In this document: positions 1 through 64,000 of the stretch, piece after piece
How the letters are laid out: every line of letters begins with the position of its first letter
Position numbering within the stretch: the first letter of the stretch is position 1
Assembly (NCBI GenBank): GCA_030615205.1
Contig: JAUWZS010000001.1
Location: 209,492-273,491, forward strand
Direction of reading: 5' to 3'
Length of the DNA: 64,000 nt
DNA from: Candidatus Aenigmatarchaeota archaeon
Lineage (GTDB): Archaea > Aenigmatarchaeota > Aenigmatarchaeia > CG10238-14 > SCSR01
Position numbers and translations under genes: made by a program
The notes under the pieces: model-generated
The model's database searches: none
What the model saw: only the letters and a program-made list of their open reading frames with translations
Told to the model about the DNA's origin: nothing

Positions 1-330
1 TAAACTAGGCCATGCTGGGAATATAACATTATGAAAGGGTTTGTATATTGTAGATTCTTTAAAATAAAATTTCGTACGGTCCTCCAAGTCCTCGAGTAAG
101 AGTTTAAGTAATTGTTTTTTGGGACTATATTCTACGAAAACTTTTTTGTTGCTCACATAAGATTTTATAGGAAATCTGTAATACGCCTTTAAGCCATTTT
201 TATTAAAATGAAAATCTCCCCCAATTACCTCCAAGTCAGGTGAGCCAATCTTATCCACTTCTAAAAACTCTGGGAAAAAGTTTACATTCATCCTTACTTT
301 CAATATATTATATATATTGTAATTTTTCAT
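1..330 (-). CDS. hypothetical protein, C-terminal part cut off by window edge (first 110 aa present)
   Basis: Own translation from the ATG (complement of cat at 328-330): MKNYNIYNILKVRMNVNFFPEFLEVDKIGSPDLEVIGGDF... It stays open to position 1. It is absent from the ORF track because it has no in-window stop. No family recognised. Confidence 0.35.
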   Translation of the reverse strand, partial: MKNYNIYNILKVRMNVNFFPEFLEVDKIGSPDLEVIGGDFHFNKNGLKAYYRFPIKSYVSNKKVFVEYSPKKQLLKLLLEDLEDRTKFYFKESTIYKPFHNVIFPAWPSL

Positions 331-362
331 TTATTCACCGACTCATCCGCCAAGTTTAGTTA

Positions 363-1508
363 TTAGACTAGAGCACAACATCTTCTACACCCCGGAAAGA
401 TACCACATTCCTTTAATTTTTTCCTAAAAAATATAAATCTTTGGCTGTTCCATAATTCAGATAAATTATTTTCCTTTAGATTCCCGATAACGTATTCTGG
501 TATATAGTAGTCAGGACATGGAACTACATCTCCATTAGGTTTTATAGTTGCAGAATACCATGGGTACAAACAGCCTTTATTAATAATCTTATTCAGATTT
601 TTATAATCTGAGAAAGACGTGCCTTTTTTAGATAAGTCAGGCCAAAATTTTAGATATATGTTACTTTTTTTGGCGATCTCTCTTAATTTTTTTAGTTGAG
701 ATTCTAAAATCTTCTCATCAATTTCATTAATTTTTTCATTTACATATCCGAAAATTCCTTTACAATCTATATTGAAAATATTTTTCATCATCTCTTTATG
801 AGCATTGGCGAGCTTCTTTGATGTAAACCAAAATTGCTGGAAAGTTATTCTGTCTACTTGCAAATCTAACGCAAGTTTTAGTATTGGGACCAAATCCTTA
901 TAGTTAGTTGGAGAGATCGTAGTATTCATCTTTATTATTGGTGTTTCGCTGCCTCTCAATTTCTTTTGTTCTACAAGTTTTCTTATGTTTCCTATAGTTT
1001 TTTCAAAATTTCCTTTACCTCTTATAGCATCGTGGGTTTTTTTAGTTCCGTCTATTGATATGTTTATTTGATCTAATCCAGAACCTATGATTTCATTTAT
1101 TTCGTCTCTGATAAGTATGCCATTGGATGTTATGTCACATAAAAATCCTTTGGATTTTATATGGTTGATTATTTCTAATAGGTCTTCTCTAATGAAGGGT
1201 TCGCCACCGGATATATAGATTAAATAACATGTTGATGGTAAATTGTCTATAATGTTCTTTATTTCATCTGTTGAGAGTTCTTCTTTAGCATATTGTTTAC
1301 CTATTCCGGATTCCCCCCACAACCAACAAAATTTACATCTAAGGTTGCATCTTGCAGTAATTTCAAAGATTACATGCTTGGGCCCCAAACTTCTCCCGTT
1401 AAGGAGCCTATAATCGAAGTTTGTTTTTTCTCTTGATAGATTGTAAAATAGTTTTGGTAAAAGTCTAAAATTTTTTTTCAATAATTTTATTTTTTTACTT
1501 GTTTCCAT
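363..1508 (-). CDS. radical SAM protein with C-terminal SPASM-type Cys cluster
   Basis: CNLRCKFC (CxxxCxxC) near the N-terminus, GGEPF motif, and a C-terminal Cys-rich tail (CPDYY...GCRRCC) typical of SPASM/twitch domains. Confidence 0.8.
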   Translation of the reverse strand: METSKKIKLLKKNFRLLPKLFYNLSREKTNFDYRLLNGRSLGPKHVIFEITARCNLRCKFCWLWGESGIGKQYAKEELSTDEIKNIIDNLPSTCYLIYISGGEPFIREDLLEIINHIKSKGFLCDITSNGILIRDEINEIIGSGLDQINISIDGTKKTHDAIRGKGNFEKTIGNIRKLVEQKKLRGSETPIIKMNTTISPTNYKDLVPILKLALDLQVDRITFQQFWFTSKKLANAHKEMMKNIFNIDCKGIFGYVNEKINEIDEKILESQLKKLREIAKKSNIYLKFWPDLSKKGTSFSDYKNLNKIINKGCLYPWYSATIKPNGDVVPCPDYYIPEYVIGNLKENNLSELWNSQRFIFFRKKLKECGIFPGCRRCCALV

Positions 1509-1593
1509 TAAACATCACACTAACTTATAGTTTTTGATATTAATTATTCAAGTGGTGCGTAAAAATTAAAGGTGATATGAATAACATTATCTT

Positions 1594-2448
1594 TCACAAA
1601 ATTTCATAACTCTTATCCAAGGTCAGCTTATAAATTTCTGGAGTCCCTATTTCCAATCTAGTTTCCCCTGGTTTCAACTCTTCAGCATATACCGATAAGC
1701 CCCAGTCTATTAATAATTGGATTGCATCTGTTAATTCTTTTTGACCATTTTTATCATAGTCTATCTGCTCTAAAGCCTTAAATATCATTGGGGTGAAAAC
1801 ATACACACCGACCACACATAGGTTTGAATCTGGTTCTTTTGGTTTTTCAATAATTTTATCAACCTTGTAGATTCCATCTCCAACTTCTTTACCAATAACT
1901 ACCCCGAATCTTTCAGGATCAGGAACTCGTTCAACAACTATGGTAGCAGCTGCACCGAACTTATCGTGTGTTGCAACAAGTCTTTTGAGAAAATCGTTGT
2001 TTTTTGAAACGATAAAATCATCCCCAGCAAAAAGCAAGAAATTATCCGATTGGACAAAGGATTTTGCCTTGTGTACAGCGTCCCCAAACCCTCTTGGTCT
2101 CAGCTGATTCTTCCATATTATATCCACATTCTCTAACATGAAATAAAATTTCCTGAGTTCATTGGAAAGCTCTGTCTTATTGTTATTTTCCAATAGTCTT
2201 AATAAATTATCGTCAGGTGTAAAATGATCTTCAATGGCTCTTTTGCCCCTACCTACAATAAAACAAACATTTTTTATACCAAAACCATAAAGTTGCTCAA
2301 ATATAATTTGTAACAATGGTTTTACACAAATCCCACCATCACTATTCCTAGCGAAGATGGGCAACATCTCCTTGGCCTGTTCTTTAGTTTCTGGTAGGAA
2401 TCTTGTTCCCAAACCAGCAGCTGTGATTACCGCTTTATTTATCGTCAT
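1594..2448 (-). CDS. galU: UTP--glucose-1-phosphate uridylyltransferase-type sugar nucleotidyltransferase
   Basis: N-terminal AAGLGTRFLPETK...KEMLP signature of the GalU/nucleotidyltransferase family. 4-nt overlap with the upstream dehydrogenase gene. Confidence 0.75.
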   Translation of the reverse strand: MTINKAVITAAGLGTRFLPETKEQAKEMLPIFARNSDGGICVKPLLQIIFEQLYGFGIKNVCFIVGRGKRAIEDHFTPDDNLLRLLENNNKTELSNELRKFYFMLENVDIIWKNQLRPRGFGDAVHKAKSFVQSDNFLLFAGDDFIVSKNNDFLKRLVATHDKFGAAATIVVERVPDPERFGVVIGKEVGDGIYKVDKIIEKPKEPDSNLCVVGVYVFTPMIFKALEQIDYDKNGQKELTDAIQLLIDWGLSVYAEELKPGETRLEIGTPEIYKLTLDKSYEIL

Positions 2449-3338
2449 TCTTTATCGGCCTCTTGAATTTCATCATTTATCCTATCTATCGTCTCAAATA
2501 AAGTTGGTTCGCAGCCGGTTTCTTTTGCAAAATGTATGAATGCTTTCACATCTTTTGGCAAGCACTTACCTTGATAACCACGACCTGTTATAACTGATCC
2601 ATATTTTCCAATACGGGCGTCCATTGCGACTATGTCTGCTACAAATTGTACATCAATTCCCAATTTCTCACAAACTGGTTTAAAATCGTACCAAGGTGTT
2701 ATTCGGCTCGCTAAAATACAATTGCTAGCATATTTAATCATTTCAGCGGTTCGGAGGTCCGTCCTAAAAATGGGGATTTTTAGTGGGTTGTAGAGTTTTT
2801 CGACGATGTTCCCAGATTTTTTATCAAACTCGCCGATGACAATCCTGTCCACTGTGAGAAAATGTCTAGACATGCTTATATCGTTACTCCAGGATTTGTG
2901 TATTTCTGTCAAAAATTCTGGGTTCATACACAAACCAAAATCTGTACCACATTTCTTTCCCGATTCTTGTTCAATGATAGGTTTAACAATCTTTTTTGTG
3001 GTTGTTGGGATTACAGTGCTCTTAATTACTACAACGTGATATTGGTTTTTGGTTTTTATGGCCTGTGCCAAGGATTTAGCTGCAGACTTCACATAACTCA
3101 AATCTATTTTTCCGTTTATGGTGGGTGTTGGGACAGTCACAAAAGATATGTCTGAATTTTTTACAGCATACCCAACATCATTTGTGGTATCGAATCCTTC
3201 GGCCTTTAACTTTTCGATTCTGTCTTTACAAATATCATAAAATATTACATCGTTGCCAAGCTCTTTAAATCCCTTTCCAATGGTTGTTCCTACAACACCG
3301 CTTCCTATTATGCTAACCCTTGCCAACTGAACACCCAA
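2445..3338 (-). CDS. UDP-glucose/GDP-mannose dehydrogenase family protein, short form
   Basis: Rossmann N-terminus IIGSGVVGTTIG and the catalytic-Cys motif GKCLPKDV about 38 aa before the stop. The C-terminal UDP-binding domain seems absent. Confidence 0.7.
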   Translation of the reverse strand: MGVQLARVSIIGSGVVGTTIGKGFKELGNDVIFYDICKDRIEKLKAEGFDTTNDVGYAVKNSDISFVTVPTPTINGKIDLSYVKSAAKSLAQAIKTKNQYHVVVIKSTVIPTTTKKIVKPIIEQESGKKCGTDFGLCMNPEFLTEIHKSWSNDISMSRHFLTVDRIVIGEFDKKSGNIVEKLYNPLKIPIFRTDLRTAEMIKYASNCILASRITPWYDFKPVCEKLGIDVQFVADIVAMDARIGKYGSVITGRGYQGKCLPKDVKAFIHFAKETGCEPTLFETIDRINDEIQEADKE

Positions 3339-3689
3339 TTAAAGATAAGAAAAATACTTATAAAAAGCTTACAAAAGTGTGAAATTATTTCCTTTCATAA
3401 AACTCCATTTGCAATTAAATTGTAAATTATTTAAATAGACATTTGTAGTTTTAACAAATATTTAGAATAGGGTATCAGTAATTTAAATTCGTGCTAAGAA
3501 TTGAGGTACTTGGCTCTAGAGACTAGCTTGCTGGCGAATATCTATTGACAATTTCAGGTCATATGATGAAAACTGCTGGAAGATTTATTAATTACATGAT
3601 GAGTTAACTAAAGCCTATGGTATAGTTGTTGATTTAAAACCAAATGTTTGATAAATATTCACTAGTACGTATACTAATGGGTCGATAAT

Positions 3690-5282
3690 TTGAAAATTGG
3701 CATTAGACGTATCATTTTGATTTTACTCCTAGCGATATCTATATGGTATCTTTTATCACCGAGCATATTTAGAGTCGTAGGTGTAAGAGTAATTTTCATT
3801 GATGGTAATGCCAAGTGCGGCAATCTGAAGATTGGAAATATAATAACACAGATTGAAGGAACCCGAATTGGGAATAGAGAAGATTACAATGTGGTCTTAA
3901 ACGCTGTCTCTGTTGGTAGCCATATAACTATGATTGTAAATGGTGGACCAGGTGGATGTACTGCATTAGATGCAGGTGGCCTGGGTATAAAAGTTACTGA
4001 TGTTGAGTATGGAGGACTTGAGTTTGGTACAGACCTTGTTGGTGGTGAGAAGGTTTTATTGTCAAGTAGTGATGATTTGGGTGATGACGATGTTTCTTAT
4101 ATTTCAGGTGTTCTTGAAAAAAGACTTAAAGTTACTGATCTTAAGGATGCTAAAATTTCTGTAGATGGCAAAACAATTATAATTTATACGCCTACCAGCA
4201 GCCGACTAGGACCATTATTAACAAATGGTAAAATCGAAGCTATGATAGAACAAGAAGTAAAGTTAACCAATGATAGTGGAAGGATTATAGTTAATACCAG
4301 CTCGTATGATATTTTTTGGAATGGTTTGAATGTGATAGTTGATGGGGACAGCTATAATATTGGTGATTTTTTTAGCCTTGAAGGCGTACAGTTCAGAGTG
4401 GCTAATGTAACGAATGTGTCGATTGTTGTAGACGCACTGATTTTTGATAATAACGACATTGAAAAAATACCTACGGTTGCTGGATATGTTAAATACGATA
4501 GTTTGACGAACCAATATCAATTTAATATACCGGTTGAGGTCTCAGAAGAGGCTGGTATAAGATTCTCAAAAATTACAAAGGGGTTAGTACCCTTGTACGG
4601 AATGGGTGGCAATGTGCTTAATGGTATGTTGGTTTATTATCTGGATTCTGAAGAAATTACAAGACTCTCAATACCATCTGATATGGTTGGCACGCCTATA
4701 AAAACGATTTCAATAGTTGGTGGTGAGTCTACTATGAAAGAAGCTGTTAATAAAAAAATATCATTTGAAATCGCTCTAGAAGGAGAACTAGAAAAGAACT
4801 TGTCTATAGAGAGCATAGATTATTTTTCTGGCGATCTTGGTTGGATGATTTTGGGCGGAGGAGCTGTAGTAATAAGTATTATAATTGTAACATTTGCCCT
4901 CGGCGCAATTCGCTACAAAAATCTAAAAGTCGGTGTGTTTGGCTCGATAATTTTGTTTTTAGAAATAGTATATATATTTGGTGTAGCTTCAATCTCACAA
5001 TCTGTTTTAACTTCTGGGTGGATAATAGACGCGGCTTCTTTATTTGGTGCTTGTACTTTTACAATTATTAGCATGACCCAAATTATTCTTTTATCCGAAA
5101 AGGCTTTGAGGCAACGTATTCTAAAAAGATATAATCAATTTGTGTTTTTAGTGTTTATTGTAGGATTTTTACTTCTATTTACGCCCTTAAACAGATTCGG
5201 CCTTGTATTGATTGTTGGCGGCCTGATTGGAACATTTCTGACAAAGCCTGTTTATATCGATTTCCTATCAGGGTTTAGGTAG
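3690..5282 (+). CDS. SecD/SecF-like membrane protein with N-terminal PDZ-like segment (putative)
   Basis: TTG start. One N-terminal TM, a large extracytoplasmic region, then five C-terminal TMs (SecD/F-like topology). PDZ-like stretch GNLKIGNIITQIEGTRIGNREDY. Confidence 0.4.
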   Translation: MKIGIRRIILILLLAISIWYLLSPSIFRVVGVRVIFIDGNAKCGNLKIGNIITQIEGTRIGNREDYNVVLNAVSVGSHITMIVNGGPGGCTALDAGGLGIKVTDVEYGGLEFGTDLVGGEKVLLSSSDDLGDDDVSYISGVLEKRLKVTDLKDAKISVDGKTIIIYTPTSSRLGPLLTNGKIEAMIEQEVKLTNDSGRIIVNTSSYDIFWNGLNVIVDGDSYNIGDFFSLEGVQFRVANVTNVSIVVDALIFDNNDIEKIPTVAGYVKYDSLTNQYQFNIPVEVSEEAGIRFSKITKGLVPLYGMGGNVLNGMLVYYLDSEEITRLSIPSDMVGTPIKTISIVGGESTMKEAVNKKISFEIALEGELEKNLSIESIDYFSGDLGWMILGGGAVVISIIIVTFALGAIRYKNLKVGVFGSIILFLEIVYIFGVASISQSVLTSGWIIDAASLFGACTFTIISMTQIILLSEKALRQRILKRYNQFVFLVFIVGFLLLFTPLNRFGLVLIVGGLIGTFLTKPVYIDFLSGFR

Positions 5283-7997
5283 AATATAATATTTAGATCT
5301 CTCACTGCCTTTGTAAAACAAGACCCTGCCACCACAAGAACCACATTTCCCGATTAATGGGGGTCTTCCATATGTTTTCCCACATTTCTCGCATACTACC
5401 CCATCTATGGAATCTAGTGGTTCACTTAGAGCTCTCGTTTTCGTGGGCTTCTTAGAAGTTTGTCTCTTACCAAAAAGGGAAGTTAAAAGCATCTGCCGTC
5501 CAACACCTAATAGTTCCGATTTGTCTATGCCCATAGATTCGAATACTCTTTCCAATGGCGGCAGCAACTGGTTTTCTATATAGTACTTGGAATCTATTTT
5601 CAGGCCATGTGCCTTAACATATTCTGGGTCTTCTGCACGATTTGAGAGCAATTGTAGACCTTGTGTAATAACAAATCCTATCCTATCACCAACACCGGGC
5701 GCATCGCTAGGGCTCCTTCTTCTCATCTTTTTAACAACTTCTATATGTGGTTGTATTCCTTTGTAAGACCTTACCGGTTTGGTTATACTTTTCGTTATAA
5801 CAAGACTCTCGATAGGTATTTCATTTTTTTGGAGTTTCTTCAGCACGCCGCGTACATACTCGAATGCTTTTTTCGGATTTTGTTCTTTAAGGATTATTTC
5901 CAATACTCTAAATAAGGTGGTGCTCACTAGGTCGCACCAGTCGCGTCTTATAGTTTCTATACCTTTCATAATTAAACTGTCTTCCCATTCATCATCGCGC
6001 TTTTCAAAACTCCATCCAGCGTACCTTTTTTTTGTTAGAATAAGTATGGATTTGAAGATGCTCTCTATCTTTATTTTAACTATGCCTTTAAGTTCGTTGT
6101 TTATCTTTTTCTCTAATTCTAAACCTATCTTGAACGCTTCATCTATGTCTTTCGCGTCAGTCTTTACCATTATTGAATCTGTATCTCCATAAATCACTTT
6201 ATACCGTTTATCCTTTTCGACAATATCTCTAGTCTTTTGTATTAAAAATCTCCCACAACTTGTTATCGCGTTTGCTATATCTAGAACATATACTTTTGCA
6301 CGTGTGTATCCAGTATAACCGTAGAACGCATTCGCCATTGTTTTTAGTGCAAACTGTTTTGCATCCAGCTCGCGCCTTTTATTTTCGTCTTTTGTTTTTC
6401 TCATTTCCTTTTTCACAAGGTCGCGTTCGTTGATTAGCTGTTCTACTATCCCAGGGATGATGCCGGGCCTGATTTCTTTTGAAACAAACCTAGTCCCGTA
6501 CGGTGTGTCCACGGCTTTTTCTTTACTGCCCTTTTCGAGTAATGTCGTTGGGCAGATATTGTATGATATGTATATGGAGGGGTACATGCTCTTGAAATCT
6601 AAATAAATTATACTAGCTGTATGGAGCCCTGTTTCCGGCTCAAGTACTAAAGCCCCTTTCAAAGCTTTGGTCTCTCTCTCTGTGGTTCTTTTCGAAATCT
6701 CACCTGGAGTTGGCTTGCAAGGTAGAACAAAACCTGCCTCATTAAATTTTCTAACCAATAGCGTTTCCAAACGGATTGATTCGCCGCCTGACAACGCATC
6801 TTGAAGCAATACCCCAGAAACTTTTGATAATTCTATAAATTTATCCAGCATATTCTTTTCTAGAATAAGTCTGAGCGCTAACACTGCATCCTTCCTAGAA
6901 TAGCTTATCAGTTTTTCTATTTTTTTATCATCACCGTTCCAATATTTTCCAATTTCGCTGTGAGTTATCTTTATTTTATCCTCGTTTAAGAGGGCTTTCG
7001 AAACGTCACCCAATCCGTATCTCTTAAGCCTCATCAGTCCTTTGCCCACAGACTCTTTTATCAATTCATACGCATCTGCTATAATTCTCCCAGTAGCAAC
7101 GTTTCTGTGCCACATCCCAAATTTCCTAGAATAGGCTTGTTTTTTCTTACATCTGCCAAGCATACATGGTATACCACACTGCAGGAATCTCTCTACTATA
7201 TATGGAAAATCAAAACCGTTTATGTTGTATCCGATAATTACATCTGGGTCAAATAAATCAACGACCCTTAAAAATTCTTTAAGCATCGCCTTCTCGTTTG
7301 TGAAACTTTTCACACTTTTGTCGCCGTTTTTAATTTGTTTTACAAGAAAAACCATCGAGTCTTGGTCATTATGTTTTGGATAGAAGGCCATACTTATCAT
7401 AGCTATTTCATCCTTTCTCGCGTCTGGCAAACCTTCACGACTGCTCATGACCTCAATATCAATGGACATATATTTCAGATCAGGGTTGATATCTTCATCA
7501 GTCGGTGCTATTTTTGATATTGTTACCCGATGGTTTGCTTTGACAGTTGTTGTGTTTGAGTGTCCTCCGCTTACTGTAACACCACTCATGCCAAATATAC
7601 CATTATCTACCATGAACCTATATTTGAAAAGTATGTCAGCCTCAAAGATATCTTTAACAAATTTGTTTCTCCTCAATTCATCCCTAATAGTTGGTACTTT
7701 AGATGGGTCTGTTAATGTAATTTTCAGTATGTCTGTCTTTTCTTTTTGGAATCCGATTGGCAGGTATTTTTTCAAAGTTTCTATTTTTATAACAAGGTTG
7801 TTGAATTTTTTATTCAGCAAATCGATGATGTGTGGTGTCCCATCATTACCCACAGGTAAAATGTAAAAGTACGGTTGAAATCCCTCATAAAACGCGCACA
7901 CTGTTTTACCTTCCTTTGTTTTACCAAAAAGTCTTATAACTGGCTTGTTTCCATTCATGAAATAATCGCAGTCTAGAAGTTGAAATGTTAGCTTCAT
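5268..7997 (-). CDS. polB: family B DNA polymerase with C-terminal Cys4 zinc-ribbon extension
   Basis: Exo I SIDIEV, Exo II YNINGFDFPY, Exo III YSRKDAVLA. Pol motif A DFKSMYPSI, motif B KTMANAFYGYTGY, motif C YGDTDS. C-terminal CEKCGK-x12-CGSCGG. Confidence 0.95.
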   Translation of the reverse strand: MKLTFQLLDCDYFMNGNKPVIRLFGKTKEGKTVCAFYEGFQPYFYILPVGNDGTPHIIDLLNKKFNNLVIKIETLKKYLPIGFQKEKTDILKITLTDPSKVPTIRDELRRNKFVKDIFEADILFKYRFMVDNGIFGMSGVTVSGGHSNTTTVKANHRVTISKIAPTDEDINPDLKYMSIDIEVMSSREGLPDARKDEIAMISMAFYPKHNDQDSMVFLVKQIKNGDKSVKSFTNEKAMLKEFLRVVDLFDPDVIIGYNINGFDFPYIVERFLQCGIPCMLGRCKKKQAYSRKFGMWHRNVATGRIIADAYELIKESVGKGLMRLKRYGLGDVSKALLNEDKIKITHSEIGKYWNGDDKKIEKLISYSRKDAVLALRLILEKNMLDKFIELSKVSGVLLQDALSGGESIRLETLLVRKFNEAGFVLPCKPTPGEISKRTTERETKALKGALVLEPETGLHTASIIYLDFKSMYPSIYISYNICPTTLLEKGSKEKAVDTPYGTRFVSKEIRPGIIPGIVEQLINERDLVKKEMRKTKDENKRRELDAKQFALKTMANAFYGYTGYTRAKVYVLDIANAITSCGRFLIQKTRDIVEKDKRYKVIYGDTDSIMVKTDAKDIDEAFKIGLELEKKINNELKGIVKIKIESIFKSILILTKKRYAGWSFEKRDDEWEDSLIMKGIETIRRDWCDLVSTTLFRVLEIILKEQNPKKAFEYVRGVLKKLQKNEIPIESLVITKSITKPVRSYKGIQPHIEVVKKMRRRSPSDAPGVGDRIGFVITQGLQLLSNRAEDPEYVKAHGLKIDSKYYIENQLLPPLERVFESMGIDKSELLGVGRQMLLTSLFGKRQTSKKPTKTRALSEPLDSIDGVVCEKCGKTYGRPPLIGKCGSCGGRVLFYKGSERSKYYILPKP

Positions 7998-8006
7998 ATG
8001 TTAAGA

Positions 8007-9263
8007 TTATGAGAGGTCAAGTTTATTAATTTCGCGGCTCTCCAAGTTTACTCCCCAAAAAATAGGATTGTCTGCCAGGTCGCCTGTTGTAATAATAGTG
8101 ACTCCTTTGTAGTTTGTTGTTTGTGGGGAATGAAAACCACCAGACACGAAGATGTCAGGGATTTGATCTATAACGGATTCCGTTGATGGTATACATGGTC
8201 GGCCAGGCTCTGCACAAGGGTTTAACTCTCTTCTCTTTAGTATATTTTTCATAACACTCATAGCATCGCCGCTCCACACATCATCATATTTACAGAGTCT
8301 ATCGCCTTGGCATAATAAAAAATTAATCCCATCAATCTCAAGAATTATAGGAATCTCCGAGACTAGAACATCTTCAGATTCTGGCGCTCGCGCGTCTTTA
8401 CTCGATTGTAAAAATATTTTGAAGGTTTCTTTTGGCATGCCAACCAACAACCTCTTAACATCTTCCGATCTTCTTGAAATCCCGCCCAGAATAAAGATGT
8501 ATACTTTTACATAGTTTTCTTTTCCGGTGGTTGTTTCAACCCATTTAACAAATTTTTCATATCTCTCTTTATCAAAATTTTTCGAGTCCATATGAAAGTC
8601 TGAAATGAATATACAATAAACACTTCTTTTCGCTTTTCTCGCTTCTCGTTTCAATGATACATCAGGCCAAATAATTCTTCTCGCCTTTATACCGTTAGGT
8701 GAAGAATCGCAAAGAACTGCAATCACATCATTCTCAAGTAGGTTTTCAAATTCAGATTTGTCTTTAAAATAAACGGTCGTGTTCCCTGTTAAATCCTCCA
8801 CTATAGCAGATTTCTCAATTTGATCCTTCTCCATCACCATACAAATTATAACAAATTGTTTTTGTTTCTGTATTTTATTTATTGACAAGAGTTTAGCAGA
8901 ATCGACTCTGCTCATGAGCAGTTGTTTCTTTCTTGTATAAATATCCGCAAATTCATTGGAATAATCGGATATAGAAATTTTCTCTTTTTCATGACCAATA
9001 TAAAATTTCTTTATAATTTTTATAGTTGATTCTTTCTCCTTCAATATGGTTTTCACAAAACTCAAGGTTATTATAGATGGTTGGGGTTTGGTTGCTTTGG
9101 TTTTTTGTATGAACTCGTTGGTCTTTTCTGGGTTTGTTATAAAATAATCCAGAGTAGACGTGTCTATCTGGTACCCTTCTTTTAGAAGCCTCACTACTAT
9201 TTCCTCTTTCTTCATTACAACCACCTGGCTCCCAGCAGCCGAGTAAATGAGACGACTGCCCAC
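8007..9263 (-). CDS. dp1: DNA polymerase II (PolD) small subunit DP1-like protein with degenerate phosphoesterase motifs
   Basis: N-terminal helical domain, OB-fold region (VEDLTGNTTVYF...) and a calcineurin-like C-terminal domain that starts FISDFHMDS. The later metal-binding motifs look degenerate (LGGISRR, QSSKD, GGFHS). The likely true start is MKKEE at 9215. Confidence 0.7.
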   Translation of the reverse strand: MGSRLIYSAAGSQVVVMKKEEIVVRLLKEGYQIDTSTLDYFITNPEKTNEFIQKTKATKPQPSIITLSFVKTILKEKESTIKIIKKFYIGHEKEKISISDYSNEFADIYTRKKQLLMSRVDSAKLLSINKIQKQKQFVIICMVMEKDQIEKSAIVEDLTGNTTVYFKDKSEFENLLENDVIAVLCDSSPNGIKARRIIWPDVSLKREARKAKRSVYCIFISDFHMDSKNFDKERYEKFVKWVETTTGKENYVKVYIFILGGISRRSEDVKRLLVGMPKETFKIFLQSSKDARAPESEDVLVSEIPIILEIDGINFLLCQGDRLCKYDDVWSGDAMSVMKNILKRRELNPCAEPGRPCIPSTESVIDQIPDIFVSGGFHSPQTTNYKGVTIITTGDLADNPIFWGVNLESREINKLDLS

Positions 9264-9283
9264 AACATCCCAATTGGTTTATA

Positions 9284-9541
9284 TCATCGTTTCAAAGTAT
9301 AAACAACAAGACCAGTTTCCCCAGTTTTTTTAGAGTGTGGTAGTGGTATTGGTTTAATATGGTTCGTTTCCACCAACTCTCTAACGTACTTTTGTACTGT
9401 GTTCCAACTCGTTTGTATCTCTAATTCTTCGGCCATAAGCCTGCACAAAGCAGATGTTGTTAAAGGTACAGCTGATTTTTCTAGGGTTGTGAGAATTGCT
9501 CTTAGCATATCGGATCTTTTGCTGGGTCTTCCTCTTTTCAT
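9284..9541 (-). CDS. small winged-helix DNA-binding protein (putative)
   Basis: 85 aa. Basic N-terminus, then a helix-turn-helix-like LTTSALCRLMAEELEIQTSWNTVQKYVRELV and a beta-hairpin wing GLVVYTLK. Confidence 0.45.
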   Translation of the reverse strand: MKRGRPSKRSDMLRAILTTLEKSAVPLTTSALCRLMAEELEIQTSWNTVQKYVRELVETNHIKPIPLPHSKKTGETGLVVYTLKR

Positions 9542-9686
9542 ATATTTTCTATGAATAGTTACAAAAATAAGTTTTTGTAAACATTCCTATCAAACTTCGA
9601 TTAAGCTGTCAGTAAATTTTGTTATAGTTGGTATATATGTTAATAATAAAAAATATAATTTATATTATATTATAACATTGTTATAT

Positions 9687-9720
9687 TATTAATTTATTAA
9701 TTTATTAATTTATTAATTTA
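9687..9720. repeat. tandem 8-bp repeat (TATTAATT)x4 in AT-rich intergenic region
   Basis: Read directly: tattaatt tattaatt tattaatt tattaatt ta. Confidence 0.9.
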
Positions 9721-9795
9721 CAGAAATATGGAACATTGTAAGGATTCTTTGCTGACAGGCTCCCCAACATTTTATACAAAATATCAGATTATTTT

Positions 9796-9852
9796 GTTGG
9801 AGAGTTCATAAAATATGGTTGGAGAGTTCAAATATATTAGTTGGAAACATCA
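9796..9852 (+). repeat. three 22-bp-phased direct repeats GTTGGAGAGTTCA (iteron/ORB-like)
   Basis: Exact 13-mers at 9796-9808 and 9818-9830. Degenerate copy GTTGGAAACATCA at 9840-9852. Inverted GTTGGGGAG at 9760-9768. GTTGGAAA at 9903-9910. Confidence 0.85.
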
Positions 9853-9954
9853 TAGAAATAAATCGATTTGTAACACAACTCCTTTATTAGTTGTTAAAAA
9901 TTGTTGGAAATTAACAAAATTCTTAGAATAAGACGCCATTGTTATAATTACACT

Positions 9955-10341
9955 TTAAAACTTAAACGAACTTCTTAATCCATGTATCACAAAAAATTTC
10001 ATTATAACCGCTCGGACAATCTTCTCCTTTTCCCGAACAGGCCCATAGTTGGTTGGGTTGCTTTTCTTGATTTTTTCCAAGAAACCGCATTTTACAAGAT
10101 TGGATAGGCGCTTCCTGAGTGCTTCACTCCCAACCTTTAAACGATTCGAATCCTTCAACTCTTGATAAAGAATAGGGAAACAGTATGGTTGTGTATCAAA
10201 GGGGAAATCTCTGCCAGTTATATAAAACTTTCTTAATATTTGCACATCCCAAAAATCCATCTTCTCAGCCAGGAGCAAGACAGTCTTTTCAAAATCATCT
10301 TTTAACATCGAGGTGTTTTCAACCATCATTAGCGCTTTCAT
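9955..10341 (-). CDS. hypothetical protein, possible wHTH
   Basis: 128-aa ORF with a plausible C-terminal recognition helix and wing (LRKRLSNLVKCGFLEKIKK). No family recognised. Confidence 0.4.
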   Translation of the reverse strand: MKALMMVENTSMLKDDFEKTVLLLAEKMDFWDVQILRKFYITGRDFPFDTQPYCFPILYQELKDSNRLKVGSEALRKRLSNLVKCGFLEKIKKSNPTNYGPVREKEKIVRAVIMKFFVIHGLRSSFKF

Positions 10342-10443
10342 CCAACCACTTAGTTTATTAAATATACCAGTCTACAATATTTTAAAATTGGTAATTAACA
10401 ATTAAGGCGTTGAATATAAAAAATGTTATTGGTAGCACAGACA

Positions 10444-11130
10444 CTATATTAAATTAACTATTTTTGCGGATACGTTTGAGCTAGATATATCTATATCTAT
10501 CACTCCACAATAACCCTCAGGGAACCTACCAGCGTTCACTATTTTAGTGTGGTCTATAGTATCTACACCACGCGCTTCGTGGATATGGGCGCAGATCGCA
10601 ACGTTTGGTTGCAACTCCTCAATAATTTTTCTTACCACTTTGGACCCAACATGGGCACCAGAACTTATTCTGTCCAACTTTGTATTATATGGCGGGTTGT
10701 GTGTGACCTGCACCTTTATTTTAGCGTTTTTAACTCTTTCGTAAGCTTTCCTAAGGCCAGCTTCTAGTTCTTCTTCTTCAGGTTCGAGTGGGGTGCCAAA
10801 GGGCGTTTTTGCGCCACCGAACCCGTAAAATCCAACATCACCTAAAATTTTGCCGCTGCCATGTATACTAATACCCCGCTCTTCTAAGAGAGGAACTATG
10901 TCTTTATCATGATTGCCTGGTATTGCTAGAATTGGTACGTTTAGAGCAATTAATTCCTCTAAAACAACTTTGGACACATCAATCCATGTGAACCCCCTTA
11001 TAGTTATTCCAATATCTATAAAATCCCCCGAGAAAACAATTACATCAGGGCTCAGTGACTTGACCCTATCTAAAAACTGTATAAGATTTTCAATATCGTT
11101 GTGCACATCACCAACAACAATTATTCTCAT
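10444..11130 (-). CDS. calcineurin-like metallophosphoesterase
   Basis: All canonical motifs are present: GDVHND, SGDFID, GNHD, THNPP, AHIHE. Confidence 0.85.
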   Translation of the reverse strand: MRIIVVGDVHNDIENLIQFLDRVKSLSPDVIVFSGDFIDIGITIRGFTWIDVSKVVLEELIALNVPILAIPGNHDKDIVPLLEERGISIHGSGKILGDVGFYGFGGAKTPFGTPLEPEEEELEAGLRKAYERVKNAKIKVQVTHNPPYNTKLDRISSGAHVGSKVVRKIIEELQPNVAICAHIHEARGVDTIDHTKIVNAGRFPEGYCGVIDIDISSSNVSAKIVNLI

Positions 11131-11193
11131 TCAAACTACACCTCTAATATAACATATATCCAACCTTTAATTTTAAAAACCATAGATTTAATT

Positions 11194-11532
11194 ATGACGC
11201 AAGCAAAAAAACGTGGATATAGAGTAGAAAGGAAAATACGCATGATGTTTGAGAAGCACGGTTGGAAAACAATACGTGCAGGCGCGAGCCTTGGAGAAGC
11301 GGATATAGTCTGCATCAAGGTCGGTACGTGCATACTTCTTCAGGTCAAATCAACGAAGAAGAAGAAGTTTTATTACTATGATTATATGAAACCGAGATTA
11401 GAAGGATTTCCGTTTTTTATTGTGGTGGATTTCGGGTATGGAAAAATACGAATAAGTAACCCGAAAAAAACATTGGAACCGACTGAAGGTGTCGATCTGA
11501 ATGTGTTCTTGAGGGACCCAAATCCGCGATGA
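11194..11532 (+). CDS. hjc: Holliday junction resolvase Hjc-like nuclease
   Basis: KRGYRVERKIRMMFEKHGW...RAGASLGEADIVC...LLQVKS matches the archaeal Hjc GxxxE...D...ExK-type fold pattern (QVK in place of ExK). Start moved to the ATG at 11194, because the upstream part of the track ORF overlaps the divergent phosphoesterase gene. Confidence 0.65.
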   Translation: MTQAKKRGYRVERKIRMMFEKHGWKTIRAGASLGEADIVCIKVGTCILLQVKSTKKKKFYYYDYMKPRLEGFPFFIVVDFGYGKIRISNPKKTLEPTEGVDLNVFLRDPNPR

Positions 11533-11609
11533 GAGCACTTAAAAAATGAAAGATTCAGATAAATTTAAACAACTCCACTACTAATGTTTATTTGAGGTGA
11601 AGATTTAAG

Positions 11610-12155
11610 ATGTCGATGTCTGTAAAAGAAATAATGTCTAAACCAGCGGTGACTATCAGTTACAATGAAACAGCTAAAGCCGCAGGTCAAATGATGCGTA
11701 AAAAAAGAATAGGGTTTCTAGTAGTGACAAAAAGAAGCAAGGTAATTGGTATACTATCTGATGCTGATTTAATTAACAAAGTTATTGTTGGAGGGGTCTC
11801 AGCTCAGAAAACGAAAATAAGAGATTTGATGAGCAAACCACTGATAACTATATCCCCAGAGGAAGATGTGCTCGAAGCGGTTAAAAAAATAAAGAAAAAC
11901 AACATTCATAGAATGCCAGTTATTAAGAAAGGAAAGGTTGTCGGCGTAATCTCACTTACAGACATAGCTAGAAGCTCGCCTGAAATGCATTACCTTTTAG
12001 AATACAGGCGAGAGATGAAAAAACACCCGATTGTTATAAAAGAGGAGAGAACATCTGGTATGTGCGATTCTTGTGGTAACTATTCTGGTCATCTTGAAAA
12101 AATAATAGATGGGAGATGGATGTGTGAAACTTGCCGAGATGAGACTGAAGAATGA
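11610..12155 (+). CDS. CBS-domain pair protein with C-terminal zinc ribbon
   Basis: Two CBS repeats (VMSKPAVTI..., LMSKPLITI...HRMPV) and C-terminal CDSCGN...CETC. Confidence 0.8.
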   Translation: MSMSVKEIMSKPAVTISYNETAKAAGQMMRKKRIGFLVVTKRSKVIGILSDADLINKVIVGGVSAQKTKIRDLMSKPLITISPEEDVLEAVKKIKKNNIHRMPVIKKGKVVGVISLTDIARSSPEMHYLLEYRREMKKHPIVIKEERTSGMCDSCGNYSGHLEKIIDGRWMCETCRDETEE

Positions 12156-12952
12156 CGATTAACTTAAAATCTGCGGGATTAGATTATCAACAAAAAGTTA
12201 TAACAATAGCAAGTAAAGACCCAATTTTTTGTAAAGATTCAGATACGATTAATAGTGTTGTTGATAGAATTGTCTCGAGCGGCCATAGAAGAATACCAAT
12301 AGTTTCTAGAAGAGGCGCGATAGTTGGAATTATAACAAAGTCTGATATATTAGACGCATTTCTGAGAAAGGAGAATTTTAGTAACAAAATTTCAGAGATA
12401 ATGACTCGCGATCCAATTCTATGCGGATCAAACGAAACTCTACAATATGCTCTTCAAAAATTCAAGCTATCACGTCGTGGAGGGTTCCCAATAACTGACG
12501 GTAAAAAACTCATCGGTATGTTGAGCGAACGAGATTTTGTAAAGCAGTTTTTAGGCACGGATATTGGTATTAAAGTCGAGGATGTTATGACAAGGAAACC
12601 GCTTATAATACAGTCAAACATATCTGTGTACGATTGTTTGAAAATTATGGTTAATACACGATATCGGAGGTTGCCGGTCGTATCAGATGGGGAACTTGTA
12701 GGAATTGTAACATCTGAGGATTTGTTGAGATACATCTATGATAATAAATACAGATTCGAGGATCTGGATGAGCCATTGGAAAAAGTTATGATCAAAGACG
12801 TATTTACTGTTCAGAAAGCGGATGACATTTCGGTCGCAATAAAAATCATGGAAACAAAAGGCATTGGCGGCTTGCTCGTCGTCGCCGCTGATAAAAAACT
12901 CGAAGGTATAATCACCGAGCGCGACATATTAGAGAAGATTGAAAACATCTAA
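12152..12952 (+). CDS. four-CBS-domain protein
   Basis: Four CBS-like repeats (HRRIPIV, GGFPIT, YRRLPVV, GGLLVV). ATGA start/stop overlap with the previous gene. Confidence 0.8.
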   Translation: MTINLKSAGLDYQQKVITIASKDPIFCKDSDTINSVVDRIVSSGHRRIPIVSRRGAIVGIITKSDILDAFLRKENFSNKISEIMTRDPILCGSNETLQYALQKFKLSRRGGFPITDGKKLIGMLSERDFVKQFLGTDIGIKVEDVMTRKPLIIQSNISVYDCLKIMVNTRYRRLPVVSDGELVGIVTSEDLLRYIYDNKYRFEDLDEPLEKVMIKDVFTVQKADDISVAIKIMETKGIGGLLVVAADKKLEGIITERDILEKIENI

Positions 12953-12987
12953 CAACACGATCATTTATTTATTCAATCTGAACATGT

Positions 12988-13530
12988 TCATGCATCCAAC
13001 AATTTGGCTTCATGAACAACAGTATACATAGGACCAGTTCGATTAAGGACACTTCTTATCAGGTCTATGGAATTCACGACGAATTTTAAATTTTCTTCTA
13101 ATCGGATTTCCTTAACCCCTGTAACGACCTCTTCTTTATTTGAAACGCTTCTAACACGACAAAGAGTGATGTGAGGAGGGTTCATACGACCTCCTATTTT
13201 TTCTTTTATATTTGAAGAGATAGTTTTTAATACTCTGGACGAGTCTAATATTTCTAAAACAATAACACGAATATATTTCTCATTTGGAATAAGTCTAATG
13301 CCACCAACAACTACTTCAAATTTCGGTCGGGCATTGCATATTTCTGATAGAGAGACCTGTATATTTTTTGCTTCACTTTCCTCCACATCACCTAAAAACG
13401 AGAGGCACACATGAATATTATCAGACCCTACCATTTTACAGACCATTGGCAATTTTTCTAGAGCCGACTGTAAACTTACAACGTAGTTCTTGATTCTTTC
13501 AGGCACCCAGAAGCCTATGAAAGCCCTCAT
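12988..13530 (-). CDS. thpR: 2H phosphoesterase (RNA 2',3'-cyclic phosphodiesterase / 2'-5' RNA ligase family)
   Basis: Two Hx[TS/C]x motifs, HVCLSFLG and HITLCRV, at the typical spacing. Confidence 0.7.
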   Translation of the reverse strand: MRAFIGFWVPERIKNYVVSLQSALEKLPMVCKMVGSDNIHVCLSFLGDVEESEAKNIQVSLSEICNARPKFEVVVGGIRLIPNEKYIRVIVLEILDSSRVLKTISSNIKEKIGGRMNPPHITLCRVRSVSNKEEVVTGVKEIRLEENLKFVVNSIDLIRSVLNRTGPMYTVVHEAKLLDA

Positions 13531-13606
13531 TCAAACACCTACCTTTTATTTATTTTTGCAAAGAGTTAAAAATAACAAATGTATAATAAATAGTAGGTGG
13601 TAAGTA

Positions 13607-13870
13607 ATGGTTGAAAGTAGAATACGAGCAGCTGACATAGTAGGGAAAACAATTATAAGCGAAGAGACAGGAAGGAAATTCGGCATAGTGAACAATATAG
13701 ATTTCATAACAGAAAGTGGGGAATTACTGAATCTTGTAGTTGACCAGTCTACAAAGCATTTGAGTGATTTAAACCTGAAGATCGACGACGAAGGAAGAGT
13801 ACAAATTCCATTCAGCGCAGTAAAAAGTATAGGGGACTTTGTGATAGTCAGTGAAAACGAATTGATTTAA
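13607..13870 (+). CDS. PRC-barrel domain protein
   Basis: 87 aa. The pattern G..V....G..lG.V.d...d..tG.l..lvv matches small archaeal PRC-barrel proteins. Confidence 0.55.
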   Translation: MVESRIRAADIVGKTIISEETGRKFGIVNNIDFITESGELLNLVVDQSTKHLSDLNLKIDDEGRVQIPFSAVKSIGDFVIVSENELI

Positions 13871-13920
13871 ATTCTTTGCATTGTTTTATCTACTACTCAC
13901 TGTCTATTCGAATTTAATAT

Positions 13921-14913
13921 TCACATCCAGGTAATCTCAGCTTCATCGGTTTTCCATTTTTGATCAATCCCACTTTTTTCTAAACTTGTTTTCTGCCCAG
14001 ATTTGTAAGCAAGCATACCAGCCCATGCAATCATTGTTCCATTATCACCAGAGTATTTTATGTCAACCACAAAAAGTTTAGCACCTCGTTCTTCGCACAT
14101 GATTCGGAGCATATCTTGCAATCTTTTGTTCGCTGCAACACCACCTACAAGCAAGACTTCATTTTTTCCAGTGTGCGCAAGCGCACGTTCGGTAACTTCA
14201 GTTAACATAGCAAAGCATGTTTCCTGCAAACTATAACAAACATCTTCTGGTCTGGCACCAGCTTTGATATTTTTTATCGCTTCTGTTACTATTCCAGAAA
14301 AACTCAGATCCATACCTTTTACACTATAAGGAAGTTCAATATACTTTCCATTAACAGCCCGTTTTTCTATTTCCGGTCCGCCAGGGGATTTCAAATCCAA
14401 CTCACGAGCAACTGTATCAAACACGTTTCCAACCGCTATGTCCTGGGTCTCCCCAAATATTCTGTAACGGCCTTCAGCAAAAGAAATTACTTGCGTGTTT
14501 CCCCCGGACAGGTAAAGAACAACCGGGTCTTTCGAGCCTGCCGTAAGCCTGCCTATTTCTATATGTGCCACTGGATGATTAACAGCAACCAAATCTATAT
14601 TGTTTGAGGTCGAGAGATATCTAGCGATTGAAGCGCCAACATGCAAACATGGCGGCAGACCAGGGCCTTGTGAAAATGCGATCAGTTTTACATTACTTGG
14701 ATTTATTTTAGCATGCTGTAGTGCAGATTTTATAACCACTGATGCATTCTTTGTATGATGTTCACTCGCATCTCTAGGCAGAATACCCTTACCTTTCTCA
14801 GGTCTATACATCATGCGTTCATCTGCAAGAATATTACCATTTTCATCAACGATTCCAACACCGAAAGTGTGGGCAGTAGATTCTATACCCAAACAGATTA
14901 ATTCGTTGTCCAT
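13921..14913 (-). CDS. kae1: tRNA N6-adenosine threonylcarbamoyltransferase Kae1
   Basis: LGIESTAHTFGVGIV N-terminus, metal-binding NHPVAHIE, and SGDNG near the C-terminus. Confidence 0.9.
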   Translation of the reverse strand: MDNELICLGIESTAHTFGVGIVDENGNILADERMMYRPEKGKGILPRDASEHHTKNASVVIKSALQHAKINPSNVKLIAFSQGPGLPPCLHVGASIARYLSTSNNIDLVAVNHPVAHIEIGRLTAGSKDPVVLYLSGGNTQVISFAEGRYRIFGETQDIAVGNVFDTVARELDLKSPGGPEIEKRAVNGKYIELPYSVKGMDLSFSGIVTEAIKNIKAGARPEDVCYSLQETCFAMLTEVTERALAHTGKNEVLLVGGVAANKRLQDMLRIMCEERGAKLFVVDIKYSGDNGTMIAWAGMLAYKSGQKTSLEKSGIDQKWKTDEAEITWM

Positions 14914-15036
14914 GGCTTCATCATCTCATCGGAACTGTCCATAAATAACTTCTTTGAGTTAAAAAACAATAAATAGTTTCACAAGCTTTAATTGACATAG
15001 GTTTATTGGTATAGGTTTTAATCGAAGTAGATTCTT

Positions 15037-17229
15037 ATGCACATTTCAGAACTATCAAAGTACAAAATCCCAAAGCAATTTATCGAAAAATTCAAAGAAG
15101 AAAAAATAGGTAAACTGTACCCACCGCAAGAAGATGCAATAAAATGTGGCTTATTCGAAAGCAAAAACATAGTGCTTTCCGTTCCTACTGCAGCCGGTAA
15201 GACATTTACAGCAACATTAGCAACGATTAATAAATTATCCAACTTCCCAGTTAAGGTCGTGTACATAGTTCCACTTGTTGCTCTTGCAAATGAAAAATAT
15301 AATTATTACAAAAAACTTTTTGGCGATAAATGGCGAGTCGCAATTTCAGTTGGCAATTTCGACTCCGGAGACCAATGGCTTGCAAAATACGATTTCATAG
15401 TTTGCACTACAGAAAAGCTGGATTCTCTGATTAGACATGGTGCAGGTTGGATCAACGAAATTGGATTAATAATAGTGGATGAGGTTCACATGCTAAATGA
15501 TATTTCACGCGGTCCGACTCTCGAGGTTTTGATAACACGATTAAAAGAAATTGTCCCACATGCTCAGATTCTAGCGCTATCAGCAACTATAAACAACTCG
15601 GATGAGCTCGCTGATTGGTTGGGCGCTGAGCTTGTCGTAAGCGATTTTCGGCCAGTAAAACTTTATGAAGGAGTTTCATTCGGAGACAAAATCCATTTTT
15701 TGGATAAAGAAGATTATGGTATAAACGGAGTAGAGCAAGAGAATTCTATTCTTGAAAATACATTGAAGTTGAGAAAGCAGGCTTTATTTTTCGTATCGTC
15801 AAGGCGAAATGCAGAAGGCCTTGCGGAAAAACTAATGAAAACAACTCGTCAAAAATTGACTAAAATTGAGCGCGAAGAATTAGCTAAACTATCTCAGAAT
15901 ACATTGAACGTTTTAGAAGTACCTACGAGACAGTGTAAAAAACTTGCGAACTGCATTAAATACGGCTCTGCCTTTCATCACGCAGGACTTCTCAGAAAAC
16001 AGAAACAGCTTATAGAAGAAGGTTTTCGGAAAGGCTTGATAAAATCTATATCTGCTACACCCACGCTCGCAATGGGCGTAAATCTCCCAGCATTTCGCGT
16101 GGTCATACGGGACTCGAAAAGATATTACCGAGGCATAGGAGCGTCGTATATACCGGTTCTAGAATATAAACAATTTGTCGGCCGCGCTGGCAGACCTCAG
16201 TATGACAAATTTGGCGAATCAATATTAGTCGCAAAAACAGAGTATGACGCTAGCGAGCTTGTAGACCGTTTTATTATGGGCGAACCTGAAAAAATAAAAT
16301 CAAAGCTAGCAGTCGAGCCTGTTCTTCGTATGCATACACTCGCACTTATATCAAGTGGGTTTGCAAAAACAGAGCAAGCTTTACTGGATTTTTTCTCAAA
16401 AACTTTTTACGCATATCAGTACGGCGAGATTTCAATAATCGAAAGTAAACTTTTAGAAATTTTGGATTCTCTTAAAAACTGGAAATTTATTTCTGAAAAT
16501 CCCGGGAAGCTACAACCTACGAGAATAGGCAGACGTGTCACTGAGCTCTATTTAGATCCGCTCACTGCACACGACTTCATACAATCGCTCAAACCACATA
16601 AATCAAGAATATACCCGTTCGGTATAACCCAACTCATATCCAATACAATTGAAATGTCACCACTACTTTCTATAAGGTCAGGTGATTTTTCAGAGTTGGA
16701 TAACTTAATTGCAGAACGAGAACATATGTTTCTGCAGCATATACCGCAGCAATGGGATATCGCGTTTGATCGTTTTCTGCAAAGCGTTAAAACAGCAATG
16801 TTCTTCGAGGCTTGGATCAATGAAAAAACAGAGGATCAGATATTAAGCAAGTTCAGAGTTGCACCAGGTGAATTGCGAGGTAGGTTGCATATAGCAGACT
16901 GGCTGATTTATTCTTTACAAGAACTTGCGCTGCTTCTTGGAGCAAAAGAAATATTGAAACACATACGGAAAGCCAGAGCGAGACTAAAATATGGTGTTCG
17001 GGAAGATTTAATACCTCTAGTAAGATTGAAATCCATTGGCCGTATCAGAGCGCGAAAACTCTATAATGCAGGACTTAAAAGCATCGCAGACCTACGAAAG
17101 ATTCCTTTACAAAGTCTGTCAAGAGTAATCGGACCAAATATATCTTATGCGATAAAAGAGCAGCTTGGCGAGAAACCAACAAAACCTCGTGCCCATCAAA
17201 CAAAACAATTCAATTTAGAAAAATTCTGA
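15037..17229 (+). CDS. hel308: Ski2-like ATP-dependent DNA helicase Hel308
   Basis: Walker A PTAAGKT, DEVH box, SAT motif, and a C-terminal HhH-like domain (RIRARKLYNAGLKSIADL). Confidence 0.9.
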   Translation: MHISELSKYKIPKQFIEKFKEEKIGKLYPPQEDAIKCGLFESKNIVLSVPTAAGKTFTATLATINKLSNFPVKVVYIVPLVALANEKYNYYKKLFGDKWRVAISVGNFDSGDQWLAKYDFIVCTTEKLDSLIRHGAGWINEIGLIIVDEVHMLNDISRGPTLEVLITRLKEIVPHAQILALSATINNSDELADWLGAELVVSDFRPVKLYEGVSFGDKIHFLDKEDYGINGVEQENSILENTLKLRKQALFFVSSRRNAEGLAEKLMKTTRQKLTKIEREELAKLSQNTLNVLEVPTRQCKKLANCIKYGSAFHHAGLLRKQKQLIEEGFRKGLIKSISATPTLAMGVNLPAFRVVIRDSKRYYRGIGASYIPVLEYKQFVGRAGRPQYDKFGESILVAKTEYDASELVDRFIMGEPEKIKSKLAVEPVLRMHTLALISSGFAKTEQALLDFFSKTFYAYQYGEISIIESKLLEILDSLKNWKFISENPGKLQPTRIGRRVTELYLDPLTAHDFIQSLKPHKSRIYPFGITQLISNTIEMSPLLSIRSGDFSELDNLIAEREHMFLQHIPQQWDIAFDRFLQSVKTAMFFEAWINEKTEDQILSKFRVAPGELRGRLHIADWLIYSLQELALLLGAKEILKHIRKARARLKYGVREDLIPLVRLKSIGRIRARKLYNAGLKSIADLRKIPLQSLSRVIGPNISYAIKEQLGEKPTKPRAHQTKQFNLEKF

Positions 17230-17239
17230 CCGTTGTGGA

Positions 17240-17335
17240 TGGGATTGTTGGGATTTGAACCCAAGTCTTAGCCTCCCGAAGGCTAGATCCTTTTGGCGGT
17301 GCATTTGCACCTAGACCAAACTAGACGACAACCCC
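17240..17335 (-). tRNA. tRNA-Pro(CGG) with a ~23-nt non-canonical intron in the D-arm/position-26 region
   Basis: Hand fold: acceptor GGGGUUG/CAAUCCC, anticodon arm UAGCC-UUCGGGA-GGCUA, T arm UUGGG-UUCAAAU-CCCAA. There are 43 nt between the acceptor and the anticodon stem, against ~19 expected, and they include the hairpin GGUGCA-AA-UGCACC. Confidence 0.65.
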
Positions 17336-17353
17336 AAATATAAAGTTTAACTA

Positions 17354-17965
17354 TTATTTCACTTCTAAAGTTATTTTTACTTCTGTTTTCGGGTCTTTTA
17401 GACTTTCTTTCATAGATTTGCTAAATTCATTTGCTGATTTATCTGCTAGTATGGCTACGGTTTTTCCATCAATAAAATCCGATTTTCTAATAACAAGTTC
17501 ATTTGCATCAGTAAGTTTGAGTGCAGGCGAACCGTATGCAATTATATTCTCAACTATGTCACCAGCTTCTATTGTTATTTCCATCTTAGTCGCACTTTTC
17601 GCTGCTGTCTTTAAAGCATCACTCAAGTCCTTGCACGCTTTATCTGCACGTACGGCAATTACACTATCCTCGCCCTTCGGATTTTTATTTCTTGTAATCT
17701 CAAAGCAACTCTCATCTCTAGCAAGGATATTTTCATGCCCGTATGCAGTTATTACTGCCTGTCCTGATACTTTACCACGCAATAGTTTCCATCCTTTTTC
17801 TGTTGGCACGTATGCACCACCCTCCATATGGTGTATCAATCCTTTCGATTCTAGGGTTGTGAAAACTGAGTGTACCATATCCGGGGTTATTTCAGGTTCA
17901 GCTCCGGTCGGGGTTTCTGGCCTTTGGTCTTCTTTCACATCTTCCATAATTCCACCTATGTACAC
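17354..17965 (-). CDS. DUF371-like protein
   Basis: ITAYGHENILARDESCFEITRN...SVIAVRADKA resembles the archaeal DUF371 signature. Identified from memory, not searched. Confidence 0.45.
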   Translation of the reverse strand: MYIGGIMEDVKEDQRPETPTGAEPEITPDMVHSVFTTLESKGLIHHMEGGAYVPTEKGWKLLRGKVSGQAVITAYGHENILARDESCFEITRNKNPKGEDSVIAVRADKACKDLSDALKTAAKSATKMEITIEAGDIVENIIAYGSPALKLTDANELVIRKSDFIDGKTVAILADKSANEFSKSMKESLKDPKTEVKITLEVK

Positions 17966-18010
17966 CTACTATCCTTACATTTAAAGTTTTACTTGTATAA
18001 ATAAAAAACT

Positions 18011-19039
18011 ATGAAAGCATCGATCGTAACAACAGTTATTGGCTGTTTTGGTGTGAGCGAAGACAATAATATTATTGCCTATATTAAATTCCAGAAGGAC
18101 CCACAAATAATTGCAGAAAAGATTCAAGCATCTGAAACGGAAAAAATTCCTGAAGAGCGCGAGATCGAGGACAAACTCAAGAAAAAAGGATTTACAGAGA
18201 TAAAGAAAACCAGTAACGAATTCATAAGAACCAATCTCAGAGCGTTGGCCATAGAGAAAAAATTTGTCAAGAGCCAAGCAGAACTAAACAAGCTGATTAG
18301 TAAAGTCAACATAGAATTAACGAAAATAAAAATAAAGAAAGCAGTTGGTAGAGATGCGCTAATAATGCAAGTAAGCGGCGCAATCGAGGAGCTTGACAAG
18401 TCTATAAACATCCTTGTCGAACGCTTGCGTGAATGGTATGGTCTTCATTTCCCAGAAATGGACAGAATTATAGAAAAGCATGAGAAATTTGCAGAGATAA
18501 TAGAAAAGTTTGGGTCCAGGGAGGCAATAGAGCATCCAGAACTTTCACAATTTAGAGAAAAGAGCATGGGTATTGATTTAAACAAAGCGGACGTTAAGAT
18601 TGTACAAAACTTTGCGAAAGATGTACTTGAACTTTATAAATTGCGTGAGGAGCTTTCAAAATATTCTGAAGATTTATTAAAAAAAGTCGCGCCGAACCTG
18701 GAAGAACTGGCAGGTCCGATGCTTGCTGCAAAACTCATTTCTCTGGCGGGCGGTCTTGAAAAGCTTGCGCGCATGCCCTCAAGTACAATACAGCTTTTAG
18801 GAGCAGAAAAGGCGTTGTTTAGACATCTTCACGGCAGAGGGAAAAGTCCGAAGCATGGTGTTATTATTGTGCACCAATATATACAGAAATCTCCTTTGGA
18901 ACATAGAGGTAAAATTGCACGGTTGATTTCATCAAAGTTATCGATAGCCGCTAAGATAGATTTTTATTCTAAGACCAACAGAGCAAAAGAAATGAAAAAA
19001 GAGTTAGAAAAAAAGATTAGAGAAATCAAGTCTAAATAG
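18011..19039 (+). CDS. nop5: C/D box sRNP protein Nop5 (Nop56/58)
   Basis: Coiled-coil middle region and a NOP domain containing LREWYGLHFPE and GAEKALFRHL...PKHGVI. Confidence 0.9.
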   Translation: MKASIVTTVIGCFGVSEDNNIIAYIKFQKDPQIIAEKIQASETEKIPEEREIEDKLKKKGFTEIKKTSNEFIRTNLRALAIEKKFVKSQAELNKLISKVNIELTKIKIKKAVGRDALIMQVSGAIEELDKSINILVERLREWYGLHFPEMDRIIEKHEKFAEIIEKFGSREAIEHPELSQFREKSMGIDLNKADVKIVQNFAKDVLELYKLREELSKYSEDLLKKVAPNLEELAGPMLAAKLISLAGGLEKLARMPSSTIQLLGAEKALFRHLHGRGKSPKHGVIIVHQYIQKSPLEHRGKIARLISSKLSIAAKIDFYSKTNRAKEMKKELEKKIREIKSK

Positions 19040-19060
19040 ATCGAGCTTAAATTGAGAACT

Positions 19061-19735
19061 ATGAAAATAAACCCTCATAAAAAATTTGAAGGAATTTTTT
19101 TAGTTAATGGAAAACTAGCGACCGTTAGTTTACGTCCTGGTACAACTGTTTATGGAGAACGACTGGTTAAATCTGGAAAGAAAGAATATAGGATTTGGGA
19201 TTTCTATAGGAGCAAACCAGCAACCGCAATTAAAAAAGGATTGAAAGAGTTCCCTTTAAAAAAAGGGATGTCTGTTCTTTACCTTGGAATTGCTTCTGGC
19301 ACTACGGCGTCCCACTTTTCAGACATAGTTGGTAAAGATGGATTAATTTATGGTGTAGAGATTGCAGAACGTGTGTTGCGTGAACTAATAATACATGCAG
19401 AAAGAAGAGGAAATATCGTGCCAATTTTAGCGGATGCGAGAAAACCAGAAAGCTATGAAAATATTGTTTTTGGTAAAGTGGATTTAATCTACGAAGACGT
19501 TGCAAGTAAGGACCAAATACCGATTCTAATTCGAAACGCCGAGAAATTTTTAAAATCCCGAGGATACGCTCTAATTGCAATAAAAAGCCAATCAATTGAT
19601 GTCACGAAAAAACCGAGGGAAATTTATAAAAAATGTTTGACAGAACTTGAAAAACATTTTGATATTCTAGATAAGGTTGAGCTTGACCCATTTGAGAAAA
19701 TGCACTTGTTTGTTGTGATGAAGCGTAGAAATTAA
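19061..19735 (+). CDS. flpA: fibrillarin-like rRNA/tRNA 2'-O-methyltransferase
   Basis: YRIWDFYRSK, and SAM-binding VLYLGIASGTTASHFSDIV. It lies directly downstream of nop5. The ATG at 19061 is preferred over the TTG at 19052. Confidence 0.9.
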   Translation: MKINPHKKFEGIFLVNGKLATVSLRPGTTVYGERLVKSGKKEYRIWDFYRSKPATAIKKGLKEFPLKKGMSVLYLGIASGTTASHFSDIVGKDGLIYGVEIAERVLRELIIHAERRGNIVPILADARKPESYENIVFGKVDLIYEDVASKDQIPILIRNAEKFLKSRGYALIAIKSQSIDVTKKPREIYKKCLTELEKHFDILDKVELDPFEKMHLFVVMKRRN

Positions 19736-19984
19736 GTGAGTGAATGGGATAAGGACTCTAATTAAATCAGCTTGAATCCTCTGTCGGGTTTATCCTTTCC
19801 CAAATCACCTCCTTTCCAACCCAGAAATTAAAGAAAAGAAAAAAACTATGCTTCGCATAACGCTCTTTTCTGGCCAAGACTGGAACTGCTAGACGCTTGA
19901 ATAAACCTTCCTCTCATAGATGATATCAAACCACTTTTTTCATCAAACCTTATGTCTAATATTTCTAGCACAATATCACCTGTT

Positions 19985-20179
19985 TTATTGAGTTATCGAT
20001 ATTACACCAGGTCTATAATACATTCCACTTTCAAATCTCAACAAATTCTTCTGGCCATTCGGCAAAATATGACTGTATTCAAGGAAACTCCTTCCACAAT
20101 TTCTACAGAATATTCTTTTGTTGCCGAAACCGTCAACAAAACGCATCGTCCTATGCGACTTGCAACGTAAACACTTCAT
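19985..20179 (-). CDS. small zinc-ribbon protein (possible transposase N-terminal remnant)
   Basis: MKCLRCKSH...FCRNCGRSF is a CxxC-x17-CxxC ribbon like those at the N-terminus of IS1/IS1595-type transposases. It is isolated in a 540-nt gap. Confidence 0.3.
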   Translation of the reverse strand: MKCLRCKSHRTMRFVDGFGNKRIFCRNCGRSFLEYSHILPNGQKNLLRFESGMYYRPGVISITQ

Positions 20180-20275
20180 CTAACACATCTCCTAAGAAGA
20201 GTTTGTCTTTTAAAGTATACACTCCCTTCGAAGGGGGTCAGTTCCGATGAGAGTCCTGCTGATAGTGATGATAAA

Positions 20276-21367
20276 TTAAGTAAGATTAGAAACATTAGAA
20301 ATTATACAATTTTTGAACTTTTCAAAATCAGATGTCCTAATAGAACCACCAGCAGCATGCCTATGTCCGCCCCCACCTAATGTACAACATTTTTCCATCA
20401 ATTTTCCTAAGTGAATTTTGCCACTTTGATATCTCGAGTGGACTTTAAAATTCTCTCCACGTCTTTCAAGCAAGATTATAAATTTGTCCTCGTTTTCAAA
20501 ACTAATATCGTTTAAGAGTGCTGAACCCATTCTTTTGAGAGTTGGAGTTATTACAGAGATAATTATGTTGTCAATTTTTTCAGCTTTGTTCCAAAATTCT
20601 TTTTCCACACCATTATACGCTTTTTCGAATTTACTATAGGCAGAAATGACTTTAGGATTTGATTTTAGTTTAGACAAGTTTTCAGATTCTATAAGAATCT
20701 CAATTACATTTCTAGCTTCTATTATAATCGTTCCATAAACCATTTTAGAAACTTTCCAAAAATCCGTTTTAATTACATCTTTCTTCTTTTCAACATGCAC
20801 CCATTTTTCCAAAAGATCCTTACAATCTTCAAATGCATAATCGCCTATTGTGCCAAGCACCGCCAACCATTCTAAATCTTTTAAATCAACGATCGAAGAC
20901 AAAAATTTATATACGATATAACTGGTAGGCTGGTATATCTCTTCATTTTCAAATCTCGGATTTATGTAAACTATTTTATCTGCATTCAAATCCACCCTCA
21001 AGGAGTGATGATCTATTATAAGAGTTTGGCCTTCAAAATTTTCGAACTCTTTTTTAAGGTAAGAAACGTCAACATCGAGTATAATTATTTTATTGTAACT
21101 CTTGACATCCTCACTTTTAACTAAATTTTCTATTTCTTCATTTGCAGCAGCGGTTATCTCTATCTTTATATTTTTATCAATGCGCTTCAACCCAGCAAGA
21201 AAAATGGCTCCAGAGCAATAACCATCTACATCTGTGTGATGAATTAAAAGAACATTTTCCGAAGGATTTATGCTTTCAATAAAACCCTTTCCTTTTTCAA
21301 ACAAATCATTTAGATTTCTTTTCTTTGGACTTTTGCTCAGACGATTTTTGGATTTCAGAGCCTTCAC
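20276..21367 (-). CDS. DHH/DHHA1 family phosphoesterase (RecJ/NrnA-like)
   Basis: HHTDVDGY, DHH (IIDHHS), and the DHHA1 motif GGGHRHAAGG. Confidence 0.8.
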   Translation of the reverse strand: MKALKSKNRLSKSPKKRNLNDLFEKGKGFIESINPSENVLLIHHTDVDGYCSGAIFLAGLKRIDKNIKIEITAAANEEIENLVKSEDVKSYNKIIILDVDVSYLKKEFENFEGQTLIIDHHSLRVDLNADKIVYINPRFENEEIYQPTSYIVYKFLSSIVDLKDLEWLAVLGTIGDYAFEDCKDLLEKWVHVEKKKDVIKTDFWKVSKMVYGTIIIEARNVIEILIESENLSKLKSNPKVISAYSKFEKAYNGVEKEFWNKAEKIDNIIISVITPTLKRMGSALLNDISFENEDKFIILLERRGENFKVHSRYQSGKIHLGKLMEKCCTLGGGGHRHAAGGSIRTSDFEKFKNCIISNVSNLT

Positions 21368-21974
21368 CTAATTTTTTTAATGTTTCTTCGTCCAACAAAA
21401 CCAACTGGACTGGTTGTTGTGCACCACCACTCATTCTAAATTCTATTATAGATGCCATATTATCCAGATGATGAAAAATAAGAGCTTCGAAATTTCTTGG
21501 AGGTGTTGGACCGCTTTCTCCAAAATGTGAGGCAACTATATGTATGATGTCTTCTGGAAATCCCCGATGATAAAGTTCGGCAACAGCGAGCATCGTATGA
21601 TCAAGCATTATACCTGTGTGTTCCAATCCCTGTGGTCCTCTCTTCCACTCAAAAACTTTCATTACATCATGCATGATAGCGGCTGCAATAAGATTATCGC
21701 GGTTCAAAGGTAACCCATAAGTTTTTTCAAAAACGTCTGCTGTATTTTCACACAACCCCACTACAGCTATAGTATGCTTTAATACAGTTCTCTCAACCGT
21801 AGAAGAGCCACCAGGGCCACCAACTGTAAACATTGAGGCAGCGTCTTCGATAGGCATTTTCGGATATTTGGAGAAGTCTTTGTTTGAAAGCTTCAAATCT
21901 TTTAGAAAACTGACTACAATTTTTCTTAATTTTTCATTCTTTATTTTTTTGGATAATTCGATCAGTTTCTTCAT
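21306..21974 (-). CDS. HD-domain metal-dependent phosphohydrolase
   Basis: H...HD signature (LKHTIAV...IMHDVMK), plus downstream HHLD. Confidence 0.7.
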   Translation of the reverse strand: MKKLIELSKKIKNEKLRKIVVSFLKDLKLSNKDFSKYPKMPIEDAASMFTVGGPGGSSTVERTVLKHTIAVVGLCENTADVFEKTYGLPLNRDNLIAAAIMHDVMKVFEWKRGPQGLEHTGIMLDHTMLAVAELYHRGFPEDIIHIVASHFGESGPTPPRNFEALIFHHLDNMASIIEFRMSGGAQQPVQLVLLDEETLKKLGEGSEIQKSSEQKSKEKKSK

Positions 21975-22051
21975 TCTAATTCACTACTACTTAATTCACT
22001 GTTATTTCTTCTCCATTCATACGCATTTAAACATTTCTTTTATTTAAATTT

Positions 22052-22336
22052 CTATCCAAACAATGCTCCCAACCCAGCCGCTGCTTCTTCAGCCTTCTTA
22101 CTTTTGTCCTCTTCAGCCTCCTCTTCTTTCTTCGCTTCAGCTGCAGGTGCAGCAACAGCTATAGCCGATTGCTGTATAGCCTCTTCTATATTAACACCTT
22201 CCATACTCGCGACCAATGCTTTTACTTTTGCATCGTCAGGGCTGATTCCGGCTCCCTGAAGGACTTTTTTAATATTTTCTTCGTTTATTGGCTGTTTTGC
22301 AGAATGCAACAGCAGAGCTGAATATACATATTCCAT
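22052..22336 (-). CDS. rpl12: 50S ribosomal stalk protein P1 (L12e)
   Basis: [11 protein letters not shown]... N-terminus and an acidic/Ala-rich tail ending GLGALFG. Confidence 0.9.
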
Positions 22337-23190
22337 TATTTCACACCTCCGTTTTTAGTTGCCGTTTCTTTTTCTTTTTCACTTGTTTCTTTTGTGCTTT
22401 CCTCTTTTTGCTTTTGTGATTTCTTTTCAATCCCAGCCAAACCACTAATGGCTTTTGCAGCTTGATTAGCTTTGGCTAACAAATGTTTTATATTTTCTTT
22501 TACTGGGAACACAATAGACACGGATAAATTCAATGCGTTGTTGAAAGCTTGGGACAACATCTGCGGATATTCTGTTGTCAGTATCAAAACATCTTTAGTA
22601 TAAATATCTCCGCTCGCATACACGGCAACAATATTCAATAAAACCTCCATGGGCTCTATTTTTAATTTTCTTAATGCGTTGGCCTTTACCGCAGATATAG
22701 TTTCACCTTCTTTTACAACGCATGCATCTTTTTTTACCACAATCTTACCACTCTCTATACTTGCCGGCACACCTGCTTGCTGCAGCTCGCTTATTGCCGG
22801 GCCAGCCATCAGGCTCGTCGGACCTGCAGACACCCATATATCCTCTTTTGCAATATCACCCTCTTTTGCAAATGTTTTGGATCGTAGCTTGTTCACAAGT
22901 GTGTATAGTCTGAAAGTCTCTATATCAGTGAGAATAATGGCGGGCTGTTTTGGCATAAAAGCTTCTATATCTTTTATCTTTTCCTTTTTCGCGCCATCAA
23001 TTGCGAATTTTAAAATAATATTTTTAACCATTTTTATTTTAGCCTTTCCTCTCAAACTTTTTCGTATCTCTTGTAATTGTTTGCTAGGCATTTTGTGCAT
23101 ATCTATCAACCCTATAACCGGAGTTTTTTCTATCTCTTCCCGAAGCATTTCAACTGCTTTTAATTTTTCTTCCTTTACCATCAATATCAC
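22336..23190 (-). CDS. rplP0: 50S ribosomal protein uL10 (P0)
   Basis: Position between L1 and P1. Typical uL10 N-terminal domain and a charged C-terminal tail. Confidence 0.85.
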
Positions 23191-23206
23191 CCTTTGCTAT
23201 CATCGC

Positions 23207-23824
23207 CTATAACTCTATCTTAACAGGCCTTCCCATCGTAAGCTTTATCAAAACTTTATTTATATTGTTTCTCCCTTTCGGAAGTCTCTTTTCCAAAAAC
23301 TTCAATACAACATCTATATTTTCAGCAATATCTTCATCCTTCATGCTCTCAATCCCAACAATACACTGAATTACAGGCGAGTCTTTTACTCTGATTCGGA
23401 CACTTTTTTTATGTTTTTCCACTGTTTCTTTTAGATTCCCAGCAACGATACTCGGCATTTTTCCGCGAGGTGCGAGTACACGTCCCAGACTCTTACCGAT
23501 GACTGGCATCAATTTAGGTTCAGATAAAAAGAAATCTGTGATTCTGGAAAGTTTCTTTAACTCTCTTTTATCTTTTGCCAATCCATCTATGTCGCTAGAA
23601 CCATATGTTTGACAATCAACGTCTTTCACACTATCTGCAAAAAGAACAACTTTGGCGTCTTTGCCACGGCCATTGGGGAGAACAAAAGGTTCATTTATTT
23701 TATTCTCGGATTTTTTAGTATCTATAAGTTTAAGGTTGACTATCAGATCAAAACTCTGCGAGAAATTGCGCTTCTTCAAACCGGTTCTAGCTTCTTTGAC
23801 AGCTTTGAGTGTATTTTCATTCAT
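23207..23824 (-). CDS. rpl1: 50S ribosomal protein uL1
   Basis: FDLIVNLK...PNGRGK...VLAPRGKMP motifs. Sits in the L11-L1-L10-L12 operon context. Confidence 0.9.
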   Translation of the reverse strand: MNENTLKAVKEARTGLKKRNFSQSFDLIVNLKLIDTKKSENKINEPFVLPNGRGKDAKVVLFADSVKDVDCQTYGSSDIDGLAKDKRELKKLSRITDFFLSEPKLMPVIGKSLGRVLAPRGKMPSIVAGNLKETVEKHKKSVRIRVKDSPVIQCIVGIESMKDEDIAENIDVVLKFLEKRLPKGRNNINKVLIKLTMGRPVKIEL

Positions 23825-23898
23825 CTTTATTCCCTCCTGCCGCAGCAGTAAAGCGGGTTATTGTAAGAGTTATTTGTTTGCATAGACTTAAAAATATT

Positions 23899-24159
23899 AT
23901 GGAAAGAAGGCATATTTACAGATTTTTGGAATTTTTATTGGTTGGGTTTATTATGGGAATTGCTGAAGATCTTATAGCAATACATTTCGCAACCGATGCG
24001 ACCATAACTATGGAAGTTATAGTTGTAGCGGCTTTGGTAGCACTCCCATTTGCAGTATTCAGCGAGCTAATAGTAGATTGGAAACATATAAAATTCGTTC
24101 ACAGGGGAGTAAACAACGTTAAAAGCGTTGTAAAGAAGAGCCACTTGTTAACGAAGTAA
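23899..24159 (+). CDS. small membrane protein (hypothetical)
   Basis: From the ATG at 23899: MERRHIYRFLEFLLVGFIMGIAEDL... with two predicted TM helices. The upstream part of the track ORF overlaps rpl1. Confidence 0.3.
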   Translation: MERRHIYRFLEFLLVGFIMGIAEDLIAIHFATDATITMEVIVVAALVALPFAVFSELIVDWKHIKFVHRGVNNVKSVVKKSHLLTK

Positions 24160-24654
24160 TTCATCCCATTTACCTTCATCTATTTCTTTCAAGACTTCTT
24201 TCGCACTTTTTTCTTCAACCTGTATGCCTGTCATACTTCCAGCAGTGCCGACAACCTGCTTCACCGCTGATTTTAGATCTTTGACCAACATCTCATTGAT
24301 TTTCATTTTTGCGATTTTTACACATTGTTCCATTGTGATACTGCCTAAAACAGTCTTACCAGCAGTAGTATCCTCTTCAGTAAGTTTTGCCTTTTCGATA
24401 CCGATTTCTTTCTTTATCATGCTCGAGACTGGCGGGATGCCGACTTCTACGTCTACACTTTTGGTATCCTTATCAATTATTATTTTTACTGGTACTTGCA
24501 TACCCTTGTAAGCCGCTGTCTGCTCGTTAACTTTCTTGAAAACATTGCCTATGTTCAGCTTGTACGCCGAAAGTTTTTGTGCCGAGCTAGGGTCCGGATT
24601 GGCTTTTCCGCCTTCTACAAGCAGTTCTATGACTTCTTTCTCTGGCATTATCAA
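24148..24654 (-). CDS. rpl11: 50S ribosomal protein uL11
   Basis: GKANPDPSSAQKL..., PVKIIIDKD, and the operon context. Confidence 0.9.
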   Translation of the reverse strand: MIMPEKEVIELLVEGGKANPDPSSAQKLSAYKLNIGNVFKKVNEQTAAYKGMQVPVKIIIDKDTKSVDVEVGIPPVSSMIKKEIGIEKAKLTEEDTTAGKTVLGSITMEQCVKIAKMKINEMLVKDLKSAVKQVVGTAGSMTGIQVEEKSAKEVLKEIDEGKWDELLR

Positions 24655-24704
24655 ACAACTCGATTTTTCCTATCGTCTTTTCAGAGAATTAAATTTTAAT
24701 ATTT

Positions 24705-25151
24705 TTATCTTTGTCTCTTCGCACGTTCTAAAAGTTTGACGAACTCAACACTTACGGTTATTGGTATAGGTATGGCAACATCTAGAAGCTCTATTGTAAC
24801 TTCCCTTTTTGTTTTATCATATCTCGTGACTTTGCCACGCTCTCCTTTGAACGGACCACCAATAACTTCTATAATATCTTTGAAATCCAAATCAATTTTG
24901 ACTTTTTCAGGCTGTAAGAATCGTCTTATCTGTTCTATATCTACAGGCTTTTTAATGATGCCCCGAATGTGGGGAACCATTTGTAATGCCTTTTCAATAT
25001 CTTCCAATTCACCTTCGACAAATATGTACCCTCTTATCTCTTCGGGATGGACAATTGAAAAAATGTTTAAATTTCCAGTTTTTGATTTAGAAGCCATATA
25101 ATCTGCTACTATATTTTCCCTTCCAACAACCGTTTTTACAGTGTATATCAT
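24705..25151 (-). CDS. spt5: transcription elongation factor Spt5 (NusG)
   Basis: NGN domain (VKTVVGRENIVA...GYIFVE) and a KOW motif (GPFKGERGKV). Confidence 0.9.
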   Translation of the reverse strand: MIYTVKTVVGRENIVADYMASKSKTGNLNIFSIVHPEEIRGYIFVEGELEDIEKALQMVPHIRGIIKKPVDIEQIRRFLQPEKVKIDLDFKDIIEVIGGPFKGERGKVTRYDKTKREVTIELLDVAIPIPITVSVEFVKLLERAKRQR

Positions 25152-25174
25152 TTATTCACACTCCATTCATTCTA

Positions 25175-25357
25175 TTACCCCAAAAAGAGCACAGATATCA
25201 AATAAACTAAAAATCCTACAAGACCAACTATTATCAACCCTATCATACATATCTTCATTGAGCTTGAATAATCGCTAAATTCAGGCTTCTTTGCGATTTT
25301 TAGTACACGCAAATAATTTCTCAGTTTTCCACGAATATTAAGATTCATCGCGTCCAC
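25175..25357 (-). CDS. secE: protein translocase subunit SecE/Sec61-gamma
   Basis: 60 aa with a single C-terminal TM, directly upstream of spt5 as in most archaea. Confidence 0.75.
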   Translation of the reverse strand: MDAMNLNIRGKLRNYLRVLKIAKKPEFSDYSSSMKICMIGLIIVGLVGFLVYLISVLFLG

Positions 25358-25391
25358 ACCGATCTTTTAAATGATTTTTTAAATATTAATA

Positions 25392-26510
25392 TCACTCTAG
25401 AAATTCGACACCTAAAAATTGTTCTATATCTTTTTTAGCTTTTCTGGTCCATGGCTTTCCCGGTCCGAATATCTGAGGGGATTTAACACCGGTGACTATA
25501 AGCAACGCACGAACGCGATCGCCCAAATCTTCAGAGATCTGAGCACCCCAAATAATTTTCGCGTCTGGTGAGAGTCGCGCGGAAACAGCTTCTACTATTT
25601 GTTGGGCCTCTCTTATAGTTACACTATTACCGCCAGTCACGTTTATGAGTGCTCCTGATGCACCCTCTATATCGATTGTAATTAATGGGTTGTTGAGCGC
25701 CCGCTCAACTGCTTCAAATGCACGGTTTTCACTATCGCTTTCCCCGACTCCTATCATTGCCAGGCCGCCTTGTCCCATCACAGTTCGAACATCTGCAAAA
25801 TCAAGATTAACAAGGCCCGGTTTTGTCACAAGCTCGGCGATACCTTTAACAGAATTCACAAGAATCTCATCAGCGATTTTGAATGCAGTTAATATACTTA
25901 CATCCGGAACAATCTCAAGGAGCCTATCATTAGGAATGACAATCAACGTATCTACCACACCTTCGAGATTTTTTAGACCCTCTTTCGCATTGCTCATCCT
26001 TTGTTTCCCTTCCATTGTGAAAGGTAGGGTAACAATTGCAACTGTGAGCGCACCAATCTTTTTGGCTATGTCCGCAACTATCGGTATACTGCCTGTGCCT
26101 GTACCCCCGCCTAGACCACATGTCAAAAAAACCATGTCAGCTCCACGTAGAGCATTTTTAATTTCTTCTTTCGACTCCCTTGCTGCTTCCATACCCAATG
26201 TCGGGTTTGCGCCAGCGCCAAGGCCTCCAGTTACTTCCTTACCAATTAAAATTTTAACATCAGCATCAGTGTATAAAAGATCCTGCGCATCTGTATTGAT
26301 CGCAATGCTTTCAGCGCCTGTTATACCAACCTCCATAAGCCTGGTTACAGTATTACCGCCAGCACCCCCACAACCAACAACCTTTATTTGAGTTCGTCTA
26401 GTTTCTAAAATGGTTCTAAGCTTCTCATCCTCTTCACTTTCTTCTACAAATCCTTTTCTGGCTTTTCTTTTTACCATTTGTCTAATACCCATAGAATCTC
26501 CTGTGTCCAT
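25392..26510 (-). CDS. ftsZ: cell division GTPase FtsZ
   Basis: GCGGAGGN, the tubulin signature GLGGGTGTGS, and NTDAQ. Confidence 0.95.
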   Translation of the reverse strand: MDTGDSMGIRQMVKRKARKGFVEESEEDEKLRTILETRRTQIKVVGCGGAGGNTVTRLMEVGITGAESIAINTDAQDLLYTDADVKILIGKEVTGGLGAGANPTLGMEAARESKEEIKNALRGADMVFLTCGLGGGTGTGSIPIVADIAKKIGALTVAIVTLPFTMEGKQRMSNAKEGLKNLEGVVDTLIVIPNDRLLEIVPDVSILTAFKIADEILVNSVKGIAELVTKPGLVNLDFADVRTVMGQGGLAMIGVGESDSENRAFEAVERALNNPLITIDIEGASGALINVTGGNSVTIREAQQIVEAVSARLSPDAKIIWGAQISEDLGDRVRALLIVTGVKSPQIFGPGKPWTRKAKKDIEQFLGVEFLE

Positions 26511-26560
26511 AAAATCTTCTAATACCTACTGTCTTATAATTAATTAAAATTCTCAAATAT

Positions 26561-27280
26561 TTATTTCTCGGTTTTTGGTTTATTTTTGGCAATGCCGCTA
26601 GTTTCTTTAGACCGAAGCGTTTCGGCCTTCTCAAAGACCTCAACAAACTTCACTTTACCAATTCCGCACCATTTGATAACGGCATCTGAAATCATTTTCT
26701 TCACAGGTCTCACTACATCGACATCTTTTTTAATTTTTATCTCAGCTTCTTCGTTTTTGCAGATAACATCAACATCGTCTATTCCTGTAAAATATTTTAC
26801 AATTGATTTAACTTTTTCGGGGACCTCTTTCACTAGTGACTTTATCTCAATTTCATATTCAAGCGTCTTTCCAGCAAGCGGATGGTTAAAGTCAACTTTT
26901 ACCCTGCCACCGCTCACGCTCACTATTCGTCCTTTCAAATTACCAATATTCACAACAGCACCCGGCGAAGGATCCAGCTTCTGCTCTTTGAATTTTCCCA
27001 ATGGTATGGTTCTGATCAACTTATCTTTTCTCTCTCCAAAGGCTTTTGCCGGCGGAATGTCAACTTCTTTCTTTTCGCCAACCTTAGCATCTCTTAATGT
27101 TTCGTCAAGTCCTTTTATTATAAAATCTGCGCCAACAATAAGGACAACAGGATTGTAAGAAACTTTGGGATTGTATACATTCTCCTTCTTTGCAATTTCT
27201 TCTTTTGTCAGATCGAAAATTTTTCCAGTATCCTTTATTCTGCCAACATAATCAACTTCTACAAAATCTCCAACTTTCAT
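26561..27280 (-). CDS. FKBP-type peptidyl-prolyl cis-trans isomerase (long archaeal type)
   Basis: MKVGDFVEVDYVGR...GKIFD, an IF-domain insert, and FNHPLAGKTLEYEIEI. Start chosen at 27280 (alternative 27301), because the longer track ORF would overlap the upstream small Cys-rich ORF. Confidence 0.8.
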   Translation of the reverse strand: MKVGDFVEVDYVGRIKDTGKIFDLTKEEIAKKENVYNPKVSYNPVVLIVGADFIIKGLDETLRDAKVGEKKEVDIPPAKAFGERKDKLIRTIPLGKFKEQKLDPSPGAVVNIGNLKGRIVSVSGGRVKVDFNHPLAGKTLEYEIEIKSLVKEVPEKVKSIVKYFTGIDDVDVICKNEEAEIKIKKDVDVVRPVKKMISDAVIKWCGIGKVKFVEVFEKAETLRSKETSGIAKNKPKTEK

Positions 27281-27312
27281 TATTACTACATCTCTGAGCA
27301 TGCTTAAAAGTT

Positions 27313-27492
27313 TTATTTTCTTATGTCTCCTGTTACACCATGTCCGCCCACACGTTTTATCCCGCCACACATTCTGCAGAAACCGGTTTTAGAATCTACG
27401 CAGTTTGGACAGCACTTACTTCCACACGCCTTACATGTGTATAAAGCTAGAGCATGCCTACCACAACATGCGCAAATTCCACTAATGACCAT
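27313..27492 (-). CDS. small Cys-rich zinc-binding protein (59 aa, below ORF-track cutoff)
   Basis: Own translation: MVISGICACCGRHALALYTCKACGSKCCPNCVDSKTGFCRMCGGIKRVGGHGVTGDIRK. It has 10 Cys arranged as CxxC-type pairs and fills the gap between tRNA-Leu and the FKBP gene. Confidence 0.45.
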   Translation of the reverse strand: MVISGICACCGRHALALYTCKACGSKCCPNCVDSKTGFCRMCGGIKRVGGHGVTGDIRK

Positions 27493-27513
27493 TTTATCAT
27501 CTTTTTCAATTCA

Positions 27514-27653
27514 TGCGGGAGGTGGGATTCGAACCCACGAAGGCACTAAGCCACAGGGTTTCTTATTTAGCTTGGTTTTCATCATCTTTTCATCTGCGCT
27601 TAAGATGTATAATCTTAAGCCCTGCGCCATCGACCAGACTAGGCGACCCCCGC
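27514..27653 (-). tRNA. tRNA-Leu(UAA), class II, with ~53-nt intron at the canonical 37/38 position
   Basis: Hand fold: acceptor GCGGGGG/CUCCCGC, anticodon stem CAGGG...CCCUG, loop CUUAAG-[intron]-A, long variable arm UGGCUUAGUGCCUUC, T arm GUGGG-UUCGAAU-CCCAC. Confidence 0.75.
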
Positions 27654-27722
27654 TTGTTTAACAGATAATTTTTTCTATATTTAAAACATACTTTTGAGAA
27701 CAAGAAGCGATTATAACTAATG

Positions 27723-28514
27723 TTATTTAACTTTCTTCAACGCTTTTTTGAATTCTTCCATTTTACTTCCAAGAATTTTTGCTGCAATGAATACAATTTC
27801 CTCAGGCTTTAATCCACTGATTGACTCGACATTAAAAACAAACGTATCTTCCATTGGCGTGATTTGTATTTCATCTTTTTTACTTGCTTCGGTACATTGC
27901 ATGCATAGGTTACAGTTTACAGGGTCTTTAACAACGAGTCTGCCATTATTGCTTTTGAAAACCCCTCTTGGGCAAATATCAACAAATTTTTCAAGATATT
28001 TTTTATCAATTTCATTTGTTTTTATTTTTGGCATGTTTTTGTAGCCAACAACCGCGGCTTTCCATTTTGCATGTTCTCTTCCTAGGCCTAGCTGAGCAGT
28101 TGCAACGAACTGCAATTCTTGATCCCCGAAGAGCTCGACTATAGCTATCTTCTCTATAGCAGTTTTTACGCTTTTATCCCCCGATTTCAAATTATCTGAA
28201 TGGACCATTCTAGGACCTTTCTTCTTCAAACTTATTTTGACTTGACATCGACTGCATCCTTTGCCACCACATTTACATTCGCTCGGCAGGTTGTACGCCT
28301 TTCTATCATAGGTGAGTGGCACCTGCCCTAAGCGGTTTGCAAGGATTTCATCTGGCATAGCCGAACCATTTTTCTTAAAATCGACCCATTCTATTGCCAT
28401 TGTAGGAACTTCTGAAATCATTATTCTCCTAAGAGAACCAGCAAACGATGTCTTTACCCCGCTTACTAAAAATTTAATTTTTGAATTGGTTTTTTCCAAA
28501 ACTTCTATTTCCAT
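27723..28514 (-). CDS. rpoD: DNA-directed RNA polymerase subunit D (Rpo3)
   Basis: N-terminal dimerisation-domain pattern (LRRIMISEVPTMAIE), an inserted Cys cluster (CKCGGKGCSRC; CPRGVF...CNLCMQC), and position downstream of S13-S4-S11. Confidence 0.85.
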   Translation of the reverse strand: MEIEVLEKTNSKIKFLVSGVKTSFAGSLRRIMISEVPTMAIEWVDFKKNGSAMPDEILANRLGQVPLTYDRKAYNLPSECKCGGKGCSRCQVKISLKKKGPRMVHSDNLKSGDKSVKTAIEKIAIVELFGDQELQFVATAQLGLGREHAKWKAAVVGYKNMPKIKTNEIDKKYLEKFVDICPRGVFKSNNGRLVVKDPVNCNLCMQCTEASKKDEIQITPMEDTFVFNVESISGLKPEEIVFIAAKILGSKMEEFKKALKKVK

Positions 28515-28614
28515 AATACGCCACCCATTTTTGAGTTATATGTCCATTCTATTAATCGCCATTTGTACTAATCATTTTGTTTTAACACGAATTATAATTT
28601 AATCGGCACTATAA

Positions 28615-29061
28615 TTATACTCTCCTTCCTCTGCGGCCGCCCTTCCTTCGCGTTACGTCATGTGGTATTGGAGTCACATCTTCAATCATACCAATTCTAA
28701 GCCCGCTTCGGGCCAAAGCCCTAATTGCAGCCTGCGCACCAGGCCCAGGGGATTTGTCGTGGTGACCTCCACGAGCACGCACAAGAATATGGACACCTGT
28801 TAATCCGTTTGAAAGCGCCTCTTCAGCTGCTTTTTTTGCGGCCTGCATAGCTGGGAATGGCCGTCCCTGCTCTCTATCTTTATCGGTCATCATACCGCCA
28901 GAGTATCTTGCAATGGTTTCAGCACCTGTCAGATCGGTAATGTGCACCATTGTATTATTCGACGTGCTAAATATGTTTGCTACTCCCCATCTTTCTTTTT
29001 TTCCAATTCTAGTTCGTTTTACACTTTGTCTTCTTTCCATAGTTTCAGCGTCTCTCCTCAT
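28615..29061 (-). CDS. rps11: 30S ribosomal protein uS11
   Basis: [18 protein letters not shown]...[11 protein letters not shown]. Confidence 0.9.
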
Positions 29062-29084
29062 TTTACCATCCCTTAATCGGCTTT

Positions 29085-29615
29085 TTATTCTTTTTGTACG
29101 GTCAGTGTCGTAGGTTTATTTGCGGCTTTAGTTACATCTGCTTTAGCTACAGGTTTAATTTTGCGTTTGACAACTTCTATTTTGTTCTCTTCAGTTTTCG
29201 GTATAAGATAACTTGGGTAACTTGCTTTTTTACCCCCAATTTTTACATGACCATGTACTATCATTTGTCTTGCCTCTTTCACCGTACTTGCAAGACCACG
29301 TTTAAAAACAATCGTCTGTAATCTGCGATCTAATATGTTTTCTACGCTTAAACTCAAAACATTGTCTAAACCAGTGCCCTTTTCCAAAATACCCAGTTTT
29401 GCTAACTTATCCATAAACTCTTTTTCAGTTTTTATATCCTTTGTTGCAGCCAATCGCCTTGCTAAACGCCTGTACTTTCTGAGCAAAGTTTCTGCATTCC
29501 AAATCTCACGTTTTCTCAAAAGTCCAAACGTCTTTTTTAATTCTTTATCTCTTTCAATCCTCGTTTTATCCCATATCATTTTGGGTCGCTTGTATTTCTT
29601 CTTCGACTTCCTCAT
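29085..29615 (-). CDS. rps4: 30S ribosomal protein uS4
   Basis: An S4 domain ([30 protein letters not shown]). Confidence 0.9.
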
Positions 29616-29638
29616 CTCATCACTTGTTCACTGAATTT

Positions 29639-30181
29639 CTACTCCTCCTTCTCCTTCTTGGGCGCACCTGTTGCTAATCTGACAGACTTTCTGATTACCC
29701 CAACAGTTTTTCCACGCCTGAAGGAGCTTCTAGTTCTCTGGCCACGCACAGGTAGACCAAACATATGCCTGACACCTTTGTAATTTTTTTTGTCAATCAT
29801 CCTTTGTATATCAAACTTTCTTGTTACATCAATATCCTGGCCTGAAACATGCGAGTCTTTACCACTTTCTATGCTCTTCCTTCTATTTAACAACCAAGAA
29901 GATACACCGATTTCTAACGGCTCTCTTATAGCCTTTTCAAGCTCCGCTATCTCACTTTCAGTAAAAGAACCAAGCTTTTTGTTCGGGTCGATTTTGGCTG
30001 TTTTGCATATAGCATTTGCAAATGAATGGCTAACTCCCTTAATTTTCAGTATTGCATGGGCTACATCTTTTTCCCCATCTAAATCTGTTCCAAGGACTCG
30101 AATTATCATTCGCATGCGATGTTTCTCTTTTGGTTTTTTCACATCCTTCTTTTTCTCTTCCTTGGTTTTTTCATATATCAT
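29639..30181 (-). CDS. rps13: 30S ribosomal protein uS13
   Basis: IRVLGTDLDG...ILKIKGV...PVRGQRTRS. Confidence 0.9.
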   Translation of the reverse strand: MIYEKTKEEKKKDVKKPKEKHRMRMIIRVLGTDLDGEKDVAHAILKIKGVSHSFANAICKTAKIDPNKKLGSFTESEIAELEKAIREPLEIGVSSWLLNRRKSIESGKDSHVSGQDIDVTRKFDIQRMIDKKNYKGVRHMFGLPVRGQRTRSSFRRGKTVGVIRKSVRLATGAPKKEKEE

Positions 30182-30251
30182 ATTAACACTTCAGTTTAGT
30201 ATCTATAATAATCTATTTAAAGATTTTAAAAACTTTTAGGATTCAATACAA

Positions 30252-30360
30252 TGGACCGACCGGGACTCGAACCCGGAGCCTCCACCATGCCAAGGTGGCG
30301 ATCTTGGCAACTTTTTGATGAGACTTTTTCCAAAAGTTTCTACCATTGATCTATCGGCCC
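30252..30360 (-). tRNA. tRNA-Ala(GGC) with ~37-nt intron inside the D-loop
   Basis: Hand fold: acceptor GGGCCGA/UCGGUCC carrying the G3-U70 alanine identity pair. The D stem GAUC...GAUC is split by an insert containing the helix AACUUUUUG/CAAAAAGUU. Anticodon arm CCACC-UUGGCAU-GGUGG, T arm CCGGG-UUCGAGU-CCCGG. Confidence 0.75.
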
Positions 30361-30378
30361 ACAGTTTATAATTTTTTA

Positions 30379-30546
30379 TCATTTACGTTTTTTGGCCTTT
30401 ACCCATTTCAACTTTTTAGGATTCCTACCCATTAAAAAGTTTTTTTCACATTTCTTCGAACACCAATAGTATATGGTTCCATCATTTTTAACAAACATCT
30501 TCCCTGTTCCAGATTTTATACTAGTACGGCAAAAAGAACACTTCAT
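30379..30546 (-). CDS. rpl24e: 50S ribosomal protein eL24 (L24e), 55 aa, below ORF-track cutoff
   Basis: Own translation: [55 protein letters not shown]. This is the classic L24e zinc ribbon, and it completes the L7Ae-S28e-L24e operon. Confidence 0.85.
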
Positions 30547-30567
30547 TCGGATCAACTCTATTTCTCA

Positions 30568-30783
30568 CTACCTTTCGCTCAACCTACCAGCAGATTCCAT
30601 TTCAGTCTCTCGGAGCATGAGTATGTCATTGACTCTAACAGCGCCTATTACATTTCTAGTCAATATTTTTCCTCTATTTGGCCCATCAAGAACTTTGCAT
30701 CTAACTTGTACTATTCCCTTCACGCCAGATCGGCCTAAAATCTGGAGAACTTCAGCTGGATGTGCGTCAACCATTAGAATCAC
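30568..30783 (-). CDS. rps28e: 30S ribosomal protein eS28
   Basis: [23 protein letters not shown]...[22 protein letters not shown]. Confidence 0.9.
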
Positions 30784-31148
30784 TCCTTTTTAGGCTGTGT
30801 TATTTTCGCCAGAATCTCCTTGAATATATCTTTACCTTCCCCGACCTCTGTGATTCCAATCGCAGCAGTGGGAACATCTATGCCAGCAGCCCTTCCCAAT
30901 TCCATCTTACTTGGCACATAAACATATGGTATTTTCTTTTCTCCGCACAGTGCAGGCAAATGCATGACAATTTCTTTTGGTTCTACATCTGAAGCTATAA
31001 CAACCAGTTTTGCAAGTCCGCGATCAATGAATTTTGTAGTTTCATTAATACCCTTTTTTACCTTTCCAGTATTTTTAGCCATTTCCACGAGCCGCAATAC
31101 TTGATCACTAACTTCTTTTGGTACTTCTCCATTTGCCATATCAATCAT
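30780..31148 (-). CDS. rpl7ae: 50S ribosomal protein L7Ae (eL8), kink-turn binding
   Basis: [27 protein letters not shown]...YVYVPSK. Confidence 0.9.
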
Positions 31149-31208
31149 CCACCAATTTAATTACGCCTGATTAATCTCTTATATTATTCCTTTAAATCCT
31201 TTTTAATC

Positions 31209-32903
31209 TTATTTATGTGCAAAATATAAAACTATATCCTTTTTGCTCCTATCCACCCTGAAAAAGCCAATTCTTACGAGTTGTATTACATCATCAACTT
31301 TTGCCTTTTTGATATCAGGTTCAGCAATAACGTTTTTAGTCTCACCGTTCGGCATAATTATTTTTATTTTAACATTTGGTTCGCTTACCCAATGGAGTTT
31401 TTGGGAATCCATTTTGATTTTTTCAGATGTAAACCTAGAATTTTTGTCTAATTTGATCGAAAAAAGATTAATGAGCCCAATTTCTTTATCCCTGTATTTT
31501 TCATAATCTTCTTTTTCTATGTATATTTCGCTAGAGTTTACAGGTATCTTTCTTTTACCACGTTTTGGGAAATCTGGATGCAGCGGCGCAAATGCAAATT
31601 TCTTTTTGGAGCCCTTTCTCAAATTTACTGATATTTTGAGCGGGTCCAGTATTGCGAAATATCTGTTCGCCCTTTTATCGATTAGTTTTCTATTTTCTGA
31701 ATAAAGTATTTCCGCAGGCACAGTTACATCTGCAAGGCTAATTCCCATGCGGACAATGAAATTACATACGGCTTCTGGTTGTATACCACGCTTTCTTAAT
31801 GATTGTAACGACCATGTTCGTGGATCGTCCCAGCCACTCAGCACGCCAGATTCAATTGCGGCACGGGCCTTGCTTTTGCTTAATTTTCCTTCTTTAAGTT
31901 TCAACAAGCCATAATGTAAAAACTCTGGGAGGCCCCATCCCATCTTTTTCCATATGAAAATTTCCATCAAATCTTCCATTACCAACTCTTTACCACGTAA
32001 TATGTGCGTCATCCCAAGCTCATGATCATCTATAGCCCACGAATATTCGAGCATCGGCCAGACATGATATTTATTTCCAACACGCGGATGCTTTCTGTTC
32101 GATATCCTCAAAAGAACACGGTCTCTGAAAGCTGGGTTCGGTGCTTTCATATCTGTTTTCAACCTGACAGTTGCTTCGCCTTCTTTATACCTGCCATCAA
32201 TCATCCCTTTCCATAGTTTCAAATTTTCTTTTGGCGCATGGTCCCTGTGCACGCATGCTATTCCGGTTCTACGGCCGCTTCTCAATTCTTCTTGAGAGCA
32301 CAGGCACACATATGCAAATCCTTTCTTTAGCATGGTTTCAGCGTATTTGTAGAAAATTGGCATCCTATCAGATTTGTAAATCTCTTTATGAATTTTTACA
32401 CCAAGCCAATCAAGCCCATCTTTAATCAGCTTATAACCCTCGAGAATTAATTTCTTCTCTTTGCTCCCTATGGTATCATCATAGACAAGAAATAGTTTTC
32501 CACCATAACGCTTGACGTACTCGTCATTAAGCACTACCATTCGAGCATTTCCAATATGTAGAGGTCCAGAAGGGTACGGTGCAAGACGCATAACAACTTT
32601 TCCTTTTACAGCTTTTGGCAGAGGTGGCAATTCACCTTCTTTTCTTTTTTTCTTCGGCTTGATTTCCAGTTTTTCAAATTCATTTTTCAATTTTGTAGTG
32701 GACCACAAGTTGACTTCGTCTACGCAAGAAGTTATAAATTTTATGGCGTTTTTGATATCCGCCTTCAGCTCAGGCTTATCACCAATTACTTTACCCAAAA
32801 CCGCTTTAACATCAGCTTTCCCATTATGTTGAGAAGCATTGATAATCGTATGTCTAAGTACAAGTCTCTTCAATCCCAGTTCGCTTTTCTTTTTCTTCAG
32901 CAT
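31209..32903 (-). CDS. gltX: glutamyl-tRNA synthetase (archaeal GlxRS type)
   Basis: The HIGH-type motif PSGPLHIGNA and the KMSKS-type motif GKLSKSK. The 564-aa length is typical of the archaeal enzyme. Confidence 0.9.
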   Translation of the reverse strand: MLKKKKSELGLKRLVLRHTIINASQHNGKADVKAVLGKVIGDKPELKADIKNAIKFITSCVDEVNLWSTTKLKNEFEKLEIKPKKKRKEGELPPLPKAVKGKVVMRLAPYPSGPLHIGNARMVVLNDEYVKRYGGKLFLVYDDTIGSKEKKLILEGYKLIKDGLDWLGVKIHKEIYKSDRMPIFYKYAETMLKKGFAYVCLCSQEELRSGRRTGIACVHRDHAPKENLKLWKGMIDGRYKEGEATVRLKTDMKAPNPAFRDRVLLRISNRKHPRVGNKYHVWPMLEYSWAIDDHELGMTHILRGKELVMEDLMEIFIWKKMGWGLPEFLHYGLLKLKEGKLSKSKARAAIESGVLSGWDDPRTWSLQSLRKRGIQPEAVCNFIVRMGISLADVTVPAEILYSENRKLIDKRANRYFAILDPLKISVNLRKGSKKKFAFAPLHPDFPKRGKRKIPVNSSEIYIEKEDYEKYRDKEIGLINLFSIKLDKNSRFTSEKIKMDSQKLHWVSEPNVKIKIIMPNGETKNVIAEPDIKKAKVDDVIQLVRIGFFRVDRSKKDIVLYFAHK

Positions 32904-32934
32904 AAATAGAAAATTGTGCCACTATATATTAATT

Positions 32935-33780
32935 CTACATTATTATGCTTGCATATCCTACAACCGCGCTCCTGTCACCGGTAATATCTGCCGAAGTGGC
33001 GTATTTCAATAATTTTCCTTTTTTCGAGCCAAGCATTTTTGCAGCAACGACTGCTGTAGCAATTCCGCCAAAACCACAAACACTCGCATTTTTTTCAATA
33101 ACGCGGTCAATAAACATCTTTTCATTAAGTCGCAAAATCGATTTTATTATATAGGTATCCACTTCTTCTGCCAATTTTTGCGGCACATAGTGTGAGAAAT
33201 CTGAACTTGCCAGAATTAACCAATTTTCTTTGCTTGATTTCACAGCGTTTGCAATGCTTTTACCAATAAATATACAGTCATCAATAAGCGCATTGTCAGC
33301 AATATCGCACGCAATACTTATCGGAACAAACTTGAAATCATCGCCAAAAACATATTGCAAAAAAGGCAATTGGACTTCTATTGAATGCTCGTTCTGGTGA
33401 GGAATTACATCATTTTCCAACAGTTCGCATTTTTCAAGCAAACGAGAAGCCATAGATTCATGTACAGTTGCAGTACCTAAAGGTGTTTTCCACAATCCGC
33501 GTTTCATAGTAGCATATTTTGATCCGAACATGTAGTGGTTTGTGCCTAATATTATAAAGTTCACTGGCTTTTTTTCGCCAAGCATAGAATAGACTTTAGC
33601 AGCAACCCATCCAGAATACATATAACCAGCATGAGGTACAACAGCTACATCAAATTTCTGTATTTTCTTTTTTTTATTCTCATCAGCTTTCTTAAAACTA
33701 GCTTCAATCTGCTTTTTCAGCCTGTTCACATCTAAATCATAAAACGTACCAGCTGCAACAGGCGGGCGCAAATATAACAT
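32935..33780 (-). CDS. MEMO1 / AmmeMemoRadiSam system protein B family
   Basis: RPPVAAGTFY...VPHAGYMYSG...HSIEVQLPFLQ...SSDFSHY. Confidence 0.8.
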   Translation of the reverse strand: MLYLRPPVAAGTFYDLDVNRLKKQIEASFKKADENKKKKIQKFDVAVVPHAGYMYSGWVAAKVYSMLGEKKPVNFIILGTNHYMFGSKYATMKRGLWKTPLGTATVHESMASRLLEKCELLENDVIPHQNEHSIEVQLPFLQYVFGDDFKFVPISIACDIADNALIDDCIFIGKSIANAVKSSKENWLILASSDFSHYVPQKLAEEVDTYIIKSILRLNEKMFIDRVIEKNASVCGFGGIATAVVAAKMLGSKKGKLLKYATSADITGDRSAVVGYASIIM

Positions 33781-34031
33781 AATAATGTAATCAATATTCT
33801 TTCCCTTTTAAGTTTTCCCATTTGAGGTCCAAACACATAAATACGTATACCATATAGTGATATATATTGTATGCTACATCAATTACTATATAGTAAACTA
33901 AATAGACAGCGTAAAAATTAAAAATACTAACAGTGCCCTTACTAAAGAAACATATTATAAAAAACATATTTAATGATGGATATATTCTAAGTATATAAAT
34001 ATCTCCAGAGCGTATATTCTATTAGAGTGAT

Positions 34032-34316
34032 ATGCGATTAATAAAGACTCCGCCATCAGCAAAATTGTATTTGCATGTAAAACCAGTAAGGTTACTTACA
34101 AGTTTGAAGGCCGGGCCCAAATACGCAACAATTTTATCGAAAGAAATAGACTGTACATATTCGCACACGGTCAAGCTGCTGGATCAATTCAAAAGATTCG
34201 GTCTTGTCGAATTCGAAAAGAAAGGAAGAATAAAAATTGTAACGCTAACAAGCCTGGGAGAAGACCTCGCGCATGCTTTTGAAGGCGTTATGATGAGGCT
34301 GAACAAGCTAAAGTGA
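34032..34316 (+). CDS. winged-helix DNA-binding protein
   Basis: 94 aa. KYATILSKEIDCTYSHTVKLLDQFKRFGLVEFEKKGRIKIVTLT is an HTH plus wing. Confidence 0.5.
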   Translation: MRLIKTPPSAKLYLHVKPVRLLTSLKAGPKYATILSKEIDCTYSHTVKLLDQFKRFGLVEFEKKGRIKIVTLTSLGEDLAHAFEGVMMRLNKLK

Positions 34317-34349
34317 GGGTTTAAATCTTTTTCTACTAATTTTTAAACC

Positions 34350-34607
34350 ATGGACGAATCAGCTTATGATGTTGGAAGATTAGGTGCAGGTGGTTGTTGC
34401 GAGATATTGGAACATCTTAGTACTGTCGATAGTGCAAGACGATGCGAGTTGATACGTAAAATAGGTATGCATGCTACAACTATTGGTAGAAGTCTAAAAT
34501 ATTTAAAAAAAGAAGGTCTTGTTGAAGAGAAAGATGGTTACCAGATAACACCAAACGGAAGGAAAGCTCTTCCCCTCATACAGAAACTGAAAAGGTATCT
34601 TCAATAA
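34350..34607 (+). CDS. winged-helix DNA-binding protein (ArsR/MarR-like)
   Basis: 85 aa. RRCELIRKIGMHATTIGRSLKYLKKEGLVEEKDGYQITPNG. Confidence 0.5.
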   Translation: MDESAYDVGRLGAGGCCEILEHLSTVDSARRCELIRKIGMHATTIGRSLKYLKKEGLVEEKDGYQITPNGRKALPLIQKLKRYLQ

Positions 34608-34662
34608 ATCTAGTTCTGAAAAAGAAAGGAAATTAAATCTTTTGCTGTTTATAACATTTAAC

Positions 34663-34950
34663 ATGGTTTTAACAGATGAACAGAGAGAATTAATTGAAAA
34701 AACAATGTTACAATTACTAGAGAGAAAGGGATGGTTTACAGCACGTGATGTGTATAAAAGATTAGAAGATATAAATCCACGCGCTATAATCGGTTTTCTC
34801 GCTTATCATGGTTATAGAGATTTAAGAGAGGAATATGGTGTTAAATCACGTCGTATAATACATATCAGTAAAAAAACAGGGCGGTATGAAAACTCTATCG
34901 AGGTCTATCATCGTAAAGACGTTTCTCCTCCAGATAGCGTTGAATACTAA
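34663..34950 (+). CDS. hypothetical protein
   Basis: The ATG at 34663 is preferred over the TTG at 34642. No family recognised. Confidence 0.4.
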   Translation: MVLTDEQRELIEKTMLQLLERKGWFTARDVYKRLEDINPRAIIGFLAYHGYRDLREEYGVKSRRIIHISKKTGRYENSIEVYHRKDVSPPDSVEY

Positions 34951-35082
34951 TTTTTTTTATAAATCCATAGTTTTCGTTTTCAATAATAAAGCTGGTCAAT
35001 AATCAAGCCCATTCTCTCTTTCTCTATTATATAATAGAATAGAGAGTGGGCTAAAATGTGATACTTGGGATATAACTACCCA

Positions 35083-35226
35083 TTAAACGATATTGTTCAA
35101 TCGCAGATAACACTTATACAAGTTTGGACACATTTGCAACCAATCATGCTAGAATGCTAGACCTGATAATCTCATGGCTGAGATTATCTCTAACACGATT
35201 GGTAATTGCTGTGATTTATCGTTTAA
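35083..35226 (+). ncRNA. candidate structured RNA (four nested helices)
   Basis: H1 35083-35091/35218-35226 (9 bp). H2 35099-35106/35209-35216 (8 bp, with one pair that is G-U only on the + strand). H3 35139-35145/35197-35203 (7 bp). H4 35165-35174/35179-35188 (10 bp, loop TGGC). No long ORF is present. Confidence 0.35.
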
Positions 35227-35252
35227 CGAGAGTCCCCCGATGCTTACGAGAT

Positions 35253-35366
35253 TTAAACGGCATTTTCTTCAACTTCTAATTGTTCGGCTAATTCACGTTT
35301 ACGCCTAGCAATAGATCGCCGATGTGCAATTCCTGTAATTTGTCGGCGGTCGCCTTTTGTTGTCAT
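35253..35366 (-). CDS. small basic protein, 37 aa (speculative)
   Basis: Own translation: MTTKGDRRQITGIAHRRSIARRKRELAEQLEVEENAV. It is divergent from the 35400 operon. It is very short, so this is weak. Confidence 0.2.
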   Translation of the reverse strand: MTTKGDRRQITGIAHRRSIARRKRELAEQLEVEENAV

Positions 35367-35399
35367 ACTTATTAATTATAGTTAGACAATTATTAACAT

Positions 35400-35537
35400 A
35401 TGAGGAAATGCGCTCAATGTGGCAAGGGAATCGAAAGGAGAAAAGGTTATATAAGACACAAAGATTTGGCGGGCAAGGTGCAAGCGATCCTCTGTTCGTT
35501 CAAATGCCATAGAAAATATAACAGAGGTAATGCGTAA
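35400..35537 (+). CDS. small zinc-finger protein, 45 aa (below ORF-track cutoff)
   Basis: Own translation: MRKCAQCGKGIERRKGYIRHKDLAGKVQAILCSFKCHRKYNRGNA. Its stop overlaps the next start (TAATG at 35535-35539), which suggests translational coupling. Confidence 0.4.
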   Translation: MRKCAQCGKGIERRKGYIRHKDLAGKVQAILCSFKCHRKYNRGNA

Positions 35538-36187
35538 TGTTGAATCAAATAATGGACTTTATGTTTAACAACATATTCTATTTTATCATTGCTGGGTTTG
35601 GCATTTGGTTCTTATTGAAATATCTGAAATTTGGCTCACGAACAAAGGTAAAAGTAATAAGTAGAGGCGAAATAGAACGATTGAAGTTTATAGAGCGCAT
35701 GAAGTTCAATGAGAGTGAAACATTCAAAGACTTTGTAGTCGGCGATCGTCTTAGAGGCAGAATTACTCATTTCAGGCAGTTTACAGTTGGCAATCCGACC
35801 AAACAATTTACTCAAATGCTGGTCAAACCGATGCTGATTCGCAAACTGAATATAGTAAATCCTGTGGCAAAGCATAAGTGCGTGCAAATAGACAGCAAGT
35901 TAGTTACATTAGATGAAAAGACAAAGGCGGTTAAAATTGTTGATGGTGTTTTTTTTGATTTTCTATTTGGAATTTATTATGATACCGTTGATGAGAAGCA
36001 GCATCTCGAAAATATTAAATCTGATAATGTGCTGAGGACGGATTACGATCAGATGGCCGGTCGGTATTGGGTAAAAGGACAGCAGCAATGCGTATATAGT
36101 CCTGAGATGGCATTGCAGCTTGCATTAAAGGAAAGAGAATTAGCCATTGAGTTGGCAAAGAAGAAAGGCAAAGCTGAAACGGTGTAA
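35537..36187 (+). CDS. membrane-anchored hypothetical protein
   Basis: N-terminal TM (IFYFIIAGFGIWFLL). The remainder is soluble with a coiled-coil tail. No family recognised. Confidence 0.5.
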   Translation: MLNQIMDFMFNNIFYFIIAGFGIWFLLKYLKFGSRTKVKVISRGEIERLKFIERMKFNESETFKDFVVGDRLRGRITHFRQFTVGNPTKQFTQMLVKPMLIRKLNIVNPVAKHKCVQIDSKLVTLDEKTKAVKIVDGVFFDFLFGIYYDTVDEKQHLENIKSDNVLRTDYDQMAGRYWVKGQQQCVYSPEMALQLALKERELAIELAKKKGKAETV

Positions 36188-36191
36188 TCCT

Positions 36192-37175
36192 ATGGGACAA
36201 GACGACTATAAGAAAAGTCCATTCCATATGGAATTTCAGCCGTTCAATGCAAGACAAATGATATACTCGCAATATGGTAAGCTGATACCTCGAAATTTTA
36301 AACCGCATTTACGGAATAATACATTACTAAGACATACATTCTATAGGCAGCACCGAAATCAAAATACATTCATACTAATTTTGGGCAATGTTAGATCGGG
36401 CAAAACTTATTTTGCGCTTAAGATGGCTGAGTTGTTTATGAAAGAGCAGGGTAAGAAGTTTAGTATTAAGAAACAATGCTCATTTGATCCTATAAAGTTT
36501 TTAAAGTGGAGTAGCACAACTGAATGTTCCTGTTATGTGTTAGATGAGATACAACTTTCTATGGGCGCAAGGGAATGGTATGATGTGCAGCATAGGATAT
36601 TTAACCAATTTGCAGATATACAGGGATTCAGGCGTAATTGTTTGTTCTTGACATTGCCCAATATCGCTTACATAGATCGTCATTTGAGATTTTTGATGAA
36701 CTACGTTGTCCGCACTTTGTATCAAAGCAAAGTGATATGGTGGAAAGTAAAAATGCGCCACGAAGTTGGAAAAGGCTGGTTGGATTATGTGGGCAGCGTA
36801 AAAGTATCGCTACCCAGCAAGGAAGTAGTTGATGATTATGAAGCTATTAAGAAAATTTTCAATGATGAGCATCTGAGAACAAGCATAGAGATCTTGGAAA
36901 ACATAGGCAAGCCAAAGAAAAGGAAGATTTCAGCATATCAGATACAACAGGCGTTTAAGCGTGGCATTATTACTGAGGAAGTATTTACTGAGAAAATGAT
37001 TGATCGTGGATTTGATGAAAGTGAAGTGGCAATAGCTATGGAGAACATGGCAAAAAGCACACAAGGGACAGCCCAATTTAGTCATACTTGCGCTAAATGT
37101 GGTGCTACTTGGCAAGGAAAGAAAGAGAATCCTCGAAGTTGTCCAAGATGTGATGCGAGGAAGTGGCGTTTATAG
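36192..37175 (+). CDS. P-loop NTPase with C-terminal zinc ribbon (packaging/Zot-like or replication ATPase, unassigned)
   Basis: Walker A ILGNVRSGKT, Walker B CYVLDEIQ, and C-terminal CAKCG...CPRCD. The ATG at 36192 comes just after the stop of the previous gene. Confidence 0.65.
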   Translation: MGQDDYKKSPFHMEFQPFNARQMIYSQYGKLIPRNFKPHLRNNTLLRHTFYRQHRNQNTFILILGNVRSGKTYFALKMAELFMKEQGKKFSIKKQCSFDPIKFLKWSSTTECSCYVLDEIQLSMGAREWYDVQHRIFNQFADIQGFRRNCLFLTLPNIAYIDRHLRFLMNYVVRTLYQSKVIWWKVKMRHEVGKGWLDYVGSVKVSLPSKEVVDDYEAIKKIFNDEHLRTSIEILENIGKPKKRKISAYQIQQAFKRGIITEEVFTEKMIDRGFDESEVAIAMENMAKSTQGTAQFSHTCAKCGATWQGKKENPRSCPRCDARKWRL

Positions 37176-37282
37176 GATTAATAGAAAAGTATATCTCTCT
37201 TGTTTTATTATATCTTTACGGCTAATTAAGAGATGACTTCCCCCACACCGCCGCCGCCGTCATTCATACCCTCTCAGGATTG

Positions 37283-37348
37283 ACCGGATAGACCGGATAG
37301 CGTCCGCTCTATCCGGTTATCTTTTCTATCCGGTCATGTTCTCTATCC
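37283..37348. repeat. ACCGGATAG repeat array (2 tandem direct + 2-3 inverted copies)
   Basis: ACCGGATAG at 37283-37291 and 37292-37300. The complement CTATCCGGT at 37309-37317 and 37326-37334. CTATCC at 37343-37348; the inverted copies are 17 bp apart. Preceded by the GC-rich tract 37238-37261. Confidence 0.85.
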
Positions 37349-37352
37349 ACTT

Positions 37353-38537
37353 TTACTGCAATTCGTCCCAACTTGGTAATGTTAATGGTTGTAATTGTCG
37401 AATTTGCACAGTAGCAGTCTTATCTTCGGTTAATAATCTACTCTTATTTAAGAATCCATATTCAGCCAATTTATTGACATTAACATAAACCCAACTTCTA
37501 CCTCTATAATTTATAGCATCAACTATATCCGGCAATTCAGCCCATTTACCTAGCTTTTTACCATCATATTCCATAGCTTTTGATTCTTTTTGCAGTTTTT
37601 TAATCGTATCTAATAACCTTTGCTGCTCTTTGGTTAAAGGGATCATAAGCGGATTTGTAGTTAATTTTTTCATACATCTTTTGGCAATGTTATAATCCTG
37701 TTCAGTTGCCAAATAAAACCCATTTTCGTCTTGCTCACGCTGGTATTGATGTAATGCAGTCGAACTTTTCATCAGATCCAAAAATCTTTTGAACTGCGTC
37801 CTCATAATAATATTTTTCGGCATAAATTTTACAATCTTTTTTGCGTATGGGATTTTAACCTTTATTCTTCGCAATTTTCTCAATGCTTTCGTTATCGCTG
37901 GATCATATTCATCTGTTAATCCATTTTCTTCCATCTGTGCCTGTCGTTCCATTATTGCCTCAGTTTGTTTTATACTTGTATCAAGATTCACAAGTCCGTA
38001 TCTTCGCACATTATCTTTGCTTGGCGTTGAACTTGCCAAAGTATGAATTAAAATCGGTTTGCCATTTACAATCAGATCCTTTGGTTTGCCATCTATAACA
38101 ATAGTCGCCTTACTGCCGCTTGATGCAAAAACTTTCATTACATCACAATTTAAAATCCTTTGGCTTGTATCCTCGAAATAAATAACTGTGCCGTCCCAAG
38201 TCCATTCGGGTTCGAGTTCTGCGTTATGCCAATAGTTCAATGCCTTTTCTGTTATCCGTGTTCGTGTTTCATAAACTTTTTTTGGCAAAATATTACCAAT
38301 GTTGGATACAACCCAATCCTTACCGGCGCCTGTTTCATCATTCACGATCAGATTATAGCTTGTGAGCTTTGCATTTTCTACCAACCGCCCATTCATACAC
38401 AAAAATATAACTTCACAAGTAGCTTTTTCGCCGACAATCTTTTTCTCAAACTCTTTTATAATGTTATCAAAAAAATCAGGCGACAATAAATATTGGTCAG
38501 CCATATCTTCTACAAATTGCTCATTTATTTCTGGCAT
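37353..38537 (-). CDS. hypothetical protein with degenerate P-loop (possible SF3/D5-like helicase) and C-terminal wHTH-like region
   Basis: IVNDETGAGKDWVVSNIGNILP resembles a Walker A with D in place of S/T. VIYFEDTS is a possible Walker B. The assignment is tentative. Confidence 0.3.
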   Translation of the reverse strand: MPEINEQFVEDMADQYLLSPDFFDNIIKEFEKKIVGEKATCEVIFLCMNGRLVENAKLTSYNLIVNDETGAGKDWVVSNIGNILPKKVYETRTRITEKALNYWHNAELEPEWTWDGTVIYFEDTSQRILNCDVMKVFASSGSKATIVIDGKPKDLIVNGKPILIHTLASSTPSKDNVRRYGLVNLDTSIKQTEAIMERQAQMEENGLTDEYDPAITKALRKLRRIKVKIPYAKKIVKFMPKNIIMRTQFKRFLDLMKSSTALHQYQREQDENGFYLATEQDYNIAKRCMKKLTTNPLMIPLTKEQQRLLDTIKKLQKESKAMEYDGKKLGKWAELPDIVDAINYRGRSWVYVNVNKLAEYGFLNKSRLLTEDKTATVQIRQLQPLTLPSWDELQ

Positions 38538-38767
38538 TTTTTCACACCCTTCAATCCAAATTTTACATCTTGTTGGATCTCATCTCTAACTTCTATGGCT
38601 TTGAGAATCAGCATTTCATTATAAGTAGTATCAAGTCCCTTTTTGCGATAGACAAAAATCATTTTCCGTTTTCTCGCTATGTAGTTATCAATAAGTTGTT
38701 TCCAATCATTTGGTAGAATTTTCATTTTCCGTAGTCTTTTAATGCCTATACTTGTAATAACACACAT
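38525..38767 (-). CDS. hypothetical protein
   Basis: 80-aa ORF whose 3' end overlaps the start of the downstream gene by 13 nt (operon-like). Confidence 0.4.
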   Translation of the reverse strand: MCVITSIGIKRLRKMKILPNDWKQLIDNYIARKRKMIFVYRKKGLDTTYNEMLILKAIEVRDEIQQDVKFGLKGVKKCQK

Positions 38768-38779
38768 AGATAATCACAA

Positions 38780-39022
38780 CTATACTTTGCTTTGCGCTTT
38801 GTGAGGCGGAGGTTTGGCTTTCCTCCGCTTTCCTAATCCTATAAACATTTCTTTCAAGCGCAGTTGGGCTTTTCTGTATTGCTTATTGTAATAAAAAAGC
38901 GTAGATATGGGATACCCGAATAATTGGTTTATTTCTTTTATAGAATAGCCGACCATCAACATCAAATAAATTTCAGGTCTACTGCGCCGTCCTGTTTGCT
39001 TGAACTTTTTCTTAGGATTCAT
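38780..39022 (-). CDS. HTH DNA-binding protein (Hin/sigma-r4-like)
   Basis: MLMVGYSIKEINQLFGYPISTLFYYNKQY is a helix-turn-helix, flanked by basic tails. Confidence 0.45.
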   Translation of the reverse strand: MNPKKKFKQTGRRSRPEIYLMLMVGYSIKEINQLFGYPISTLFYYNKQYRKAQLRLKEMFIGLGKRRKAKPPPHKAQSKV

Positions 39023-39100
39023 ATGTAGACATTTGTCAATGCATCTATTTATAAGTTTAAAATTTCTTTTTTCTTATATGGCAAGAATTGATGATCGCAT

Positions 39101-39631
39101 ATGGCAAACATAGATGACATAACGGCTTTAATTGACAAGTATCCGCATAGATTTTGGGCTATATTTTTGGGCTGTATGCACAAGCCAACCCATATGAGCA
39201 AGGTTGATAAGCGGTTTGGATTCGCCAAGCGCAGCTTATACCAGCACAACATAGTAAAAGAAATGGTTCGGCTGGGCGTATTGAAATTTTATCCAAGTGA
39301 TAACAGAAAATTCAAGCTATATTTTAGTCAAGTGGATTGGCTATATTCTATGAACGGAATAAAATCTAAAAAATTGTATAAAGTCCTAAATGAACCAGCC
39401 GTAAGAGAAGCATTTGACTTTGATAAATTCAATGTAGAACCTGCGATACTAAAAATTTGGTCAGAGAATGTATTTTATGCCATAGTCCAAATCATAGCAG
39501 CTTGTTTATTTTGGAAACGCACACGGGAAAGGGATCAACTGATTTTTACTATGATCCCACATTTTTTGAGGGATAGTCATATAGACACTTTCGTTATGGC
39601 AATAATGATATTGAGAAGTGAGGGAAAATGA
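39101..39631 (+). CDS. hypothetical protein, possible N-terminal wHTH
   Basis: 176 aa. KPTHMSKVDKRFGFAKRSLYQHNIVKEMVRLGVLKF. Confidence 0.4.
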   Translation: MANIDDITALIDKYPHRFWAIFLGCMHKPTHMSKVDKRFGFAKRSLYQHNIVKEMVRLGVLKFYPSDNRKFKLYFSQVDWLYSMNGIKSKKLYKVLNEPAVREAFDFDKFNVEPAILKIWSENVFYAIVQIIAACLFWKRTRERDQLIFTMIPHFLRDSHIDTFVMAIMILRSEGK

Positions 39632-39780
39632 TTAAAGAAATAAGCTACGTTCTTGATGTTTTTACTTCACCCACTTTGACTTTCAGCAAGATTATGATGT
39701 GGTTTCTTATTCTGTTTAGTGCAGTCGCTATAATAATGATTTATGACAATTATAAAAAATATCATAAAAAGAAAAGATAG
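39628..39780 (+). CDS. small single-TM protein, 50 aa (below ORF-track cutoff)
   Basis: Own translation: MIKEISYVLDVFTSPTLTFSKIMMWFLILFSAVAIIMIYDNYKKYHKKKR. ATGA overlap with the upstream stop. Confidence 0.35.
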   Translation: MIKEISYVLDVFTSPTLTFSKIMMWFLILFSAVAIIMIYDNYKKYHKKKR

Positions 39781-39983
39781 CATGTTTGGATTATGTTATC
39801 TTTTGTTGAACTATTGCTTATGTATTCGTAGGATAGGTTTTTGGTATTGATGCCCTTGTTTGATCAAGACCAAACGTTCTCTCTCGTATGTATAAAAAGT
39901 ATAAATTAGACTTAGTTTCCTTGCCGCATAGGTCATTTTCTATATATAGAAAGTATAAATTTGCGTAAAAGAATTAATAAAAT

Positions 39984-40202
39984 ATGACTAAATTAATTAT
40001 AAAGTTTAAGAAAATTTTACCCGGAATTTATCTGCCTAGAAAAGTAGAAATTGACGCTACAGAAGATGGCTATGATTGGCACGAATTACCATTACTTGTT
40101 AAAATTGCAGATTTTTGTTACTCATTAGTTCCTAATTATGATGGAAAACTCACAAAACTACTTTTAGAAAGCGAAAATGCGCCACAAATAAAGGAGGACT
40201 GA
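39984..40202 (+). CDS. hypothetical protein
   Basis: 72-aa ORF preceded by a duplicated AAAGTATAAATT TATA-like box. Confidence 0.35.
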   Translation: MTKLIIKFKKILPGIYLPRKVEIDATEDGYDWHELPLLVKIADFCYSLVPNYDGKLTKLLLESENAPQIKED

Positions 40203-40208
40203 GCAAAT

Positions 40209-40556
40209 ATGAAATTAATACCATATCTTTTGGTGGGGAACCACCCAAAAACAGCTAAATTGAAGCAAAGAATAGTACAAATAGTCAAGATATTGAAGGA
40301 AAACCAAGGCAAAATCGAGGCAGAAGAGCTTGAAAAGAAGTTGGGCATCTCTCGAACAACGAATCCCAGCCTGTTTTACAAGCCACTGGCGTCCATGCGT
40401 AAGTGGGACTTGGTCCAATCGCATCGAAAAGTGGAAATTAATGCAGAAGGAAAGAAGAAATTCCGGACAACTTACGAACTAACACCAGGGCTTTTCTACC
40501 ACTATATAGAACGTACGCTGATTGAGCTGGCCAAAAAAGAGATCGAAATGGTGTAA
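40209..40556 (+). CDS. winged-helix DNA-binding protein
   Basis: IVQIVKILKENQGKIEAEELEKKLGISRTT...WDLVQSH. Confidence 0.45.
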   Translation: MKLIPYLLVGNHPKTAKLKQRIVQIVKILKENQGKIEAEELEKKLGISRTTNPSLFYKPLASMRKWDLVQSHRKVEINAEGKKKFRTTYELTPGLFYHYIERTLIELAKKEIEMV

Positions 40557-40983
40557 AACGTTAAAAACCTTTGATTTTCTTGAATTTTTGTTAATTTTTA
40601 GTATTTTATAGCAGAAATGCGCCACTGCTAAGCAGAGACTGAGCATTTGTGAGAGTTTGTGTTTAATTTTGTTGCGTGATAAATATTATATACTAAAGAA
40701 TATATATTGATTAGTTTTGCCTATTATCGAATAGATAGACTCTATTGTTGCTGTTTTATAGCCGATATAGCCCTCTTTTTAGCGTTTTTATGGCCTTTCT
40801 TTGTCAATTGGGTAGGCTAAAATAAGCAGATAAATATTTAAAATTAAGTAGGTTTGTATATAGAAATAGACTATATAATATATTAAATAAAATATACTAC
40901 ATAAAATAATGTGAGATAAATATAATATATAAGATATATTATATAAAAAGATAGTGTGTGATATATAGTTTGTTATAAATAAA

Positions 40984-41155
40984 AGTGAGAATTTTGGTTG
41001 ATCTGGTAGGAGTGAGATTTATGGTGTAGCAACATCGAGGTATGGCGCATTTAGTGGATTTTGGTGATCAGAGTGTTAAAGTGAAAGTGAGAGTTCGTGG
41101 CACAGTTTTGGCTAAACTAGCAAGTGAGTTTACAGGACTTTGAGTAAATGTGAGG
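40984..41155 (+). repeat. dispersed AGTGAGA(N)TT direct repeats (iteron-like)
   Basis: AGTGAGA at 40984, 41011 and 41086. AGTGAGT at 41123 and TGTGAGG at 41149. Related AGTGGAT and AGTGTTA lie between them. The array sits downstream of a very AT-rich tract. Confidence 0.6.
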
Positions 41156-41201
41156 TATTCCGAACGCAAATAAATTTAAGCTTCAAAATTTAATAAATTT
41201 T

Positions 41202-41918
41202 ATGGGTTTAAAGCAAAAATTAAAGCGGATATTTCGAATAGGCGCCAAAGATGAAGCGCTTCAAAGCGATTTAAAGCGCTCGAAAGCGCTCGAAAGCGCT
41301 GCAGATTTAGAAGATAAATACCCTTATCAAACTCCAACAGAACCTACCGAACTCTCACGGCCTCTCGAAATTCAAAAGGATTCATTGCAATTGGGAATCG
41401 CAGCTGGCTACACAGGTAAATTTATACGGGAAATTGAGCGTTCTTTGGGCAGAATCGAGACACATATGGTCTCTAAGGATTGGTTTTCATCTAAATTCGA
41501 GGATCGGTCACCCGAATTAATAGAACTTTTGAGCAACATTAAAACACTCATCCAAGAGCATGATAATACTGTCTCAAAGCGATTTAAAGCGCTCGAAAGC
41601 GCTTCAAATCGCATACAATCTATTGCAACCAAAGCCCCAAAACCTATTAGACAGAAACTGATGAAAGAAGTAGAAACTATTGAAGCAGCTCTGCCTCTTA
41701 CTTCAAAGATGAGAAAACTTGTTTCTGTTGTAAAAGATTCTGGAAAATTAAGTTATGATGAACTGTGTACAAAACTCAATGTCAGCCGATCATCACTTCG
41801 CGGTCTTCTTGCTAATACTATGAAACGAACAAATGAAATCGAACGATTCTCTGTTGACGGCAAAGGATGGGTGCGCTATAAACATCCAAAAACCACACAA
41901 ATTCCTGATTTTCCATAA
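41202..41918 (+). CDS. hypothetical protein with C-terminal wHTH; contains embedded 10-bp-phased AAGCGCT repeats
   Basis: C-terminal LSYDELCTKLNVSRSSLRGLLANTMKR...GKGWVRYK. The N-terminal and middle parts are helical. Confidence 0.5.
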   Translation: MGLKQKLKRIFRIGAKDEALQSDLKRSKALESAADLEDKYPYQTPTEPTELSRPLEIQKDSLQLGIAAGYTGKFIREIERSLGRIETHMVSKDWFSSKFEDRSPELIELLSNIKTLIQEHDNTVSKRFKALESASNRIQSIATKAPKPIRQKLMKEVETIEAALPLTSKMRKLVSVVKDSGKLSYDELCTKLNVSRSSLRGLLANTMKRTNEIERFSVDGKGWVRYKHPKTTQIPDFP

Positions 41919-41966
41919 AATATTTTCTATAAAACAGTAAAAAGTCACTCAAAACACTAGAAATTC

Positions 41967-42269
41967 CTAAATTTTTGGCACTTTCCTTTCACTCTTATTT
42001 TCAATCTTTTCTTTAACTGCTAAAAATCTGAAAACCCCGTTCAAATCTGTACCAGGTTTTAATCTGATCATGTGCACATTGAATGGTTCCATTGTCTGGG
42101 TTTCCACAAACATTGCTAAATGTTTATCAATAAGGCGGGAAACGGTTTTATGGTGTAGATTGCACCGTCTAGATATCTCTCTTATCCAAAGCCAGCCACC
42201 TTCTGCCTGCTTTAGGCATCTAACGATTTTTATTACGTTTTCAGCTGCATCTTTTCGCATTTTTACCAC
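41967..42269 (-). CDS. winged-helix DNA-binding protein
   Basis: GGWLWIREISRRCNLHHKTVSRLIDKHL. Confidence 0.45.
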   Translation of the reverse strand: MVKMRKDAAENVIKIVRCLKQAEGGWLWIREISRRCNLHHKTVSRLIDKHLAMFVETQTMEPFNVHMIRLKPGTDLNGVFRFLAVKEKIENKSERKVPKI

Positions 42270-42439
42270 ACTTGAGAATCCATAGCTCCAATTGGCGCAC
42301 TTAACATACTAAATATATTTTAAACCCGTCAGAACAAATAATTATTGGTTAACTATCACTAGTATAATCAACTTCGCAAACAAAAACATGAAAACAAATT
42401 TAAGTCACAACATTCTATTTATTCATTACGTAAATTCAC

Positions 42440-42558
42440 AGCGGAGTGGAGCAGTCAGCGACGTATTCGCCTGCAATGGAGTGCTCGTCGGGCTCATATA
42501 AAAGCTAAAAGCTTTTTGAGAGACCCGAAGGTCCTAGGTTCAAATCCTAGCTCCGCTA
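42440..42558 (+). tRNA. initiator tRNA-Met(CAU) with two introns (D-loop and canonical 37/38)
   Basis: Hand fold: A1-U72 acceptor AGCGGAG/CUCCGCU. The D stem GAGC/GCUC encloses a ~30-nt loop containing the hairpin GCGA-CGUAU-UCGC. Anticodon stem UCGGG/CCCGA with three G-C pairs, loop CUCAUA-[~24 nt]-A. T arm CUAGG-UUCAAAU-CCUAG. Confidence 0.7.
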
Positions 42559-42573
42559 TTTTTTCTTTTTTTT
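42559..42573 (+). terminator. oligo-T tract after tRNA-iMet
   Basis: ttttttcttttttt lies immediately 3' of the discriminator base. Archaeal terminators are oligo-T. Confidence 0.4.
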
Positions 42574-42579
42574 AAATTT

Positions 42580-42993
42580 TTGGTGAAGACCGTGCCGAGA
42601 ATCAAAGGTTTTGAAAAGCTTGTTGAACTTGTCAAACATCTACGGAGCGAAAGCGGCTGTCCATGGGACAGGGAACAAACGATTGAGAGTTTAAAAGAAG
42701 ATGTTCTCGACGAGGCAAATGAATTACGAGAAGCTATAGAAAAAGGCGATTATGAAAACATTAAAGAAGAAATCGGCGATTTGATTTGGGGACTAGTTCT
42801 TATGACACAGGTTGCAGAAGAAGACGGGAAATTCGATCTTGATGATGTTTTTAAAGACGTCAACGAAAAAATGGTCCGAAGGCATACCTATGTTTTTGGG
42901 GATGTCAAAGCAAAAACAGCTGAAGATGCAGCAAAGGCATTCAATGAGGCAAAAGCAAATGAAAAGAAAAAAAGTGGGCCCACCCAGAATTGA
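42580..42993 (+). CDS. mazG: MazG-type nucleoside triphosphate pyrophosphohydrolase
   Basis: LRSESGCPWDREQT...EANELREAIE...EEIGDLIW (EExxE/D motifs). TTG start. The last 19 nt overlap tRNA-Val on the opposite strand. Confidence 0.85.
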   Translation: MVKTVPRIKGFEKLVELVKHLRSESGCPWDREQTIESLKEDVLDEANELREAIEKGDYENIKEEIGDLIWGLVLMTQVAEEDGKFDLDDVFKDVNEKMVRRHTYVFGDVKAKTAEDAAKAFNEAKANEKKKSGPTQN

Positions 42994-43046
42994 ACTGGAG
43001 TCTCCACCTTGTAAGGGTGACATCCTAACCACTAGACTATAGGCCC
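42975..43046 (-). tRNA. tRNA-Val(UAC), no intron
   Basis: Hand fold: acceptor GGGCCUA/UGGGCCC, anticodon arm UCACC-CUUACAA-GGUGG, T arm UCCAG-UUCAAUU-CUGGG. Confidence 0.8.
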
Positions 43047-43081
43047 ATGTTGCTTATTCACGTGTTATAAAAATTAACATC

Positions 43082-45772
43082 TTAAAATAAAAAGCTTACT
43101 AATACAACTGCAGCAATGAGCATTATTTGAATTATTCCGAAAAAGCCAAAATCCGGCAGGCTTATAAGACCTCCTTTAACAATGAGTGTCTGATCAGATT
43201 CTATCTTGTTAGGACTTTGTGACGTATCTGACGATATTGAAACATCTGCAGTAGCAGTTTGTTCAGATGATAATACATTAACACCGACATAAATCTGTTG
43301 AACGTCGTTTGTGCTTAGCGACGCTGTGGTCTGGGCACCATTTTCGATAATTAATAGTCCTGGATCGGTTGCAACAACACTAATTCCATATGTATCACTC
43401 AAGGTACCATTGTTTTTAACAATAATGACAAGGTCCTGTCCTTCACCAACTACTAAACTCATACTACTCGGCATAAAGACTTCAAATGAAATCGGATAAA
43501 ATATTCTAGTGACTTCAACATATGTACCTGGGTCAATAGGATCAAAGGCTTTGCAATATATTGTATTTGGGTTTGTTCTCAGCTCACCACCCGGATCTGG
43601 TGTCATATCGTATTCTGCTGGTGGTAATAATATTGTACATCCTCCGCCACCAGGCTCACTAGAATATGGGAAAGGATTGCAGTTCCAGAGACCATTTAAT
43701 TCACACTCTACATTCACTGTAGCGCCTCCATACTCAGTGACCCAGTTTATATTAATTTGATCTAGAGTAGTCGAGAAGTGAAGGGATCTAATTTCTAGGG
43801 GTTCAGGTGGACTTTCCTCACTTCCCCAACTTCCGTGGGTTGGTTCTGGAGAGGCGTATTTTCTAAGTGTCATGGCATCCCAGTAACTAACATCTCCATC
43901 ATAGAGCAAATTAATCTGAAAACTTCCAAAGCTTGATAGATAAGGAGAAGTGCGGCTGCCAGCACCATTGCCATCACAAGTCGCAGTATAATCACTTCCA
44001 GTAATCTTAACTTCAAAATCATGCCATCCAGAAGCTCTATCGACACCTAATGAATATCCAGTTCCAACTTCCCCAGATTGCCATTCGACTATTGAATAAA
44101 CAGTTCCATCCTGAAATTGTTTATTATATTCTGTATCAACACCTAAACTGAGAGTGGGAGCGGAAGCGGTGCAATCCGCACCACCACTAATAAATAACCT
44201 GAATCTTACACCAGAATCTGATGGATTATTTTCTTTGAAATGGATACTAAGAATCCCAGTATTTCCTGTACTTCCCATATCATGGCAGAGACTGTCACCA
44301 GCTTCAATCTCTACAGAGCTAGTCCCATGCCATTGTTCAGATGCAACAAGGGTTGGACTTCCTCCAGTGGTCCATTGACTAAGGTCAGTTTCGAAGTCAT
44401 CAAAAAAATCAAATGTAGCACTGCCATCACTAGTCGTTGTAGCACCACTATTTCCATAGTACATGTAAATTGTTCGATCCGCCGTACTCAAATCATCTCG
44501 AACTTCAACCCAGAATGTTGCTGTGCTCGCGTCGTACGACTCCAACCAATAATCCAATTCTGTGGCTCCATCGTTATCTGTAAATCGTAGATCATCCGGC
44601 CAGTTCTGAGCATGACCATTCAAATAAACATCCTCACCGCTGTCCGTGCCACTTCCGCTATGTACAACGATTTTGACTTGATAGTTAGTATCAGCACCAG
44701 CAGCACTGTTGATTACGTGACTTTTGCGGTAGTTAAAACCAGAAAGCCATGAAGGTTCAGGTGCAATTTCTTCACTTTCCCAACTTCCATGGGTCGGTTC
44801 TGGAGACGTGTATTTTCTCAAAGTGATATTATCGAATTCTCCCTGAGTTCTTCTGAATGATAAAGATATATCTAAACCACCAGGTTGGGTTCCAATCGAT
44901 GCCTGACATGTTGAGTTCGAGTCAAATAGTGAACCATCTATATACCATGCACATCCTGGTATTGTGCTACCATTTACCACAAGTTTCCACTGATACCATT
45001 GATAGTACCACGGTTGAATGGTATCTTCAAGCGCTTGAATCACATTGTCATACTTCACACTAAATCCTCTTGTATAACTACCTCCAGACCTGTAGTATCG
45101 CATATAAAAATCATCAGTATCATAGAATTCAATCCTTCCACTTCTGTAAAAAGTCCCAAAAATACCTATATCTGGTTTTAATGCAGCTTCAAGTACATAT
45201 CCTTGACCAATAAAATTTTCAGTCAACTTTGTGTCATAATATAAATAAGTAAAAAAATCACCAGCCGTAGGACCTTTCACAACTTTAGTCCCATCCATAA
45301 CAACTGTCCACGATTCTGAAGATGACCAGCGACTCGGTGCTTGACCCACAGTTTCGTCTTCAAAATCCTCGTAAAAATCGTATGTTTCTGTTGCATTGCT
45401 CGTTGAAGAAACAGAAGGATTTCCATAGTACATGTAAATTGTTTTTGTGCTTGAAGCTAGTATGTTTGGGACATTTACCCATACTGTCGCACTTGTACTT
45501 GGGGTATAACTTTCAACCCAATACGGAACCAAAGTTGTTTCATCACTATCTGTAAATCTAAGATCGCTAAAATCAGAGTTCATATCGCTATCATAAATGA
45601 CAATAATTTTAACTGGATAGTTTGTTAAATCGCTTCCTGAGTTCTCTGTAATATCAACTGGTCTTCTGAAATTCCAATCTATATCAAACCACGTCCCTTG
45701 GGAATAGACTAAAGGAGAAAGAAATAAAAATACAGTAAAAAAAGTGAAGAAGAATATTATTTTCTTAATCAT
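43082..45772 (-). CDS. large secreted surface protein with two DUF2341-like modules, LamG/jelly-roll-like modules and a C-terminal TM anchor
   Basis: N-terminal signal/TM MIKKIIFFFTFFTVFLFLSPLVYS. Two modules begin W(N/F)YR(R/K) and end IYMYYGN...FDFF(E/D)DFE. Linkers RKY(T/A)SPEPTHGSW(E/G)SEE. C-terminal LPDFGFFGIIQIMLIAAVVLVSFLF. Confidence 0.75.
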   Translation of the reverse strand: MIKKIIFFFTFFTVFLFLSPLVYSQGTWFDIDWNFRRPVDITENSGSDLTNYPVKIIVIYDSDMNSDFSDLRFTDSDETTLVPYWVESYTPSTSATVWVNVPNILASSTKTIYMYYGNPSVSSTSNATETYDFYEDFEDETVGQAPSRWSSSESWTVVMDGTKVVKGPTAGDFFTYLYYDTKLTENFIGQGYVLEAALKPDIGIFGTFYRSGRIEFYDTDDFYMRYYRSGGSYTRGFSVKYDNVIQALEDTIQPWYYQWYQWKLVVNGSTIPGCAWYIDGSLFDSNSTCQASIGTQPGGLDISLSFRRTQGEFDNITLRKYTSPEPTHGSWESEEIAPEPSWLSGFNYRKSHVINSAAGADTNYQVKIVVHSGSGTDSGEDVYLNGHAQNWPDDLRFTDNDGATELDYWLESYDASTATFWVEVRDDLSTADRTIYMYYGNSGATTTSDGSATFDFFDDFETDLSQWTTGGSPTLVASEQWHGTSSVEIEAGDSLCHDMGSTGNTGILSIHFKENNPSDSGVRFRLFISGGADCTASAPTLSLGVDTEYNKQFQDGTVYSIVEWQSGEVGTGYSLGVDRASGWHDFEVKITGSDYTATCDGNGAGSRTSPYLSSFGSFQINLLYDGDVSYWDAMTLRKYASPEPTHGSWGSEESPPEPLEIRSLHFSTTLDQININWVTEYGGATVNVECELNGLWNCNPFPYSSEPGGGGCTILLPPAEYDMTPDPGGELRTNPNTIYCKAFDPIDPGTYVEVTRIFYPISFEVFMPSSMSLVVGEGQDLVIIVKNNGTLSDTYGISVVATDPGLLIIENGAQTTASLSTNDVQQIYVGVNVLSSEQTATADVSISSDTSQSPNKIESDQTLIVKGGLISLPDFGFFGIIQIMLIAAVVLVSFLF

Positions 45773-45900
45773 ACTATCTTATTATAGTTTGTTAGGAGGA
45801 GATTAAATTTATTTAATGATTATAGAGAAAAGAGATTTTTATATCAATTATTTGAACAGTCCGAGTAATATTATTTAATTGGCAACTGTTAGCAGAATTT

Positions 45901-48099
45901 GTGATTATTGTGGAAACAGGTAAAACCAGAAACATCAAAAAAATTCTATCCGTCCGACAGGAGACCATTGTAAATATAATAGTACTAATTGCAATTTTTA
46001 TTTTCCTACTCAGTTACTTTAAGCCTAGTCTGATTTTGTTAGATACAACAACTGCTGGCGGAGATACAGCAACACATAACTATCCAGCAAAATATATGCA
46101 TGAATATTTAATACCACATGGAAAAATTATTGGCTGGTCTCCAGGATGGTATGCTGGTCTTCCACTCTTTCAGTTTTATTTCCCGCTATCTTTTGTAATG
46201 ATGGAAGCATTTGCATTATTTACGAGTATTGAAGTGGCATTCAAGATTATTACTGTGTTAGGCACGTTCATGCTGTCTGTGTGTGCTCTAATTGCTATGA
46301 AGCTTATGAGGTTCAAATTTCCGATACCTGCGCTTGCTGCAGTTTTTACTCTGCCCTTCCTTTTTATGGAAGCGAATTCTATGTGGGGTGGCAACATTCC
46401 GTCTACTCTTGCCGGTGAATTCTCTTTTAGTTTTAGCTTCGCTATTACTCTTGTGTTTTTAGGGTTACTGTACAGGGGGATAAACGCAAACAACTTTGAC
46501 TCAAATAAATCTAATCGTGAATCTCAGTCTCAATTAAAGAAATTCATATTGCATAATGCTGTTCTTTTCGCTGCGATAATTCTTTCACATCTTTATACAA
46601 TGCTTTTTGCAGGTCTGACTTCATTGTTCTTTTTGCTACAGCGGAAAACTAAAAACATTATTAAGAATTTTTTATATCTTTTCAAAACCTATGGACTTGC
46701 TTTGATGCTTATTGCTTTTTGGCTGTTGCCGCTACTCGCACGTTTAGAATATACCACTACTTATAATTACGTTTGGAAAATAGGAGATTGGAGGAAAGTA
46801 TTTCCAGATATACTAATGCCTTTTTACACAATTGCCGCATTATCATTTGCATGGGCTGTATGGAAGAAGGACAATAGAATTATTTTTATAGCATTTTCCC
46901 TCCTAGTGGCTTCTATGCTTTTTCTCACTGCTAATAAAATTGGTGTAGTTGACATACGTTTCGTTCCATTCATTCAATTCTTTCCTTTGTTAATCGCAGC
47001 ATATGGTATCGGTAAATTGTTCGAGCGCATATGCGACAAAATAAGAGGAAATAGAGTGAAGATGACAAAGCTTTTACAAATACTACTGCCGATTATAGCT
47101 CTGGTCGTTGTTATAATCTGGGTTGATAATAATGTTACTTACATAGATTTTTGGATAAAATGGAACTATGAAGGTTTTGAAAACAAAGGTTTATGGGATG
47201 TGTACTCAAATGTAAATGAATTCTTACAGGGTTCATCCAATGATCCAAGAGTGGTTTACGAGCATTCGCCACTGCATGATTCTGCTGGTAGTCTTCGTGC
47301 TTATGAAAATCTCCCGCTATTTTCCGGCCGTTCGACACTAGAAGGGCTTTATATGCAATCGACCCCTACGTCACCTTTTGTCTTTTACATACAATCACAA
47401 GTCTCTAAGGTTTCCTCTTGCCCACTCCCAGGCTATAGGTGCACAGTGATGAATGTCACGCGCGCTGCTCCTCGCCTACGGATGTTCAATGTTAAGCATG
47501 TAATAGCAAGAACAGACGAAGCGATAGATGCATATAATGCAGATAGCGAAAATTACAAACATGTCAAATCAATTGACCCGTATGAAATTTTCGAGTTGCG
47601 AGGCGAGTACGCATATGTTATTGTACCAGAGTACGAACCAGTGTTTTTTGAGACTGATGATTGGAAAGCGACCGCTTACGGATGGTTTAAGAATGAGCAA
47701 GCGTTAGATGTACATTTAGTTTTCGATTCGGCATTGGAAAATAAGCTCCTGGCTGCAGGCGATTTGAACAATTTACCAATGACGAAAATAGAAAATGATT
47801 GTTCGATCGAGGAGTATGTATACAATGATGAAGTCAGATTCAACACAACATGCATAGGCAAACCGCATATAATAAAAATCTCCTATTATCCGAATTGGCA
47901 CGTAGAAGGCGCTGACAGAATTTATCTTATATCACCTTCATTCATGTTAGTCTATCCGGAACAAAGGAGCGTGAAGCTGTATTACGGAAAAAGTTTAATT
48001 GATCAAGCCAGTGAAATAGTTTCCTATTCAGCTGTTCTAATAATAGTTTTTGCTATTTTTTCACGGAACCAGAAGATCAAAAGATTTTTTAGCCTATAG
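45901..48099 (+). CDS. polytopic membrane protein, COG5617/PTPS-related-like (putative GT-C-type glycosyltransferase)
   Basis: GTG start. About 12 TMs, then a ~300-aa soluble domain. GWSPGWYAGLPLFQFYFPL resembles the signature of that family (from memory). There is no WWDYG motif, so it is not a canonical AglB. Confidence 0.4.
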   Translation: MIIVETGKTRNIKKILSVRQETIVNIIVLIAIFIFLLSYFKPSLILLDTTTAGGDTATHNYPAKYMHEYLIPHGKIIGWSPGWYAGLPLFQFYFPLSFVMMEAFALFTSIEVAFKIITVLGTFMLSVCALIAMKLMRFKFPIPALAAVFTLPFLFMEANSMWGGNIPSTLAGEFSFSFSFAITLVFLGLLYRGINANNFDSNKSNRESQSQLKKFILHNAVLFAAIILSHLYTMLFAGLTSLFFLLQRKTKNIIKNFLYLFKTYGLALMLIAFWLLPLLARLEYTTTYNYVWKIGDWRKVFPDILMPFYTIAALSFAWAVWKKDNRIIFIAFSLLVASMLFLTANKIGVVDIRFVPFIQFFPLLIAAYGIGKLFERICDKIRGNRVKMTKLLQILLPIIALVVVIIWVDNNVTYIDFWIKWNYEGFENKGLWDVYSNVNEFLQGSSNDPRVVYEHSPLHDSAGSLRAYENLPLFSGRSTLEGLYMQSTPTSPFVFYIQSQVSKVSSCPLPGYRCTVMNVTRAAPRLRMFNVKHVIARTDEAIDAYNADSENYKHVKSIDPYEIFELRGEYAYVIVPEYEPVFFETDDWKATAYGWFKNEQALDVHLVFDSALENKLLAAGDLNNLPMTKIENDCSIEEYVYNDEVRFNTTCIGKPHIIKISYYPNWHVEGADRIYLISPSFMLVYPEQRSVKLYYGKSLIDQASEIVSYSAVLIIVFAIFSRNQKIKRFFSL

Positions 48100-48740
48100 G
48101 GCACTTCATGCCAGAGACTAAACTTGCTCTTCCTTGTGTCGCGACAAGAAGTTTTTATCTCCACGATTTTTTTAATTTTTTGTTTAGCAAAGTAAAGCAG
48201 CGCTATGACATAGAACGAGCCACTGCCTATTTTATTGATCTTATTAATTATCTCATCCTTCCTATAGCCCTTTGCGCCAATAGAATAATCTGAAAAATCT
48301 AAACCAAGAAACAGTTTTGTTAATATTATGTAGGTCTTACTCATCACCCTCCTGTATAGTGGCCTTTCTTGTGAGCTGATTTTCGAGCCGACGACTATAC
48401 TATATCTTTTTAATAAATTAAGACATTTTGGGATAAACTCTAAATCAACAGACAAGTCCATATCCACTGATATCAAATTTTCATAAGATGAAGAAAGAAC
48501 TGCTTTTTTGAATGCTCTACCAACACCTCTTTTTGCTATTCTTATAAATTTTACTTTTTTTGGGAATCGTTTTTCCAACCTACGACCTAGTTTAGGTGTT
48601 TTGTCTGTGGATCCATTATCACATAAAATTATTTCATAACGGACAGGCATTTTATTCAAAAAATCGATTAATATTTTTGTGTTCTTCACCATGGTATCAT
48701 CTTCATTGTAAACTGGAATGATTATGCTTAATTTTTTCAT
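48024..48740 (-). CDS. family 2 glycosyltransferase (dolichyl-phosphate sugar synthase-like)
   Basis: LSIIIPVYNEDD, DNGSTDKT and DMD motifs. Confidence 0.8.
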   Translation of the reverse strand: MKKLSIIIPVYNEDDTMVKNTKILIDFLNKMPVRYEIILCDNGSTDKTPKLGRRLEKRFPKKVKFIRIAKRGVGRAFKKAVLSSSYENLISVDMDLSVDLEFIPKCLNLLKRYSIVVGSKISSQERPLYRRVMSKTYIILTKLFLGLDFSDYSIGAKGYRKDEIINKINKIGSGSFYVIALLYFAKQKIKKIVEIKTSCRDTRKSKFSLWHEVPYRLKNLLIFWFREKIAKTIIRTAE

Positions 48741-48744
48741 TGAA

Positions 48745-49704
48745 TCACTTGCTTTGTTTGGCTCTAAACCAATCTATGGTCTTTTCCAATCCCTTTTCAA
48801 TATCATGCATAGGCGTATATTTTAAAACATTTTTTGCCAATGTTATATCAGCTAGACTGTGTCTGATATCATTGGGTCTTTGTTCGACATGGGTCATCTT
48901 CGAATTACTGCCAATTAGTTCGATTATCTTTTTTGCCAGATCGTTTACACTCACACTTTTACCGAGGCCTATATTGAAAATCTTTCCATCAGCTTTTTCG
49001 CTCTCCATGGCTAAAATATTTGCATCGGTTACATCTTCAATAAAAACAAAATCTCGCGTCTGTTCCCCATCACCATGGATCGGTAAATCAGCGCTGCGCA
49101 AAGCACTAGATATGAATTTTGGTATAACTGCTGAATATTGCGTGGTCATATTTTGTTTTGGTCCATACACATTAAAATACCGCAAGATAACGCTCTTTAG
49201 ACCGTGCTCTTTGAAAAAATTGCTGACCAGAGTTTCGCCTACAATCTTCGATCTGGAATAGGGGTTCTCTGTATCAGTGCGTGACTCTTCATTAACAGGG
49301 ATTTTTCCACTATCACGATTGCCATAAACAGCGCAGGAAGATGCGAATATTACTTTTTTCACACCATTTTTAACAGAGCTGTTCAAGGCCTTTAAAGTTC
49401 CGGAAACATTTGTCTGATACGTTTTCAACGGATTTTTAATACTTTCATTTACATCCACTAACGCAGCCTCGTGGAAAACATAATCTACACCCTTCAACAC
49501 ATCATCCATTTTTTTATCTAGTATAGACGCTTTTACGAATTCAAAATTTTTGTTATTGGAGAACTCTTTTATATTTTCTAATCTTCCTGTCTCCAGATTA
49601 TCTATTACAACAACCGCATGTCCAATTTCTAGGAGCTTTTTAACAAGATTAGAGCCAACGAATCCTGCCCCTCCTGTCACACAAATTCTTGCCATTTTAT
49701 TCAC
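48745..49704 (-). CDS. NAD-dependent nucleotide-sugar epimerase/dehydratase (SDR)
   Basis: VTGGAGFVGSNL, and the catalytic YSRSK (YxxxK). Confidence 0.85.
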   Translation of the reverse strand: MNKMARICVTGGAGFVGSNLVKKLLEIGHAVVVIDNLETGRLENIKEFSNNKNFEFVKASILDKKMDDVLKGVDYVFHEAALVDVNESIKNPLKTYQTNVSGTLKALNSSVKNGVKKVIFASSCAVYGNRDSGKIPVNEESRTDTENPYSRSKIVGETLVSNFFKEHGLKSVILRYFNVYGPKQNMTTQYSAVIPKFISSALRSADLPIHGDGEQTRDFVFIEDVTDANILAMESEKADGKIFNIGLGKSVSVNDLAKKIIELIGSNSKMTHVEQRPNDIRHSLADITLAKNVLKYTPMHDIEKGLEKTIDWFRAKQSK

Positions 49705-49710
49705 TTTTTC

Positions 49711-51072
49711 TTATCTCATATACCTCAGGAAAAGTTTTAATTGTTTTGTGAACAACCTTGGATTTCGCCTTAGCACAGTTATTACATAGCTTGGTCGGAG
49801 ATAGAACTGCAGGTATGCTTTCTTTGCAATTGAACGCAGTTCGTCGTAATTGCGTGATGGGTCGCATAATGGGAAGAATTTTTTTCCGTTGGTAGAGTGA
49901 GCATCGCACGCATTGCCAAATACGGTTCCAGTATAAGGAATTGCGACATGGAACGAAGCATATGTAGGGTTCAGCTTTTTCGCGAACTCTATAGTTTCTT
50001 TTCTCTCGCTCTTGGTCTCGGTCGGCAGCCCGAACATGAAGAAGCACGCAGCCTCTATACCAACGCTCATGGCTGCTTTTACACCTTCTTCAATTCTATC
50101 AAGGCTGGCGCCCTTATTCATAATTTTTATCATCCGATGCGATTCAGATTCCACACCAAAATGGACCAATTTACAACCAGCATCATGCATCTTTTGTAAC
50201 AACTCGCGATCCACTGTGTCTGCGCGCGTCTGGCAACACCAATTCAATCCGTGGCCTTCTTTTCTTTTTTTAACAAGAAAATCACACAACTCAACTACGA
50301 GGCTTCTGTCTACTGTGAACTCAAGATCAATGAAATATACGTTCTTAACACCACTCTTCATGGCATATTCGAGTTCCTTAATACTTTTTTCAACTGGTTT
50401 CTTCCTGTAACCGCTCCCATACATCTTTTTTAGGCAAAAGATGCAGTTGAAAGGGCAACCACGCGATGCCTCGATCAGGGTGAAATCTTTTCCCAAAAGT
50501 TCGTAAAAATATTTTTTCATCGGCAACAAATCGAAAGCTGGCAATGGCAATTCGTTCAAATCTAAAAGCGTATTTTTGCGTTTTATCGAAATCTTGCCGT
50601 CTGCTTTATAACAGACACCATCTATATTCTCTAAACTTTCCATTTCACATATTTCTAAAACCGTTAGTTCAGGCTCGCCGATTATCACTGCATCCGCTTT
50701 TGTGATTTCTAGAACTCTTTTCGGTTCTACTGTTCCATGAGTTCCCATCACGTATAGTTCTGTCTTTGTGTTTTTGCAAGCGGCTTTGACCGATTTGACG
50801 CATTCTATGAACGGGCTTAGATCTATGTACGGGCATTGCCATCTGTCGATTGGGGTTGATGTGATAAAAACTTTTTTTGCATTGCTTAATCGGACGCGCT
50901 CCGATACTTCTTCTGGCTTCAACTGCTCGGCATTCGCGTCTATTATCGATACTTTAAAATTATGCTTTCGCAACAAGGCTGCACAATTAGCCAGTGATAG
51001 AGGTGGCCACACTCTGCTAATTACCTCTTTCTCTGAATACTGCCACGGATTAACAAAAACTATCGAACTCAT
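49711..51072 (-). CDS. B12-binding-domain radical SAM protein
   Basis: N-terminal cobalamin-binding-like domain, then EASRGCPFNCIFC (CxxxCxxC). Confidence 0.8.
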   Translation of the reverse strand: MSSIVFVNPWQYSEKEVISRVWPPLSLANCAALLRKHNFKVSIIDANAEQLKPEEVSERVRLSNAKKVFITSTPIDRWQCPYIDLSPFIECVKSVKAACKNTKTELYVMGTHGTVEPKRVLEITKADAVIIGEPELTVLEICEMESLENIDGVCYKADGKISIKRKNTLLDLNELPLPAFDLLPMKKYFYELLGKDFTLIEASRGCPFNCIFCLKKMYGSGYRKKPVEKSIKELEYAMKSGVKNVYFIDLEFTVDRSLVVELCDFLVKKRKEGHGLNWCCQTRADTVDRELLQKMHDAGCKLVHFGVESESHRMIKIMNKGASLDRIEEGVKAAMSVGIEAACFFMFGLPTETKSERKETIEFAKKLNPTYASFHVAIPYTGTVFGNACDAHSTNGKKFFPLCDPSRNYDELRSIAKKAYLQFYLRPSYVITVLRRNPRLFTKQLKLFLRYMR

Positions 51073-51140
51073 AGTTTATCATATACAGTTTAACTTAATA
51101 ATTTTAAGAAAGTTTTGATCTTGAAGATTTCAAATAAGAA

Positions 51141-51308
51141 TCAACTTCTCAATCCAAATTTTTTTGTATAGTTGAGACAGTTTACGCACAATAAAAACCG
51201 CTTGTTAATTTTCTTTCCGTGCATGTTGCAAATGGGTATCCTACAATTATTGCAAAAACCTATAGCTTTATTATCACAACCTATTAAAACACATTTACTT
51301 TTTCCCAT
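51141..51308 (-). CDS. small Cys-rich zinc-binding protein, 55 aa (below ORF-track cutoff)
   Basis: Own translation: MGKSKCVLIGCDNKAIGFCNNCRIPICNMHGKKINKRFLLCVNCLNYTKKFGLRS. Its Cys spacing is similar to that of the 59-aa ORF at 27313-27492. Confidence 0.4.
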   Translation of the reverse strand: MGKSKCVLIGCDNKAIGFCNNCRIPICNMHGKKINKRFLLCVNCLNYTKKFGLRS

Positions 51309-51406
51309 AATTAGGAGTTATTCTTTTAGTTACTTATTTAACTTACTGTGACTGGTATTCGAGAGCACGAATTAAAGCGTTTTGGGTTGATTTTGAAAAG
51401 GATTTT

Positions 51407-51676
51407 TTACTTCTTGTGAAATTCTTCTGCTTTTTCTTCCATCCGCTTAAGCCTTGTGTAGTAATCTGGAAATTCATTCAAATGTGCCAGGGAAATCTTG
51501 CCAGTCATAAGCGGGTCATCGTTCGTGACATTGGTATTAGGATCCTCTAGGCCATGCTCCAACTCTACATCCATTCCCATTCTAAATTGTTCAATATCAA
51601 ACTTGCTCCAATCTATATTGAGTGCCTTGCCAATCTTTTCAGCTTCTTCAGTTGTGAAATGTTTCTTGGTTGTCAT
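51407..51676 (-). CDS. hypothetical protein (DUF5661-like?)
   Basis: GMDVELEHG...SLAHLNEFPDYY motif. The family name is recalled from memory only. Confidence 0.3.
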   Translation of the reverse strand: MTTKKHFTTEEAEKIGKALNIDWSKFDIEQFRMGMDVELEHGLEDPNTNVTNDDPLMTGKISLAHLNEFPDYYTRLKRMEEKAEEFHKK

Positions 51677-51734
51677 AGTTATGATTGGGTTATTTGAAAA
51701 TAAAAATTTAGGGATTTATTCGATTCTGATTTAA

Positions 51735-52088
51735 TTAGAAAAACTCCTTAACTTTTTCTGTTCCTACTCTTGATTTTTCAAGTGCGTTAAGATAATGCCA
51801 ACCATCTTCAGTAGTTGTATATATTGCTTTTATCTGTCTATCCTTTTTTTCACTTGTATCGCCGCAAAGTCCTTCAAGTTGAAAAACTGGTCTCTTATCC
51901 TTTCCTTTTTTTCCGTAATAAGGGTTTTCCTCTTCATACAAAAAACCAGCGCCTACAAGTGCCTCAAGGTATTTAACAATCTGCAGACCACTAAGGCTAC
52001 ATTTGTGCATAATAGAGGTCTTTGTTTTCCCTTTTCTTGCTTCGGCTAGAACATCTTCTATAATTTTATCTCTTGACCTATATCTCAT
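51735..52088 (-). CDS. winged-helix protein (HTH_45-like)
   Basis: RSRDKIIEDVLAEARKGKTKTSIMHKCSLSGLQIVKYLEALVGAGFL. Confidence 0.5.
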   Translation of the reverse strand: MRYRSRDKIIEDVLAEARKGKTKTSIMHKCSLSGLQIVKYLEALVGAGFLYEEENPYYGKKGKDKRPVFQLEGLCGDTSEKKDRQIKAIYTTTEDGWHYLNALEKSRVGTEKVKEFF

Positions 52089-52124
52089 TTTTTATATAAC
52101 GAATATTAAACTTTTAAACCCTTT

Positions 52125-52187
52125 CCAAAGAACAAATAACTTCTCTGGCTCATTTGATTTGAAGAAAACTTAAAAGACTTAAATTTG
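52125..52187 (+). repeat. copy 1 of ~50-nt conserved intergenic hairpin element
   Basis: ccaaAGAACAAATAACTTCTCTGGCTCATTTGATTTGAAGAAaacttaaaAGACTTAAATTTG. It carries a 9-nt internal duplication relative to copies 2 and 3. Confidence 0.85.
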
Positions 52188-52193
52188 TTTTTT

Positions 52194-52475
52194 ATGGATA
52201 TTATTTCTATGATGAAAGGAAAAAAACATCTAACAGCTCAGACCACAGCACACATGACCGATGAAGAGATTGATCAATATTTGTTAGATCTTTTGCCAAT
52301 GACGCGATCTGAAATCTATGGACAATTTGGGGCCGATTGGAGTGCCGCAAGGAGGACTAAAAAAAGAATTAGAACTCGATTAAACGCTTTAATGGATGAG
52401 GGAATGATATATGCAACGGGTAGGGTTAGTGGTTTAACGTATCATAAGAGAAAAAAACATCAAGAAAGCATTTAA
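52194..52475 (+). CDS. hypothetical protein, possible wHTH
   Basis: The ATG at 52194 is preferred, because the TTG at 52185 lies inside the repeat element. RTRLNALMDEGMIYATGRVSGLTYHK is wing-like. Confidence 0.4.
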   Translation: MDIISMMKGKKHLTAQTTAHMTDEEIDQYLLDLLPMTRSEIYGQFGADWSAARRTKKRIRTRLNALMDEGMIYATGRVSGLTYHKRKKHQESI

Positions 52476-52491
52476 TATTATTTCAATTTTT

Positions 52492-52545
52492 CTCAAAGAA
52501 CAAATAACTTCTTCGGTTCATTTGATTGAAGAAGATTTAAATTTG
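52492..52545 (+). repeat. copy 2 of the conserved intergenic hairpin element
   Basis: ctcaAAGAACAAATAACTTCTTCGGTTCATTTGATTGAAGAAGATTTAAATTTG. Confidence 0.85.
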
Positions 52546-52575
52546 TTATCGTCAATTATAATAACAGATGATTTG

Positions 52576-53703
52576 ATGGTTGATCCCAGAGATATACAAT
52601 TGGCAGAGTTGCTAGTTGATTATTCGATTGAATTGAAACCTGGAGAGAATGTTTGTTTATTAACTGATTCTGTTCAAACTATGCCGTTATTTCGTGAAGT
52701 CTATAGAGCAATAATATTTGCTGGTGGTTATCCGTATCCTCATGTCGAATTAGACCCTCATATAGGATGGGAAGGAATGGATCCTATATGGATGGACTGT
52801 GCTTCTGATGAACAGATAAGACATCTCTCTCAACTTAGACTTGATGAAATGAAAGCTATGGATGCTTATATAAGAATTGGCGGTCCTGCTAACAAATTCG
52901 AGTTGGCTGGTATTGATGAAAAAAGGACTGCCTTAAGGAAGAGAATAACTAAACCCATACTAGATGAAAGATTGGGCAAGAAATGGGTAACTACAAGATA
53001 TCCAGTTCCATCAATGGCCCAGGCAGCGAGGATGTCAACTGTAGATTTTGCTAACTTCTTCTACGGTGCCTGTTTAGTAGATTGGAATGAACAAGAAACA
53101 TTACAAGAAAGGATAAAGAAAAGGCTTGAACAAGGCAAAGTCATAAGAATTCTTGGTGAGGATACTGACCTTTATATTGGTATTGAAGGTAGGAAATTTA
53201 AGAAATCTTTTGGAAAATGCGTATATAACCCAGATACTGGAAAATTTGAAGGCGCCAACATGCCTAGCGGGGAACTGTATTGTGGTCCAGTTGAAGACTT
53301 TACCCATGGCCATATTAAATATACTTATCCTTACAACAAGGATGGAAAGAGGATAGAAGGTATATTCTTAAAGTTTCAACATGGAAAAATTGTTGATTTT
53401 AAAGCTGAAAGAAATGATATGGCTTTAGCGACCCTTTTGAACACAGACCCTGGAGCCAAGCGTTTGGGGGAACTTGGGATCGGGACTAACCCAAATATAA
53501 CAGACTTCATGGACGAATTGTTATTTGATGAAAAAATACTTGGTACAGTACATGTAACACCTGGAAGATCATATAAAGGTTGGGGAAAAAATGAATCAGC
53601 AATACATGCAGATATTGTAAAGGATTTAAGGCCAGAACACGGCGGTGGAGAGATCCAGGTTGATGGTGAAACTATTCAGAAAAATGGAAAATGGGTCTTT
53701 TAA
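52576..53703 (+). CDS. aminopeptidase, M29 (AmpS/PepS) family
   Basis: LAELLVDYSIELKPGENV N-terminus. The ~375-aa length and the GELGIGTN...HVTPG motif are typical of M29. The ATG at 52576 is preferred, because the TTG at 52522 is inside repeat copy 2. Confidence 0.65.
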   Translation: MVDPRDIQLAELLVDYSIELKPGENVCLLTDSVQTMPLFREVYRAIIFAGGYPYPHVELDPHIGWEGMDPIWMDCASDEQIRHLSQLRLDEMKAMDAYIRIGGPANKFELAGIDEKRTALRKRITKPILDERLGKKWVTTRYPVPSMAQAARMSTVDFANFFYGACLVDWNEQETLQERIKKRLEQGKVIRILGEDTDLYIGIEGRKFKKSFGKCVYNPDTGKFEGANMPSGELYCGPVEDFTHGHIKYTYPYNKDGKRIEGIFLKFQHGKIVDFKAERNDMALATLLNTDPGAKRLGELGIGTNPNITDFMDELLFDEKILGTVHVTPGRSYKGWGKNESAIHADIVKDLRPEHGGGEIQVDGETIQKNGKWVF

Positions 53704-53710
53704 TAATTCT

Positions 53711-53764
53711 TCTTAAGAACAAATAACTTCTTTGGCTCATCTGATTTGAAGAAGACTTAAATCT
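53711..53764 (+). repeat. copy 3 of the conserved intergenic hairpin element
   Basis: tcttAAGAACAAATAACTTCTTTGGCTCATCTGATTTGAAGAAGACTTAAATCT. Confidence 0.85.
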
Positions 53765-53796
53765 TTAACCATCTTTATATTTGATAAGATGATACA

Positions 53797-54036
53797 ATGG
53801 CACCAACTGCATATGTTCTGTATAATGCAGACGCTACCAAAAAAGCCCAAAAGGGAGCTTTGGAAGCTGTCAGAAATGTCCAAGGTGTTGAATATGCACA
53901 TCCAACCGACGGGGTCTATGATGGTATTGCAAAAATCACAGAAAATACTATGGATAAATTAAAAGAAAGAACCGCGGCCGTACGTAGACTTGATACAGTA
54001 AGCACGACATTAACGATGATAAAAATAGAAGGGTAA
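53797..54036 (+). CDS. stand-alone Lrp/AsnC-type ligand-binding (RAM) domain protein
   Basis: 79 aa. MAPTAYVLYN...VQGVEYAHPTDGVYDGIAKI...VSTTLTMI fits the beta-alpha-beta-beta-alpha-beta RAM pattern. Confidence 0.5.
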   Translation: MAPTAYVLYNADATKKAQKGALEAVRNVQGVEYAHPTDGVYDGIAKITENTMDKLKERTAAVRRLDTVSTTLTMIKIEG

Positions 54037-54068
54037 TAGTTTTAATTAAAATTTGGTAAAGTGATACA

Positions 54069-54308
54069 ATGGCCCCGAGTGCGTATCTGGTATATAATAC
54101 AGAGATTGGAGCTCAAAACGAAGTTACGGATGATATCAGAAAAGCTAAAGGTGTTGAATACGCACATGCGTTCTATGGTATCTACGATGGCATTGCAAAA
54201 ATTAACGCAGATAGCATGGCTCAATTAAAACTAAGAGTTAATACCATACGTAAAACTGATAAGATGGTATCATCATTAATGATGATAGTAATAGAAGAAC
54301 AGAAATAA
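54069..54308 (+). CDS. stand-alone Lrp/AsnC-type ligand-binding (RAM) domain protein, tandem paralog
   Basis: 79 aa. MAPSAYLVYN...AKGVEYAHAFYGIYDGIAKI. It shares the upstream sequence GATACAATGGC with the preceding gene. Confidence 0.5.
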   Translation: MAPSAYLVYNTEIGAQNEVTDDIRKAKGVEYAHAFYGIYDGIAKINADSMAQLKLRVNTIRKTDKMVSSLMMIVIEEQK

Positions 54309-54311
54309 TTT

Positions 54312-54692
54312 TTACACCAATTCTTTATTCAGCTTTAAGAACGTCAATGTGTTTTTATCTAATTTAATTTTTTCCATTTCGTTTTTAGTTAACCATTTGT
54401 GTGTTTTGGGTAAGATTGAGCCTTTAAAATTTTCGATTAAAAAACTATACCCAATTAGAATACGAGTTTTTTCTTTTCTGAGGAAACTTCCAAGATAATC
54501 TATTTTTTGTTCTGTCAAATCAGCAACAATTTTCAATGCTCTTTTTACAGTATCGTCTAGACTTCCATTCAAATTACCGTCAAATTCTTCGTATGGAAAA
54601 CCCCAAACATTATTTTTATCATGTTTTAACAACAGAAATTTTCCTTCTTTATTTATGGCTACTGTTATGGCTGATACGATTTTCATGAACAT
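54312..54692 (-). CDS. Nudix-fold-like protein with degenerate Nudix box (tentative)
   Basis: AITVAINKEGKFLLLKH...VWGFPYEEF has Nudix-like N-terminal strands, but the REx2EE box is not recognisable. Confidence 0.3.
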   Translation of the reverse strand: MFMKIVSAITVAINKEGKFLLLKHDKNNVWGFPYEEFDGNLNGSLDDTVKRALKIVADLTEQKIDYLGSFLRKEKTRILIGYSFLIENFKGSILPKTHKWLTKNEMEKIKLDKNTLTFLKLNKELV

Positions 54693-54809
54693 ACAGGCCT
54701 TTATAAAATATTTAATTGGAGATAACCACTGTTGGTGGTGAACTGTTAAACCTTACCAACTTTTGAGAGTTGTAAATTATTATCAGAGTAATTTTTTCAA
54801 CCTTGATTT

Positions 54810-55220
54810 ATGAAAGACGTGAAAAAACTCGAGTTAGATTTATATGACGAATCTACTGGCTCTAAGCAAAGTCGTAAATCAATCTTAGGGAGGAGGATAG
54901 ACGGAATAAAAAATTACTTTACTAAACCATCCACACATGGAGGATTTTATTTTTCAGGCATTGGTTGCTTTATAGGAGGGCTAGGAGGTTTGGTGAAGGG
55001 GTTTACCTCTTCTTTGTATTCAGACGCTCCGGAAATTATAACAAAGTTTTCAGTTGGAGACTGGCAAGGAGCCATATATCAGTTCGCTGGCTCAGCTACA
55101 AAATCTTTTTTTAATGCTGCATACACGGCCGGTGCTGGAGGGTTCATAGGATATATTGGTGGTTCAATTATAACAGGAAAAATTTGGGATTCGTTGGTTT
55201 CTTTTTTTGGATTTAAGTAA
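54810..55220 (+). CDS. glycine-zipper membrane protein (hypothetical)
   Basis: GGFYFSGIGCFIGGLGGLVKG and GAGGFIGYIGGSIITG are Gly-zipper TM segments. Confidence 0.45.
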   Translation: MKDVKKLELDLYDESTGSKQSRKSILGRRIDGIKNYFTKPSTHGGFYFSGIGCFIGGLGGLVKGFTSSLYSDAPEIITKFSVGDWQGAIYQFAGSATKSFFNAAYTAGAGGFIGYIGGSIITGKIWDSLVSFFGFK

Positions 55221-55241
55221 ACGAAATAGGAGGTGACCTGA

Positions 55242-55547
55242 TTGGAGAACTCGAATGGAAAAAATAGATTGGAAGCTGGGTCAAGTGGAGCTGTAGAAAA
55301 GGCCGGATATTCTAAAAAGGCCGAAGGTCCGCTGTCCTACGGTTGGTTTTCCTTGGGCCAATCCAGAGGGATCAAATGGACTCTTTGGAAAACAAGCGTG
55401 ACTCTTCAAAGGAGAGAAAAACAAGGCGATAATTGGCTTACAACAGAGGAGCTTCATGTTGCCCCAAAGGTTCTGAAAGAATTAGTTTGGCGAATACCCT
55501 CTTGGCTTGAATCTATAGAAAAAAATAATGGGAGAAGAGGTAAATGA
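55242..55547 (+). CDS. hypothetical protein
   Basis: TTG-start ORF. Its 4-nt overlap with the next gene supports an operon. Coding status is uncertain. Confidence 0.3.
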   Translation: MENSNGKNRLEAGSSGAVEKAGYSKKAEGPLSYGWFSLGQSRGIKWTLWKTSVTLQRREKQGDNWLTTEELHVAPKVLKELVWRIPSWLESIEKNNGRRGK

Positions 55548-55747
55548 GTGATGAAAATGATAGCATACTCAAAAAATTAAAGCCATTCTATGGATTCGCT
55601 TTGGGTATTGCTGTAGCACTGGGTGGAGAGCGTCTTATAGTTTATCTAAAAGACAAGTACCACGAAAACAAAAAGAGAGAATTGCAAGAACTCGCGGACA
55701 TAATCGTTAAAAGATATAAGCAAGAAACTGAACCGGAGTCAGGATAA
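55544..55747 (+). CDS. small single-TM protein
   Basis: 67 aa. TM FYGFALGIAVALGG followed by a charged tail. Confidence 0.4.
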   Translation: MSDENDSILKKLKPFYGFALGIAVALGGERLIVYLKDKYHENKKRELQELADIIVKRYKQETEPESG

Positions 55748-55749
55748 GA

Positions 55750-56157
55750 ATGGAGTACATGCTAAAGGTACTCAATTTAGAAAAAGAAATTGATAAACTG
55801 AGAGTCGTGGATCAAGGCCATATCGAGTATATTGATTTGAAAAAAAAGCTTAAGGGCCTTGATAGTTTCGCACGGAAGATATCAGAGACGGATCTAAGAG
55901 AGTCGGATAGATATAGCTTCCTGGAAAGAGTGAAAGAATATAAAAGTAGAATTGAACAGTACAAGGCCAAGGCCGGTTCAAATAATGTAAAATCCGACAC
56001 GGCACAAACAATTATTTCTTTTTTGCTTGGGATTTTTTCTGTTGTGGTAGGGGTTAAATTGAAGGAGATGTACAAGCTTTATAGGGTTCGGAGAATGGCC
56101 AAAGAAGCTAACTTCATTTATGAAAAACTTTCTGGAGTTGAGTCGACCAATGAGTAA
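55750..56157 (+). CDS. coiled-coil protein with C-terminal TM
   Basis: 135 aa. Helical heptads, then the TM IISFLLGIFSVVVGV. Confidence 0.4.
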   Translation: MEYMLKVLNLEKEIDKLRVVDQGHIEYIDLKKKLKGLDSFARKISETDLRESDRYSFLERVKEYKSRIEQYKAKAGSNNVKSDTAQTIISFLLGIFSVVVGVKLKEMYKLYRVRRMAKEANFIYEKLSGVESTNE

Positions 56158-57052
56158 ACATATAAAAATGGCTAAGCAAGAAGTAATTCAGAGAGATATT
56201 GAAATTTTTCAAGAAGGTCTTAAAAATGGTGAAGAGGGTGGAGTAATGGAGCGAGAGGAGATTTTGCGTACGTTAGTAAGTTGTGGTCTTAGCGAATACG
56301 AGTCCAAAGTGTATTCTTCTTTGGTCTTTTTGGGGCCTTCTAAAGCAGGGACTATAAGCCGAGAGTCAAAAGTCCCCCAATCAAAAATATACGAAGTTTT
56401 AGATCAACTTACGAATAAGCAGCTTGTCGAGGTTTTTGATGGTAGGCCGAAAGAATTCAAAGCAACCGAGCCGGAGATCGCACTGAAAAACCTTTTAGAA
56501 GAAAAAATGAATGAAATAGACACATTAAAATCAAAAGTACAATCAATGAGCAACTTTCTAAAACCTCTGAAGAAGGATCAAGTCCTCGGAGGCGTGTGGA
56601 CGATAAAAGGTGAAAAATTCAAAGAATTTTTCAACAAAACCGCCGAGATGTTGGACAGAAGTGAAAAATATGTCTATGCAATTACACGTGATTTTTCTCG
56701 ATCAGCTTCTATGGCAGGAGCAGTAAAAAAATGTATAAAGCGTGGAGTAAAAATTCGTGTGATAGGCATGGAAAAAATAAGCAAGAGAAATTATTATAAA
56801 GCGTTGTGGTACAAAGAGCAAGGAATAAACCTTAGATTTTTCGAAACGAAAGTTCACCCAAGGATAATAGTTGTCGATGGAAAAGAAATCCTGCTACGCT
56901 TGGATTATAACCCACAAAAACGCAATAGGTTCCGATTCGATTCGCTATGGTCAGAAGACGTCTCGCTAGTCACTGTGATCGATAATTATGTTAAAAACAT
57001 GTGGGGAAATGCAAACACGATTAATTTCAGGAAAATTCCAATCTCTTTATAG
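56150..57052 (+). CDS. trmB: TrmB-family transcriptional regulator
   Basis: GLSEYESKVYSSLVFLGPSKAGTISRESKVPQSKIYEVLDQLTNKQLVEV is the TrmB wHTH, followed by a C-terminal PLD-like effector domain. Start ATG at 56150 (8-nt overlap with the upstream gene); the longer alternative is 56120. Confidence 0.8.
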   Translation: MSKHIKMAKQEVIQRDIEIFQEGLKNGEEGGVMEREEILRTLVSCGLSEYESKVYSSLVFLGPSKAGTISRESKVPQSKIYEVLDQLTNKQLVEVFDGRPKEFKATEPEIALKNLLEEKMNEIDTLKSKVQSMSNFLKPLKKDQVLGGVWTIKGEKFKEFFNKTAEMLDRSEKYVYAITRDFSRSASMAGAVKKCIKRGVKIRVIGMEKISKRNYYKALWYKEQGINLRFFETKVHPRIIVVDGKEILLRLDYNPQKRNRFRFDSLWSEDVSLVTVIDNYVKNMWGNANTINFRKIPISL

Positions 57053-57064
57053 GAATTTTAAAAA

Positions 57065-58579
57065 TTAGCTCGTTATCTGTATAATCGGTTTGCTCAAAGT
57101 CGTATTTGTTCCCATGTGCTCAACTGCCACGCGATGCTCTCCTTTCACAATACGGAGCGTGCCATTCAAATCGACATTTGAATATGGTATTACCAGCTTC
57201 TGTTTTTTTCGATTAGTCCTGCTAATTTTTATATTATCAAAGCTTGTGACCCCGTCCGGATTTGCTAGTACTATGGCGGCATTTGGTGTTTTTGCACCTA
57301 TGCTCTGCGAGCCGCTTTCAATTACCTTCTTCGTACTAAGTTCATATTCAGCCGCGATTTCATCCGAGCTTAGAGAAACATTCCAGATTTTTACTTCGTC
57401 GATAATGCCGTTGAAATATCCCTGAGTACTGTTACCTATTGATACTGGTGAAGTAGTATTAGTAATAGCACCTGTCAATGGGTCATTATTGCTTTCAATA
57501 CCGTTGATATAAACTCTTTGGTGAGCACCATCATAGGTAAATGCTACATGTGTCCATTGATCATTTGGAACTGTATTATCAGAAGAATAAGTTGCATAAG
57601 TAGCTCCCTGACGATTAACCCAAGCACCAATTTTATTAGGAGTATCTATAGTTACTTCGAATGTGTTTGCTTTTACTACTAAACCAATATTTGGGCTTTG
57701 GTCAGATGGAGATTTAACCCATAATGCTACTGTAATTTCACTAAAATTTAAACTCGGCGAATCAGAAACTTTAACATAATCATTCACACCATCAAACTTC
57801 AGACAGCTTAATCCAGCTTTGCAATCAGAATAGCTTTGCCAGCCACTTGTCGAATTCCCAGTAGTGTTCATATCCGTTAGTGTTCCATTGTTCAAATTAC
57901 CGGACCAATCATATGCTTTGCTGCCTGTCCGGTTGTCAAACGTCCAAAATCCGACGAGCCGCTCTGGGTTCGCAGGGAGCACGAATATTTGTCCGCCTGT
58001 TCCGCCACTCGAATTGTATATATCGCCAGAGAATTTGTAATTTTCAAGCGTGCTAAGATTATGATAAGCTAGGCCACCGTTGCCCTTGTATTTGTAATTA
58101 TCAACAATCCATTGACCAGATGTGTTTGTCCACACAGGATCAGCTTTGCTATCTTCAACATACCAGTTGAAAAAATCTAGGAAAACACTGCCACGTTCGA
58201 TGTATATGTCACCTTTTCTTCCTGTCAAGTACATGTGTTCAGACGGGTCATATGTGAATACGAGCGAATCAGTCGCTGCATTGATACTGTACTCACCTCC
58301 AGAAACAGAGACTGACACAGTCCGCTTGGAGCCTTCTGCTTCAGATGAAACTTCCTTTATAACACTGTTCAACAAATTCAAATTCTGAAAAGCGTCTGTT
58401 ATTACTGAGGAATCTTCAACGCGGTTGAATATGGGGTTTACAACTCCCAAAACCAGAGTTAGCATCAATACACCAAGCAGAATTGTTAAAACAGATGCGA
58501 TAAATGGACTAATTCCCTTTCGGTTCAAACTCATGCTAGACTCCCTGCTCAACAACTTTTCTATATAAATAGATTTCAT
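57065..58579 (-). CDS. archaeal type IV pilin-like protein fused to a LamG/concanavalin-like domain
   Basis: Class III signal peptide NRKG-ISPFIASVLTILLGVLML. The C-terminal half has LamG-like strands (LKFDGVNDYV...WTHVAFTYDG...VYINGI...IDEVKIWN). Confidence 0.75.
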   Translation of the reverse strand: MKSIYIEKLLSRESSMSLNRKGISPFIASVLTILLGVLMLTLVLGVVNPIFNRVEDSSVITDAFQNLNLLNSVIKEVSSEAEGSKRTVSVSVSGGEYSINAATDSLVFTYDPSEHMYLTGRKGDIYIERGSVFLDFFNWYVEDSKADPVWTNTSGQWIVDNYKYKGNGGLAYHNLSTLENYKFSGDIYNSSGGTGGQIFVLPANPERLVGFWTFDNRTGSKAYDWSGNLNNGTLTDMNTTGNSTSGWQSYSDCKAGLSCLKFDGVNDYVKVSDSPSLNFSEITVALWVKSPSDQSPNIGLVVKANTFEVTIDTPNKIGAWVNRQGATYATYSSDNTVPNDQWTHVAFTYDGAHQRVYINGIESNNDPLTGAITNTTSPVSIGNSTQGYFNGIIDEVKIWNVSLSSDEIAAEYELSTKKVIESGSQSIGAKTPNAAIVLANPDGVTSFDNIKISRTNRKKQKLVIPYSNVDLNGTLRIVKGEHRVAVEHMGTNTTLSKPIIQITS

Positions 58580-58621
58580 TTTTCCAGTAAATTAGTATTG
58601 CGATGTTAGTAGATGTAAACG

Positions 58622-59308
58622 CTAGTGTATGTTGATGGGTTTCTGGTATTTTTTTATATGTGTGGCGTCTTGGCTCACTAATGAGGCGTAGAAAAAGCCG
58701 ACATAGACATCCTTGTTCGTTTTTGTTGTTACTGTTATGCTTTCGGTTATGCTAGTTGCTGCATCACCGGCTGTGCTGTTGTACGTCAAGTTCAGCTCAT
58801 ATTGCGTGCCTGGGGTTATTGTAAAATTGGTATCCCACCTTTCATAATTTATAATATCGCTCTTAGTGTCAGATTGGCCGACAATGGTAAGGTTCGCGTC
58901 TATCGTACTGTCAATCATGTTTATCAGGCTCACGTTCATTGCGTTTATTGTTTTGTTCGATATGACGCCGATGTATAAAAATGTGAAGCTCATAGAATGC
59001 TCTGCCATTTTACGCTCAGTGAAATTCGCAAAATCGAAAACATTTTTAGTTATATTTTGCGGGTCATAGTAGGAAAATCTCAATGTGTTGTTTAGCTCGT
59101 TCACTATATTTTCAAAAATATCATTCTCAAATCTTACTTCTAAAATTTCTTTCTCTTTCTTAGCACCCGGACTTGCAGTGTTAAACTTAATAATGACTAA
59201 TGAAGCAACTATGACAACTGCAGCGATTAAAAACATTTGGCCTTTTGATTTTCTTTTTCTTTTCTTCGCTTTCAATATATTATCGGATAAGGTCCACAAA
59301 TTAATCAA
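58622..59308 (-). CDS. type IV pilin-like protein
   Basis: Basic stretch then KGQ-MFLIAAVVIVASLVII (class III signal-like), followed by a sequon-rich beta domain. Confidence 0.55.
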   Translation of the reverse strand: MINLWTLSDNILKAKKRKRKSKGQMFLIAAVVIVASLVIIKFNTASPGAKKEKEILEVRFENDIFENIVNELNNTLRFSYYDPQNITKNVFDFANFTERKMAEHSMSFTFLYIGVISNKTINAMNVSLINMIDSTIDANLTIVGQSDTKSDIINYERWDTNFTITPGTQYELNLTYNSTAGDAATSITESITVTTKTNKDVYVGFFYASLVSQDATHIKKYQKPINIH

Positions 59309-59696
59309 ACCCCCACATAAAAACTCTAATTTCCTTTGGTGTATAATTCCCGACTTTACCGGCCAGAAAATAGCCTACAGTTATAATATTTTCTGAGCTT
59401 ATGCTAGGCACAACTGTTAGATTTGATGTTTTGTTGTAGATGGTTACATTGTAATTCAAGTAAGTAGATATATACGAACTCAGCTCAGATTCTATAGCCG
59501 TTGCGTTGTTGTCAAGCGCGTTTTTTCTTAAATTACCCACATCATCAGATATTTTTAAGGCATCGTAGATTCTCAGCTTGTAATTGGCTTTGCTTAACTC
59601 TAAAGTTTCCAGAGGCCTTTGGAAAAAAAACACAAGTGTTACAACTATCATTGCAACTGCTATTGCAGCTTCTAAAGTATAAAATGTGCCTCTCAT
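59301..59696 (-). CDS. type IV pilin-like protein
   Basis: MRG-TFYTLEAAIAVAMIVVTLVFF is a prepilin-type N-terminus. 8-nt overlap with the downstream gene. Confidence 0.6.
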   Translation of the reverse strand: MRGTFYTLEAAIAVAMIVVTLVFFFQRPLETLELSKANYKLRIYDALKISDDVGNLRKNALDNNATAIESELSSYISTYLNYNVTIYNKTSNLTVVPSISSENIITVGYFLAGKVGNYTPKEIRVFMWGFD

Positions 59697-59714
59697 CTTT
59701 AAGGTCGCCTCTTA

Positions 59715-60908
59715 TTAGCTTTCAACAATTTCTATTCTGAATTTGTAATCTTCTCCGGTAACATCCCTCAATTGGTCATAAGTTAGATTGTTCAAAGCGT
59801 TTAGTTTTTTCATAGAGATAACATCCTCTATTTTTTCTGGGAATGGTTTAACAACCAAGGGAGGTAATTCGAAATGTACCTCATCAACTTTCAACTGCCG
59901 AGTTATGCCTGCTGTAGAATTTACCATGTAAAATGTGATGTTGTAAATATAGTTGCTTGCATCGAATGTGCTCCAATCCTCCCACTCAGAAGAAGAAAGA
60001 TTTTTTTCAAAATGGTACCATATCGCATTGCTCATGCTGCTGCTGCTTATGCTTGTTGTTATCGTGTCGTCGCTCTCGCTTATGGAAACATTCACAGAAG
60101 ATATGCCACTTAGATCATCTACGTATATCCAAGAGTCAATATACCACCCATTGGAAACACCAGTTATAGCCGATCCAGGCTCATATTTCAATCCAAGTTT
60201 TTTGCTGTCAAATGTGTCCTTTATCTGCACGCTCGCAGCCCCGCGCATTTTGACTGTAGAATTTGTCTCTGGAGATGCGCTGGACCCGCCGTACCTGCTC
60301 CACGACGTCGTAGCTTCAGACCAACTATCTCCGCTCGACGACACCCAGCTAGATGTGCTGTAAGTCATTGTGTAATTTGCCCCAGGTACGCCGCTATCTT
60401 CAGAATAAAAAACTAAGAAAGATTTTTCCTCGCCCTGAGAAATGTTTACTTTGAATCGTATGTAGGACTCGTTCAAAAACTGGCCCGAGCAATTAACAGG
60501 GTTTACAAGTTCGTATTCGTACTCGTTTAAATTCGAATCGTACACACGTACAGTATTGTTCCATGTTATGTTCGAACACTCTTCGTCAAAAACCAAGTTA
60601 GCGATCACTGGTTCATTAGTTCTGGCAGCAGTCCCAAGTTCTTCGATTATGATTGGAATTTTGTATATACTTTTGGTCAGTCCCAGCTCAGATGGAACAT
60701 TGCCTGTATCTTCCCAATCAGCAGGCGTACCACTCGTGCTAAAAAACCTTTCAAACATATTTATTGCAGCATCCCTATATTCTTCTATGCTGATTTCTAC
60801 GGGAACTTTTACAAAATATCGAATTGACAAACCCAATATAAGTGCTATAAAGAACAGGAAAAATCCAATACTAACAGCCAAATCAACGTAACTCATCTTT
60901 TCACCCAT
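59715..60908 (-). CDS. membrane-anchored, sequon-rich beta-sandwich protein (pilus-associated?)
   Basis: N-terminal TM LAVSIGFFLFFIALILGL. Many N-x-S/T sites and a CBM/jelly-roll-like C-terminal region. Confidence 0.45.
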   Translation of the reverse strand: MGEKMSYVDLAVSIGFFLFFIALILGLSIRYFVKVPVEISIEEYRDAAINMFERFFSTSGTPADWEDTGNVPSELGLTKSIYKIPIIIEELGTAARTNEPVIANLVFDEECSNITWNNTVRVYDSNLNEYEYELVNPVNCSGQFLNESYIRFKVNISQGEEKSFLVFYSEDSGVPGANYTMTYSTSSWVSSSGDSWSEATTSWSRYGGSSASPETNSTVKMRGAASVQIKDTFDSKKLGLKYEPGSAITGVSNGWYIDSWIYVDDLSGISSVNVSISESDDTITTSISSSSMSNAIWYHFEKNLSSSEWEDWSTFDASNYIYNITFYMVNSTAGITRQLKVDEVHFELPPLVVKPFPEKIEDVISMKKLNALNNLTYDQLRDVTGEDYKFRIEIVES

Positions 60909-60927
60909 TATTCTACTGAATCTTATC

Positions 60928-63900
60928 TTACTCCCAGACGCATATTCGTACAGTCACCTTTTCTATTGAACCGTCAGGATTTTGTATAATCTTGGGGACT
61001 TCATAGCACCCGATGTTCTCAGCTTCTATCCTCTCTTTTTCTTCCTCACCATATACCACAGTCACAGTAAAGCTAGTGCTATTCCTCATAACCTTGCTGG
61101 TATTTTTATCTGTAACTTCTACAACCACGGTAAATGTTCCGAGTTCATTCGGTGCAGTAAACTGGCAATCGTATGCACCAGACGCATCAGTTGTATCTGT
61201 ACATTTTACATTTCCAGAAATCTTAGCTTCAACACTAGACAAGGTGATGTATCCGGTATCAATGTACCTCGCCTGTCCTGAAACGTTTATGCTATCTGCG
61301 TAGCTCACTTCGGTTGCATTCAAATCAACTGAAACTGTACCATTCTGCCATACTAGAAGCGTATAATTAATCTGAGATGAAGTATAATTTTGATTTTCCG
61401 TGGTGTCCGCCTTTATTAGATACCACCCAAGAGCCAAGTTGTCCGTGTCAGTATAATTAATAACAGAGCCTGTTCCAGATGCTATCTCTTGCAATCCATT
61501 TGTGTAGTTTGAGTATATCTTTACTGTTAACGAGCTAACATTGCTCGTGGCTGTTATGTTTGCTATATCACTCATATACTCGCTGTCACCTTCTGTTCCG
61601 TTCAAGAATAAACTGGTATTAGTTGCTGCTTTGTTTATTATGTAAGTTCCATTATGAACGTATGTAACCTCAAGCTTGGCAGCTTTAGAAGAGCTGCCGT
61701 CTATTGAGTACACTGTTTTGGAACCCAAACCACCAGTTCCTCTAAATCTGATACCAATATAATTAGAAGGGTTGTAACTAGTTCTATTAATGAACTCTTG
61801 AACTAGTGTGCTTATATTAGGACTCATATACTCAGTTTCTGCAGTCCAGGGACCTATGTTCCAGTTAACAGTGGTATCTGTTACTGTCCATCCATAAGGA
61901 TTTGAAGAAAAGGCAGGACAACTGTCGTAGTCAAGAAGTTTAATATCCGTATTCACAGTACCAGAACTGCTATCGTAAGCCACTCCTATAAAATATGCTG
62001 AGACAATTGTTGAATCAGCAGGTATATAAATAGACCATCGGAAATATCCTCGGGTTAAATCATCATACCACCATCTAACCCAGCCCACTGTTCTCCAATG
62101 ATTTGAAGACATAGCATAATCATCATCCAAACTCGATGAAACCTGGTATATAACTGTGACTCTTGTTGAATTCCAATTATCATTAGTATCATTACCATAC
62201 CATACATAGCTGAAAGTACCAGCAGGTAAATCATCGAATGTTTTATTATAAACATTTCCTTCCTTAGAAATTTCTCCCAAAGAATAAGTGTAATTTGTCC
62301 CATTAAACTCAAGAATAACATCGCTTACTGCTACGTTGTCAGTCCATGTCGCGTTGAACTGATAACTCTGGCCTGGTTGATAAGTTGAACCTGATGCTGG
62401 TGATACTTGCAGATTTGACCATTGAGGAGCTATATTTATGCTGAATGTATTAATATTGGTTACATTCTCATTCCCGTTTGTATCGTTGTAATATATTCGC
62501 CAGCCAACTATCGTCCCTTCTGCCACAGAGTTGTTCGTCCATGTGAAGTTTGACCATGTCCATGTCTGAGAAGCATCTTGCATATCTATCGGTGAGGGAT
62601 ATGAACTTGATTCTTCGCTTCCCCAATCTTCATGAGAAGGTTCAGAGCCAATAATTTTTCTAACGAGTACCCAGTCAATCTTGATATTATTGCCGTTGTC
62701 ATTCCAAGTGAGAAATGTTATGTTTGCATTTTCTTCCATAATGTAAGTTGAGTGTATTCCTAAGAGAGTGGAATCCTTGTAGAATTCATGAGAAGTTCCG
62801 CCAATTCTTCTTATTTCATAAGTGCGATAATTAGTATGGTCTGTGGTCTCTGGTCTGTCCTGTTCATTAGTTCCAGCTTCCTCACTTGTGATTTCTAACG
62901 CATCATCTGTGCTTATATGGTGGATGCTCATCGTATTATCATCATCATACGCATTTTGCATCCATACTCGCCTAGTAACTGGACGGTAATAGCTTCGTGT
63001 AGCAGTATCATTAGTAGAAACAAAATCTAAAGACTTTATCCAAGAATTTATGCCACCACTCCTCGTAACGGTGCAGATGCTATCTGATACTGAAACACTT
63101 CCGATTGAAGACCATTTGTTGGTGTCTAAAGCAACCCCTAAAAAGTCATCAAAGAAGATGAATGTGTTAGTTCCATTGCTTGTTGTTGTCGCATCGTTTT
63201 TACCATAATAAATGTAAATCGTGTTATCAGTTACATTAGAGATAAAAGGAATCTCAACCCAGAAAGTGGCATTTTCTCCAGTATAATTTTTTTCTATCCA
63301 ATAATCGAGTTCATAGTCAGTGCTATTAATGAATCTTATATCTCCGAAATCACTTCTTGCTTTATTGTCTATGTAGAGAGTTGCTCCGGAATCAGTTCCA
63401 CTTCCGTTGATGACTGTGATGTTCATTTGATAGTTTGTTTGGTTTCCTGCTGAGCTTCCGTTTATTTTATGCTGTTTACGGTAGTTCCAACTTGAATTCC
63501 ACCAGCCAGAAACCTCAGTTTTATTCTCCCACTGCCCACTCTCATTTGTACTAAGCAAAGCCCAATCCAAAGCTGTCTCATCATATCCTTGAGCAGTCAG
63601 ATTTATAGATTCCCATTGATTGATGATATTATCAGTATCATTTGTGGTTTGATTGCGCCAGAGTGGTGGGGTTCTATCGATTGTAACAAAACTGAAGGTT
63701 TCAGAGACATTCCAGTTGTCGCTAGTATCATTGGCATATACTCTCCATTTTATAGTCTTTCCACCTTCTGAATTTATTATCTTAGTTACATTGCTCCAAT
63801 TTCCAGTTCCTGTCATAGAAACCCAAGTATCATTTGTCCATCCAGTTTCTTCGCTTCCCCAACCTCCATGGCTAGGCTCAGGGGAACTGTATTTTCTGTA

Positions 63901-64000
63901 TAAACCATAGTCCCTCAATGTTCCTGTTTGCTCCATGACTATTGATTCTGTGAAGTCAAATGTTTTTAAAACATTGTCCCCGCTGTCTAAAATTTGCATA
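60928..64000 (-). CDS. giant surface adhesin-like protein (DUF2341-like + LamG/Ig-like modules), probably 5'-truncated by window edge
   Basis: At least 1023 aa. It opens mid-module at the window edge with no signal peptide. DUF2341-like module WNYRKQHKING...IYIYYGKN...FIFFDDF. Linkers RKYSSPEPSHGGWGSEE and RKIIGSEPSHEDWGSEE. Very dense N-x-S/T sequons. Confidence 0.7.
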   Translation of the reverse strand, partial: MQILDSGDNVLKTFDFTESIVMEQTGTLRDYGLYRKYSSPEPSHGGWGSEETGWTNDTWVSMTGTGNWSNVTKIINSEGGKTIKWRVYANDTSDNWNVSETFSFVTIDRTPPLWRNQTTNDTDNIINQWESINLTAQGYDETALDWALLSTNESGQWENKTEVSGWWNSSWNYRKQHKINGSSAGNQTNYQMNITVINGSGTDSGATLYIDNKARSDFGDIRFINSTDYELDYWIEKNYTGENATFWVEIPFISNVTDNTIYIYYGKNDATTTSNGTNTFIFFDDFLGVALDTNKWSSIGSVSVSDSICTVTRSGGINSWIKSLDFVSTNDTATRSYYRPVTRRVWMQNAYDDDNTMSIHHISTDDALEITSEEAGTNEQDRPETTDHTNYRTYEIRRIGGTSHEFYKDSTLLGIHSTYIMEENANITFLTWNDNGNNIKIDWVLVRKIIGSEPSHEDWGSEESSSYPSPIDMQDASQTWTWSNFTWTNNSVAEGTIVGWRIYYNDTNGNENVTNINTFSINIAPQWSNLQVSPASGSTYQPGQSYQFNATWTDNVAVSDVILEFNGTNYTYSLGEISKEGNVYNKTFDDLPAGTFSYVWYGNDTNDNWNSTRVTVIYQVSSSLDDDYAMSSNHWRTVGWVRWWYDDLTRGYFRWSIYIPADSTIVSAYFIGVAYDSSSGTVNTDIKLLDYDSCPAFSSNPYGWTVTDTTVNWNIGPWTAETEYMSPNISTLVQEFINRTSYNPSNYIGIRFRGTGGLGSKTVYSIDGSSSKAAKLEVTYVHNGTYIINKAATNTSLFLNGTEGDSEYMSDIANITATSNVSSLTVKIYSNYTNGLQEIASGTGSVINYTDTDNLALGWYLIKADTTENQNYTSSQINYTLLVWQNGTVSVDLNATEVSYADSINVSGQARYIDTGYITLSSVEAKISGNVKCTDTTDASGAYDCQFTAPNELGTFTVVVEVTDKNTSKVMRNSTSFTVTVVYGEEEKERIEAENIGCYEVPKIIQNPDGSIEKVTVRICVWE

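Follow-up and report, generated by a model that had tools for sequence, protein, structure and literature searches.

The window, the 64-kb stretch of Aenigmatarchaeota DNA analysed here out of a ~402-kb contig, carries a gene for a homologue of DP1, the small subunit of archaeal PolD, followed by a gene for a family-B DNA polymerase (PolB). The features of the locus are collected in Table 1. The first-pass annotation had placed a DP1 homologue 9 nt upstream of PolB on the same strand, and both the coordinates and the sequence agree with this. The short spacing suggests that the two genes may be co-transcribed and the two subunits produced in balanced amounts. The longest open reading frame of the DP1-like gene (8007..9263, minus strand) has a GTG start at 9263; the real start is likely the ATG at 9215, since AGGTGG lies 5 nt upstream of it and the nearest homologue has the same length of 402 aa.

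Table 1 Features of the PolB/DP1-like locus (positions in the window)
Feature	Position	Strand	Basis
Family-B DNA polymerase (PolB), 909 aa, with C-terminal zinc ribbon judged DP2-derived; assigned to the B6-aenigma1 type	5268..7997	minus	Pfam, PDB matches
3'-5' exonuclease domain of PolB, aa 116-329, with Exo I and Exo II	7011..7652	minus	Pfam
Polymerase domain of PolB, aa 398-821, with motifs A, B, C and KKRY	5535..6806	minus	Pfam
PIP-like box QMLLTSLF of PolB, aa 835-842, immediately after the thumb domain	5472..5495	minus	
Cys4 zinc ribbon of PolB, aa 866-893, homologous to DP2 Zn-III	5319..5402	minus	Profile match
Spacer, 9 nt, from DP1-like stop codon to PolB ATG; genes in the same frame	7998..8006	minus	
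DP1-like gene, 402 aa, putative inactivated PolD small subunit / B-subunit analogue	8007..9215	minus	Homology, AF2, Foldseek
N-terminal helical domain of DP1-like protein, aa 1-60	9036..9215	minus	Aligns with canonical DP1 N-termini
OB-fold domain of DP1-like protein, about aa 105-185	8661..8903	minus	Conserved columns, beta-barrel predicted
Degenerate phosphoesterase (PDE) domain of DP1-like protein, about aa 195-402	8010..8633	minus	
Winged-helix-like ORF, 85 aa, directly upstream of the DP1-like gene, conserved neighbour	9284..9541	minus	
Metallophosphoesterase, 228 aa, five motifs intact, conserved neighbour	10444..11130	minus	Pfam Metallophos 5e-21

PolB gave strong Pfam matches for the polymerase (DNA_pol_B, 1.6e-116) and the exonuclease (exo1, 2.6e-35), and the complete set of exonuclease and polymerase motifs that the first-pass annotation had attributed to it was found: Exo I (DIE180), Exo II (NINGFDFPY258) and Exo III (YSRKD366, just downstream of the Pfam exonuclease domain), as well as motifs A (DFKSMYPS467), B (KTMANAFYG), C (YGDTDS603) and KKRY656. 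Judged from these intact motifs, the polymerase looks active. Comparison with PDB sequences gave near-equal scores for the Thermococcales PolB (1e-115, 391 bits) and human Pol delta (4.8e-112, 378.8 bits), the latter match running in one single stretch over aa 15-828; this is a slight indication of a place in group B6, sister to the eukaryotic Delta-like clade. PolB is 44-70 % identical to the PolBs of the GTDB genome loci and 91 % identical to that of locus L040. Compared with L040, dN/dS was 0.12 for PolB and 0.25 for the DP1-like gene, and purifying selection acts on both genes.

The C-terminal extension of PolB had been given as ~100 aa. The extension is present, but its length was slightly overstated, being 88 aa (822-909) when counted from the end of the Pfam polymerase domain or 68 aa when counted from the end of the alignment with the Thermococcales PolB. 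It comprises, in order, a PIP-like box, a linker and a single zinc ribbon of the Cys4 type (C869-x2-C872-x12-C885-x2-C888), which is the sole Cys module present. The strings CEKCGK and CGSCGG reported earlier were also correct, with the trivial exception that they are separated by x10 and not by x12. The alignment of PolB to P. furiosus PolB (3a2f_A) extends to residue 769 of 775, into the C-terminal PCNA-binding box of the P. furiosus enzyme. At the PIP-like box, G-x-G-[KR]-Q is invariant across 24 tails, and the box probably binds PCNA.

A profile of these 24 tails matched DP2 in the PDB (6knb_B residues 1127-1163, E 4.2e-11; 6hms_B/6t8h_B, 1.4e-8), and apart from DP2 it found no PDB family below 1e-3. 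The window tail by itself matched DP2 with E 4.5e-4 and the NCBIfam DP2 model NF003103 with 2.8e-4. The PolB tails and DP2 Zn-III have in common the motif F-C-x-K-C-N-x-x-[YF]-R-R-x-P-L-x-G-K-C-x-x-C-G-G, in which all four Cys are invariant in the 24 tails, and the Cys4 motif occurs in 68/68 complete PolB tails. By sequence homology, the Cys4 tail is specifically the Zn-III module, the DP1-docking element of DP2. In the window tail Gly takes the place of the first docking-loop Arg (GRPP, compared to RRxP), in L040 the same position is Glu, and in L001 the loop reads SMMP. With the RR pair thus degenerate in the sub-lineage of the window, the contact with DP1 may be altered there. An AF2 single-sequence model of PolB aa 780-909 was of low confidence (pLDDT 56) and hinted weakly at a disordered linker and a lack of helices past the ribbon. 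A helical bundle, which in PolD and eukaryotes forms a further contact with DP1, is missing from the window tail according to this low-confidence model.

The DP1-like protein matched the NCBIfam DP1 model NF003118 with E 2.6e-45, a score under the model cut-off as for every NCBIfam DP1 model, and Pfam Metallophos gave no match. From the PDB, DP1 6knb_A was matched with E 4.6e-16. When the AF2 model of the protein (pLDDT 89, pTM 0.79) was searched with Foldseek, P. abyssi DP1 came first (TM 0.70), followed by p50 of Pol delta (0.60-0.62) and the B subunits of Pol epsilon and alpha. Four helices are predicted at aa 3-57, and SINKI, VEDxTG and WPD in the OB fold show little or no variation among canonical DP1 and DP1-like sequences. 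The protein is thus predicted to have the DP1/B-subunit fold, comprising an N-terminal helical domain, OB and PDE.

The PDE motifs read, in order, SDFHMDS, LGGIS, SSKD, CQG and GGFH. Motif I retains its Asp and His. In motif II (GDxxDG) Asp is replaced by Gly and a deletion of ~19 residues follows, in motif III (GNHD) Asn is replaced by Ser and His by Lys, and deletions adjoin both of these motifs. The His of motif IV is replaced by Gln, a loss absent from the first-pass annotation, and of motif V (GHxH) the first His is gone and the second retained. The ligand string is DHGSKQGH, compared to DHDNHHHH in canonical DP1, which leaves 3/8 catalytic or metal-binding positions in the alignment and bears out the earlier claim that the nuclease motifs are degenerate and metal ligands gone. 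With motifs II, III and IV lost and V half lost, the protein does not have the five motifs of a canonical calcineurin-like phosphoesterase. The proton donor of P. abyssi DP1 is H451 (PMC6355029), which probably corresponds to the His of GNH in motif III. Across 69 members of the DP1-like family the decay of the nuclease site is graded, from 0 to 6 of 8 positions kept: a sister sub-clade keeps 6/8 (DHDE[IV]HHH), and members with 0-1 of 8 have the same length and the same pairing with PolB.

In 80/86 related loci (~93 %) the two genes lie side by side on one strand, with a modal gap of 8-9 nt in the 80 pairs, and chance pairing is excluded because of this recurrence. The named loci among the 86 are nearly all from Aenigmatarchaeota; of the 39 genome loci that contain the pair, most are titled Candidatus Aenigmatarchaeota and the remainder mostly 'uncultured archaeon'. 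Synteny across the clade extends to the whole surrounding block of ~12 kb, and therefore adjacency by itself is weak evidence of function. No viral relatives were found in IMG/VR scans with the DP1-like alignment and PolB, the sensitivity of which was limited. The gene order orc1-DP1-PolB in relatives mirrors orc1-DP1-DP2, and suggests an in situ replacement of DP2 by PolB at an ancestral, origin-proximal orc1-DP1-DP2 locus, where only the DP2 Zn-III codons were left.

It is very probable that the DP1-like protein and PolB are two subunits of one replicative DNA polymerase of eukaryotic plan. The first-pass reading of a zinc-ribbon PolB and an apparently inactivated DP1 as a eukaryote-like pair is supported by the DP2 Zn-III tail, the DP1 fold with its degenerate site and the conserved pairing. 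PolB would combine synthesis and 3'-5' proofreading in one 909-aa enzyme, and its tail would offer the PIP-like box to PCNA and, beyond a flexible linker, one zinc ribbon inherited from DP2 Zn-III. By analogy with DP2 Zn-III in PolD, the ribbon would dock in the OB/phosphoesterase groove of the DP1-like protein, much as eukaryotic Pol alpha/delta/epsilon contact their B subunits through the second Cys module. With its nuclease chemistry lost, the DP1-like protein would act as a structural B-subunit, and its N-terminal domain probably ties the polymerase to GINS/CMG or to further components of the replisome. DP1N of T. kodakarensis binds Gins51C (PMC9023282), and by analogy the GINS-binding role may extend to the DP1-like protein. 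We infer the contacts with PCNA and GINS as well as the role of main replicase. The homology of the parts, the loss of catalytic residues, the conserved pairing and the purifying selection were established in this analysis, and the physical interaction of DP1 with the tail is taken from the literature. The KxRRxP loop of Zn-III is reported to occupy the acidic groove between OB and PDE in DP1, and nanomolar affinity for DP1 has been measured with a Zn-III peptide of 20 aa (Raia 2019). A study that used yeast two-hybrid and AlphaFold3 has reported that DP1 of Aenigmatarchaeota binds PolB-DP2CTD (PMC12680538).

Among the neighbouring genes, the 85-aa ORF is found at the same position in 20/39 genome loci and is 48 % identical to the L040 copy; a Pfam scan gave no match to it. 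That this ORF and a 128-aa upstream ORF are remnants of Orc1/Cdc6 was considered and rejected, as no similarity was found, and Orc1 was not found in the window. The metallophosphoesterase (MPE) is linked to the DP1-like gene in three orders (MPE-x-x-DP1-PolB, MPE-Orc1-DP1-PolB and Orc1-DP1-MPE). The idea that it is a nuclease domain split off from DP1 was rejected, as its closest PDB entry is Aquifex aq_1956 and DP1 was not matched. As a trans-acting nuclease or a third subunit it could have assumed something that DP1 lost. A metagenome scan with the metallophosphoesterase yielded only close relatives with the same synteny, so functional linkage and inherited order are not separated. We consider it unlikely that the metallophosphoesterase is a functional partner of the polymerase in either capacity and that, separately, PolB replaced DP2 in situ.

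Alternatively, the pair may be adjacent merely by inherited synteny, with the ribbon binding DNA, PCNA or primase and the DP1-like protein acting independently, e.g. as an accessory factor of GINS/CMG. The block synteny is in line with this, as are the position of Zn-III near the DNA minor groove in PolD, the degenerate RR pair and the PolB gene on the opposite strand in L036, L037 and L039. However, where the two genes are separated both are retained, within about 3-4 kb, the yeast two-hybrid result shows DP1 binding for Aenigmatarchaeota itself (PMC12680538), and in P. horikoshii the Zn-III peptide alone suffices for tight binding. We therefore regard an independent DP1-like protein as very unlikely.

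Still less probable is that the DP1-like protein partners a DP2 encoded elsewhere, forming a PolD without proofreading, with the PolB ribbon serving another purpose. The search covered 64 kb of the contig, and Kazlauskas et al. (2020, PMC7544198) give DP2 as absent in 'most', not all, Aenigmarchaeota, with some DP2-like sequences of the group aligned in its Supplementary Fig. S16. Against this, no DP2 was found among the 30 ORFs scanned in the window, as the first-pass annotation had stated (the scan took in 27/28 ORFs of at least 250 aa, the one left out being 310 aa). The absence of DP2 from the phylum is taken from the literature, the 2025 study listing Aenigmatarchaeota as lacking DP2 and retaining DP1 (PMC12680538). 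The ribbon of the tail corresponds specifically to that module of DP2 which binds DP1, and the pairing with PolB is kept in 80 of the 86 loci. Least credible of all is a specialised nuclease with residual catalytic or metal-binding function through Asp/His of motif I and the final His of motif V, for although these residues and the sister sub-clade with 6/8 positions speak for it, the Asp of motif II, the Asn and proton-donor His of III, the His of IV and the first His of V are lost, deletions adjoin motifs II and III, members with 0-1 positions keep length and pairing, and PolB has an exonuclease of its own.

The preferred reading, a two-subunit polymerase of PolB and an inactivated DP1, is not a discovery, because this eukaryote-like arrangement is already published (Kazlauskas et al. 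2020, PMC7544198; Nat Ecol Evol 2025, PMC12680538). As described in the former paper (NAR 2020), B6-aenigma1 PolB occurs in Aenigmarchaeota with an inactivated DP1 and mostly without DP2. The catalytic motifs, the Zn-III tail and the Aenigmatarchaeota host, the last evident from locus titles and the ~12 kb of common synteny, assign the window PolB to the B6-aenigma1 type. All testable features agree with B6-aenigma1 and its 'Aenigma_GB_GCA_002789635-like' DP1: an active PolB, a single metal motif closest to DP2 Zn-III, a co-occurring inactivated DP1 and an Aenigmarchaeota host. In the searched parts of the paper co-occurrence is given and not gene adjacency; nothing essential differs. The window copy is from a divergent lineage, the DP1-like protein being at most 40 % identical to the copies of GTDB species representatives and the loop being GRPP instead of RRxP.

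The small additions made here are the tight two-gene operon (~93 % of loci), the graded decay of the nuclease site from 6/8 to 0/8 in one phylum and the orc1-DP1-PolB order in relatives, consistent with replacement at the same locus; the window adds one more divergent member to the group. The pair illustrates, in extant archaea, the presumed step that gave rise to the eukaryotic replicative polymerases, in which a family-B enzyme supplants DP2 by acquiring its zinc module for docking to DP1, whereupon DP1 decays into a structural B-subunit. This evolutionary significance has been recognised and partly tested (Kazlauskas et al. 2020; Nat Ecol Evol 2025).

Among other known systems, the PolB3-DP2CTD of Baldrarchaeia, earlier 'B6-aenigma2', is likewise a PolB fused to a DP2-derived CTD in a DP2-less lineage with DP1, and its binding to DP1 has been demonstrated by yeast two-hybrid (Nat Ecol Evol 2025, PMC12680538). 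Its CTD is longer and has two metal motifs, like full DP2 or a eukaryotic CTD, whereas the window tail is short and single-ribbon; the Aenigmatarchaeota CTD has been called 'degenerate', with a different predicted structure (PMC12680538). Archaeal PolD (6T8H, 6KNB) shares the fold of the small subunit (N-terminal domain, OB, PDE), the Zn-III docking motif and, in relatives, the orc1-DP1-catalytic-subunit order, but here the catalytic subunit is of family B and not the two-barrel DP2, the DP1 nuclease appears dead and proofreading would reside on the catalytic subunit. With the eukaryotic Pol delta, alpha and epsilon and their B subunits (p50, p70, p59) the pair shares a family-B enzyme, a Cys-rich C-terminal module and an inactivated, DP1-derived OB+PDE subunit, and with Pol delta also a PIP-like element placed after the thumb domain and before the Cys module. 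Eukaryotic replicative polymerases differ in a third or fourth subunit, not evident here, and their CTDs contain helices and two metal modules, CysA and CysB, which in delta and zeta include an Fe-S cluster; the window tail has one zinc ribbon and, in the low-confidence model, no helical bundle. The B10 PolB of Heimdall/Hodarchaeales is also an archaeal PolB with a Cys-rich tail, a C-terminal zinc finger, but this tail does not group with the DP2 CTD in clustering, and yeast two-hybrid showed no binding of it to DP1, whereas the tail of the window family matches Zn-III.

In the window, the gene for the DP1-like protein, a homologue of the PolD small subunit, lies directly upstream of a family-B polymerase (PolB) gene on the minus strand, at the nine-nucleotide distance given in the first-pass annotation, and the short gap suggests that the two are co-transcribed. 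The longest DP1-like reading frame has a GTG start; judged from the sequence, translation likely begins at the ATG at 9215 (402 amino acids), which is preceded 5 nt upstream by AGGTGG and gives the length of the closest homologue, also 402 amino acids. DP2, the large PolD subunit, was absent from the 30 window ORFs scanned, including 27 of the 28 of at least 250 amino acids, in agreement with the first reading. The window has a G+C content of ~37 % and carries archaeal housekeeping genes (Nop5, L10P, RpoD, FtsZ, Kae1, Hjc, Hel308).

Features of the gene pair and of its surroundings in the window
Feature	Position	Strand	Remarks
SecD-like membrane protein	3690..5282	+	530 aa; score below NCBIfam cut-off
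PolB	5268..7997	-	909 aa; begins nine nt past the DP1-like stop codon
PIP-like box QMLLTSLF	PolB aa 835-842		lead-in G-x-G-[KR]-Q invariant in 24 related tails
Zinc ribbon	PolB C869-x2-C872-x12-C885-x2-C888
DP1-like gene, longest ORF	8007..9263	-	GTG start
Winged-helix-like ORF	9284..9541	-	85 aa; no Pfam/NCBIfam family
AT-rich spacer	9542..9954		413 nt; TCCAAC-type repeats at 9760, 9796, 9818 and two TTTCCAAC
Winged-helix-like ORF	9955..10341	-	128 aa; no Pfam/NCBIfam family
Metallophosphoesterase (MPE), calcineurin-type	10444..11130	-	228 aa; all five motifs intact (GDVHND, GDFID, GNHD, HNPP, AHIHE)
Hjc Holliday-junction resolvase	11101..11532	+
Hel308-type helicase	15037..17229	+	with archaeal helicase domain 4
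DHH/DHHA1 protein	20276..21367	-
tRNA genes (four of five)	17240..17335, 27514..27653, 30252..30360, 42440..42558		96-140 nt long
Large proteins with DUF2341 or concanavalin-type lectin domains	43082..45772, 57065..58579, 60928..63999	-

With the DP1-like alignment as query, 39 loci were recovered from GTDB species genomes, titled mostly Candidatus Aenigmatarchaeota and otherwise mostly 'uncultured archaeon'. Both genes were present in 86 loci, drawn from these genome loci, from 80 metagenome loci and from contigs carrying close homologues; in 80 of the 86 the DP1-like gene immediately precedes PolB in the same orientation, the modal spacing being 8-9 nt. The Cys4 motif was present in every one of the 68 complete PolB C-termini. 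Across the genome loci, identity was 44-70 % for PolB and 23-40 % for the DP1-like protein. The SecD-like neighbour, which is convergent with PolB and shares 15 nt with its 3' end (5268..5282), was kept in 20 of the 39. One 5.3-kb contig (QNBZ01000113.1, locus L024) titled 'Planctomycetota bacterium' carries an archaeal MPE-Orc1-DP1-like-PolB cluster; most likely it comes from Aenigmatarchaeota and was mis-binned.

The NCBIfam DP1 models matched the DP1-like protein (best 2.6e-45), all below their cut-offs, while Pfam gave a weak DNA_pol_E_B match and no Metallophos match. An AlphaFold2 model made with 31 homologues was confident (pLDDT 89, pTM 0.79) and was closest to P. abyssi DP1 (TM 0.70), ahead of human Pol delta p50 (0.60-0.62) and the Pol epsilon and Pol alpha B subunits. 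Alignment with canonical DP1s confirmed the suspected loss of metal ligands: the eight catalytic/ligand positions read DHGSKQGH, compared to DHDNHHHH in canonical DP1. Motif I (Asp and His) is kept, and the motif II Asp, motif III Asn and His, motif IV His and first motif V His are lost, with deletions adjoining motifs II and III. Besides the first motif, the only one kept according to the earlier claim, the final His of motif V is retained. By our mapping, the motif III His would be the counterpart of H451, the proton donor in P. abyssi (PMC6355029). Its sequence marks the protein as a predicted DP1 with a dead nuclease. The decay is stepwise across 69 family members, which keep six of the eight positions (DHDE[IV]HHH, one sub-clade), about three (DHG..Q/R.H; three in the sub-clade of the window) or none to one, and the length falls from ~400 to ~300 amino acids in the family (members P0001-P0035, loci L001-L039). 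Non-catalytic columns are invariant, including SINKI, VEDxTG, WPD, LKRRxL, PD and NYKG. Compared with the related locus L040, dN/dS was 0.25 for the DP1-like gene and 0.12 for PolB; the former is under purifying selection, more relaxed than that on PolB. The helical N-terminus of the DP1-like protein can be aligned with DP1N, the Gins51-binding domain in T. kodakarensis (PMC9023282).

PolB matched Pfam DNA_pol_B (1.6e-116) and the exonuclease domain (2.6e-35), and, as the first-pass annotation states, all the catalytic motifs are present: Exo I (DIE180), Exo II (NINGFDFPY258), Exo III (YSRKD366), A (DFKSMYPS467), B (KTMANAFYG) and C (YGDTDS603), followed by KKRY656. The C-terminal extension is slightly shorter than the ~100 amino acids claimed (68-88, depending on the reference). 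Among solved structures, Thermococcales PolB (1e-115) and human Pol delta (4.8e-112, a single continuous stretch from near the N-terminus) matched about equally well. Past the thumb follow the PIP-like box, a Lys/Thr/Ser-rich linker, the zinc ribbon and the last 16 residues. Aligned with P. furiosus PolB (3a2f_A), the sequence matches up to residue 769 of 775, where the PCNA-binding box of that enzyme is located.

On its own, the tail matched residues 1131-1157 of T. kodakarensis DP2 (E 4.5e-4) as well as NCBIfam DP2 models (E 2.8e-4). A profile built from 24 tails of related loci matched Zn-III in the DP2 of T. kodakarensis (6knb_B 1127-1163, E 4.2e-11) and P. abyssi (E 1.4e-8), and no other PDB family below 1e-3. 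These matches identify the tail as the DP1-docking module (Zn-III) of DP2, with the shared motif F-C-x-K-C-N-x-x-[YF]-R-R-x-P-L-x-G-K-C-x-x-C-G-G. Raia et al. (2019, PMC6355029) place the KxRRxP loop of Zn-III in the acidic OB/PDE groove of DP1 and report nanomolar binding of a 20-residue Zn-III peptide to DP1. The window loop is K-T-Y-G-R-P-P, and thus the first Arg is lost; the nearest relatives have ERPP and RRPP, and locus L001 SMMP. The sequence, with weak model support, gives no helical bundle past the ribbon in the window tail.

The window, L001-L022 and L027 share the order MPE, two small winged-helix-like ORFs, DP1-like, PolB, as do most of the 40 metagenome loci whose flanks are long enough. 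Other relatives have MPE-Orc1/Cdc6-DP1-like-PolB (L023-L026, L028), Orc1-DP1-like-PolB (L029-L035) or Orc1-DP1-like-MPE with PolB close by on the opposite strand (L036, L037). Orc1/Cdc6 directly upstream of the DP1-like gene is thus a trait of further Aenigmatarchaeota-type lineages among L023-L039 (e.g. L036 8593..11444, L031 8435..13554); the window has no Orc1. Origin-proximal cdc6-DP1(-DP2) clusters are known in Euryarchaeota (PMC2643942), and the orc1-DP1-catalytic-subunit order of the relatives is their positional equivalent. This gene order fits a scenario in which PolB took over the locus of DP2 and Zn-III alone was retained; no statement of such in-situ replacement was found in the literature searched.

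The MPE is near the DP1-like gene in three distinct gene orders, and the PDB entry closest to it is not DP1 but Aquifex aq_1956. In relatives its motif III His is often exchanged (GNQD, GNFD, GSWD) and in some the motif I Asp is Cys. The 85- and 128-residue ORFs are only 48-54 % identical to those of L040, compared to 82-93 % for flanking genes. L040, L041 (a further related locus) and L022 have at this spot an extra 215-residue gene that the window lacks, by eye possibly a PD-(D/E)xK-like domain with a winged helix. The spacer, which also has a short (AAATT/TTAAT)n run, may be an operator/promoter or a replication-origin remnant, where relatives have orc1.

Further replication and repair genes close to the pair encode Hjc, the Hel308-type helicase and the DHH/DHHA1 protein, which could be a RecJ/GAN (Cdc45-like) homologue. 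Introns, common in archaeal tRNA genes, are presumed in the four tabulated tRNA genes because of their length. The three DUF2341/lectin-domain proteins are probably surface proteins; the ORF 60928..63999 stops one base short of the window edge.

PolB and the dead DP1 most likely form a two-subunit replicase, in which PolB, judging from its motifs, would perform synthesis and proofreading. The Zn-III-derived ribbon would dock on the OB/PDE groove of DP1, the homology coming from this analysis and the binding from the literature, while the PIP-like box would recruit PCNA and DP1N may connect to GINS/CMG.

The system is already known: the pair matches the B6-aenigma1 system, so named by Kazlauskas et al. 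(2020, PMC7544198), and every defining feature tested was found here. In Baldrarchaeia and Aenigmatarchaeota, DP1 is reported to bind PolB-DP2CTD, as judged by AlphaFold3 and yeast two-hybrid; the Aenigmatarchaeota CTD was called shorter and degenerate, and the two-motif 'B6-aenigma2' sequences were moved to Baldrarchaeia (Nature Ecology & Evolution 2025, PMC12680538). What our analysis adds is modest and descriptive, namely how tight the operon is, the stepwise loss of the nuclease site, the orc1-linked order, retention of the PIP-like box and the conserved MPE neighbour. Failure of its phosphoesterase motifs sets the DP1-like protein apart from canonical DP1, and with one module instead of two the tail falls short of a full eukaryotic-type CTD. 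The first observation is confirmed, and the eukaryote-like pairing of PolB with an inactivated DP1, as first proposed, is supported by the DP2 Zn-III tail, the DP1 fold with its degenerate nuclease site and the conservation of the pair.

Follow-up and report, generated by a model that had tools for sequence, protein, structure and literature searches.

A block of short open reading frames (ORFs) between a Memo gene (32935-33780; Pfam E 8e-70) and an initiator tRNA-Met gene, on the chromosome of an archaeon from a low-GC, Aenigmatarchaeota-like (DPANN) lineage, raises the question of whether a mobile element is present there and, if so, where it begins and ends and what it is made of. A preliminary description of the window analyzed here (64,000 nucleotides) treated the whole block, 34032-42269, as one integrated plasmid- or virus-like element of unrecognised type. 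About 15 short ORFs in alternating strand blocks are present between the two genes, and the core of that idea holds, because an integrated plasmid/virus-like element does exist; its 8.2-kb extent, its link to the tRNA and its "unrecognised type" have to be abandoned. The mobile element is a 4,861-bp insertion (35008-39868) in a host intergenic site, and is a mosaic of two modules, a plasmid replicon and a virus-type operon.

The insertion and its boundaries can be read directly from relatives. A site that is contiguous in three of them (L011, 1-96; L013, 6359-6500; L014, 8593-8635), the empty site that the preliminary description had proposed to look for, is split here into halves 4.86 kb apart. 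The left half is 74-79% identical to these relatives (blastn), with about 47 of the 48 nucleotides adjoining the core identical in L011; the right half is 84-88% identical and in the relatives runs on directly from the left half. Excising the 4,861 bp in silico restores the host site exactly, and both junctions are clean. The perfect junction repeat comprises only the 6-nt core, ATCAAG, and the flanking direct repeat of about 40 nt is imperfect (local alignment of attL and attR over ~40 nt, ~71% identity, with a score equaled or beaten in 8 of 500 shuffles). The integration target is not the tRNA-Met gene, which lies 2.6 kb off, but an intergenic site conserved in relatives. It had been said that no tRNA-derived att duplication could be found; the repeat is indeed not derived from a tRNA, yet an att-type junction exists. 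A long palindrome at the left junction may act as a recombination or regulatory site, and a second hairpin (35165-35188, GATAATCTCA/TGAGATTATC, z = -4.4) lies in the adjoining control region. The element is host-like in GC content (0.364 vs 0.372) and moderately deviant in tetranucleotide usage (2.3 sd above the mean, equaled or exceeded in 5 of 119 sliding windows). A circular form was searched for and not found.

Table 1. Coordinates of the element, its junctions and the nearby tRNA gene (window positions)
Feature	Position	Strand	Remarks
Left half of split host target site (attB left arm)	34940-35007	.	Ends in core ATCAAG, 35002-35007
attL	35002-35042	+	Core ATCAAG plus ~35 nt imperfect repeat of attR
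Long imperfect palindrome at left junction	35006-35052	.	DNA hairpin -11.8 kcal/mol, z = -5.1; 0/200 shuffles fold as well
Non-coding control region	35053-35399	.	Second hairpin and possible small ORF
Possible 37-aa basic ORF	35253-35366	-	Putative gene, read from sequence; divergent from ATPase operon
45-aa CxxC...CxxxxH zinc-finger protein	35400-35537	+	ORF list; stop overlaps next start (TAATG)
216-aa membrane protein	35537-36187	+	N-terminal transmembrane helix, conserved C-terminal helix
327-aa P-loop ATPase	36192-37175	+	SSV1 B251 ("DnaA-like" AAA+) family, C-terminal zinc ribbon
Probable replication origin	37277-37348	.	2 + 2 inverted copies of ACCGGATAG directly 3' of rep stop
394-aa replication protein (rep)	37353-38537	-	MCM-like AAA+ ATPase, C-terminal winged helix, PF27228 (MTBMA_p00010_2nd)
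80-aa protein	38525-38767	-	ORF list; 13-nt overlap with rep start
80-aa putative helix-turn-helix (HTH) protein	38780-39022	-	First gene of rep operon
176-aa ORFan	39101-39631	+	No family match
50-aa protein, one transmembrane helix	39628-39780	+	ORF list; start overlaps preceding stop (ATGA)
attR and right half of split target site	39863-39953	.	Core ATCAAG at 39863-39868
tRNA-Met (CAT)	42440-42558		Intron-bearing, A1:U72 end; Rfam match, aligns with intronless orthologues

The first module is a plasmid replicon, consisting of a small HTH gene, an 80-aa gene, the 394-aa rep and an iteron origin. The rep protein, which carries the ETGAGKD motif noted previously, is assigned by profile and fold comparison to the pME2001-related PF27228 family. 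Its alignment with the 804-aa ORF of pME2001/pMTBMA4 (hhalign) extends over 332 columns at a probability of 92% and E 6e-7, its AlphaFold2 model has a pLDDT of 88, and the best Foldseek matches of that model are MCM subunits (E 2e-9). With the helicase portion of plasmid primases it shares 23-27% identity. It has more than 135 homologues, some of which carry a fused Prim-Pol or zf-CHC2 primase domain; contigs of 5.1, 7.7 and 10.9 kb that bear a rep homologue appear to be circular, and one homologue lies in an integrated element adjoining an integrase. The other two genes of the operon are less informative, with only weak matches for the HTH protein (Terminase_5, E 0.035; phrog_534, E 0.018) and no family match for the second 80-aa protein. 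The inverted-repeat array of the preliminary description is real: its four exact copies of ACCGGATAG occur nowhere else in the 64 kb and form a hairpin with z = -7.1. At the same place after rep, L064 and L066 carry arrays of 9-nt period plus inverted copies, and L063 and L001 carry inverted repeats. The rep-iteron layout is therefore conserved among relatives, and because these share it, the ACCGGATAG array is probably the replication origin.

The second module is a translationally coupled operon with genes for a zinc-finger protein, a membrane-anchored protein of 216 aa and an ATPase of the B251 family. The stop/start overlap at its head (TAATG, 35535-35539), like the ATGA at 39628-39631, had been pointed out before and follows from the ORF coordinates. 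The 327-aa ATPase, for which an alternative TTG start exists at 36147, has the reported motifs, GNVRSGKT (Walker A) and VLDEIQ (Walker B), both invariant, and a C-terminal CxxC...CxxC. Homology searches place it in the spindle-shaped-virus family typified by SSV1 B251. It matches the ATPase of the Haloferax lemon-shaped virus LSV-48N directly (tblastn, E 1e-11), and a profile of its distant relatives matches the protein itself (1.5e-48), LSV-48N (4.7e-69) and SSV1 B251 (8.4e-17). The PHROG entry for the B251 family, phrog_5484, is matched by 44 of 49 distant relatives, and fold comparison places the ATPase closest to the Zot N-domain and to proteins of archaeal viruses. The distant relatives end in an HTH or sigma-70 region 4, whereas a zinc ribbon is found here. 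With rep and the ATPase placed in families, the element is no longer of an unrecognised type.

The 216-aa protein has one hydrophobic segment (residues 8-30) and no match in Pfam, PHROG or PDB; nor does it resemble SSV1 A154 or the product of the ORF that precedes the LSV-48N ATPase gene. It is the constant partner of the ATPase: all related contigs that extend far enough to reveal the neighbouring genes (L002, L005-7, L008-10, L054, L056, L060) have it too, at 30-61% identity. Outside this element, the pair is confined to metagenome contigs resembling spindle-shaped virus genomes. The larger of these (L002, L056, L060) encode small two-helix capsid-like proteins, so labeled from size and hydrophobic topology alone and without PHROG matches, together with a Cys-rich paralogue and large secreted proteins. 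Among the remaining small ORFs of the element, the 45-aa protein has only weak zf-C2H2/DUF2116 matches (E about 0.05), and the 176-aa ORFan has an identical sequence as its sole match among 5.8 billion proteins. The 50-aa protein, having one hydrophobic segment, lacks the two-helix topology of a capsid protein.

Taken together, 35008-39868 appears to be an integrated plasmid-virus hybrid of the pSSVx/SRCE kind, possibly a virus satellite, a reading to which we give somewhat better than an even chance. Several of the observations weigh against it, namely the host-like GC content, the short core with its imperfect flanking repeat, the lack of an integrase, of a capsid gene and of a circular form, and the dissimilarity of the 216-aa partner to A154. 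An ordinary cryptic plasmid that became integrated and has no link to a virus is a possible, though clearly less probable, explanation. The ATPase and its partner would then help to replicate or segregate the element itself, perhaps by binding the origin as an initiator or by loading the MCM-like helicase. For B251-type ATPases, roles in both replication and packaging have been put forward (PMC9608457), and PHROGs labels the family "DnaA-like replication initiation protein", so module 2 could serve replication. The order of an ATPase followed by a C-terminal DNA-binding domain is likewise initiator-like, the rep-plus-iteron cassette is complete, and the element has no capsid gene. However, the ATPase and a PF27228 rep never occur together in any other retrieved locus, and so do not form an obligatory pair for replication. 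The larger contigs have the ATPase and its partner alongside virus-like structural genes and without this rep, and the B251 family is a signature of spindle-shaped viruses.

It is improbable that the element is a spindle-shaped provirus in decay, from which the integrase and the structural genes have disappeared. In favor of this view, the ATPase and its 216-aa partner are shared with putative virus contigs, neither an integrase (gene or fragment) nor a capsid gene is found in the element, as the preliminary description also stated, and the att repeats are imperfect. Decay, however, fits poorly with an insertion that has such clean junctions, whose three large ORFs are all full-length relative to their homologues, which owns a rep and an origin that are not seen on the virus-like contigs, and whose size falls within the 2.7-9 kb SRCE range.

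Least probable is that 34032-42269 forms one unrecognised element tied to tRNA-iMet or, weaker still, a lineage-specific non-mobile gene island: its many small wHTH ORFs without housekeeping families and the nearby tRNA would suit such a view, as would the interval between 34316 and the att site, which differs from relative to relative, but it is contradicted by the split target site, which sets much narrower boundaries, by the syntenic host ORFs and by the absence of any duplicated tRNA segment in the block. ORFs 34032-34316, 40209-40556, 41202-41918 and 41967-42269 have syntenic orthologues in related Aenigmatarchaeota contigs (44-91% amino-acid identity), and their order, together with a long AT-rich intergenic region, is kept in L013, L014 and L016. 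These four are conserved host genes; conserved synteny, which the preliminary description regarded as an argument against a mobile element, is found for the first left ORF and the right end (~2.4 kb). The AT-rich repeat region, earlier ascribed to the element as its own iterons, and the GTGAG-rich stretch (40.56-41.2 kb) are intergenic with a layout conserved in L013 and L014, and the latter stretch gives no RNA-fold signal (z = +1.35). The initiator tRNA-Met of the preliminary description is present, with a CAT anticodon and an A1:U72 end, although ARAGORN misses it.

The plasmid-virus hybrid favored here most resembles pSSVx of Saccharolobus islandicus, a satellite of the fusellovirus SSV2, in which B251 and A154 homologues reside on a plasmid replicon (PMC9608457). 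Both elements are small (about 5 kb), lack a capsid gene, and combine a plasmid replication module with two adjacent spindle-virus genes, one of them a B251-type AAA+ ATPase (PMC9608457). They differ in that pSSVx is an episome of Sulfolobales with a pRN-type primase-helicase as its Rep, whereas the present copy is integrated in a DPANN archaeon and has an MCM-like PF27228 protein; no relationship is detectable between A154 and the 216-aa partner, and packaging by a helper virus is putative in the present case. SRCEs (2.7-9 kb) join a spindle-virus ATPase and/or MCP to plasmid Reps, Nanohaloarchaeota included (bioRxiv 10.1101/2025.02.15.638363), so that size range, AAA+ ATPase, plasmid-type replication protein and, for some, DPANN hosts are shared. 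SRCEs are, however, described as circular episomes of a hypersaline lineage, their Reps are RCR or archaeo-eukaryotic primase-helicases and not a helicase-only protein of another family, and some encode a capsid protein. Methanothermobacter marburgensis pME2001/pMTBMA4 (pME2001 is a working replicon; PMC8609365) and other PF27228 replicons are small and possess a homologous replication protein, and the relatives of 5-11 kb are apparently circular with iterons after rep, as here. The pME2001 protein has extra N- and C-terminal regions (804 vs 394 aa), and pME2001 is neither integrated nor equipped with a B251-type ATPase. Finally, pSSVi and similar archaeal proviruses or integrative plasmids are likewise small chromosomal insertions between direct repeats, but use a tyrosine or SSV-type integrase and target tRNA genes, whereas this element lacks an integrase and lies in an intergenic site with a perfect repeat of only 6 nt.

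These comparisons suggest how such a hybrid might live. The winged helix of rep would bind the ACCGGATAG iterons, and its AAA+ ring would then melt and unwind the DNA; priming would require the host primase, because this rep lacks the primase domain found in some homologues. The element integrated through recombination at the short ATCAAG core; as it encodes no recombinase, it would have depended on one acting in trans, from either the host or a helper virus. The window shows neither a helper virus nor a capsid gene or packaging signal. By analogy with pSSVx and the SRCEs, the most likely role of module 2 would be to give the plasmid access to the machinery with which a helper spindle-shaped virus assembles its virions, and the element may thus behave as a virus satellite.

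The segment at 34032-42269, proposed in the preliminary description as a single integrated element of 8.2 kb, contains about 15 short ORFs, grouped in blocks that alternate in strand, in low-GC archaeal DNA (0.37 across the window). The motifs and stop/start overlaps quoted for it are all present; in searches of all its ORFs against Pfam and PHROGs, the small ORFs gave weak winged-helix matches alone. Ribosomal-protein genes, GluRS and a Memo-family gene (Pfam E 8e-70) make up its left flank. Relatives for synteny were obtained by scanning species-representative genomes with the Memo protein (several of the contigs are labelled Candidatus Aenigmatarchaeota), and blastn of the segment against them returned two short non-coding matches, which align to overlapping positions of one contiguous stretch in each relative (6359-6500 in L013, 1-96 in L011 and 8593-8635 in L014). 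Host-like sequence on the left runs to ...GGTCAATAATCAAG, ending at 35007, and that on the right starts again at ATCAAGACCAAACGTTCTCTC, from 39863. Since the site is unsplit in the three relatives, the insertion is delimited to 4,861 bp. The predicted empty site reads ...GGTCAATAATCAAGACCAAACGTTCTCTC..., and among the fetched loci the pattern ATCAAGNNCAANCGTTCTCTC is confined to L011, L013 and L014, with a single copy in each. Thus, a mobile element is indeed present, but the split target site sets its size at 4.9 kb, not 8.2 kb.

Features of the segment and its surroundings (window coordinates)
Feature	Position (strand)	Observation
Memo-family gene	32935-33780
94-aa wHTH gene	34032-34316	65-91% identity in eight relatives, Memo-adjacent every time
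wHTH-to-att interval	34317-34940
Two ORFs	34350-34607, 34642-34950	outside the insertion
Left junction match	34940-35034
Element	35008-39868
216-aa protein gene	35537-36187 (+)
ATPase gene	36192-37175 (+)
ACCGGATAG array	37283-37334
rep gene	37353-38537 (-)
176-aa ORF	39101-39631	ORFan
Right junction match	39863-39953
Second ATGCGCCA site	40170-40185
115-aa wHTH gene	40209-40556	identity 85% in L013, 85% in L014, 64% in L016
Repeat-rich intergenic region	40557-41201
GTGAG-rich part	40960-41170
238-aa protein gene	41202-41918	syntenic orthologues at 50% and 44% identity
AAGCGCTCGA repeats	41251-41309, 41564-41622
100-aa wHTH gene	41967-42269	syntenic orthologues at 82% and 79% identity
Initiator tRNA-Met	42440-42558
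DUF2341 protein gene	43082-45772
Over-long tRNAs	17240-17335, 27514-27653, 30252-30360
Pilin/surface-protein region	57000-64000

The element is flanked by a 6-nt core, ATCAAG, with about 40 nt of imperfect direct repeat (~71% identity), a score equalled by 8 of 500 shuffles. A generic repeat search across the segment found no long direct repeats, and the att site was recognised solely through comparison with the relatives. A tRNA-derived att duplication had been reported as not found; none is present, but a junction repeat does exist, and Rfam gave no match, to a tRNA or otherwise, at the att site of the window or at that of L013. In agreement with the earlier statement that an integrase is missing, no Phage_integrase or related match was obtained for any ORF of at least 45 aa in 34032-42269, and the DNA next to the junctions is non-coding, with no split integrase there. 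Because no ORF is integrase-like, we infer that the recombinase was supplied in trans. The copy described here is chromosomally integrated, and an exact-match search of viral_contigs for the predicted circular junction (...CCCTTGTTTGATCAAGCCCATTCTCTC...) found none. In composition the element is host-like by GC content (0.364 vs 0.372 for the host) but deviates in tetranucleotide usage, lying 2.3 sd above the window mean, a deviation equalled or exceeded by 5 of 119 sliding windows. A promoter and terminator scan used bacterial sigma-70 models and was uninformative for an archaeon.

The element had also been associated with a nearby tRNA gene, which was missed by ARAGORN and found by Rfam. Alignment with intronless orthologues, one of them typed by ARAGORN as tRNA-Met(CAT), identifies it as an initiator-type tRNA-Met (A1:U72) with two introns, one of about 20 nt in the D-loop region and one of 24 nt following the anticodon, neither of which is present in the L013 and L014 orthologues. 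It lies 2.6 kb beyond the right junction, and the repeat search found no tRNA-derived repeat in the segment. With no such repeat, and no tRNA at the att site, the tRNA was rejected as the att site, and it has no part in integration. Three other Rfam tRNA matches in the window are over-long and were likewise missed by ARAGORN, so these are probably intron-bearing as well.

The interval from the 94-aa wHTH gene to the att site contains different small ORFs in every relative (97-3469 in L011, 6500-8637 in L013 and 8635-9560 in L014), and its length varies from 0.6 kb in the window up to 3.4 kb in L011. It could consist of debris from repeated integrations at one site. In L011, the closest relative (78-91% protein identity), the contig stops some 30 nt beyond the att core (L011 1-34), perhaps because assembly broke where the population had both occupied and empty sites.

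Orthologues of all window ORFs were sought by tblastn in the Memo-selected relatives, where gene order is that of the window; conservation was also seen for the MazG gene, in L013. The intergenic region between the 115-aa wHTH gene and the 238-aa protein gene keeps its layout in L013 and L014, namely a ATGCGCCA motif, an AT-rich repeat tract of ~100 nt and six GTGAG motifs, all invariant, at spacings of 25-45 nt, and a ATGCGCCA motif is also found just upstream of the 115-aa wHTH gene. As synteny and layout are kept in relatives, the edge ORFs and the AT-rich/GTGAG region are host features. Four small wHTH genes and a long repeat-rich intergenic region previously assigned to the element, the latter as its own AT-rich iteron region, are accordingly conserved host features and not mobile DNA; conserved synteny holds for them but not for 35008-39868, and the segment as a whole is not one element. 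The intergenic region could be regulatory or even a replication origin. A candidate structured RNA in its GTGAG-rich part was ruled out, as it gave no RNA-fold signal (z = +1.35).

The 238-aa host gene carries two copies of a 10-nt-period repeat (AAGCGCTCGA) encoding reiterated K-A-L-E-S-A-type peptide motifs, and similar repeats occur in L013. An 896-aa DUF2341 surface protein, encoded next to tRNA-Val, has no counterpart at the same position in L013; it shares 36% identity over 126 aa with a 536-aa putative adhesin (9463-11073) of L002, a virus-like contig that bears an ATPase homologue. The products of the part of the window most deviant by tetranucleotide usage include a surface protein of >1,000 aa and pilin-like proteins bearing class-III-type signal sequences.

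Replication of the element can be ascribed to Rep, a 394-aa protein with >135 homologues at 40-55% identity. The homologues carry the precomputed domain PF27228, some of them fused to Prim-Pol (PF09250) or zf-CHC2 (PF01807) primase domains, and P0001, a protein identical to Rep, has a precomputed PF27228 match (family name MTBMA_p00010_2nd). Neither Rep nor the ATPase matched a Pfam or PHROGs family directly in the sets searched, the Pfam set being one without the PF27228 model. A profile of 48 Rep homologues aligns with the 804-aa ORF of pMTBMA4/pME2001 from Methanothermobacter marburgensis over residues 150-533 of that ORF (hhalign probability 92%, E 6e-7), and pME2001 is a working replicon employed in shuttle vectors (PMC8609365). 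On bacterial plasmids, tblastn also found the Rep domain as the C-terminal part of CHC2/toprim primases, and no Rep was found in phage records. Three contigs with Rep homologues have terminal overlaps indicating circles (5.1, 7.7 and 10.9 kb), the 5.1-kb one additionally carrying a tyrosine integrase; one homologue lies within an element integrated beside an integrase, with host genes on either side, and others lie on IMG/VR contigs about 30 kb long.

The AlphaFold2 model of Rep is confident (pLDDT 88), and its best 50 PDB matches are all MCM subunits (E from 2e-9, TM ~0.5), aligned over the AAA+ domain and the C-terminal winged helix. A PDB sequence search gave weak wHTH matches to the C-terminal part, and PDB sequence searches with profiles of the Rep, ATPase and 216-aa families gave nothing significant. 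Rep was rejected as a cellular MCM helicase: it has 394 aa, as against ~650-700 aa with an N-terminal OB-fold/zinc domain, its alignments cover the AAA+ and winged-helix parts of ~570-750-aa targets (target-normalised TM 0.27-0.38), and its Walker A sequence, GAGKD, is unlike the MCM type. This P-loop, previously called degenerate, is invariant across the family (G72, K73 and D74) and is therefore a family trait, not a sign of decay. Directly after the rep stop codon are two copies of ACCGGATAG followed by two inverted copies, an array with a hairpin z of -7.1 and no exact copies elsewhere in the 64 kb. Two other rep loci (L064 and L066) have 9-nt-period arrays with inverted copies after the rep stop codon, two more (L063 and L001) have inverted repeats there, and the repeat sequences differ from element to element. 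From its sequence and position, we infer that the array is a probable replication origin, whose iterons may be recognised by the Rep winged helix.

The other module of the element is of a virus type. Its ATPase (327 aa) has 13 close homologues, in all of which G65 and K71 (GNVRSGKT) and D118 and E119 (VLDEIQ) are invariant, leaving Walker A and B intact; a full HMMER scan for the family gave 1,752 cluster representatives at E <= 0.001, and a viral_contigs scan gave no match. The ATPase alone does not match phrog_5484, a family matched by 44 of 49 distant relatives, by the 56%-identical homologue P0131 at 7e-4 and by SSV1 B251 at 5e-101. It is related by tblastn to the "DnaA-like" ATPase of the Haloferax lemon-shaped virus LSV-48N (1e-11). 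The A1 family profile aligned with the single B251 sequence at the P-loop alone, and the link needed the broader A4 profile of distant relatives, which scores the window ATPase at 1.5e-48, LSV-48N at 4.7e-69 and SSV1 B251 at 8.4e-17. These profile comparisons, indirect but strong, argue for a predicted AAA+ ATPase of the SSV1 B251 type. Fold searches matched the Zot N-domain in the PDB (best match 2r2a, E 5.5e-4, target-normalised TM 0.44) and several archaeal-virus proteins in BFVD, including ATV ORF286. Pfam Zot is matched by 28 of the 49 distant relatives at E <= 0.01 (best 1.2e-06), with P0170 reaching 18.7 bits where the cut-off is 20.3. Zot and the inovirus pI morphogenesis ATPase have an N-terminal ATPase followed by a transmembrane segment; the window ATPase lacks such a segment, and its C-terminus is a zinc ribbon. 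Because the links to the B251 family are much stronger, it was left out of the Zot/inovirus pI class.

The 216-aa protein upstream has one N-terminal transmembrane helix and is found with the ATPase on all related contigs that are long enough to reveal the neighbouring genes. Profile comparison ruled it out as a homologue of SSV1 A154 (hhalign probability 0.2%) or of CDS0022, the ORF upstream of the LSV-48N ATPase, to which its family has no detectable relation. No other fetched locus has both ATPase and Rep genes, and beyond these two no extra genes are common to the element and the Rep- or ATPase-bearing loci, bar a zinc-ribbon match in L066. The ATPase and a 216-aa-like protein occur as a pair on three larger contigs, L002 (1-11119), L056 (1-9182) and L060 (1-11543). 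These also encode proteins of 71-108 aa that have the SSV1 VP3 topology of two terminal hydrophobic helices, a Cys-rich paralogue of such a protein, and secreted proteins 536-723 aa in length. The two-helix capsid-like proteins have no PHROG match and no homologue in the window, where, as first described, no capsid-like gene is found. By gene content and topology alone, we read the three contigs as spindle-shaped-virus-like genomes. Together with L005-L007, they have a GC content of ~0.32-0.35 and a common gene set (B251-type ATPase, 216-aa-like membrane protein, wHTH protein, two-helix protein, Cys-rich paralogue and large secreted or Cys-rich membrane proteins), and look like an undescribed spindle-shaped virus group.

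With a PF27228 Rep and an ATPase of the B251 family, the element, earlier held to be of unrecognised type, resembles a recognisable kind of plasmid-virus hybrid. The plasmid replicon pSSVx has homologues of A154 and B251 (PMC9608457), and SRCEs are circles of 2.7-9 kb that combine a spindle-virus AAA+ ATPase and/or MCP with plasmid Reps, are proposed to be satellites and are found in Nanohaloarchaeota too (bioRxiv 10.1101/2025.02.15.638363). The element falls within this size range, and has a plasmid-type rep gene with iterons and the signature AAA+ ATPase of spindle viruses. Since it joins a plasmid replicon to a spindle-virus ATPase module and lacks capsid genes, we somewhat favour an integrated pSSVx/SRCE-like hybrid. 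Unlike the circular, episomal SRCEs, this copy is integrated; B251-type ATPases of spindle-shaped viruses are expected beside an A154-like gene, whereas the always-linked upstream gene of the element shows no similarity to A154; and in contrast to tRNA-targeting integrative elements, it has no tyrosine or SSV-type integrase, whole or split, and its att repeat is not tRNA-derived. It is unusual in two respects: it is integrated in the chromosome yet has no integrase, and its target is not a tRNA. The main rival, possible though rather unlikely in our view, is a plain cryptic plasmid whose ATPase serves replication, the function of B251-type ATPases being unsettled. That the element is a provirus remnant is very improbable, given its clean junctions, intact ORFs and own rep and origin.

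A bolder form of the favoured hybrid reading, which we hold as doubtful, is that the element is the first integrated, integrase-less satellite of the undescribed spindle-virus family represented by L002, L056 and L060 in Aenigmatarchaeota or related DPANN. It would park in a conserved non-tRNA intergenic site by means of a helper-virus or host recombinase, excise on helper infection, replicate with its MCM-like Rep from the iteron origin that it carries, and be packaged through the shared pair of ATPase and membrane protein.

To our knowledge, mobile elements of DPANN outside Nanohaloarchaeota are almost unknown. The element provides a cleanly delimited example, with exact junctions and an intact replicon (rep and probable origin), and is a further plasmid-virus hybrid or satellite, in a host lineage that is little studied. 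The conserved rep-iteron layout offers a simple rule for locating origins in the PF27228 plasmid family, and genetic tools could be built on the rep and iteron cassette as a candidate minimal replicon. The ATPase and 216-aa protein pair ties the element to contigs resembling a new spindle-shaped virus group. If the satellite reading is true, the pSSVx/SRCE life-style would reach a third archaeal lineage, as well as a chromosomally integrated state.

Follow-up and report, generated by a model that had tools for sequence, protein, structure and literature searches.

Inverted repeats and a hairpin next to the att site of a plasmid-like insertion in a small archaeal genome

The insertion and its genes

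The 144-nt stretch at 35083-35226 lies in a window of 64,000 nucleotides, by which we mean the whole stretch of DNA that was analysed. The window is part of a genome assembly of 1.17 Mb in 36 contigs and holds ribosomal-protein genes as well as intron-containing tRNAs. Judged from this gene content and from the genome sizes of the relatives, which range from 0.3 to 2 Mb, the host appears to be a DPANN-type archaeon. The features of the locus are collected in Table 1.

Just upstream of the stretch a 102-aa protein is encoded, and a homolog of this protein led to two further loci, L034 and L035. L034 has the Memo gene and small winged-helix genes in common with the window. The metagenome contig L035 is collinear with the window from 34620 to ~35010 and then continues directly with 39863-40994. 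Since L035 does not contain ~35011-39862, these 4.85 kb are an insertion. On either side of the insertion is an imperfect direct repeat (ATCAAGCCCA..TTCTCTCT and ATCAAGACCAAACGTTCTCTCT), also written as ATCAAG(C/A)CC...TTCTCTCT. The left repeat reads ATCAAGCCCATTCTCTCTTTCTC, the right repeat ATCAAGACCAAACGTTCTCTCTCGT and the empty site ATCAAGCTCAAACGTTCTCTCTCGT. attL and attR are not fully identical, and the crossover at attL is near 35003-35012. The 144-nt structure occupies nucleotides 72-215 inside the left end of the element, and the crossover is therefore ~70 nt outside it. Most likely, ~35011-39862 is a plasmid-like element which was integrated by site-specific recombination into the small archaeal genome. 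An AT-rich repeat tract at 40650-41160 is not part of the insertion and is shared by L035; as the origin of the element this tract was rejected for that reason.

The 394-aa replication protein of the element consists of an MCM-like AAA+ core and a C-terminal winged helix. Its family, PF27228, is large, and some members are fused to prim-pol (PF09250) or zf-CHC2 domains; no prim-pol domain was found in the 394-aa protein. The AlphaFold (AF2) model of the protein has a pLDDT of 88, and when this model was compared with the PDB by Foldseek the best 50 matches were all MCM-containing structures (top E 3e-9). From the model we read the protein as a probable mini-MCM-type replicative helicase. The P-loop ATPase is in the relatives always linked to the 216-aa membrane protein. 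Its AF2 model (pLDDT 78) matches best, among PDB structures, the N-domain of the Zot/pI-type phage assembly ATPases, and this match is weak (E 5.5e-4, TM 0.28/0.44). Sequence searches of the PDB with the replication protein and the ATPase gave no match, and only the fold searches were informative. Among 117 other genomes of the order, a search for the ATPase gave a single match, of 30% identity.

Neither an integrase (Pfam, PHROG) nor an excisionase gene was recognised among the open reading frames of the element. The genome has 14 matches to PF00589, all of them outside the element, and its tyrosine recombinases include a XerA homolog. L037, the locus with the closest relative of the replication protein, carries an integrase. 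For the hypothetical 37-aa ORF next to the structure and for a neighbouring ORF of 45 aa no homologs were found in any fetched locus. The 37-aa ORF may therefore be no gene.

Table 1. Features of the element and of the 144-nt stretch (positions in the window)
Feature	Position	Strand	Sequence or character	Basis or place
attL	34985-35030		host-side arm, crossover region ATCAAGCC/CA, element-side arm	L035 empty site, L036 junction
47-nt imperfect palindrome	35006-35052		perfect 16-bp core TCTATTATATAATAGA	overlaps attL element side
144-nt stretch	35083-35226	none assigned	four nested inverted repeats	folds and positional check
Helix 1	35083-35092 / 35217-35226		TTAAACGAT(A) / (T)ATCGTTTAA, 10 bp	
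Conserved non-coding block	35093-35129			left half of helix 2 and most of the 'unpaired' loop
18-nt motif, copy 1	35095-35112	-	TGTTATCTGCGATTGAAC, consensus TGTTATCTGYGWTTGMAM	
Helix 2	35099-35106 / 35209-35216		AATCGCAG / CTGTGATT, 8 bp, one G.T	
Inner hairpin (helices 3 and 4)	35139-35203	none assigned	65 nt	DNA fold
Helix 3	35139-35145 / 35197-35203		ACCAATC / GATTGGT	
Tandem duplication	35146-35161	+	ATGCTAGA x2	repeat analysis
Helix 4	35165-35174 / 35179-35188		GATAATCTCA / TGAGATTATC, loop TGGC	
Right halves of helices 2 and 1	35205-35226		ATTGCTGTGATTTATCGTTTAA; also given as ATTGCTGTGATTTATCG	
Hypothetical ORF, 37 aa	35253-35366	-	arginine-rich	ends 27 nt from the structure
216-aa membrane protein	35537-36187			gene linkage in relatives
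P-loop ATPase	36192-37175	+		model fold match
ACCGGATAG array	37277-37348		two copies in direct and two in inverted orientation	ATPase and helicase genes converge on it
MCM-like replication protein, 394 aa	37353-38537	-		family PF27228 (MTBMA_p00010_2nd)
18-nt motif, copy 3	39102-39119	-	degenerate (15/18)	divergent promoter gap, start of the 176-aa gene
18-nt motif, copy 2	39794-39811	+	TGTTATCTTTTGTTGAAC	right end, inverted relative to copy 1
attR	39838-39885		element arm, ATCAAGACC, host arm AAACGTTCTCTCTCGT	L035/L036 comparison

Helices, repeats and the related element L036

A preliminary description of this DNA had reported four nested helices in a region without a long open reading frame. 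All four helices were found exactly at the positions given there, and 35083-35226 is overlapped only by ORFs of 31-51 aa. As RNA, the + strand of the stretch has a minimum free energy of -38.6 kcal/mol with z -4.7 (200 shuffles). For 1200 dinucleotide shuffles, of which one reaches the observed energy, z is -4.3. The - strand folds to -45.8 kcal/mol with z -6.1; none of the 1200 dinucleotide shuffles, whose energies have a heavy-tailed distribution, reaches this value, the best of them being -42.5. With DNA parameters z is -5.1. The stretch thus folds better than its shuffles on either strand, and that both strands fold well is expected from the symmetry of the DNA. In a scan of the 64 kb with a sliding window of 150 nt, the minus strand of 35076-35225 took rank 3 of ~2,555 (GC-corrected z -3.8), with a score similar to that of the intron-bearing tRNA gene at 42426-42575.

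The nested pattern had also been considered unlikely by chance. The gap-tolerant palindrome score of the stretch (50.1) is barely above the maxima obtained with block-shuffled 64-kb sequence (42.6-49.5). The pattern alone is therefore not overwhelming. We have given up this score, as it is not discriminating in AT-rich DNA, where shuffles score nearly as high. The other top-scoring site, 9606-9758, is a low-complexity AT repeat with a fold z of -2.2. After a window-wide look-elsewhere correction the four-helix pattern is only modestly above chance.

The single G-U pair of helix 2 had been taken as an argument for a + strand transcript. Helix 3, however, is extendable to 15 nt with a complementarity of 87%, and two positions in this extension which are A.C on the + strand are G.U on the - strand. 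The - strand gains these two pairs and folds 7 kcal/mol better, so that the argument for the + strand fails. The robust structural core of the stretch is the inner hairpin. Its 15-bp stem, which includes the two A.C/G.U positions, is followed by a bulge and by a 10-bp stem that ends in the loop TGGC. The DNA fold of this hairpin has z -4.8 (+) and -7.0 (-). The asymmetry of the bulge is due to the tandem duplication of ATGCTAGA. The 47-nt palindrome at the att site likewise folds well as DNA (z -5.3).

Helices 2 and 4 can be traced to a short repeat. Units of CTGNGATT are found at 35099(-), ~35167(-), 35178(+) and 35209(+), and the two helices arise because these CTGNGATT(T)ATC-type units form two nested inverted pairs. 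CTGNGATT is part of the 18-nt motif, and TGTTATCTG is listed beside it as a motif. The two 18-nt copies that are inverted to each other within the element agree at 14/18 positions, which is only marginally significant (p ~0.04-0.07). With up to three mismatches the motif has three matches in the 64-kb window, all inside the element, where 0.94 would be expected window-wide.

In searches for known RNA families, Rfam at its gathering thresholds recovered only tRNAs from the window. At permissive E-values the best match in 34900-35450 had 17.6 bits against a threshold of 88 (IS605-orfB-II). The structure is single copy in its own genome of 1.17 Mb. BLAST for DNA homologs in 60 relatives gave only chance-level matches of at most 31 nt, a covariance model retrieved no copies from 70 family genomes, and no occurrence was found in phage and plasmid collections or, with exact patterns, in IMG/VR. 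Across 371 genomes of the phylum the palindrome pattern was found only in the window's own genome, and scans of the genome contigs detected no homolog. An intrinsic terminator was considered and rejected, as a scan of 34800-35600 found no hairpin followed by a T-run and no terminator-like site.

After the BLAST-level searches had given no homolog, a covariance model built from the single sequence gave one match, to L036 (1254-1390, minus strand; E 0.011 without filters). The ATPase encoded by L036 is 70% identical to that of the window. L036 has an uninterrupted order of element right end, att core, 45-bp palindrome, left block and structure homolog. When reverse-complemented, L036 18-229 aligns first to 39778-39862 of the window and then to 34985-35129. 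In this alignment the junction has the attP arrangement that a Campbell model predicts, and it confirms the boundaries of the element. In L036 the whole att unit has the opposite orientation to the 216-aa/ATPase module and is located downstream of the ATPase. The same inverted pair of 18-nt motifs is present as well, at 1361-1378 and 1523-1540, and copy 1 of the window matches the right-end copy of L036 at 16/18 positions, a value reached by none of 300 shuffles. In the joined form of both elements the 18-nt copies are ~135-145 nt apart and lie around the att core and the AT-rich palindrome.

The two elements are unevenly conserved. The block at 35093-35129 is ~80% identical (CGxTATTGTxCAAxCGCAGATAACAC...AAGTTTGGAC), and palindrome and block together are conserved to ~80% or more, compared with 70% for the ATPase proteins. 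Best conserved are the 32-nt 'unpaired' loop and the left half of helix 2. Indels between the window and L036 break every frame of the block, and a small protein encoded there was rejected on this ground. In L036 4 nt are missing from the right half of helix 2, and of helix 1 only 5-6 of 10 pairs are kept. Apart from this deletion the right halves of helices 2 and 1 are conserved in sequence, and the counterpart of 35205-35226 (ATTGCTGT----TATCGTTTGG) pairs with a different, new upstream partner. Helices 3 and 4 cannot be aligned at all; in the same place L036 has an unrelated 77-nt hairpin with a 14-bp stem (CGATAACAGCAATG/CATTGCTGTTGTCG), whose DNA fold gives z -3.2 and -3.4. A statistically significant hairpin of ~65-77 nt is thus present at the same position in both elements with different sequences. 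The 47-nt palindrome is highly conserved in sequence, yet its symmetry is broken in L036 (z +0.75).

The preliminary description had favoured a + strand RNA with four helices and had named homologs and covariation as a way to check it. L036, the sole homolog and hence a weak test (n = 1), does not keep the four-helix fold. Its strand equivalent to the + strand of the window has z -1.1, no better than shuffles, and the other strand z -3.1; the consensus folds of the two sequences are weak (-6.9 or -12.7 kcal/mol). Since there is no Rfam family and L036 lacks the four-helix architecture, we also rejected a discrete four-helix RNA gene. The conservation statistics are thin, as they rest on L036 as the one homolog. 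From the comparison of the two sequences, the four-helix object would be a composite of a conserved block of the protein-binding type, a hairpin conserved in position and variable in sequence, and outer pairings that are lineage-specific.

Possible functions of the region

We suggest that 35083-35226 is a protein-binding and hairpin site which acts at the level of DNA in replication or recombination, and we give this reading a probability of roughly one half. The 144-nt stretch would most likely be the inner part of a ~400-bp non-coding control region of the element. Among the options of the preliminary description, a palindromic DNA site of the element fits the data: the unit lies beside att, the element has an MCM-like helicase, and the helices are inverted copies of motifs. 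The option of a four-helix RNA is not supported.

We suggest the following arrangement. The excised circle would carry in this order the right end with its 18-nt motif, the att core, the AT-rich palindrome, the conserved block with the inverted motif and the 65-nt hairpin. The repeats might be binding sites for a DNA-binding protein encoded by the element; the MCM-like helicase with its winged helix is a candidate, and so are the two small HTH proteins of 80 aa. Helices 3 and 4 make up one real long hairpin, and helix 1 encloses the entire stretch. Opening or bending of the duplex could take place at the hairpin or cruciform and the adjoining AT-rich palindrome. Use in the initiation of replication, as with the stem-loop origin of pRN1, would be one possibility; equally, a recombination complex could assemble here at attP, as at an arm-type region. 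As the element is without an integrase, the role as attP arm needs a recombinase in trans. We regard as shown the insertion with its att sites, the pattern of conservation, the repeats, the hairpins and the fold of the helicase. For the 35083-35226 region we infer protein binding and a role as either origin or attP arm.

It is conceivable, if decidedly unlikely, that the motif, the AT-rich palindrome, the inverted motif and the hairpin make up one symmetric control unit around the att core, which is split and switched off by integration and rebuilt by excision. A host recombinase of the Xer type or another recombinase would then be required in trans, and the hairpin could be a loading site of the mini-MCM or a folded-DNA substrate of recombination. 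If true, this would be a new coupling of replication to the integration state in an undescribed archaeal element family.

Instead of acting as DNA, the hairpin might act in a transcript, which we consider somewhat unlikely. Such an RNA may be a 3' end on the minus strand, a stabiliser or a barrier to read-through, following the 37-aa ORF or, in L036, the ATPase operon. It may be a small + strand RNA for which the 47-nt palindrome, with its TATA-like centre, provides the start, or a retroregulatory hairpin similar to lambda sib which joins the transcript of the 176-aa/50-aa operon only when the element is excised. The minus strand is indeed the best folder, for the whole stretch as well as for the inner hairpin, and is helped by the two G.U pairs. 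The single mismatch in the stem of L036 is G.U-compatible on the equivalent strand, the one with z -3.1 versus -1.1, so that G.U-type pairs favour the window's minus strand in both elements. In both contigs the best-folding strand is downstream of a gene. Moreover, the hairpin is kept as a structure and not as a sequence, as is often the case in RNA stems. Nevertheless, Rfam has no match, the consensus fold of the two sequences is weak, and the part conserved best is the one left unpaired in the four-helix model. The 37-aa ORF is without homologs, and the motif copies at the right end and in the divergent promoter gap lie outside any single plausible transcript. Termination in archaea does not require hairpins, and neither did the scan find a hairpin with a T-run nor does oligo-T follow the hairpin on the minus strand.

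That the palindrome has no function and arose by chance in AT-rich DNA, or is decaying there, for instance as the trace of a local inverted duplication kept by descent, is unlikely in our view. The scores of the block-shuffled sequence, the one shuffle that reaches the energy of the + strand and the missing conservation of the four-helix architecture in L036 would all agree with it, and the tandem ATGCTAGA duplication and the 32-nt asymmetry resemble decay. On the other hand, no shuffle reaches the energy of the minus strand, the inner hairpin has a z of -7.0 and its position is taken in L036 by an independent hairpin, the non-coding blocks are better conserved than the ATPase, and the motif copies are confined to the element. 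A signal on a single-stranded DNA form, which would serve packaging, priming or, as a folded site, recombination, is known from the f1 intergenic hairpins, the folded attP of the CTX phage and the attC sites of integrons. Here we regard it as very improbable. The best fold match of the ATPase is to the Zot/pI-type N-domain, the ATPase is always paired with a membrane protein, the hairpin is imperfect, bulged and near att, and the element lacks an integrase. Yet the ATPase match is weak, the replication protein is an MCM-like helicase and not a rolling-circle HUH Rep, and the crossover is ~70 nt outside the structure and not within a folded stem. Hardly credible is a miniature transposable element (MITE or palindromic element of the IS200/IS605 type) within the plasmid-like element. 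The length of ~144 nt, the terminal 10-bp inverted repeat (TTAAACGATA/TATCGTTTAA), the foldback shape and the sub-threshold match to IS605-orfB-II nearby are reminiscent of it. A MITE or IS was rejected because there is a single copy only, in the own genome, with none in the 60 relatives, the 70 family genomes or the phage, plasmid and IMG/VR collections; in addition the homologous region of L036 has the same place relative to att, and the terminal repeat is not conserved there.

To our knowledge, little has been learned about the mobile elements of ultra-small archaea, and next to nothing about their cis-acting sites. The insertion described here is an undescribed mobile element. New is a precise integrative element of 4.85 kb in a reduced archaeal genome; it is documented by an empty site, by attL and attR, and by the attP-like junction of a relative. 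New is also the combination, as predicted from the models, of a mini-MCM-type helicase with a module of a Zot/pI-fold ATPase and a membrane protein in an element without a recognisable integrase. The conserved 18-nt motif and the position-conserved hairpin are concrete targets for binding and replication assays. We note that inverted protein-binding repeats can give rise to a strong fold statistic (z -6) as a side effect, and that one homolog sufficed to break the four-helix RNA model.

Comparison with known systems

In an attP site of the lambda type, repeated arm-type sites flank a short core. The region resembles such an arm, as the structure is 72-215 nt from the crossover and a repeated motif, which may be of the arm type, is present on both sides of the core. 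Furthermore, the right end, core, palindrome, block and hairpin are inherited together as a unit, which is inverted as a block in L036. It differs in that the element is without a recognised integrase and the identity of attL and attR is imperfect; arm sites are also normally not long hairpins. With the origins of archaeal chromosomes and plasmids whose AT-rich unwinding element lies between inverted ORB-like repeats, the region shares two inverted 18-nt motifs which bracket an AT-rich palindromic centre (TCTATTATATAATAGA) and an MCM-type helicase in the element. However, there is no adjacent Orc1/Cdc6 gene, the motif is unrelated to the ORB consensus, and the 144-nt structure is mostly outside the bracketed centre. 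The two nested inverted pairs formed by the four CTGNGATT-type units, and the further motif copies at the other end of the element and in the divergent promoter, are similar to an array of iterons or operators in plasmids, where Rep or a repressor binds dyad-symmetric repeats, but the units are short, degenerate and irregularly spaced.

More distant elements with the module of ATPase and 216-aa membrane protein contain non-homologous intergenic palindromes of ~150 nt. They are found in L012 (6737-6891; z -4.8 and -6.9), L015 (2369-2518; z -4.5 and -5.4) and L019 (499-649; z -5.5). L012 and L013 share the outer arms of the palindrome and differ in its centre, where other repeats have taken over. 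In L023, L025 and L031 the observation does not hold. A recurrence of ~150-nt palindromes among the relatives, clear only for L012, L015 and L019, is thus suggestive.

The nearest characterised precedent is the replication origin of the crenarchaeal plasmid pRN1, with 35083-35226 at most a candidate for this class. This origin is a stem-loop of 100 nt whose structure is required and which can be moved to another position (PMC4234260, PMC3869888). [quoted passage not shown] 2014, PMC4234260; Joshua et al. 2013, PMC3869888). In pRN1 the stem-loop is located directly 3' of the gene for the replication protein, ORF904. This protein contains a prim-pol domain, and its recognition triplet GTG in the loop is of importance (PMC4234260, PMC3869888). 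Both systems are small archaeal replicons with a long imperfect stem-loop in their non-coding DNA, and each has a gene of its own for a helicase-type replication protein that includes a winged helix. Their relatives preserve the fold of the stem-loop and not its sequence, as seen here with the 77-nt hairpin of L036. In contrast to pRN1, the structure is ~2.1 kb away from the helicase gene and next to att, the 394-aa protein has only the MCM-like ATPase and the winged helix, and the loop is TGGC and not GTG. The position 3' of the replication gene is here held by the ACCGGATAG array. Being directly downstream of the helicase gene, this array is by position the closer analogue of the pRN1 stem-loop, and it is at least as good a candidate for the origin as the hairpin region. 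Beyond the choice of the origin, control DNA rich in hairpins and repeats is well known beside the att sites of small integrative replicons.

Boundaries of the element and its left end

The 4.85-kb integrative element has precise bounds (35011-39862) and is nested in a block of about 8 kb. Its attachment sites (att), the empty site in a related metagenome contig (L035) and the uninterrupted junction in a contig carrying a related element (L036) are listed in the table. In L036 the unit consisting of right end, att, palindrome, conserved non-coding block and hairpin is inverted relative to the module of 216-aa protein and ATPase. This arrangement implies that a large inversion or a modular reshuffling separates the two elements.

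The sequence of the palindrome at the left attachment site (attL) is kept in L036, where a single T-to-G change disrupts the perfect 16-bp core. Folded as DNA and compared with shuffled sequence, the palindrome reaches a z of -5.3 in the window versus +0.75 in L036. Compared in this way, the constraint seems to lie on the sequence rather than on the symmetry. Close by, a span of 177 nt holds three of the 12 copies of TTAAACG in the 64-kb window (35083, 35220 on the minus strand, and 35253). The last of the three lies at the stop of a 37-aa open reading frame, and an alternative pairing of this copy with 35220-35226 is possible.

Coordinates of the features in the window and in related loci
Feature	Window	Related loci	Remarks
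Attachment sites of the element	34985-35030; 39838-39885		
Empty site		L035 521-545	
attP-like junction, uninterrupted		L036 1254-1556	related element
47-nt palindrome	35006-35052	L036 1425-1471	overlaps attL
GC-rich tract, then four ACCGGATAG units	37238-37348		two direct, two inverted; between convergent ATPase and helicase genes
ATAGCGGA repeats		L036 1165-1200	equivalent place, after the ATPase
Long hairpin, about 155 nt		L012 6737-6891; L013 3243-3397	
tRNA genes, 96-140 nt	17240-17335; 27514-27653; 30252-30360; 42440-42558		four of the five found by Rfam

Repeats, hairpins and folded tracts

The ACCGGATAG array is a candidate for an origin or iteron array. The long hairpins of the relatives L012 and L013 have conserved outer arms, ACCCCCCC.../...GGGGGGGT, with TTCC-N-GGAA palindromes, and in their centre GAATATAT is swapped with TGTT tandem repeats, the two elements being near-identical.

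Elsewhere, the top fold outlier of the whole window (41226-41675, minus strand; z down to -4.95 in 150-nt windows) falls within a 238-aa open reading frame and is due to AAGCGCT repeats phased at 10 bp. An AT-rich intergenic tract at 9606-9758 carries repeats of the type (TTAATTTA)n and is closed by the 11-bp inverted repeat CTGTCAGTAAA/TTTGCTGACAG; folding gives this tract a z of just -2.2. The length of the four tabulated tRNA genes indicates introns. In the window ARAGORN reported only a tRNA-Val (42974-43046) and missed these four intron-containing genes.

Encoded proteins

No integrase or excisionase was recognised in the insertion (35253-39780). [quoted passage not shown] The replication protein itself (394 aa, 37353-38537, minus strand; family PF27228) is predicted to fold into an MCM-like AAA+ module and a winged helix and lacks the MCM N-terminal domain. 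PF27228 counts more than 130 metagenomic members, and in some of them prim-pol or zf-CHC2 domains are fused to the protein.

The 216-aa membrane protein and the P-loop ATPase form a conserved two-gene module (35537-37175) shared with seven related loci (L012, L015, L019, L023, L025, L027 and L031). In larger relatives, proteins of 370-721 aa, one with DUF2341, are encoded near it. This module may serve virus or vesicle morphogenesis, and its ATPase weakly matches the fold of the Zot/pI-type assembly ATPases.

Follow-up and report, generated by a model that had tools for sequence, protein, structure and literature searches.

Why would a gene carry one short DNA word in two separate arrays, at about one unit per helical turn, and translate it in different reading frames? 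The question is raised by a 238-aa open reading frame in a 64-kb stretch of DNA (hereafter the window), which belongs to an Aenigmatarchaeota genome assembly of 1.17 Mb. The initial annotation of the window described two runs of a 10-nt unit within this gene and a 30-mer shared exactly by both. It held that this identity was kept at the nucleotide level and not by repeats of the protein, and it offered phased binding sites, an internal origin or iteron set, or an RNA element as possible reasons, with a check for restriction or methyltransferase motifs matching AGCGCT. Full-text literature searches returned no description of this protein family or of this array layout. Here we compare the gene with its homologs, using 18 genome loci and 78 metagenome loci, in terms of the repeats, the encoded protein and the neighbouring genes, and weigh which molecule is likely to read the arrays.

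Results

Two arrays within one gene

Both runs lie where they had been reported, at 41251-41300 and at 41574-41613 (Table 1), and the five units of the first, ATGAAGCGCT TCAAAGCGAT TTAAAGCGCT CGAAAGCGCT CGAAAGCGCT in order, agree with the initial annotation in position and sequence. The same is true of the 30-mer TCAAAGCGATTTAAAGCGCTCGAAAGCGCT, which is repeated exactly at 41261-41290 and 41574-41603, and of the two frames in which it is read: position 41261 is a third codon position and the copy gives QSDLKRSKAL, while position 41574 is a first codon position and the copy gives SKRFKALESA. The first unit of the 5' array is a 12-bp perfect palindrome (TGAAGCGCTTCA). The first AGCGCT stands at nucleotide 54 of the coding sequence, as it does in most AGCGCT-type homologs, and the array is read in three frames to give EALQSDLKRSKALESA, within a disordered linker of the protein. 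The internal array forms a 34-nt imperfect palindrome overall, and the conserved helix motif KRF(K/E)A(L/I)E is encoded over it.

The two arrays can also be aligned with an offset of one unit, 41271-41300 against 41574-41603, in which case 26 of 30 positions are identical, the frame is the same, and the readings are KRSKALESA in the 5' array and KRFKALESA in the internal one. The 5' array therefore corresponds to the internal array with a single 10-nt unit added. Two frames are used ahead of this added unit and one frame behind it, a pattern that is clearest in close relatives.

Occurrence of the arrays by chance is ruled out. Five of the six copies of AAAGCGCT in the window lie inside the 238-aa gene, the tandem pattern AAGCGCTNNRAAGCGCT occurs in this gene only across the whole 1.17-Mb assembly, and six of the genome's eight pairs of A[GT]CG[CA]T cores 3-6 nt apart fall within it. 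The hexamer AGCGCT was found 12 times in the window against 7.9 expected, with half of these copies (6/12) in the 238-aa gene. Genome-wide it occurs 162 times in 1.17 Mb (0.138 per kb), against about 136 in a hand estimate from base composition. Outside the gene AGCGCT, which is the Eco47III/AfeI site, is neither depleted nor enriched across the genome, a result that speaks against a methyltransferase or restriction motif.

Table 1 Features of the window around the 238-aa gene (positions are those of the window)
Feature	Position	Strand	Basis or remark
115-aa winged-helix gene	40209-40556	+	HTH_11, weak Csa3-like HTH
Upstream non-coding gap	40557-41201	+	Seven GTGAG(A) motifs, TATA-like AAATAAATTTAA
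238-aa protein gene	41202-41918	+	ORF list; both repeat arrays inside
5' array, five 10-nt units NNRAAGCG(C/A)T with the AGCGCT palindrome	41251-41300	+	TRF, period 10
Internal (second) array, four units, the last degenerate (TCAAATCGCA)	41574-41613	+	Repeat search
Segment of the 238-aa gene	41703-41879	+	Recognition helix starts at RSSLRGLL
Convergent 100-aa winged-helix gene	41967-42269	-	Conserved partner of the 238-aa gene

A winged-helix protein with a disordered linker

No Pfam or NCBIfam family reaches its curated cut-off with the 238-aa protein. The Pfam families HTH_Mga and HTH_11 give sub-threshold matches only, over aa 166-216, and the best PDB profile match has E = 0.04. In the AlphaFold model, an N-terminal amphipathic helix (aa 3-10) and a basic cluster lead into a disordered linker at aa 14-60 (pLDDT <50), and this is exactly the stretch that the 5' array encodes. 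Long helices are modelled over aa 57-163, and the C-terminal winged helix-turn-helix over aa 168-226, with helices at 168-180, 185-192 and 196-209 and strands at 213-218 and 221-226 (pLDDT 87-94 over aa 111-230). A fold search returned MarR/ArsR-type winged helices only, the best being MarR, HlyU, PagR and CzrA, with matches at E ~0.01 only and over 60-90 residues. As modelled, the protein is a winged helix of MarR/ArsR type at the level of the fold and not of the family.

The N-terminus is itself conserved among the homologs, as M-G-[ILF]-[ILF]-D-x-[LI]-K-x-[IL]-F-[RG]-K-K (41202-41249 in the window), and the hydrophobic moment of its helix is 0.64, against 0.37 for shuffles. The combination of an amphipathic helix with a basic cluster resembles membrane-targeting or partner-binding peptides.

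Distribution and genomic neighbourhood

A sequence search with the 238-aa protein returned 117 homologs, all from metagenome assemblies and many of them on contigs of 0.1-0.9 Mb; the named ones belong to Aenigmarchaeota, apart from one Micrarchaeota record. Among 151 sampled genomes of the phylum, the gene was found, mostly once, in 28 of the 32 genomes of the same family and also in several other families of the same order, and was absent from the other classes. As a single-copy, vertically distributed, chromosomal gene, it is not the cargo of a mobile element.

The most constant neighbour is the 100-aa winged-helix gene, present at 49 of 66 homolog loci. It lies on the opposite strand in 44 of these 49, and is convergent and downstream in most, with a median gap of 186 nt. 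Along with this small winged-helix gene, methionine aminopeptidase is a conserved neighbour. The 115-aa gene stands upstream of the homolog in eight loci, which again indicates a conserved chromosomal neighbourhood and not element cargo. The context of an integrated plasmid or virus was rejected, as the 238-aa, 100-aa and 115-aa genes co-occur chromosomally in divergent genomes. The initial suggestion of an internal origin or iteron set did not hold either: the gene is vertically inherited and single-copy on the chromosome, the sole match in the genome to Cdc6_C, the orc1/cdc6 marker domain, is 105 kb off (C29:355421), and the cumulative GC-skew minimum is weak and about 20 kb off.

Some other features of the neighbourhood were recorded. 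Upstream of the homolog, 7-8 related loci (L078, L004, L037, L042 and relatives) have a tyrosine-recombinase-like gene (~300 aa) and a Cas2-like ORF (70 aa). In the window, a tRNA spanning 119 nt at 42440-42558 (+) was matched by Rfam and missed by ARAGORN, and therefore probably contains introns. A tRNA-Val lies at 42974-43046 (-).

The gap ahead of the 238-aa gene is probably its promoter and control region. The TATA-like AAATAAATTTAA stands about 30 nt ahead of the ATG, and across the homolog loci TATA-like words peak at -30 to -21. GTGAG(A) occurs seven times on the plus strand of the gap (at 40648, 40910, 40984, 41011, 41086, 41123 and 41149) and not once on the minus strand, against a background of 0.54 per kb per strand. 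A GTGAG was found within 120 nt upstream of the start in all 54 of 54 homolog loci, and it looks like a conserved control element of the gene family rather than the origin of a mobile element.

The arrays are conserved as nucleotides

Across the order-level family the arrays are kept as nucleotides. The coding sequence of the homologs (46 kb) contains 233 copies of AGCGCT, or 5.0 per kb, and the flanks (258 kb) contain 35, or 0.14 per kb. Codon choice was compared between 33 distinct AGCGCT-type 5' regions and a background of neighbouring genes. In the former, Ser-Ala is written AGC-GCT in 42 of 42 instances (background 8%), Ala-Leu is written GCG-CTN in 83 of 90 (background 13%) and Lys-Arg is written AAG-CGC in 15 of 21 (background 3.5%); binomial p-values would overstate independence here, since the sequences are related, but the effect sizes are unaffected. 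In the same regions the hexamer is used in all three frames (42/24/83), and the N-terminal peptide words of the homologs, EALQS, ASKRF, SDLKRS and RFKALESA, are three readings of one DNA unit. Among roughly 200 core-to-core spacings in AGCGCT-type arrays, 109 are of 10 nt and 55 of 11 nt. This spacing, together with the palindromic cores, fits the phased binding sites that had been suggested.

The initial annotation had proposed to look for a peak of synonymous-site conservation at the two runs, and such a peak was found. Four close relatives, at 80-89% nucleotide identity, were set in a codon alignment with the window's gene. Among degenerate positions where the amino acid is invariant, the same codon is used at 21 of 25 within the arrays and at 58 of 124 elsewhere (Fisher p = 0.0008). 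The mean pairwise synonymous difference among these relatives is 0.07 in the arrays and 0.28 outside them, and all five genes have equally many units. Homologs that retain the protein retain the nucleotide repeats too. The claim that the identity is held in the DNA is thus upheld by codon choice, by synonymous conservation and by the arrays that follow the stop codon (see below). A repeat of the protein was rejected on the grounds of codon choice, the use of all three frames and the untranslated distal arrays.

Each lineage has its own word, and uses it twice

Three repeat classes were distinguished among the homologs, with AGCGCT, ATCGAT or TCAATCA as the word. The ATCGAT class is a single clade, in which (G)AATCGAT recurs at 8-10-nt steps and is translated as peptides such as NRFESM and NRYESI. 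In the third class TCAATCA(C) reads as INQS. Its arrays are mostly direct repeats with a spacing of 4-23 nt, not one helical turn, and its genes also have inverted pairs such as GATTGATTGATTTAAATCAATCAATC.

In each gene the word recurs at a second site, which is either internal or lies at the stop codon or beyond it. The internal helix KRF(K/E)ALES holds the second site in the window's clade and in one other, and internal arrays in this same place were found in L001, L005, L009, L015, L022-24 and L026. In most other clades the second site follows directly after the wing of the winged helix and is sometimes translated as a C-terminal tail. Distal arrays that lie beyond the stop codon and are untranslated were found in L002, L003, L006, L009, L011, L025-28 and L030, as well as in L046, L052, L058, L069, L072 and further loci. 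The protein sequence cannot account for a second array that is untranslated and nevertheless repeats the private word of the first.

This recurrence was quantified by taking the top three 7-mers of each 5' region and seeking them in the remainder of the gene and a further 120 nt. Of 58 genes, 48 contained their own 7-mers again; the density was 6.6 per kb there, compared with 0.28 per kb in the flank upstream and 0.09 per kb farther downstream. The 7-mers were also denser in the gene's own distal zone than in the distal zones of other genes (6.59 against 2.81 per kb), and none of 2000 permutations gave a value as high. Genome G013, the only sampled genome with two paralogs (L113 on contig C18 and L114 on contig C7), repeats this pattern within a single genome: the two genes carry different private words, TCAAGCGCTTGA and CGAGTGANTCGAT, each near the start and at the stop codon. 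The arrays sit where any peptide is tolerated (the linker, the C-terminal tail, the untranslated flank) or where the helix fits the word.

Candidate readers of the arrays

Since each lineage has its own repeat word, the arrays are most likely the binding sites of the protein itself. Palindromic cores such as AGCGCT and ATCGAT, and the inverted pairs of TCAATCA-type genes, suggest cooperative binding of dimers to duplex DNA, as does the spacing of one helical turn, and the winged helix of the gene's own product is the foremost candidate. The start of the recognition helix varies with the class of word, being R/V/I/L/T-S in the AGCGCT class, V/T-D in the ATCGAT clade and E/Q-S/D in the TCAATCA class, and LRGLL is preceded by E or Q in 25 of 25 TCAATCA-type genes and in none of 41 AGCGCT-type genes. 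As independent evidence this association was rejected, because a tree in which the TCAATCA-type genes form one clade passes the AU test (p = 0.29), with the deep branches of the family tree not resolved, and the association may reflect a single event; on well-supported branches it comes down to one independent pair. In the 100-aa protein the recognition helix LHHKTVSRL is almost invariant, and is the same in AGCGCT-type and most TCAATCA-type loci. Its constancy across classes makes the 100-aa protein unlikely to read the arrays.

A search for a wider regulon placed all 23 copies of AAGCGCTT in the genome within coding sequence and none in promoters. One of these 23 sites has an extended version, the only such in the genome: a perfect 14-bp palindrome, TTCAAGCGCTTGAA, at 45026-45039, in a gene for an 896-aa surface protein 3.1 kb downstream of the arrays. 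This may be chance or a third, distant site.

Discussion

The reading that we favour, and to which we give about an even chance on the sequence evidence above, is that the arrays are cognate operator arrays on duplex DNA, overprinted on the gene and bound by its own dimeric product. TATA-like words peak so close to the start codon (21-30 nt ahead of it) that the transcript probably has little or no leader, which would place the 5' array from about +50. The product would then bind cooperatively along the 5' array, some 50 nt after the near-leaderless start of transcription, and would bind the distal site as well. Such binding would block or loop the gene that encodes the protein, a form of negative autoregulation, and would perhaps also insulate the 238-aa gene from its convergent neighbour. 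Plain autoregulation leaves the conserved, amphipathic and basic N-terminal helix unaccounted for, and a regulator with its own gene as the sole array target needs another role. The mostly direct, irregularly spaced repeats of the TCAATCA class also count against this reading, as does the lack of single sites in promoters.

An alternative is that the words act in the mRNA, where the protein or another factor would bind them at the 5' and 3' ends of the transcript and control how it is translated or how stable it is; in genes of the AGCGCT type, palindromic units next to each other could in addition pair into hairpins. All arrays do lie in the sense orientation of the gene, including the non-palindromic TCAATCA arrays after the stop codon, distal sites often overlap the stop codon, and the internal site of the window folds as RNA at -19.6 kcal/mol (z = -5.35). 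Orientation is weak evidence, however, since TGATTGA gives stops in all frames and the sense orientation of the 5' array is thus forced by coding. The fold is not general either: the 5' array of the window folds no better than shuffles (z = -0.84), the TCAATCA-type arrays of relatives are without structure (-0.3 kcal/mol) and no Rfam family matches the arrays, a scan of 40400-42600 having returned only one tRNA and two chance-level snoRNA matches. The RNA element put forward in the initial annotation, taken as a structured RNA, consequently falls short as a general explanation. Palindromic cores at 10/11-nt spacing are typical of dimers on duplex DNA, and the domain that the 238-aa protein is predicted to carry is a MarR/ArsR-like winged helix; with these points on the other side, we consider action in the mRNA unlikely. 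The protein might otherwise bind its own gene as a landmark on the chromosome, its N-terminal helix and linker tethering the locus to the membrane, to a partner in segregation or division, or to a partner ATPase. This would amount to a minimal centromere-like or tethering system of Aenigmatarchaeota, with autoregulation as a by-product, and the binding word would co-evolve with the protein, one stretch of DNA being both site and reader. In keeping with this, paired units are almost unique to the 238-aa gene within the genome, the gene is single-copy and near-universal in its family, and a flexible linker follows the conserved amphipathic helix. Flexible N-terminal peptides that contact a partner are likewise known from centromere-binding proteins (ParB, ParR and ParG among them), and a parS site sits within spo0J in Bacillus subtilis, two parallels that count for a landmark. 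Against it, the conserved neighbours include no ParA/SegA-type ATPase, the 238-aa protein is unrelated to ParB, ParR and SegB, and membrane binding by the N-terminal helix is purely hypothetical, so that we hold a landmark role to be distinctly unlikely. A ParB-parS or ParR-parC partition system as such was rejected, there being repeats at the gene but no neighbouring NTPase and no ParB, ParR or ribbon-helix-helix signature.

Another protein could be the reader, either the convergent 100-aa winged-helix protein or a chromatin protein. The frequency of the small winged-helix gene at the homolog loci, and the position of the distal arrays between the two genes, would suit this. The near-identity of LHHKTVSRL in loci with different words stands against it, as do the differences between classes at the start of the 238-aa protein's recognition helix and the different words of the two paralogs of the 238-aa gene in one genome, and we regard a foreign reader as improbable. 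It is more doubtful still that the arrays are functionless, that is, slippage-prone repeats in a tolerant linker homogenised by gene conversion, or that they form a phase-variable switch. The units of 10, 11, 4, 8 and 16 nt are not multiples of three, the segment that the arrays encode is disordered and differs in length between lineages, and (CAAT)n-like runs resemble the contingency repeats of Haemophilus influenzae. Yet the frame between the N-terminal helix and the core is intact in all parsed homologs with a complete 5' end. Internal stops were flagged in four genome hits, of which L102 has its stops beyond the true stop and L100, L101 and L103 fall outside the parsed set (anchor pattern unmatched); in L076 the start codon had been mis-called. 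Perfect runs are short, with at most about four tetranucleotide or two to three decamer units, and the five close genes share their number of units and have fewer synonymous changes inside the arrays than outside. The arrays also persist between proteins with only 35-50% identity, and they recur at a second site, in many cases outside the translated sequence. A phase-variable contingency locus was rejected on the short perfect runs, the constant unit number and the in-frame state of the parsed homologs.

If the arrays are the protein's own sites, the gene is an unusually clear natural case of an overlapping code, with up to about 11 units written in all three frames. The arrays would then be as old as the protein family, with a word that shifts jointly in both arrays of a gene. 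The family would offer a ready set of protein-site pairs (AGCGCT, ATCGAT, TCAATCA and further words) for the study of how winged-helix specificity evolves, and a first functional handle on a conserved, unannotated core gene of genetically intractable DPANN archaea. The low-complexity N-termini of the homologs (ALQS/KRF/SA, INQS, NRFES) are by-products of selection on the DNA and not protein motifs.

Comparison with known systems

In Escherichia coli, lac O2 in lacZ and gal OI in galE are auxiliary operators that lie within coding sequence and act with looping. They resemble the proposed operators in that the sites are in a translated region, with a second site some hundred base pairs away (cooperation between the two being a proposal in our case), and in that the sequence is constrained at both the protein and the DNA level. 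Unlike the arrays described here, they are single operators, and the repressor is encoded elsewhere or upstream. The family described here, in contrast, has arrays of up to about 11 units inside the gene of the presumed regulator itself, written in three frames and with a word that varies by lineage.

Tandem sites of similar size are known from MetJ (8-bp met-boxes), from ParR-parC of plasmid R1 (11-bp units) and from omega of pSM19035 (7-bp heptads). As in the arrays, these are head-to-tail units of 7-11 bp, at about one helical turn in parC. Dimers of these proteins polymerise along the DNA and autoregulate, much as is proposed for the 238-aa protein. MetJ, ParR and omega are ribbon-helix-helix proteins with sites in promoters, whereas the protein described here combines a winged helix with long helices, and its candidate sites lie on its own coding sequence and stop codon. 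The parS site in spo0J/parB of Bacillus subtilis resembles the proposed arrangement in being a site inside the gene of the very DNA-binding protein that recognises it, and in marking a unique chromosomal region; it differs in that the 238-aa protein has no ParB homology and its gene no adjacent ParA, and in that arrays of short units stand in place of the 16-bp parS.

For the architecture of the protein, a parallel is found in RdfS, a winged-helix protein that carries an additional helix at its N-terminus, forms oligomers on DNA and binds to the region of its own promoter (PMC11963761). RdfS shares with the 238-aa protein the winged helix and the extra N-terminal helix, and it coats extended DNA (PMC11963761). 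It is, however, a protein of a mobile element without a clear site consensus (PMC11963761), whereas the repeats described here are sharply defined and belong to a core gene of the chromosome.
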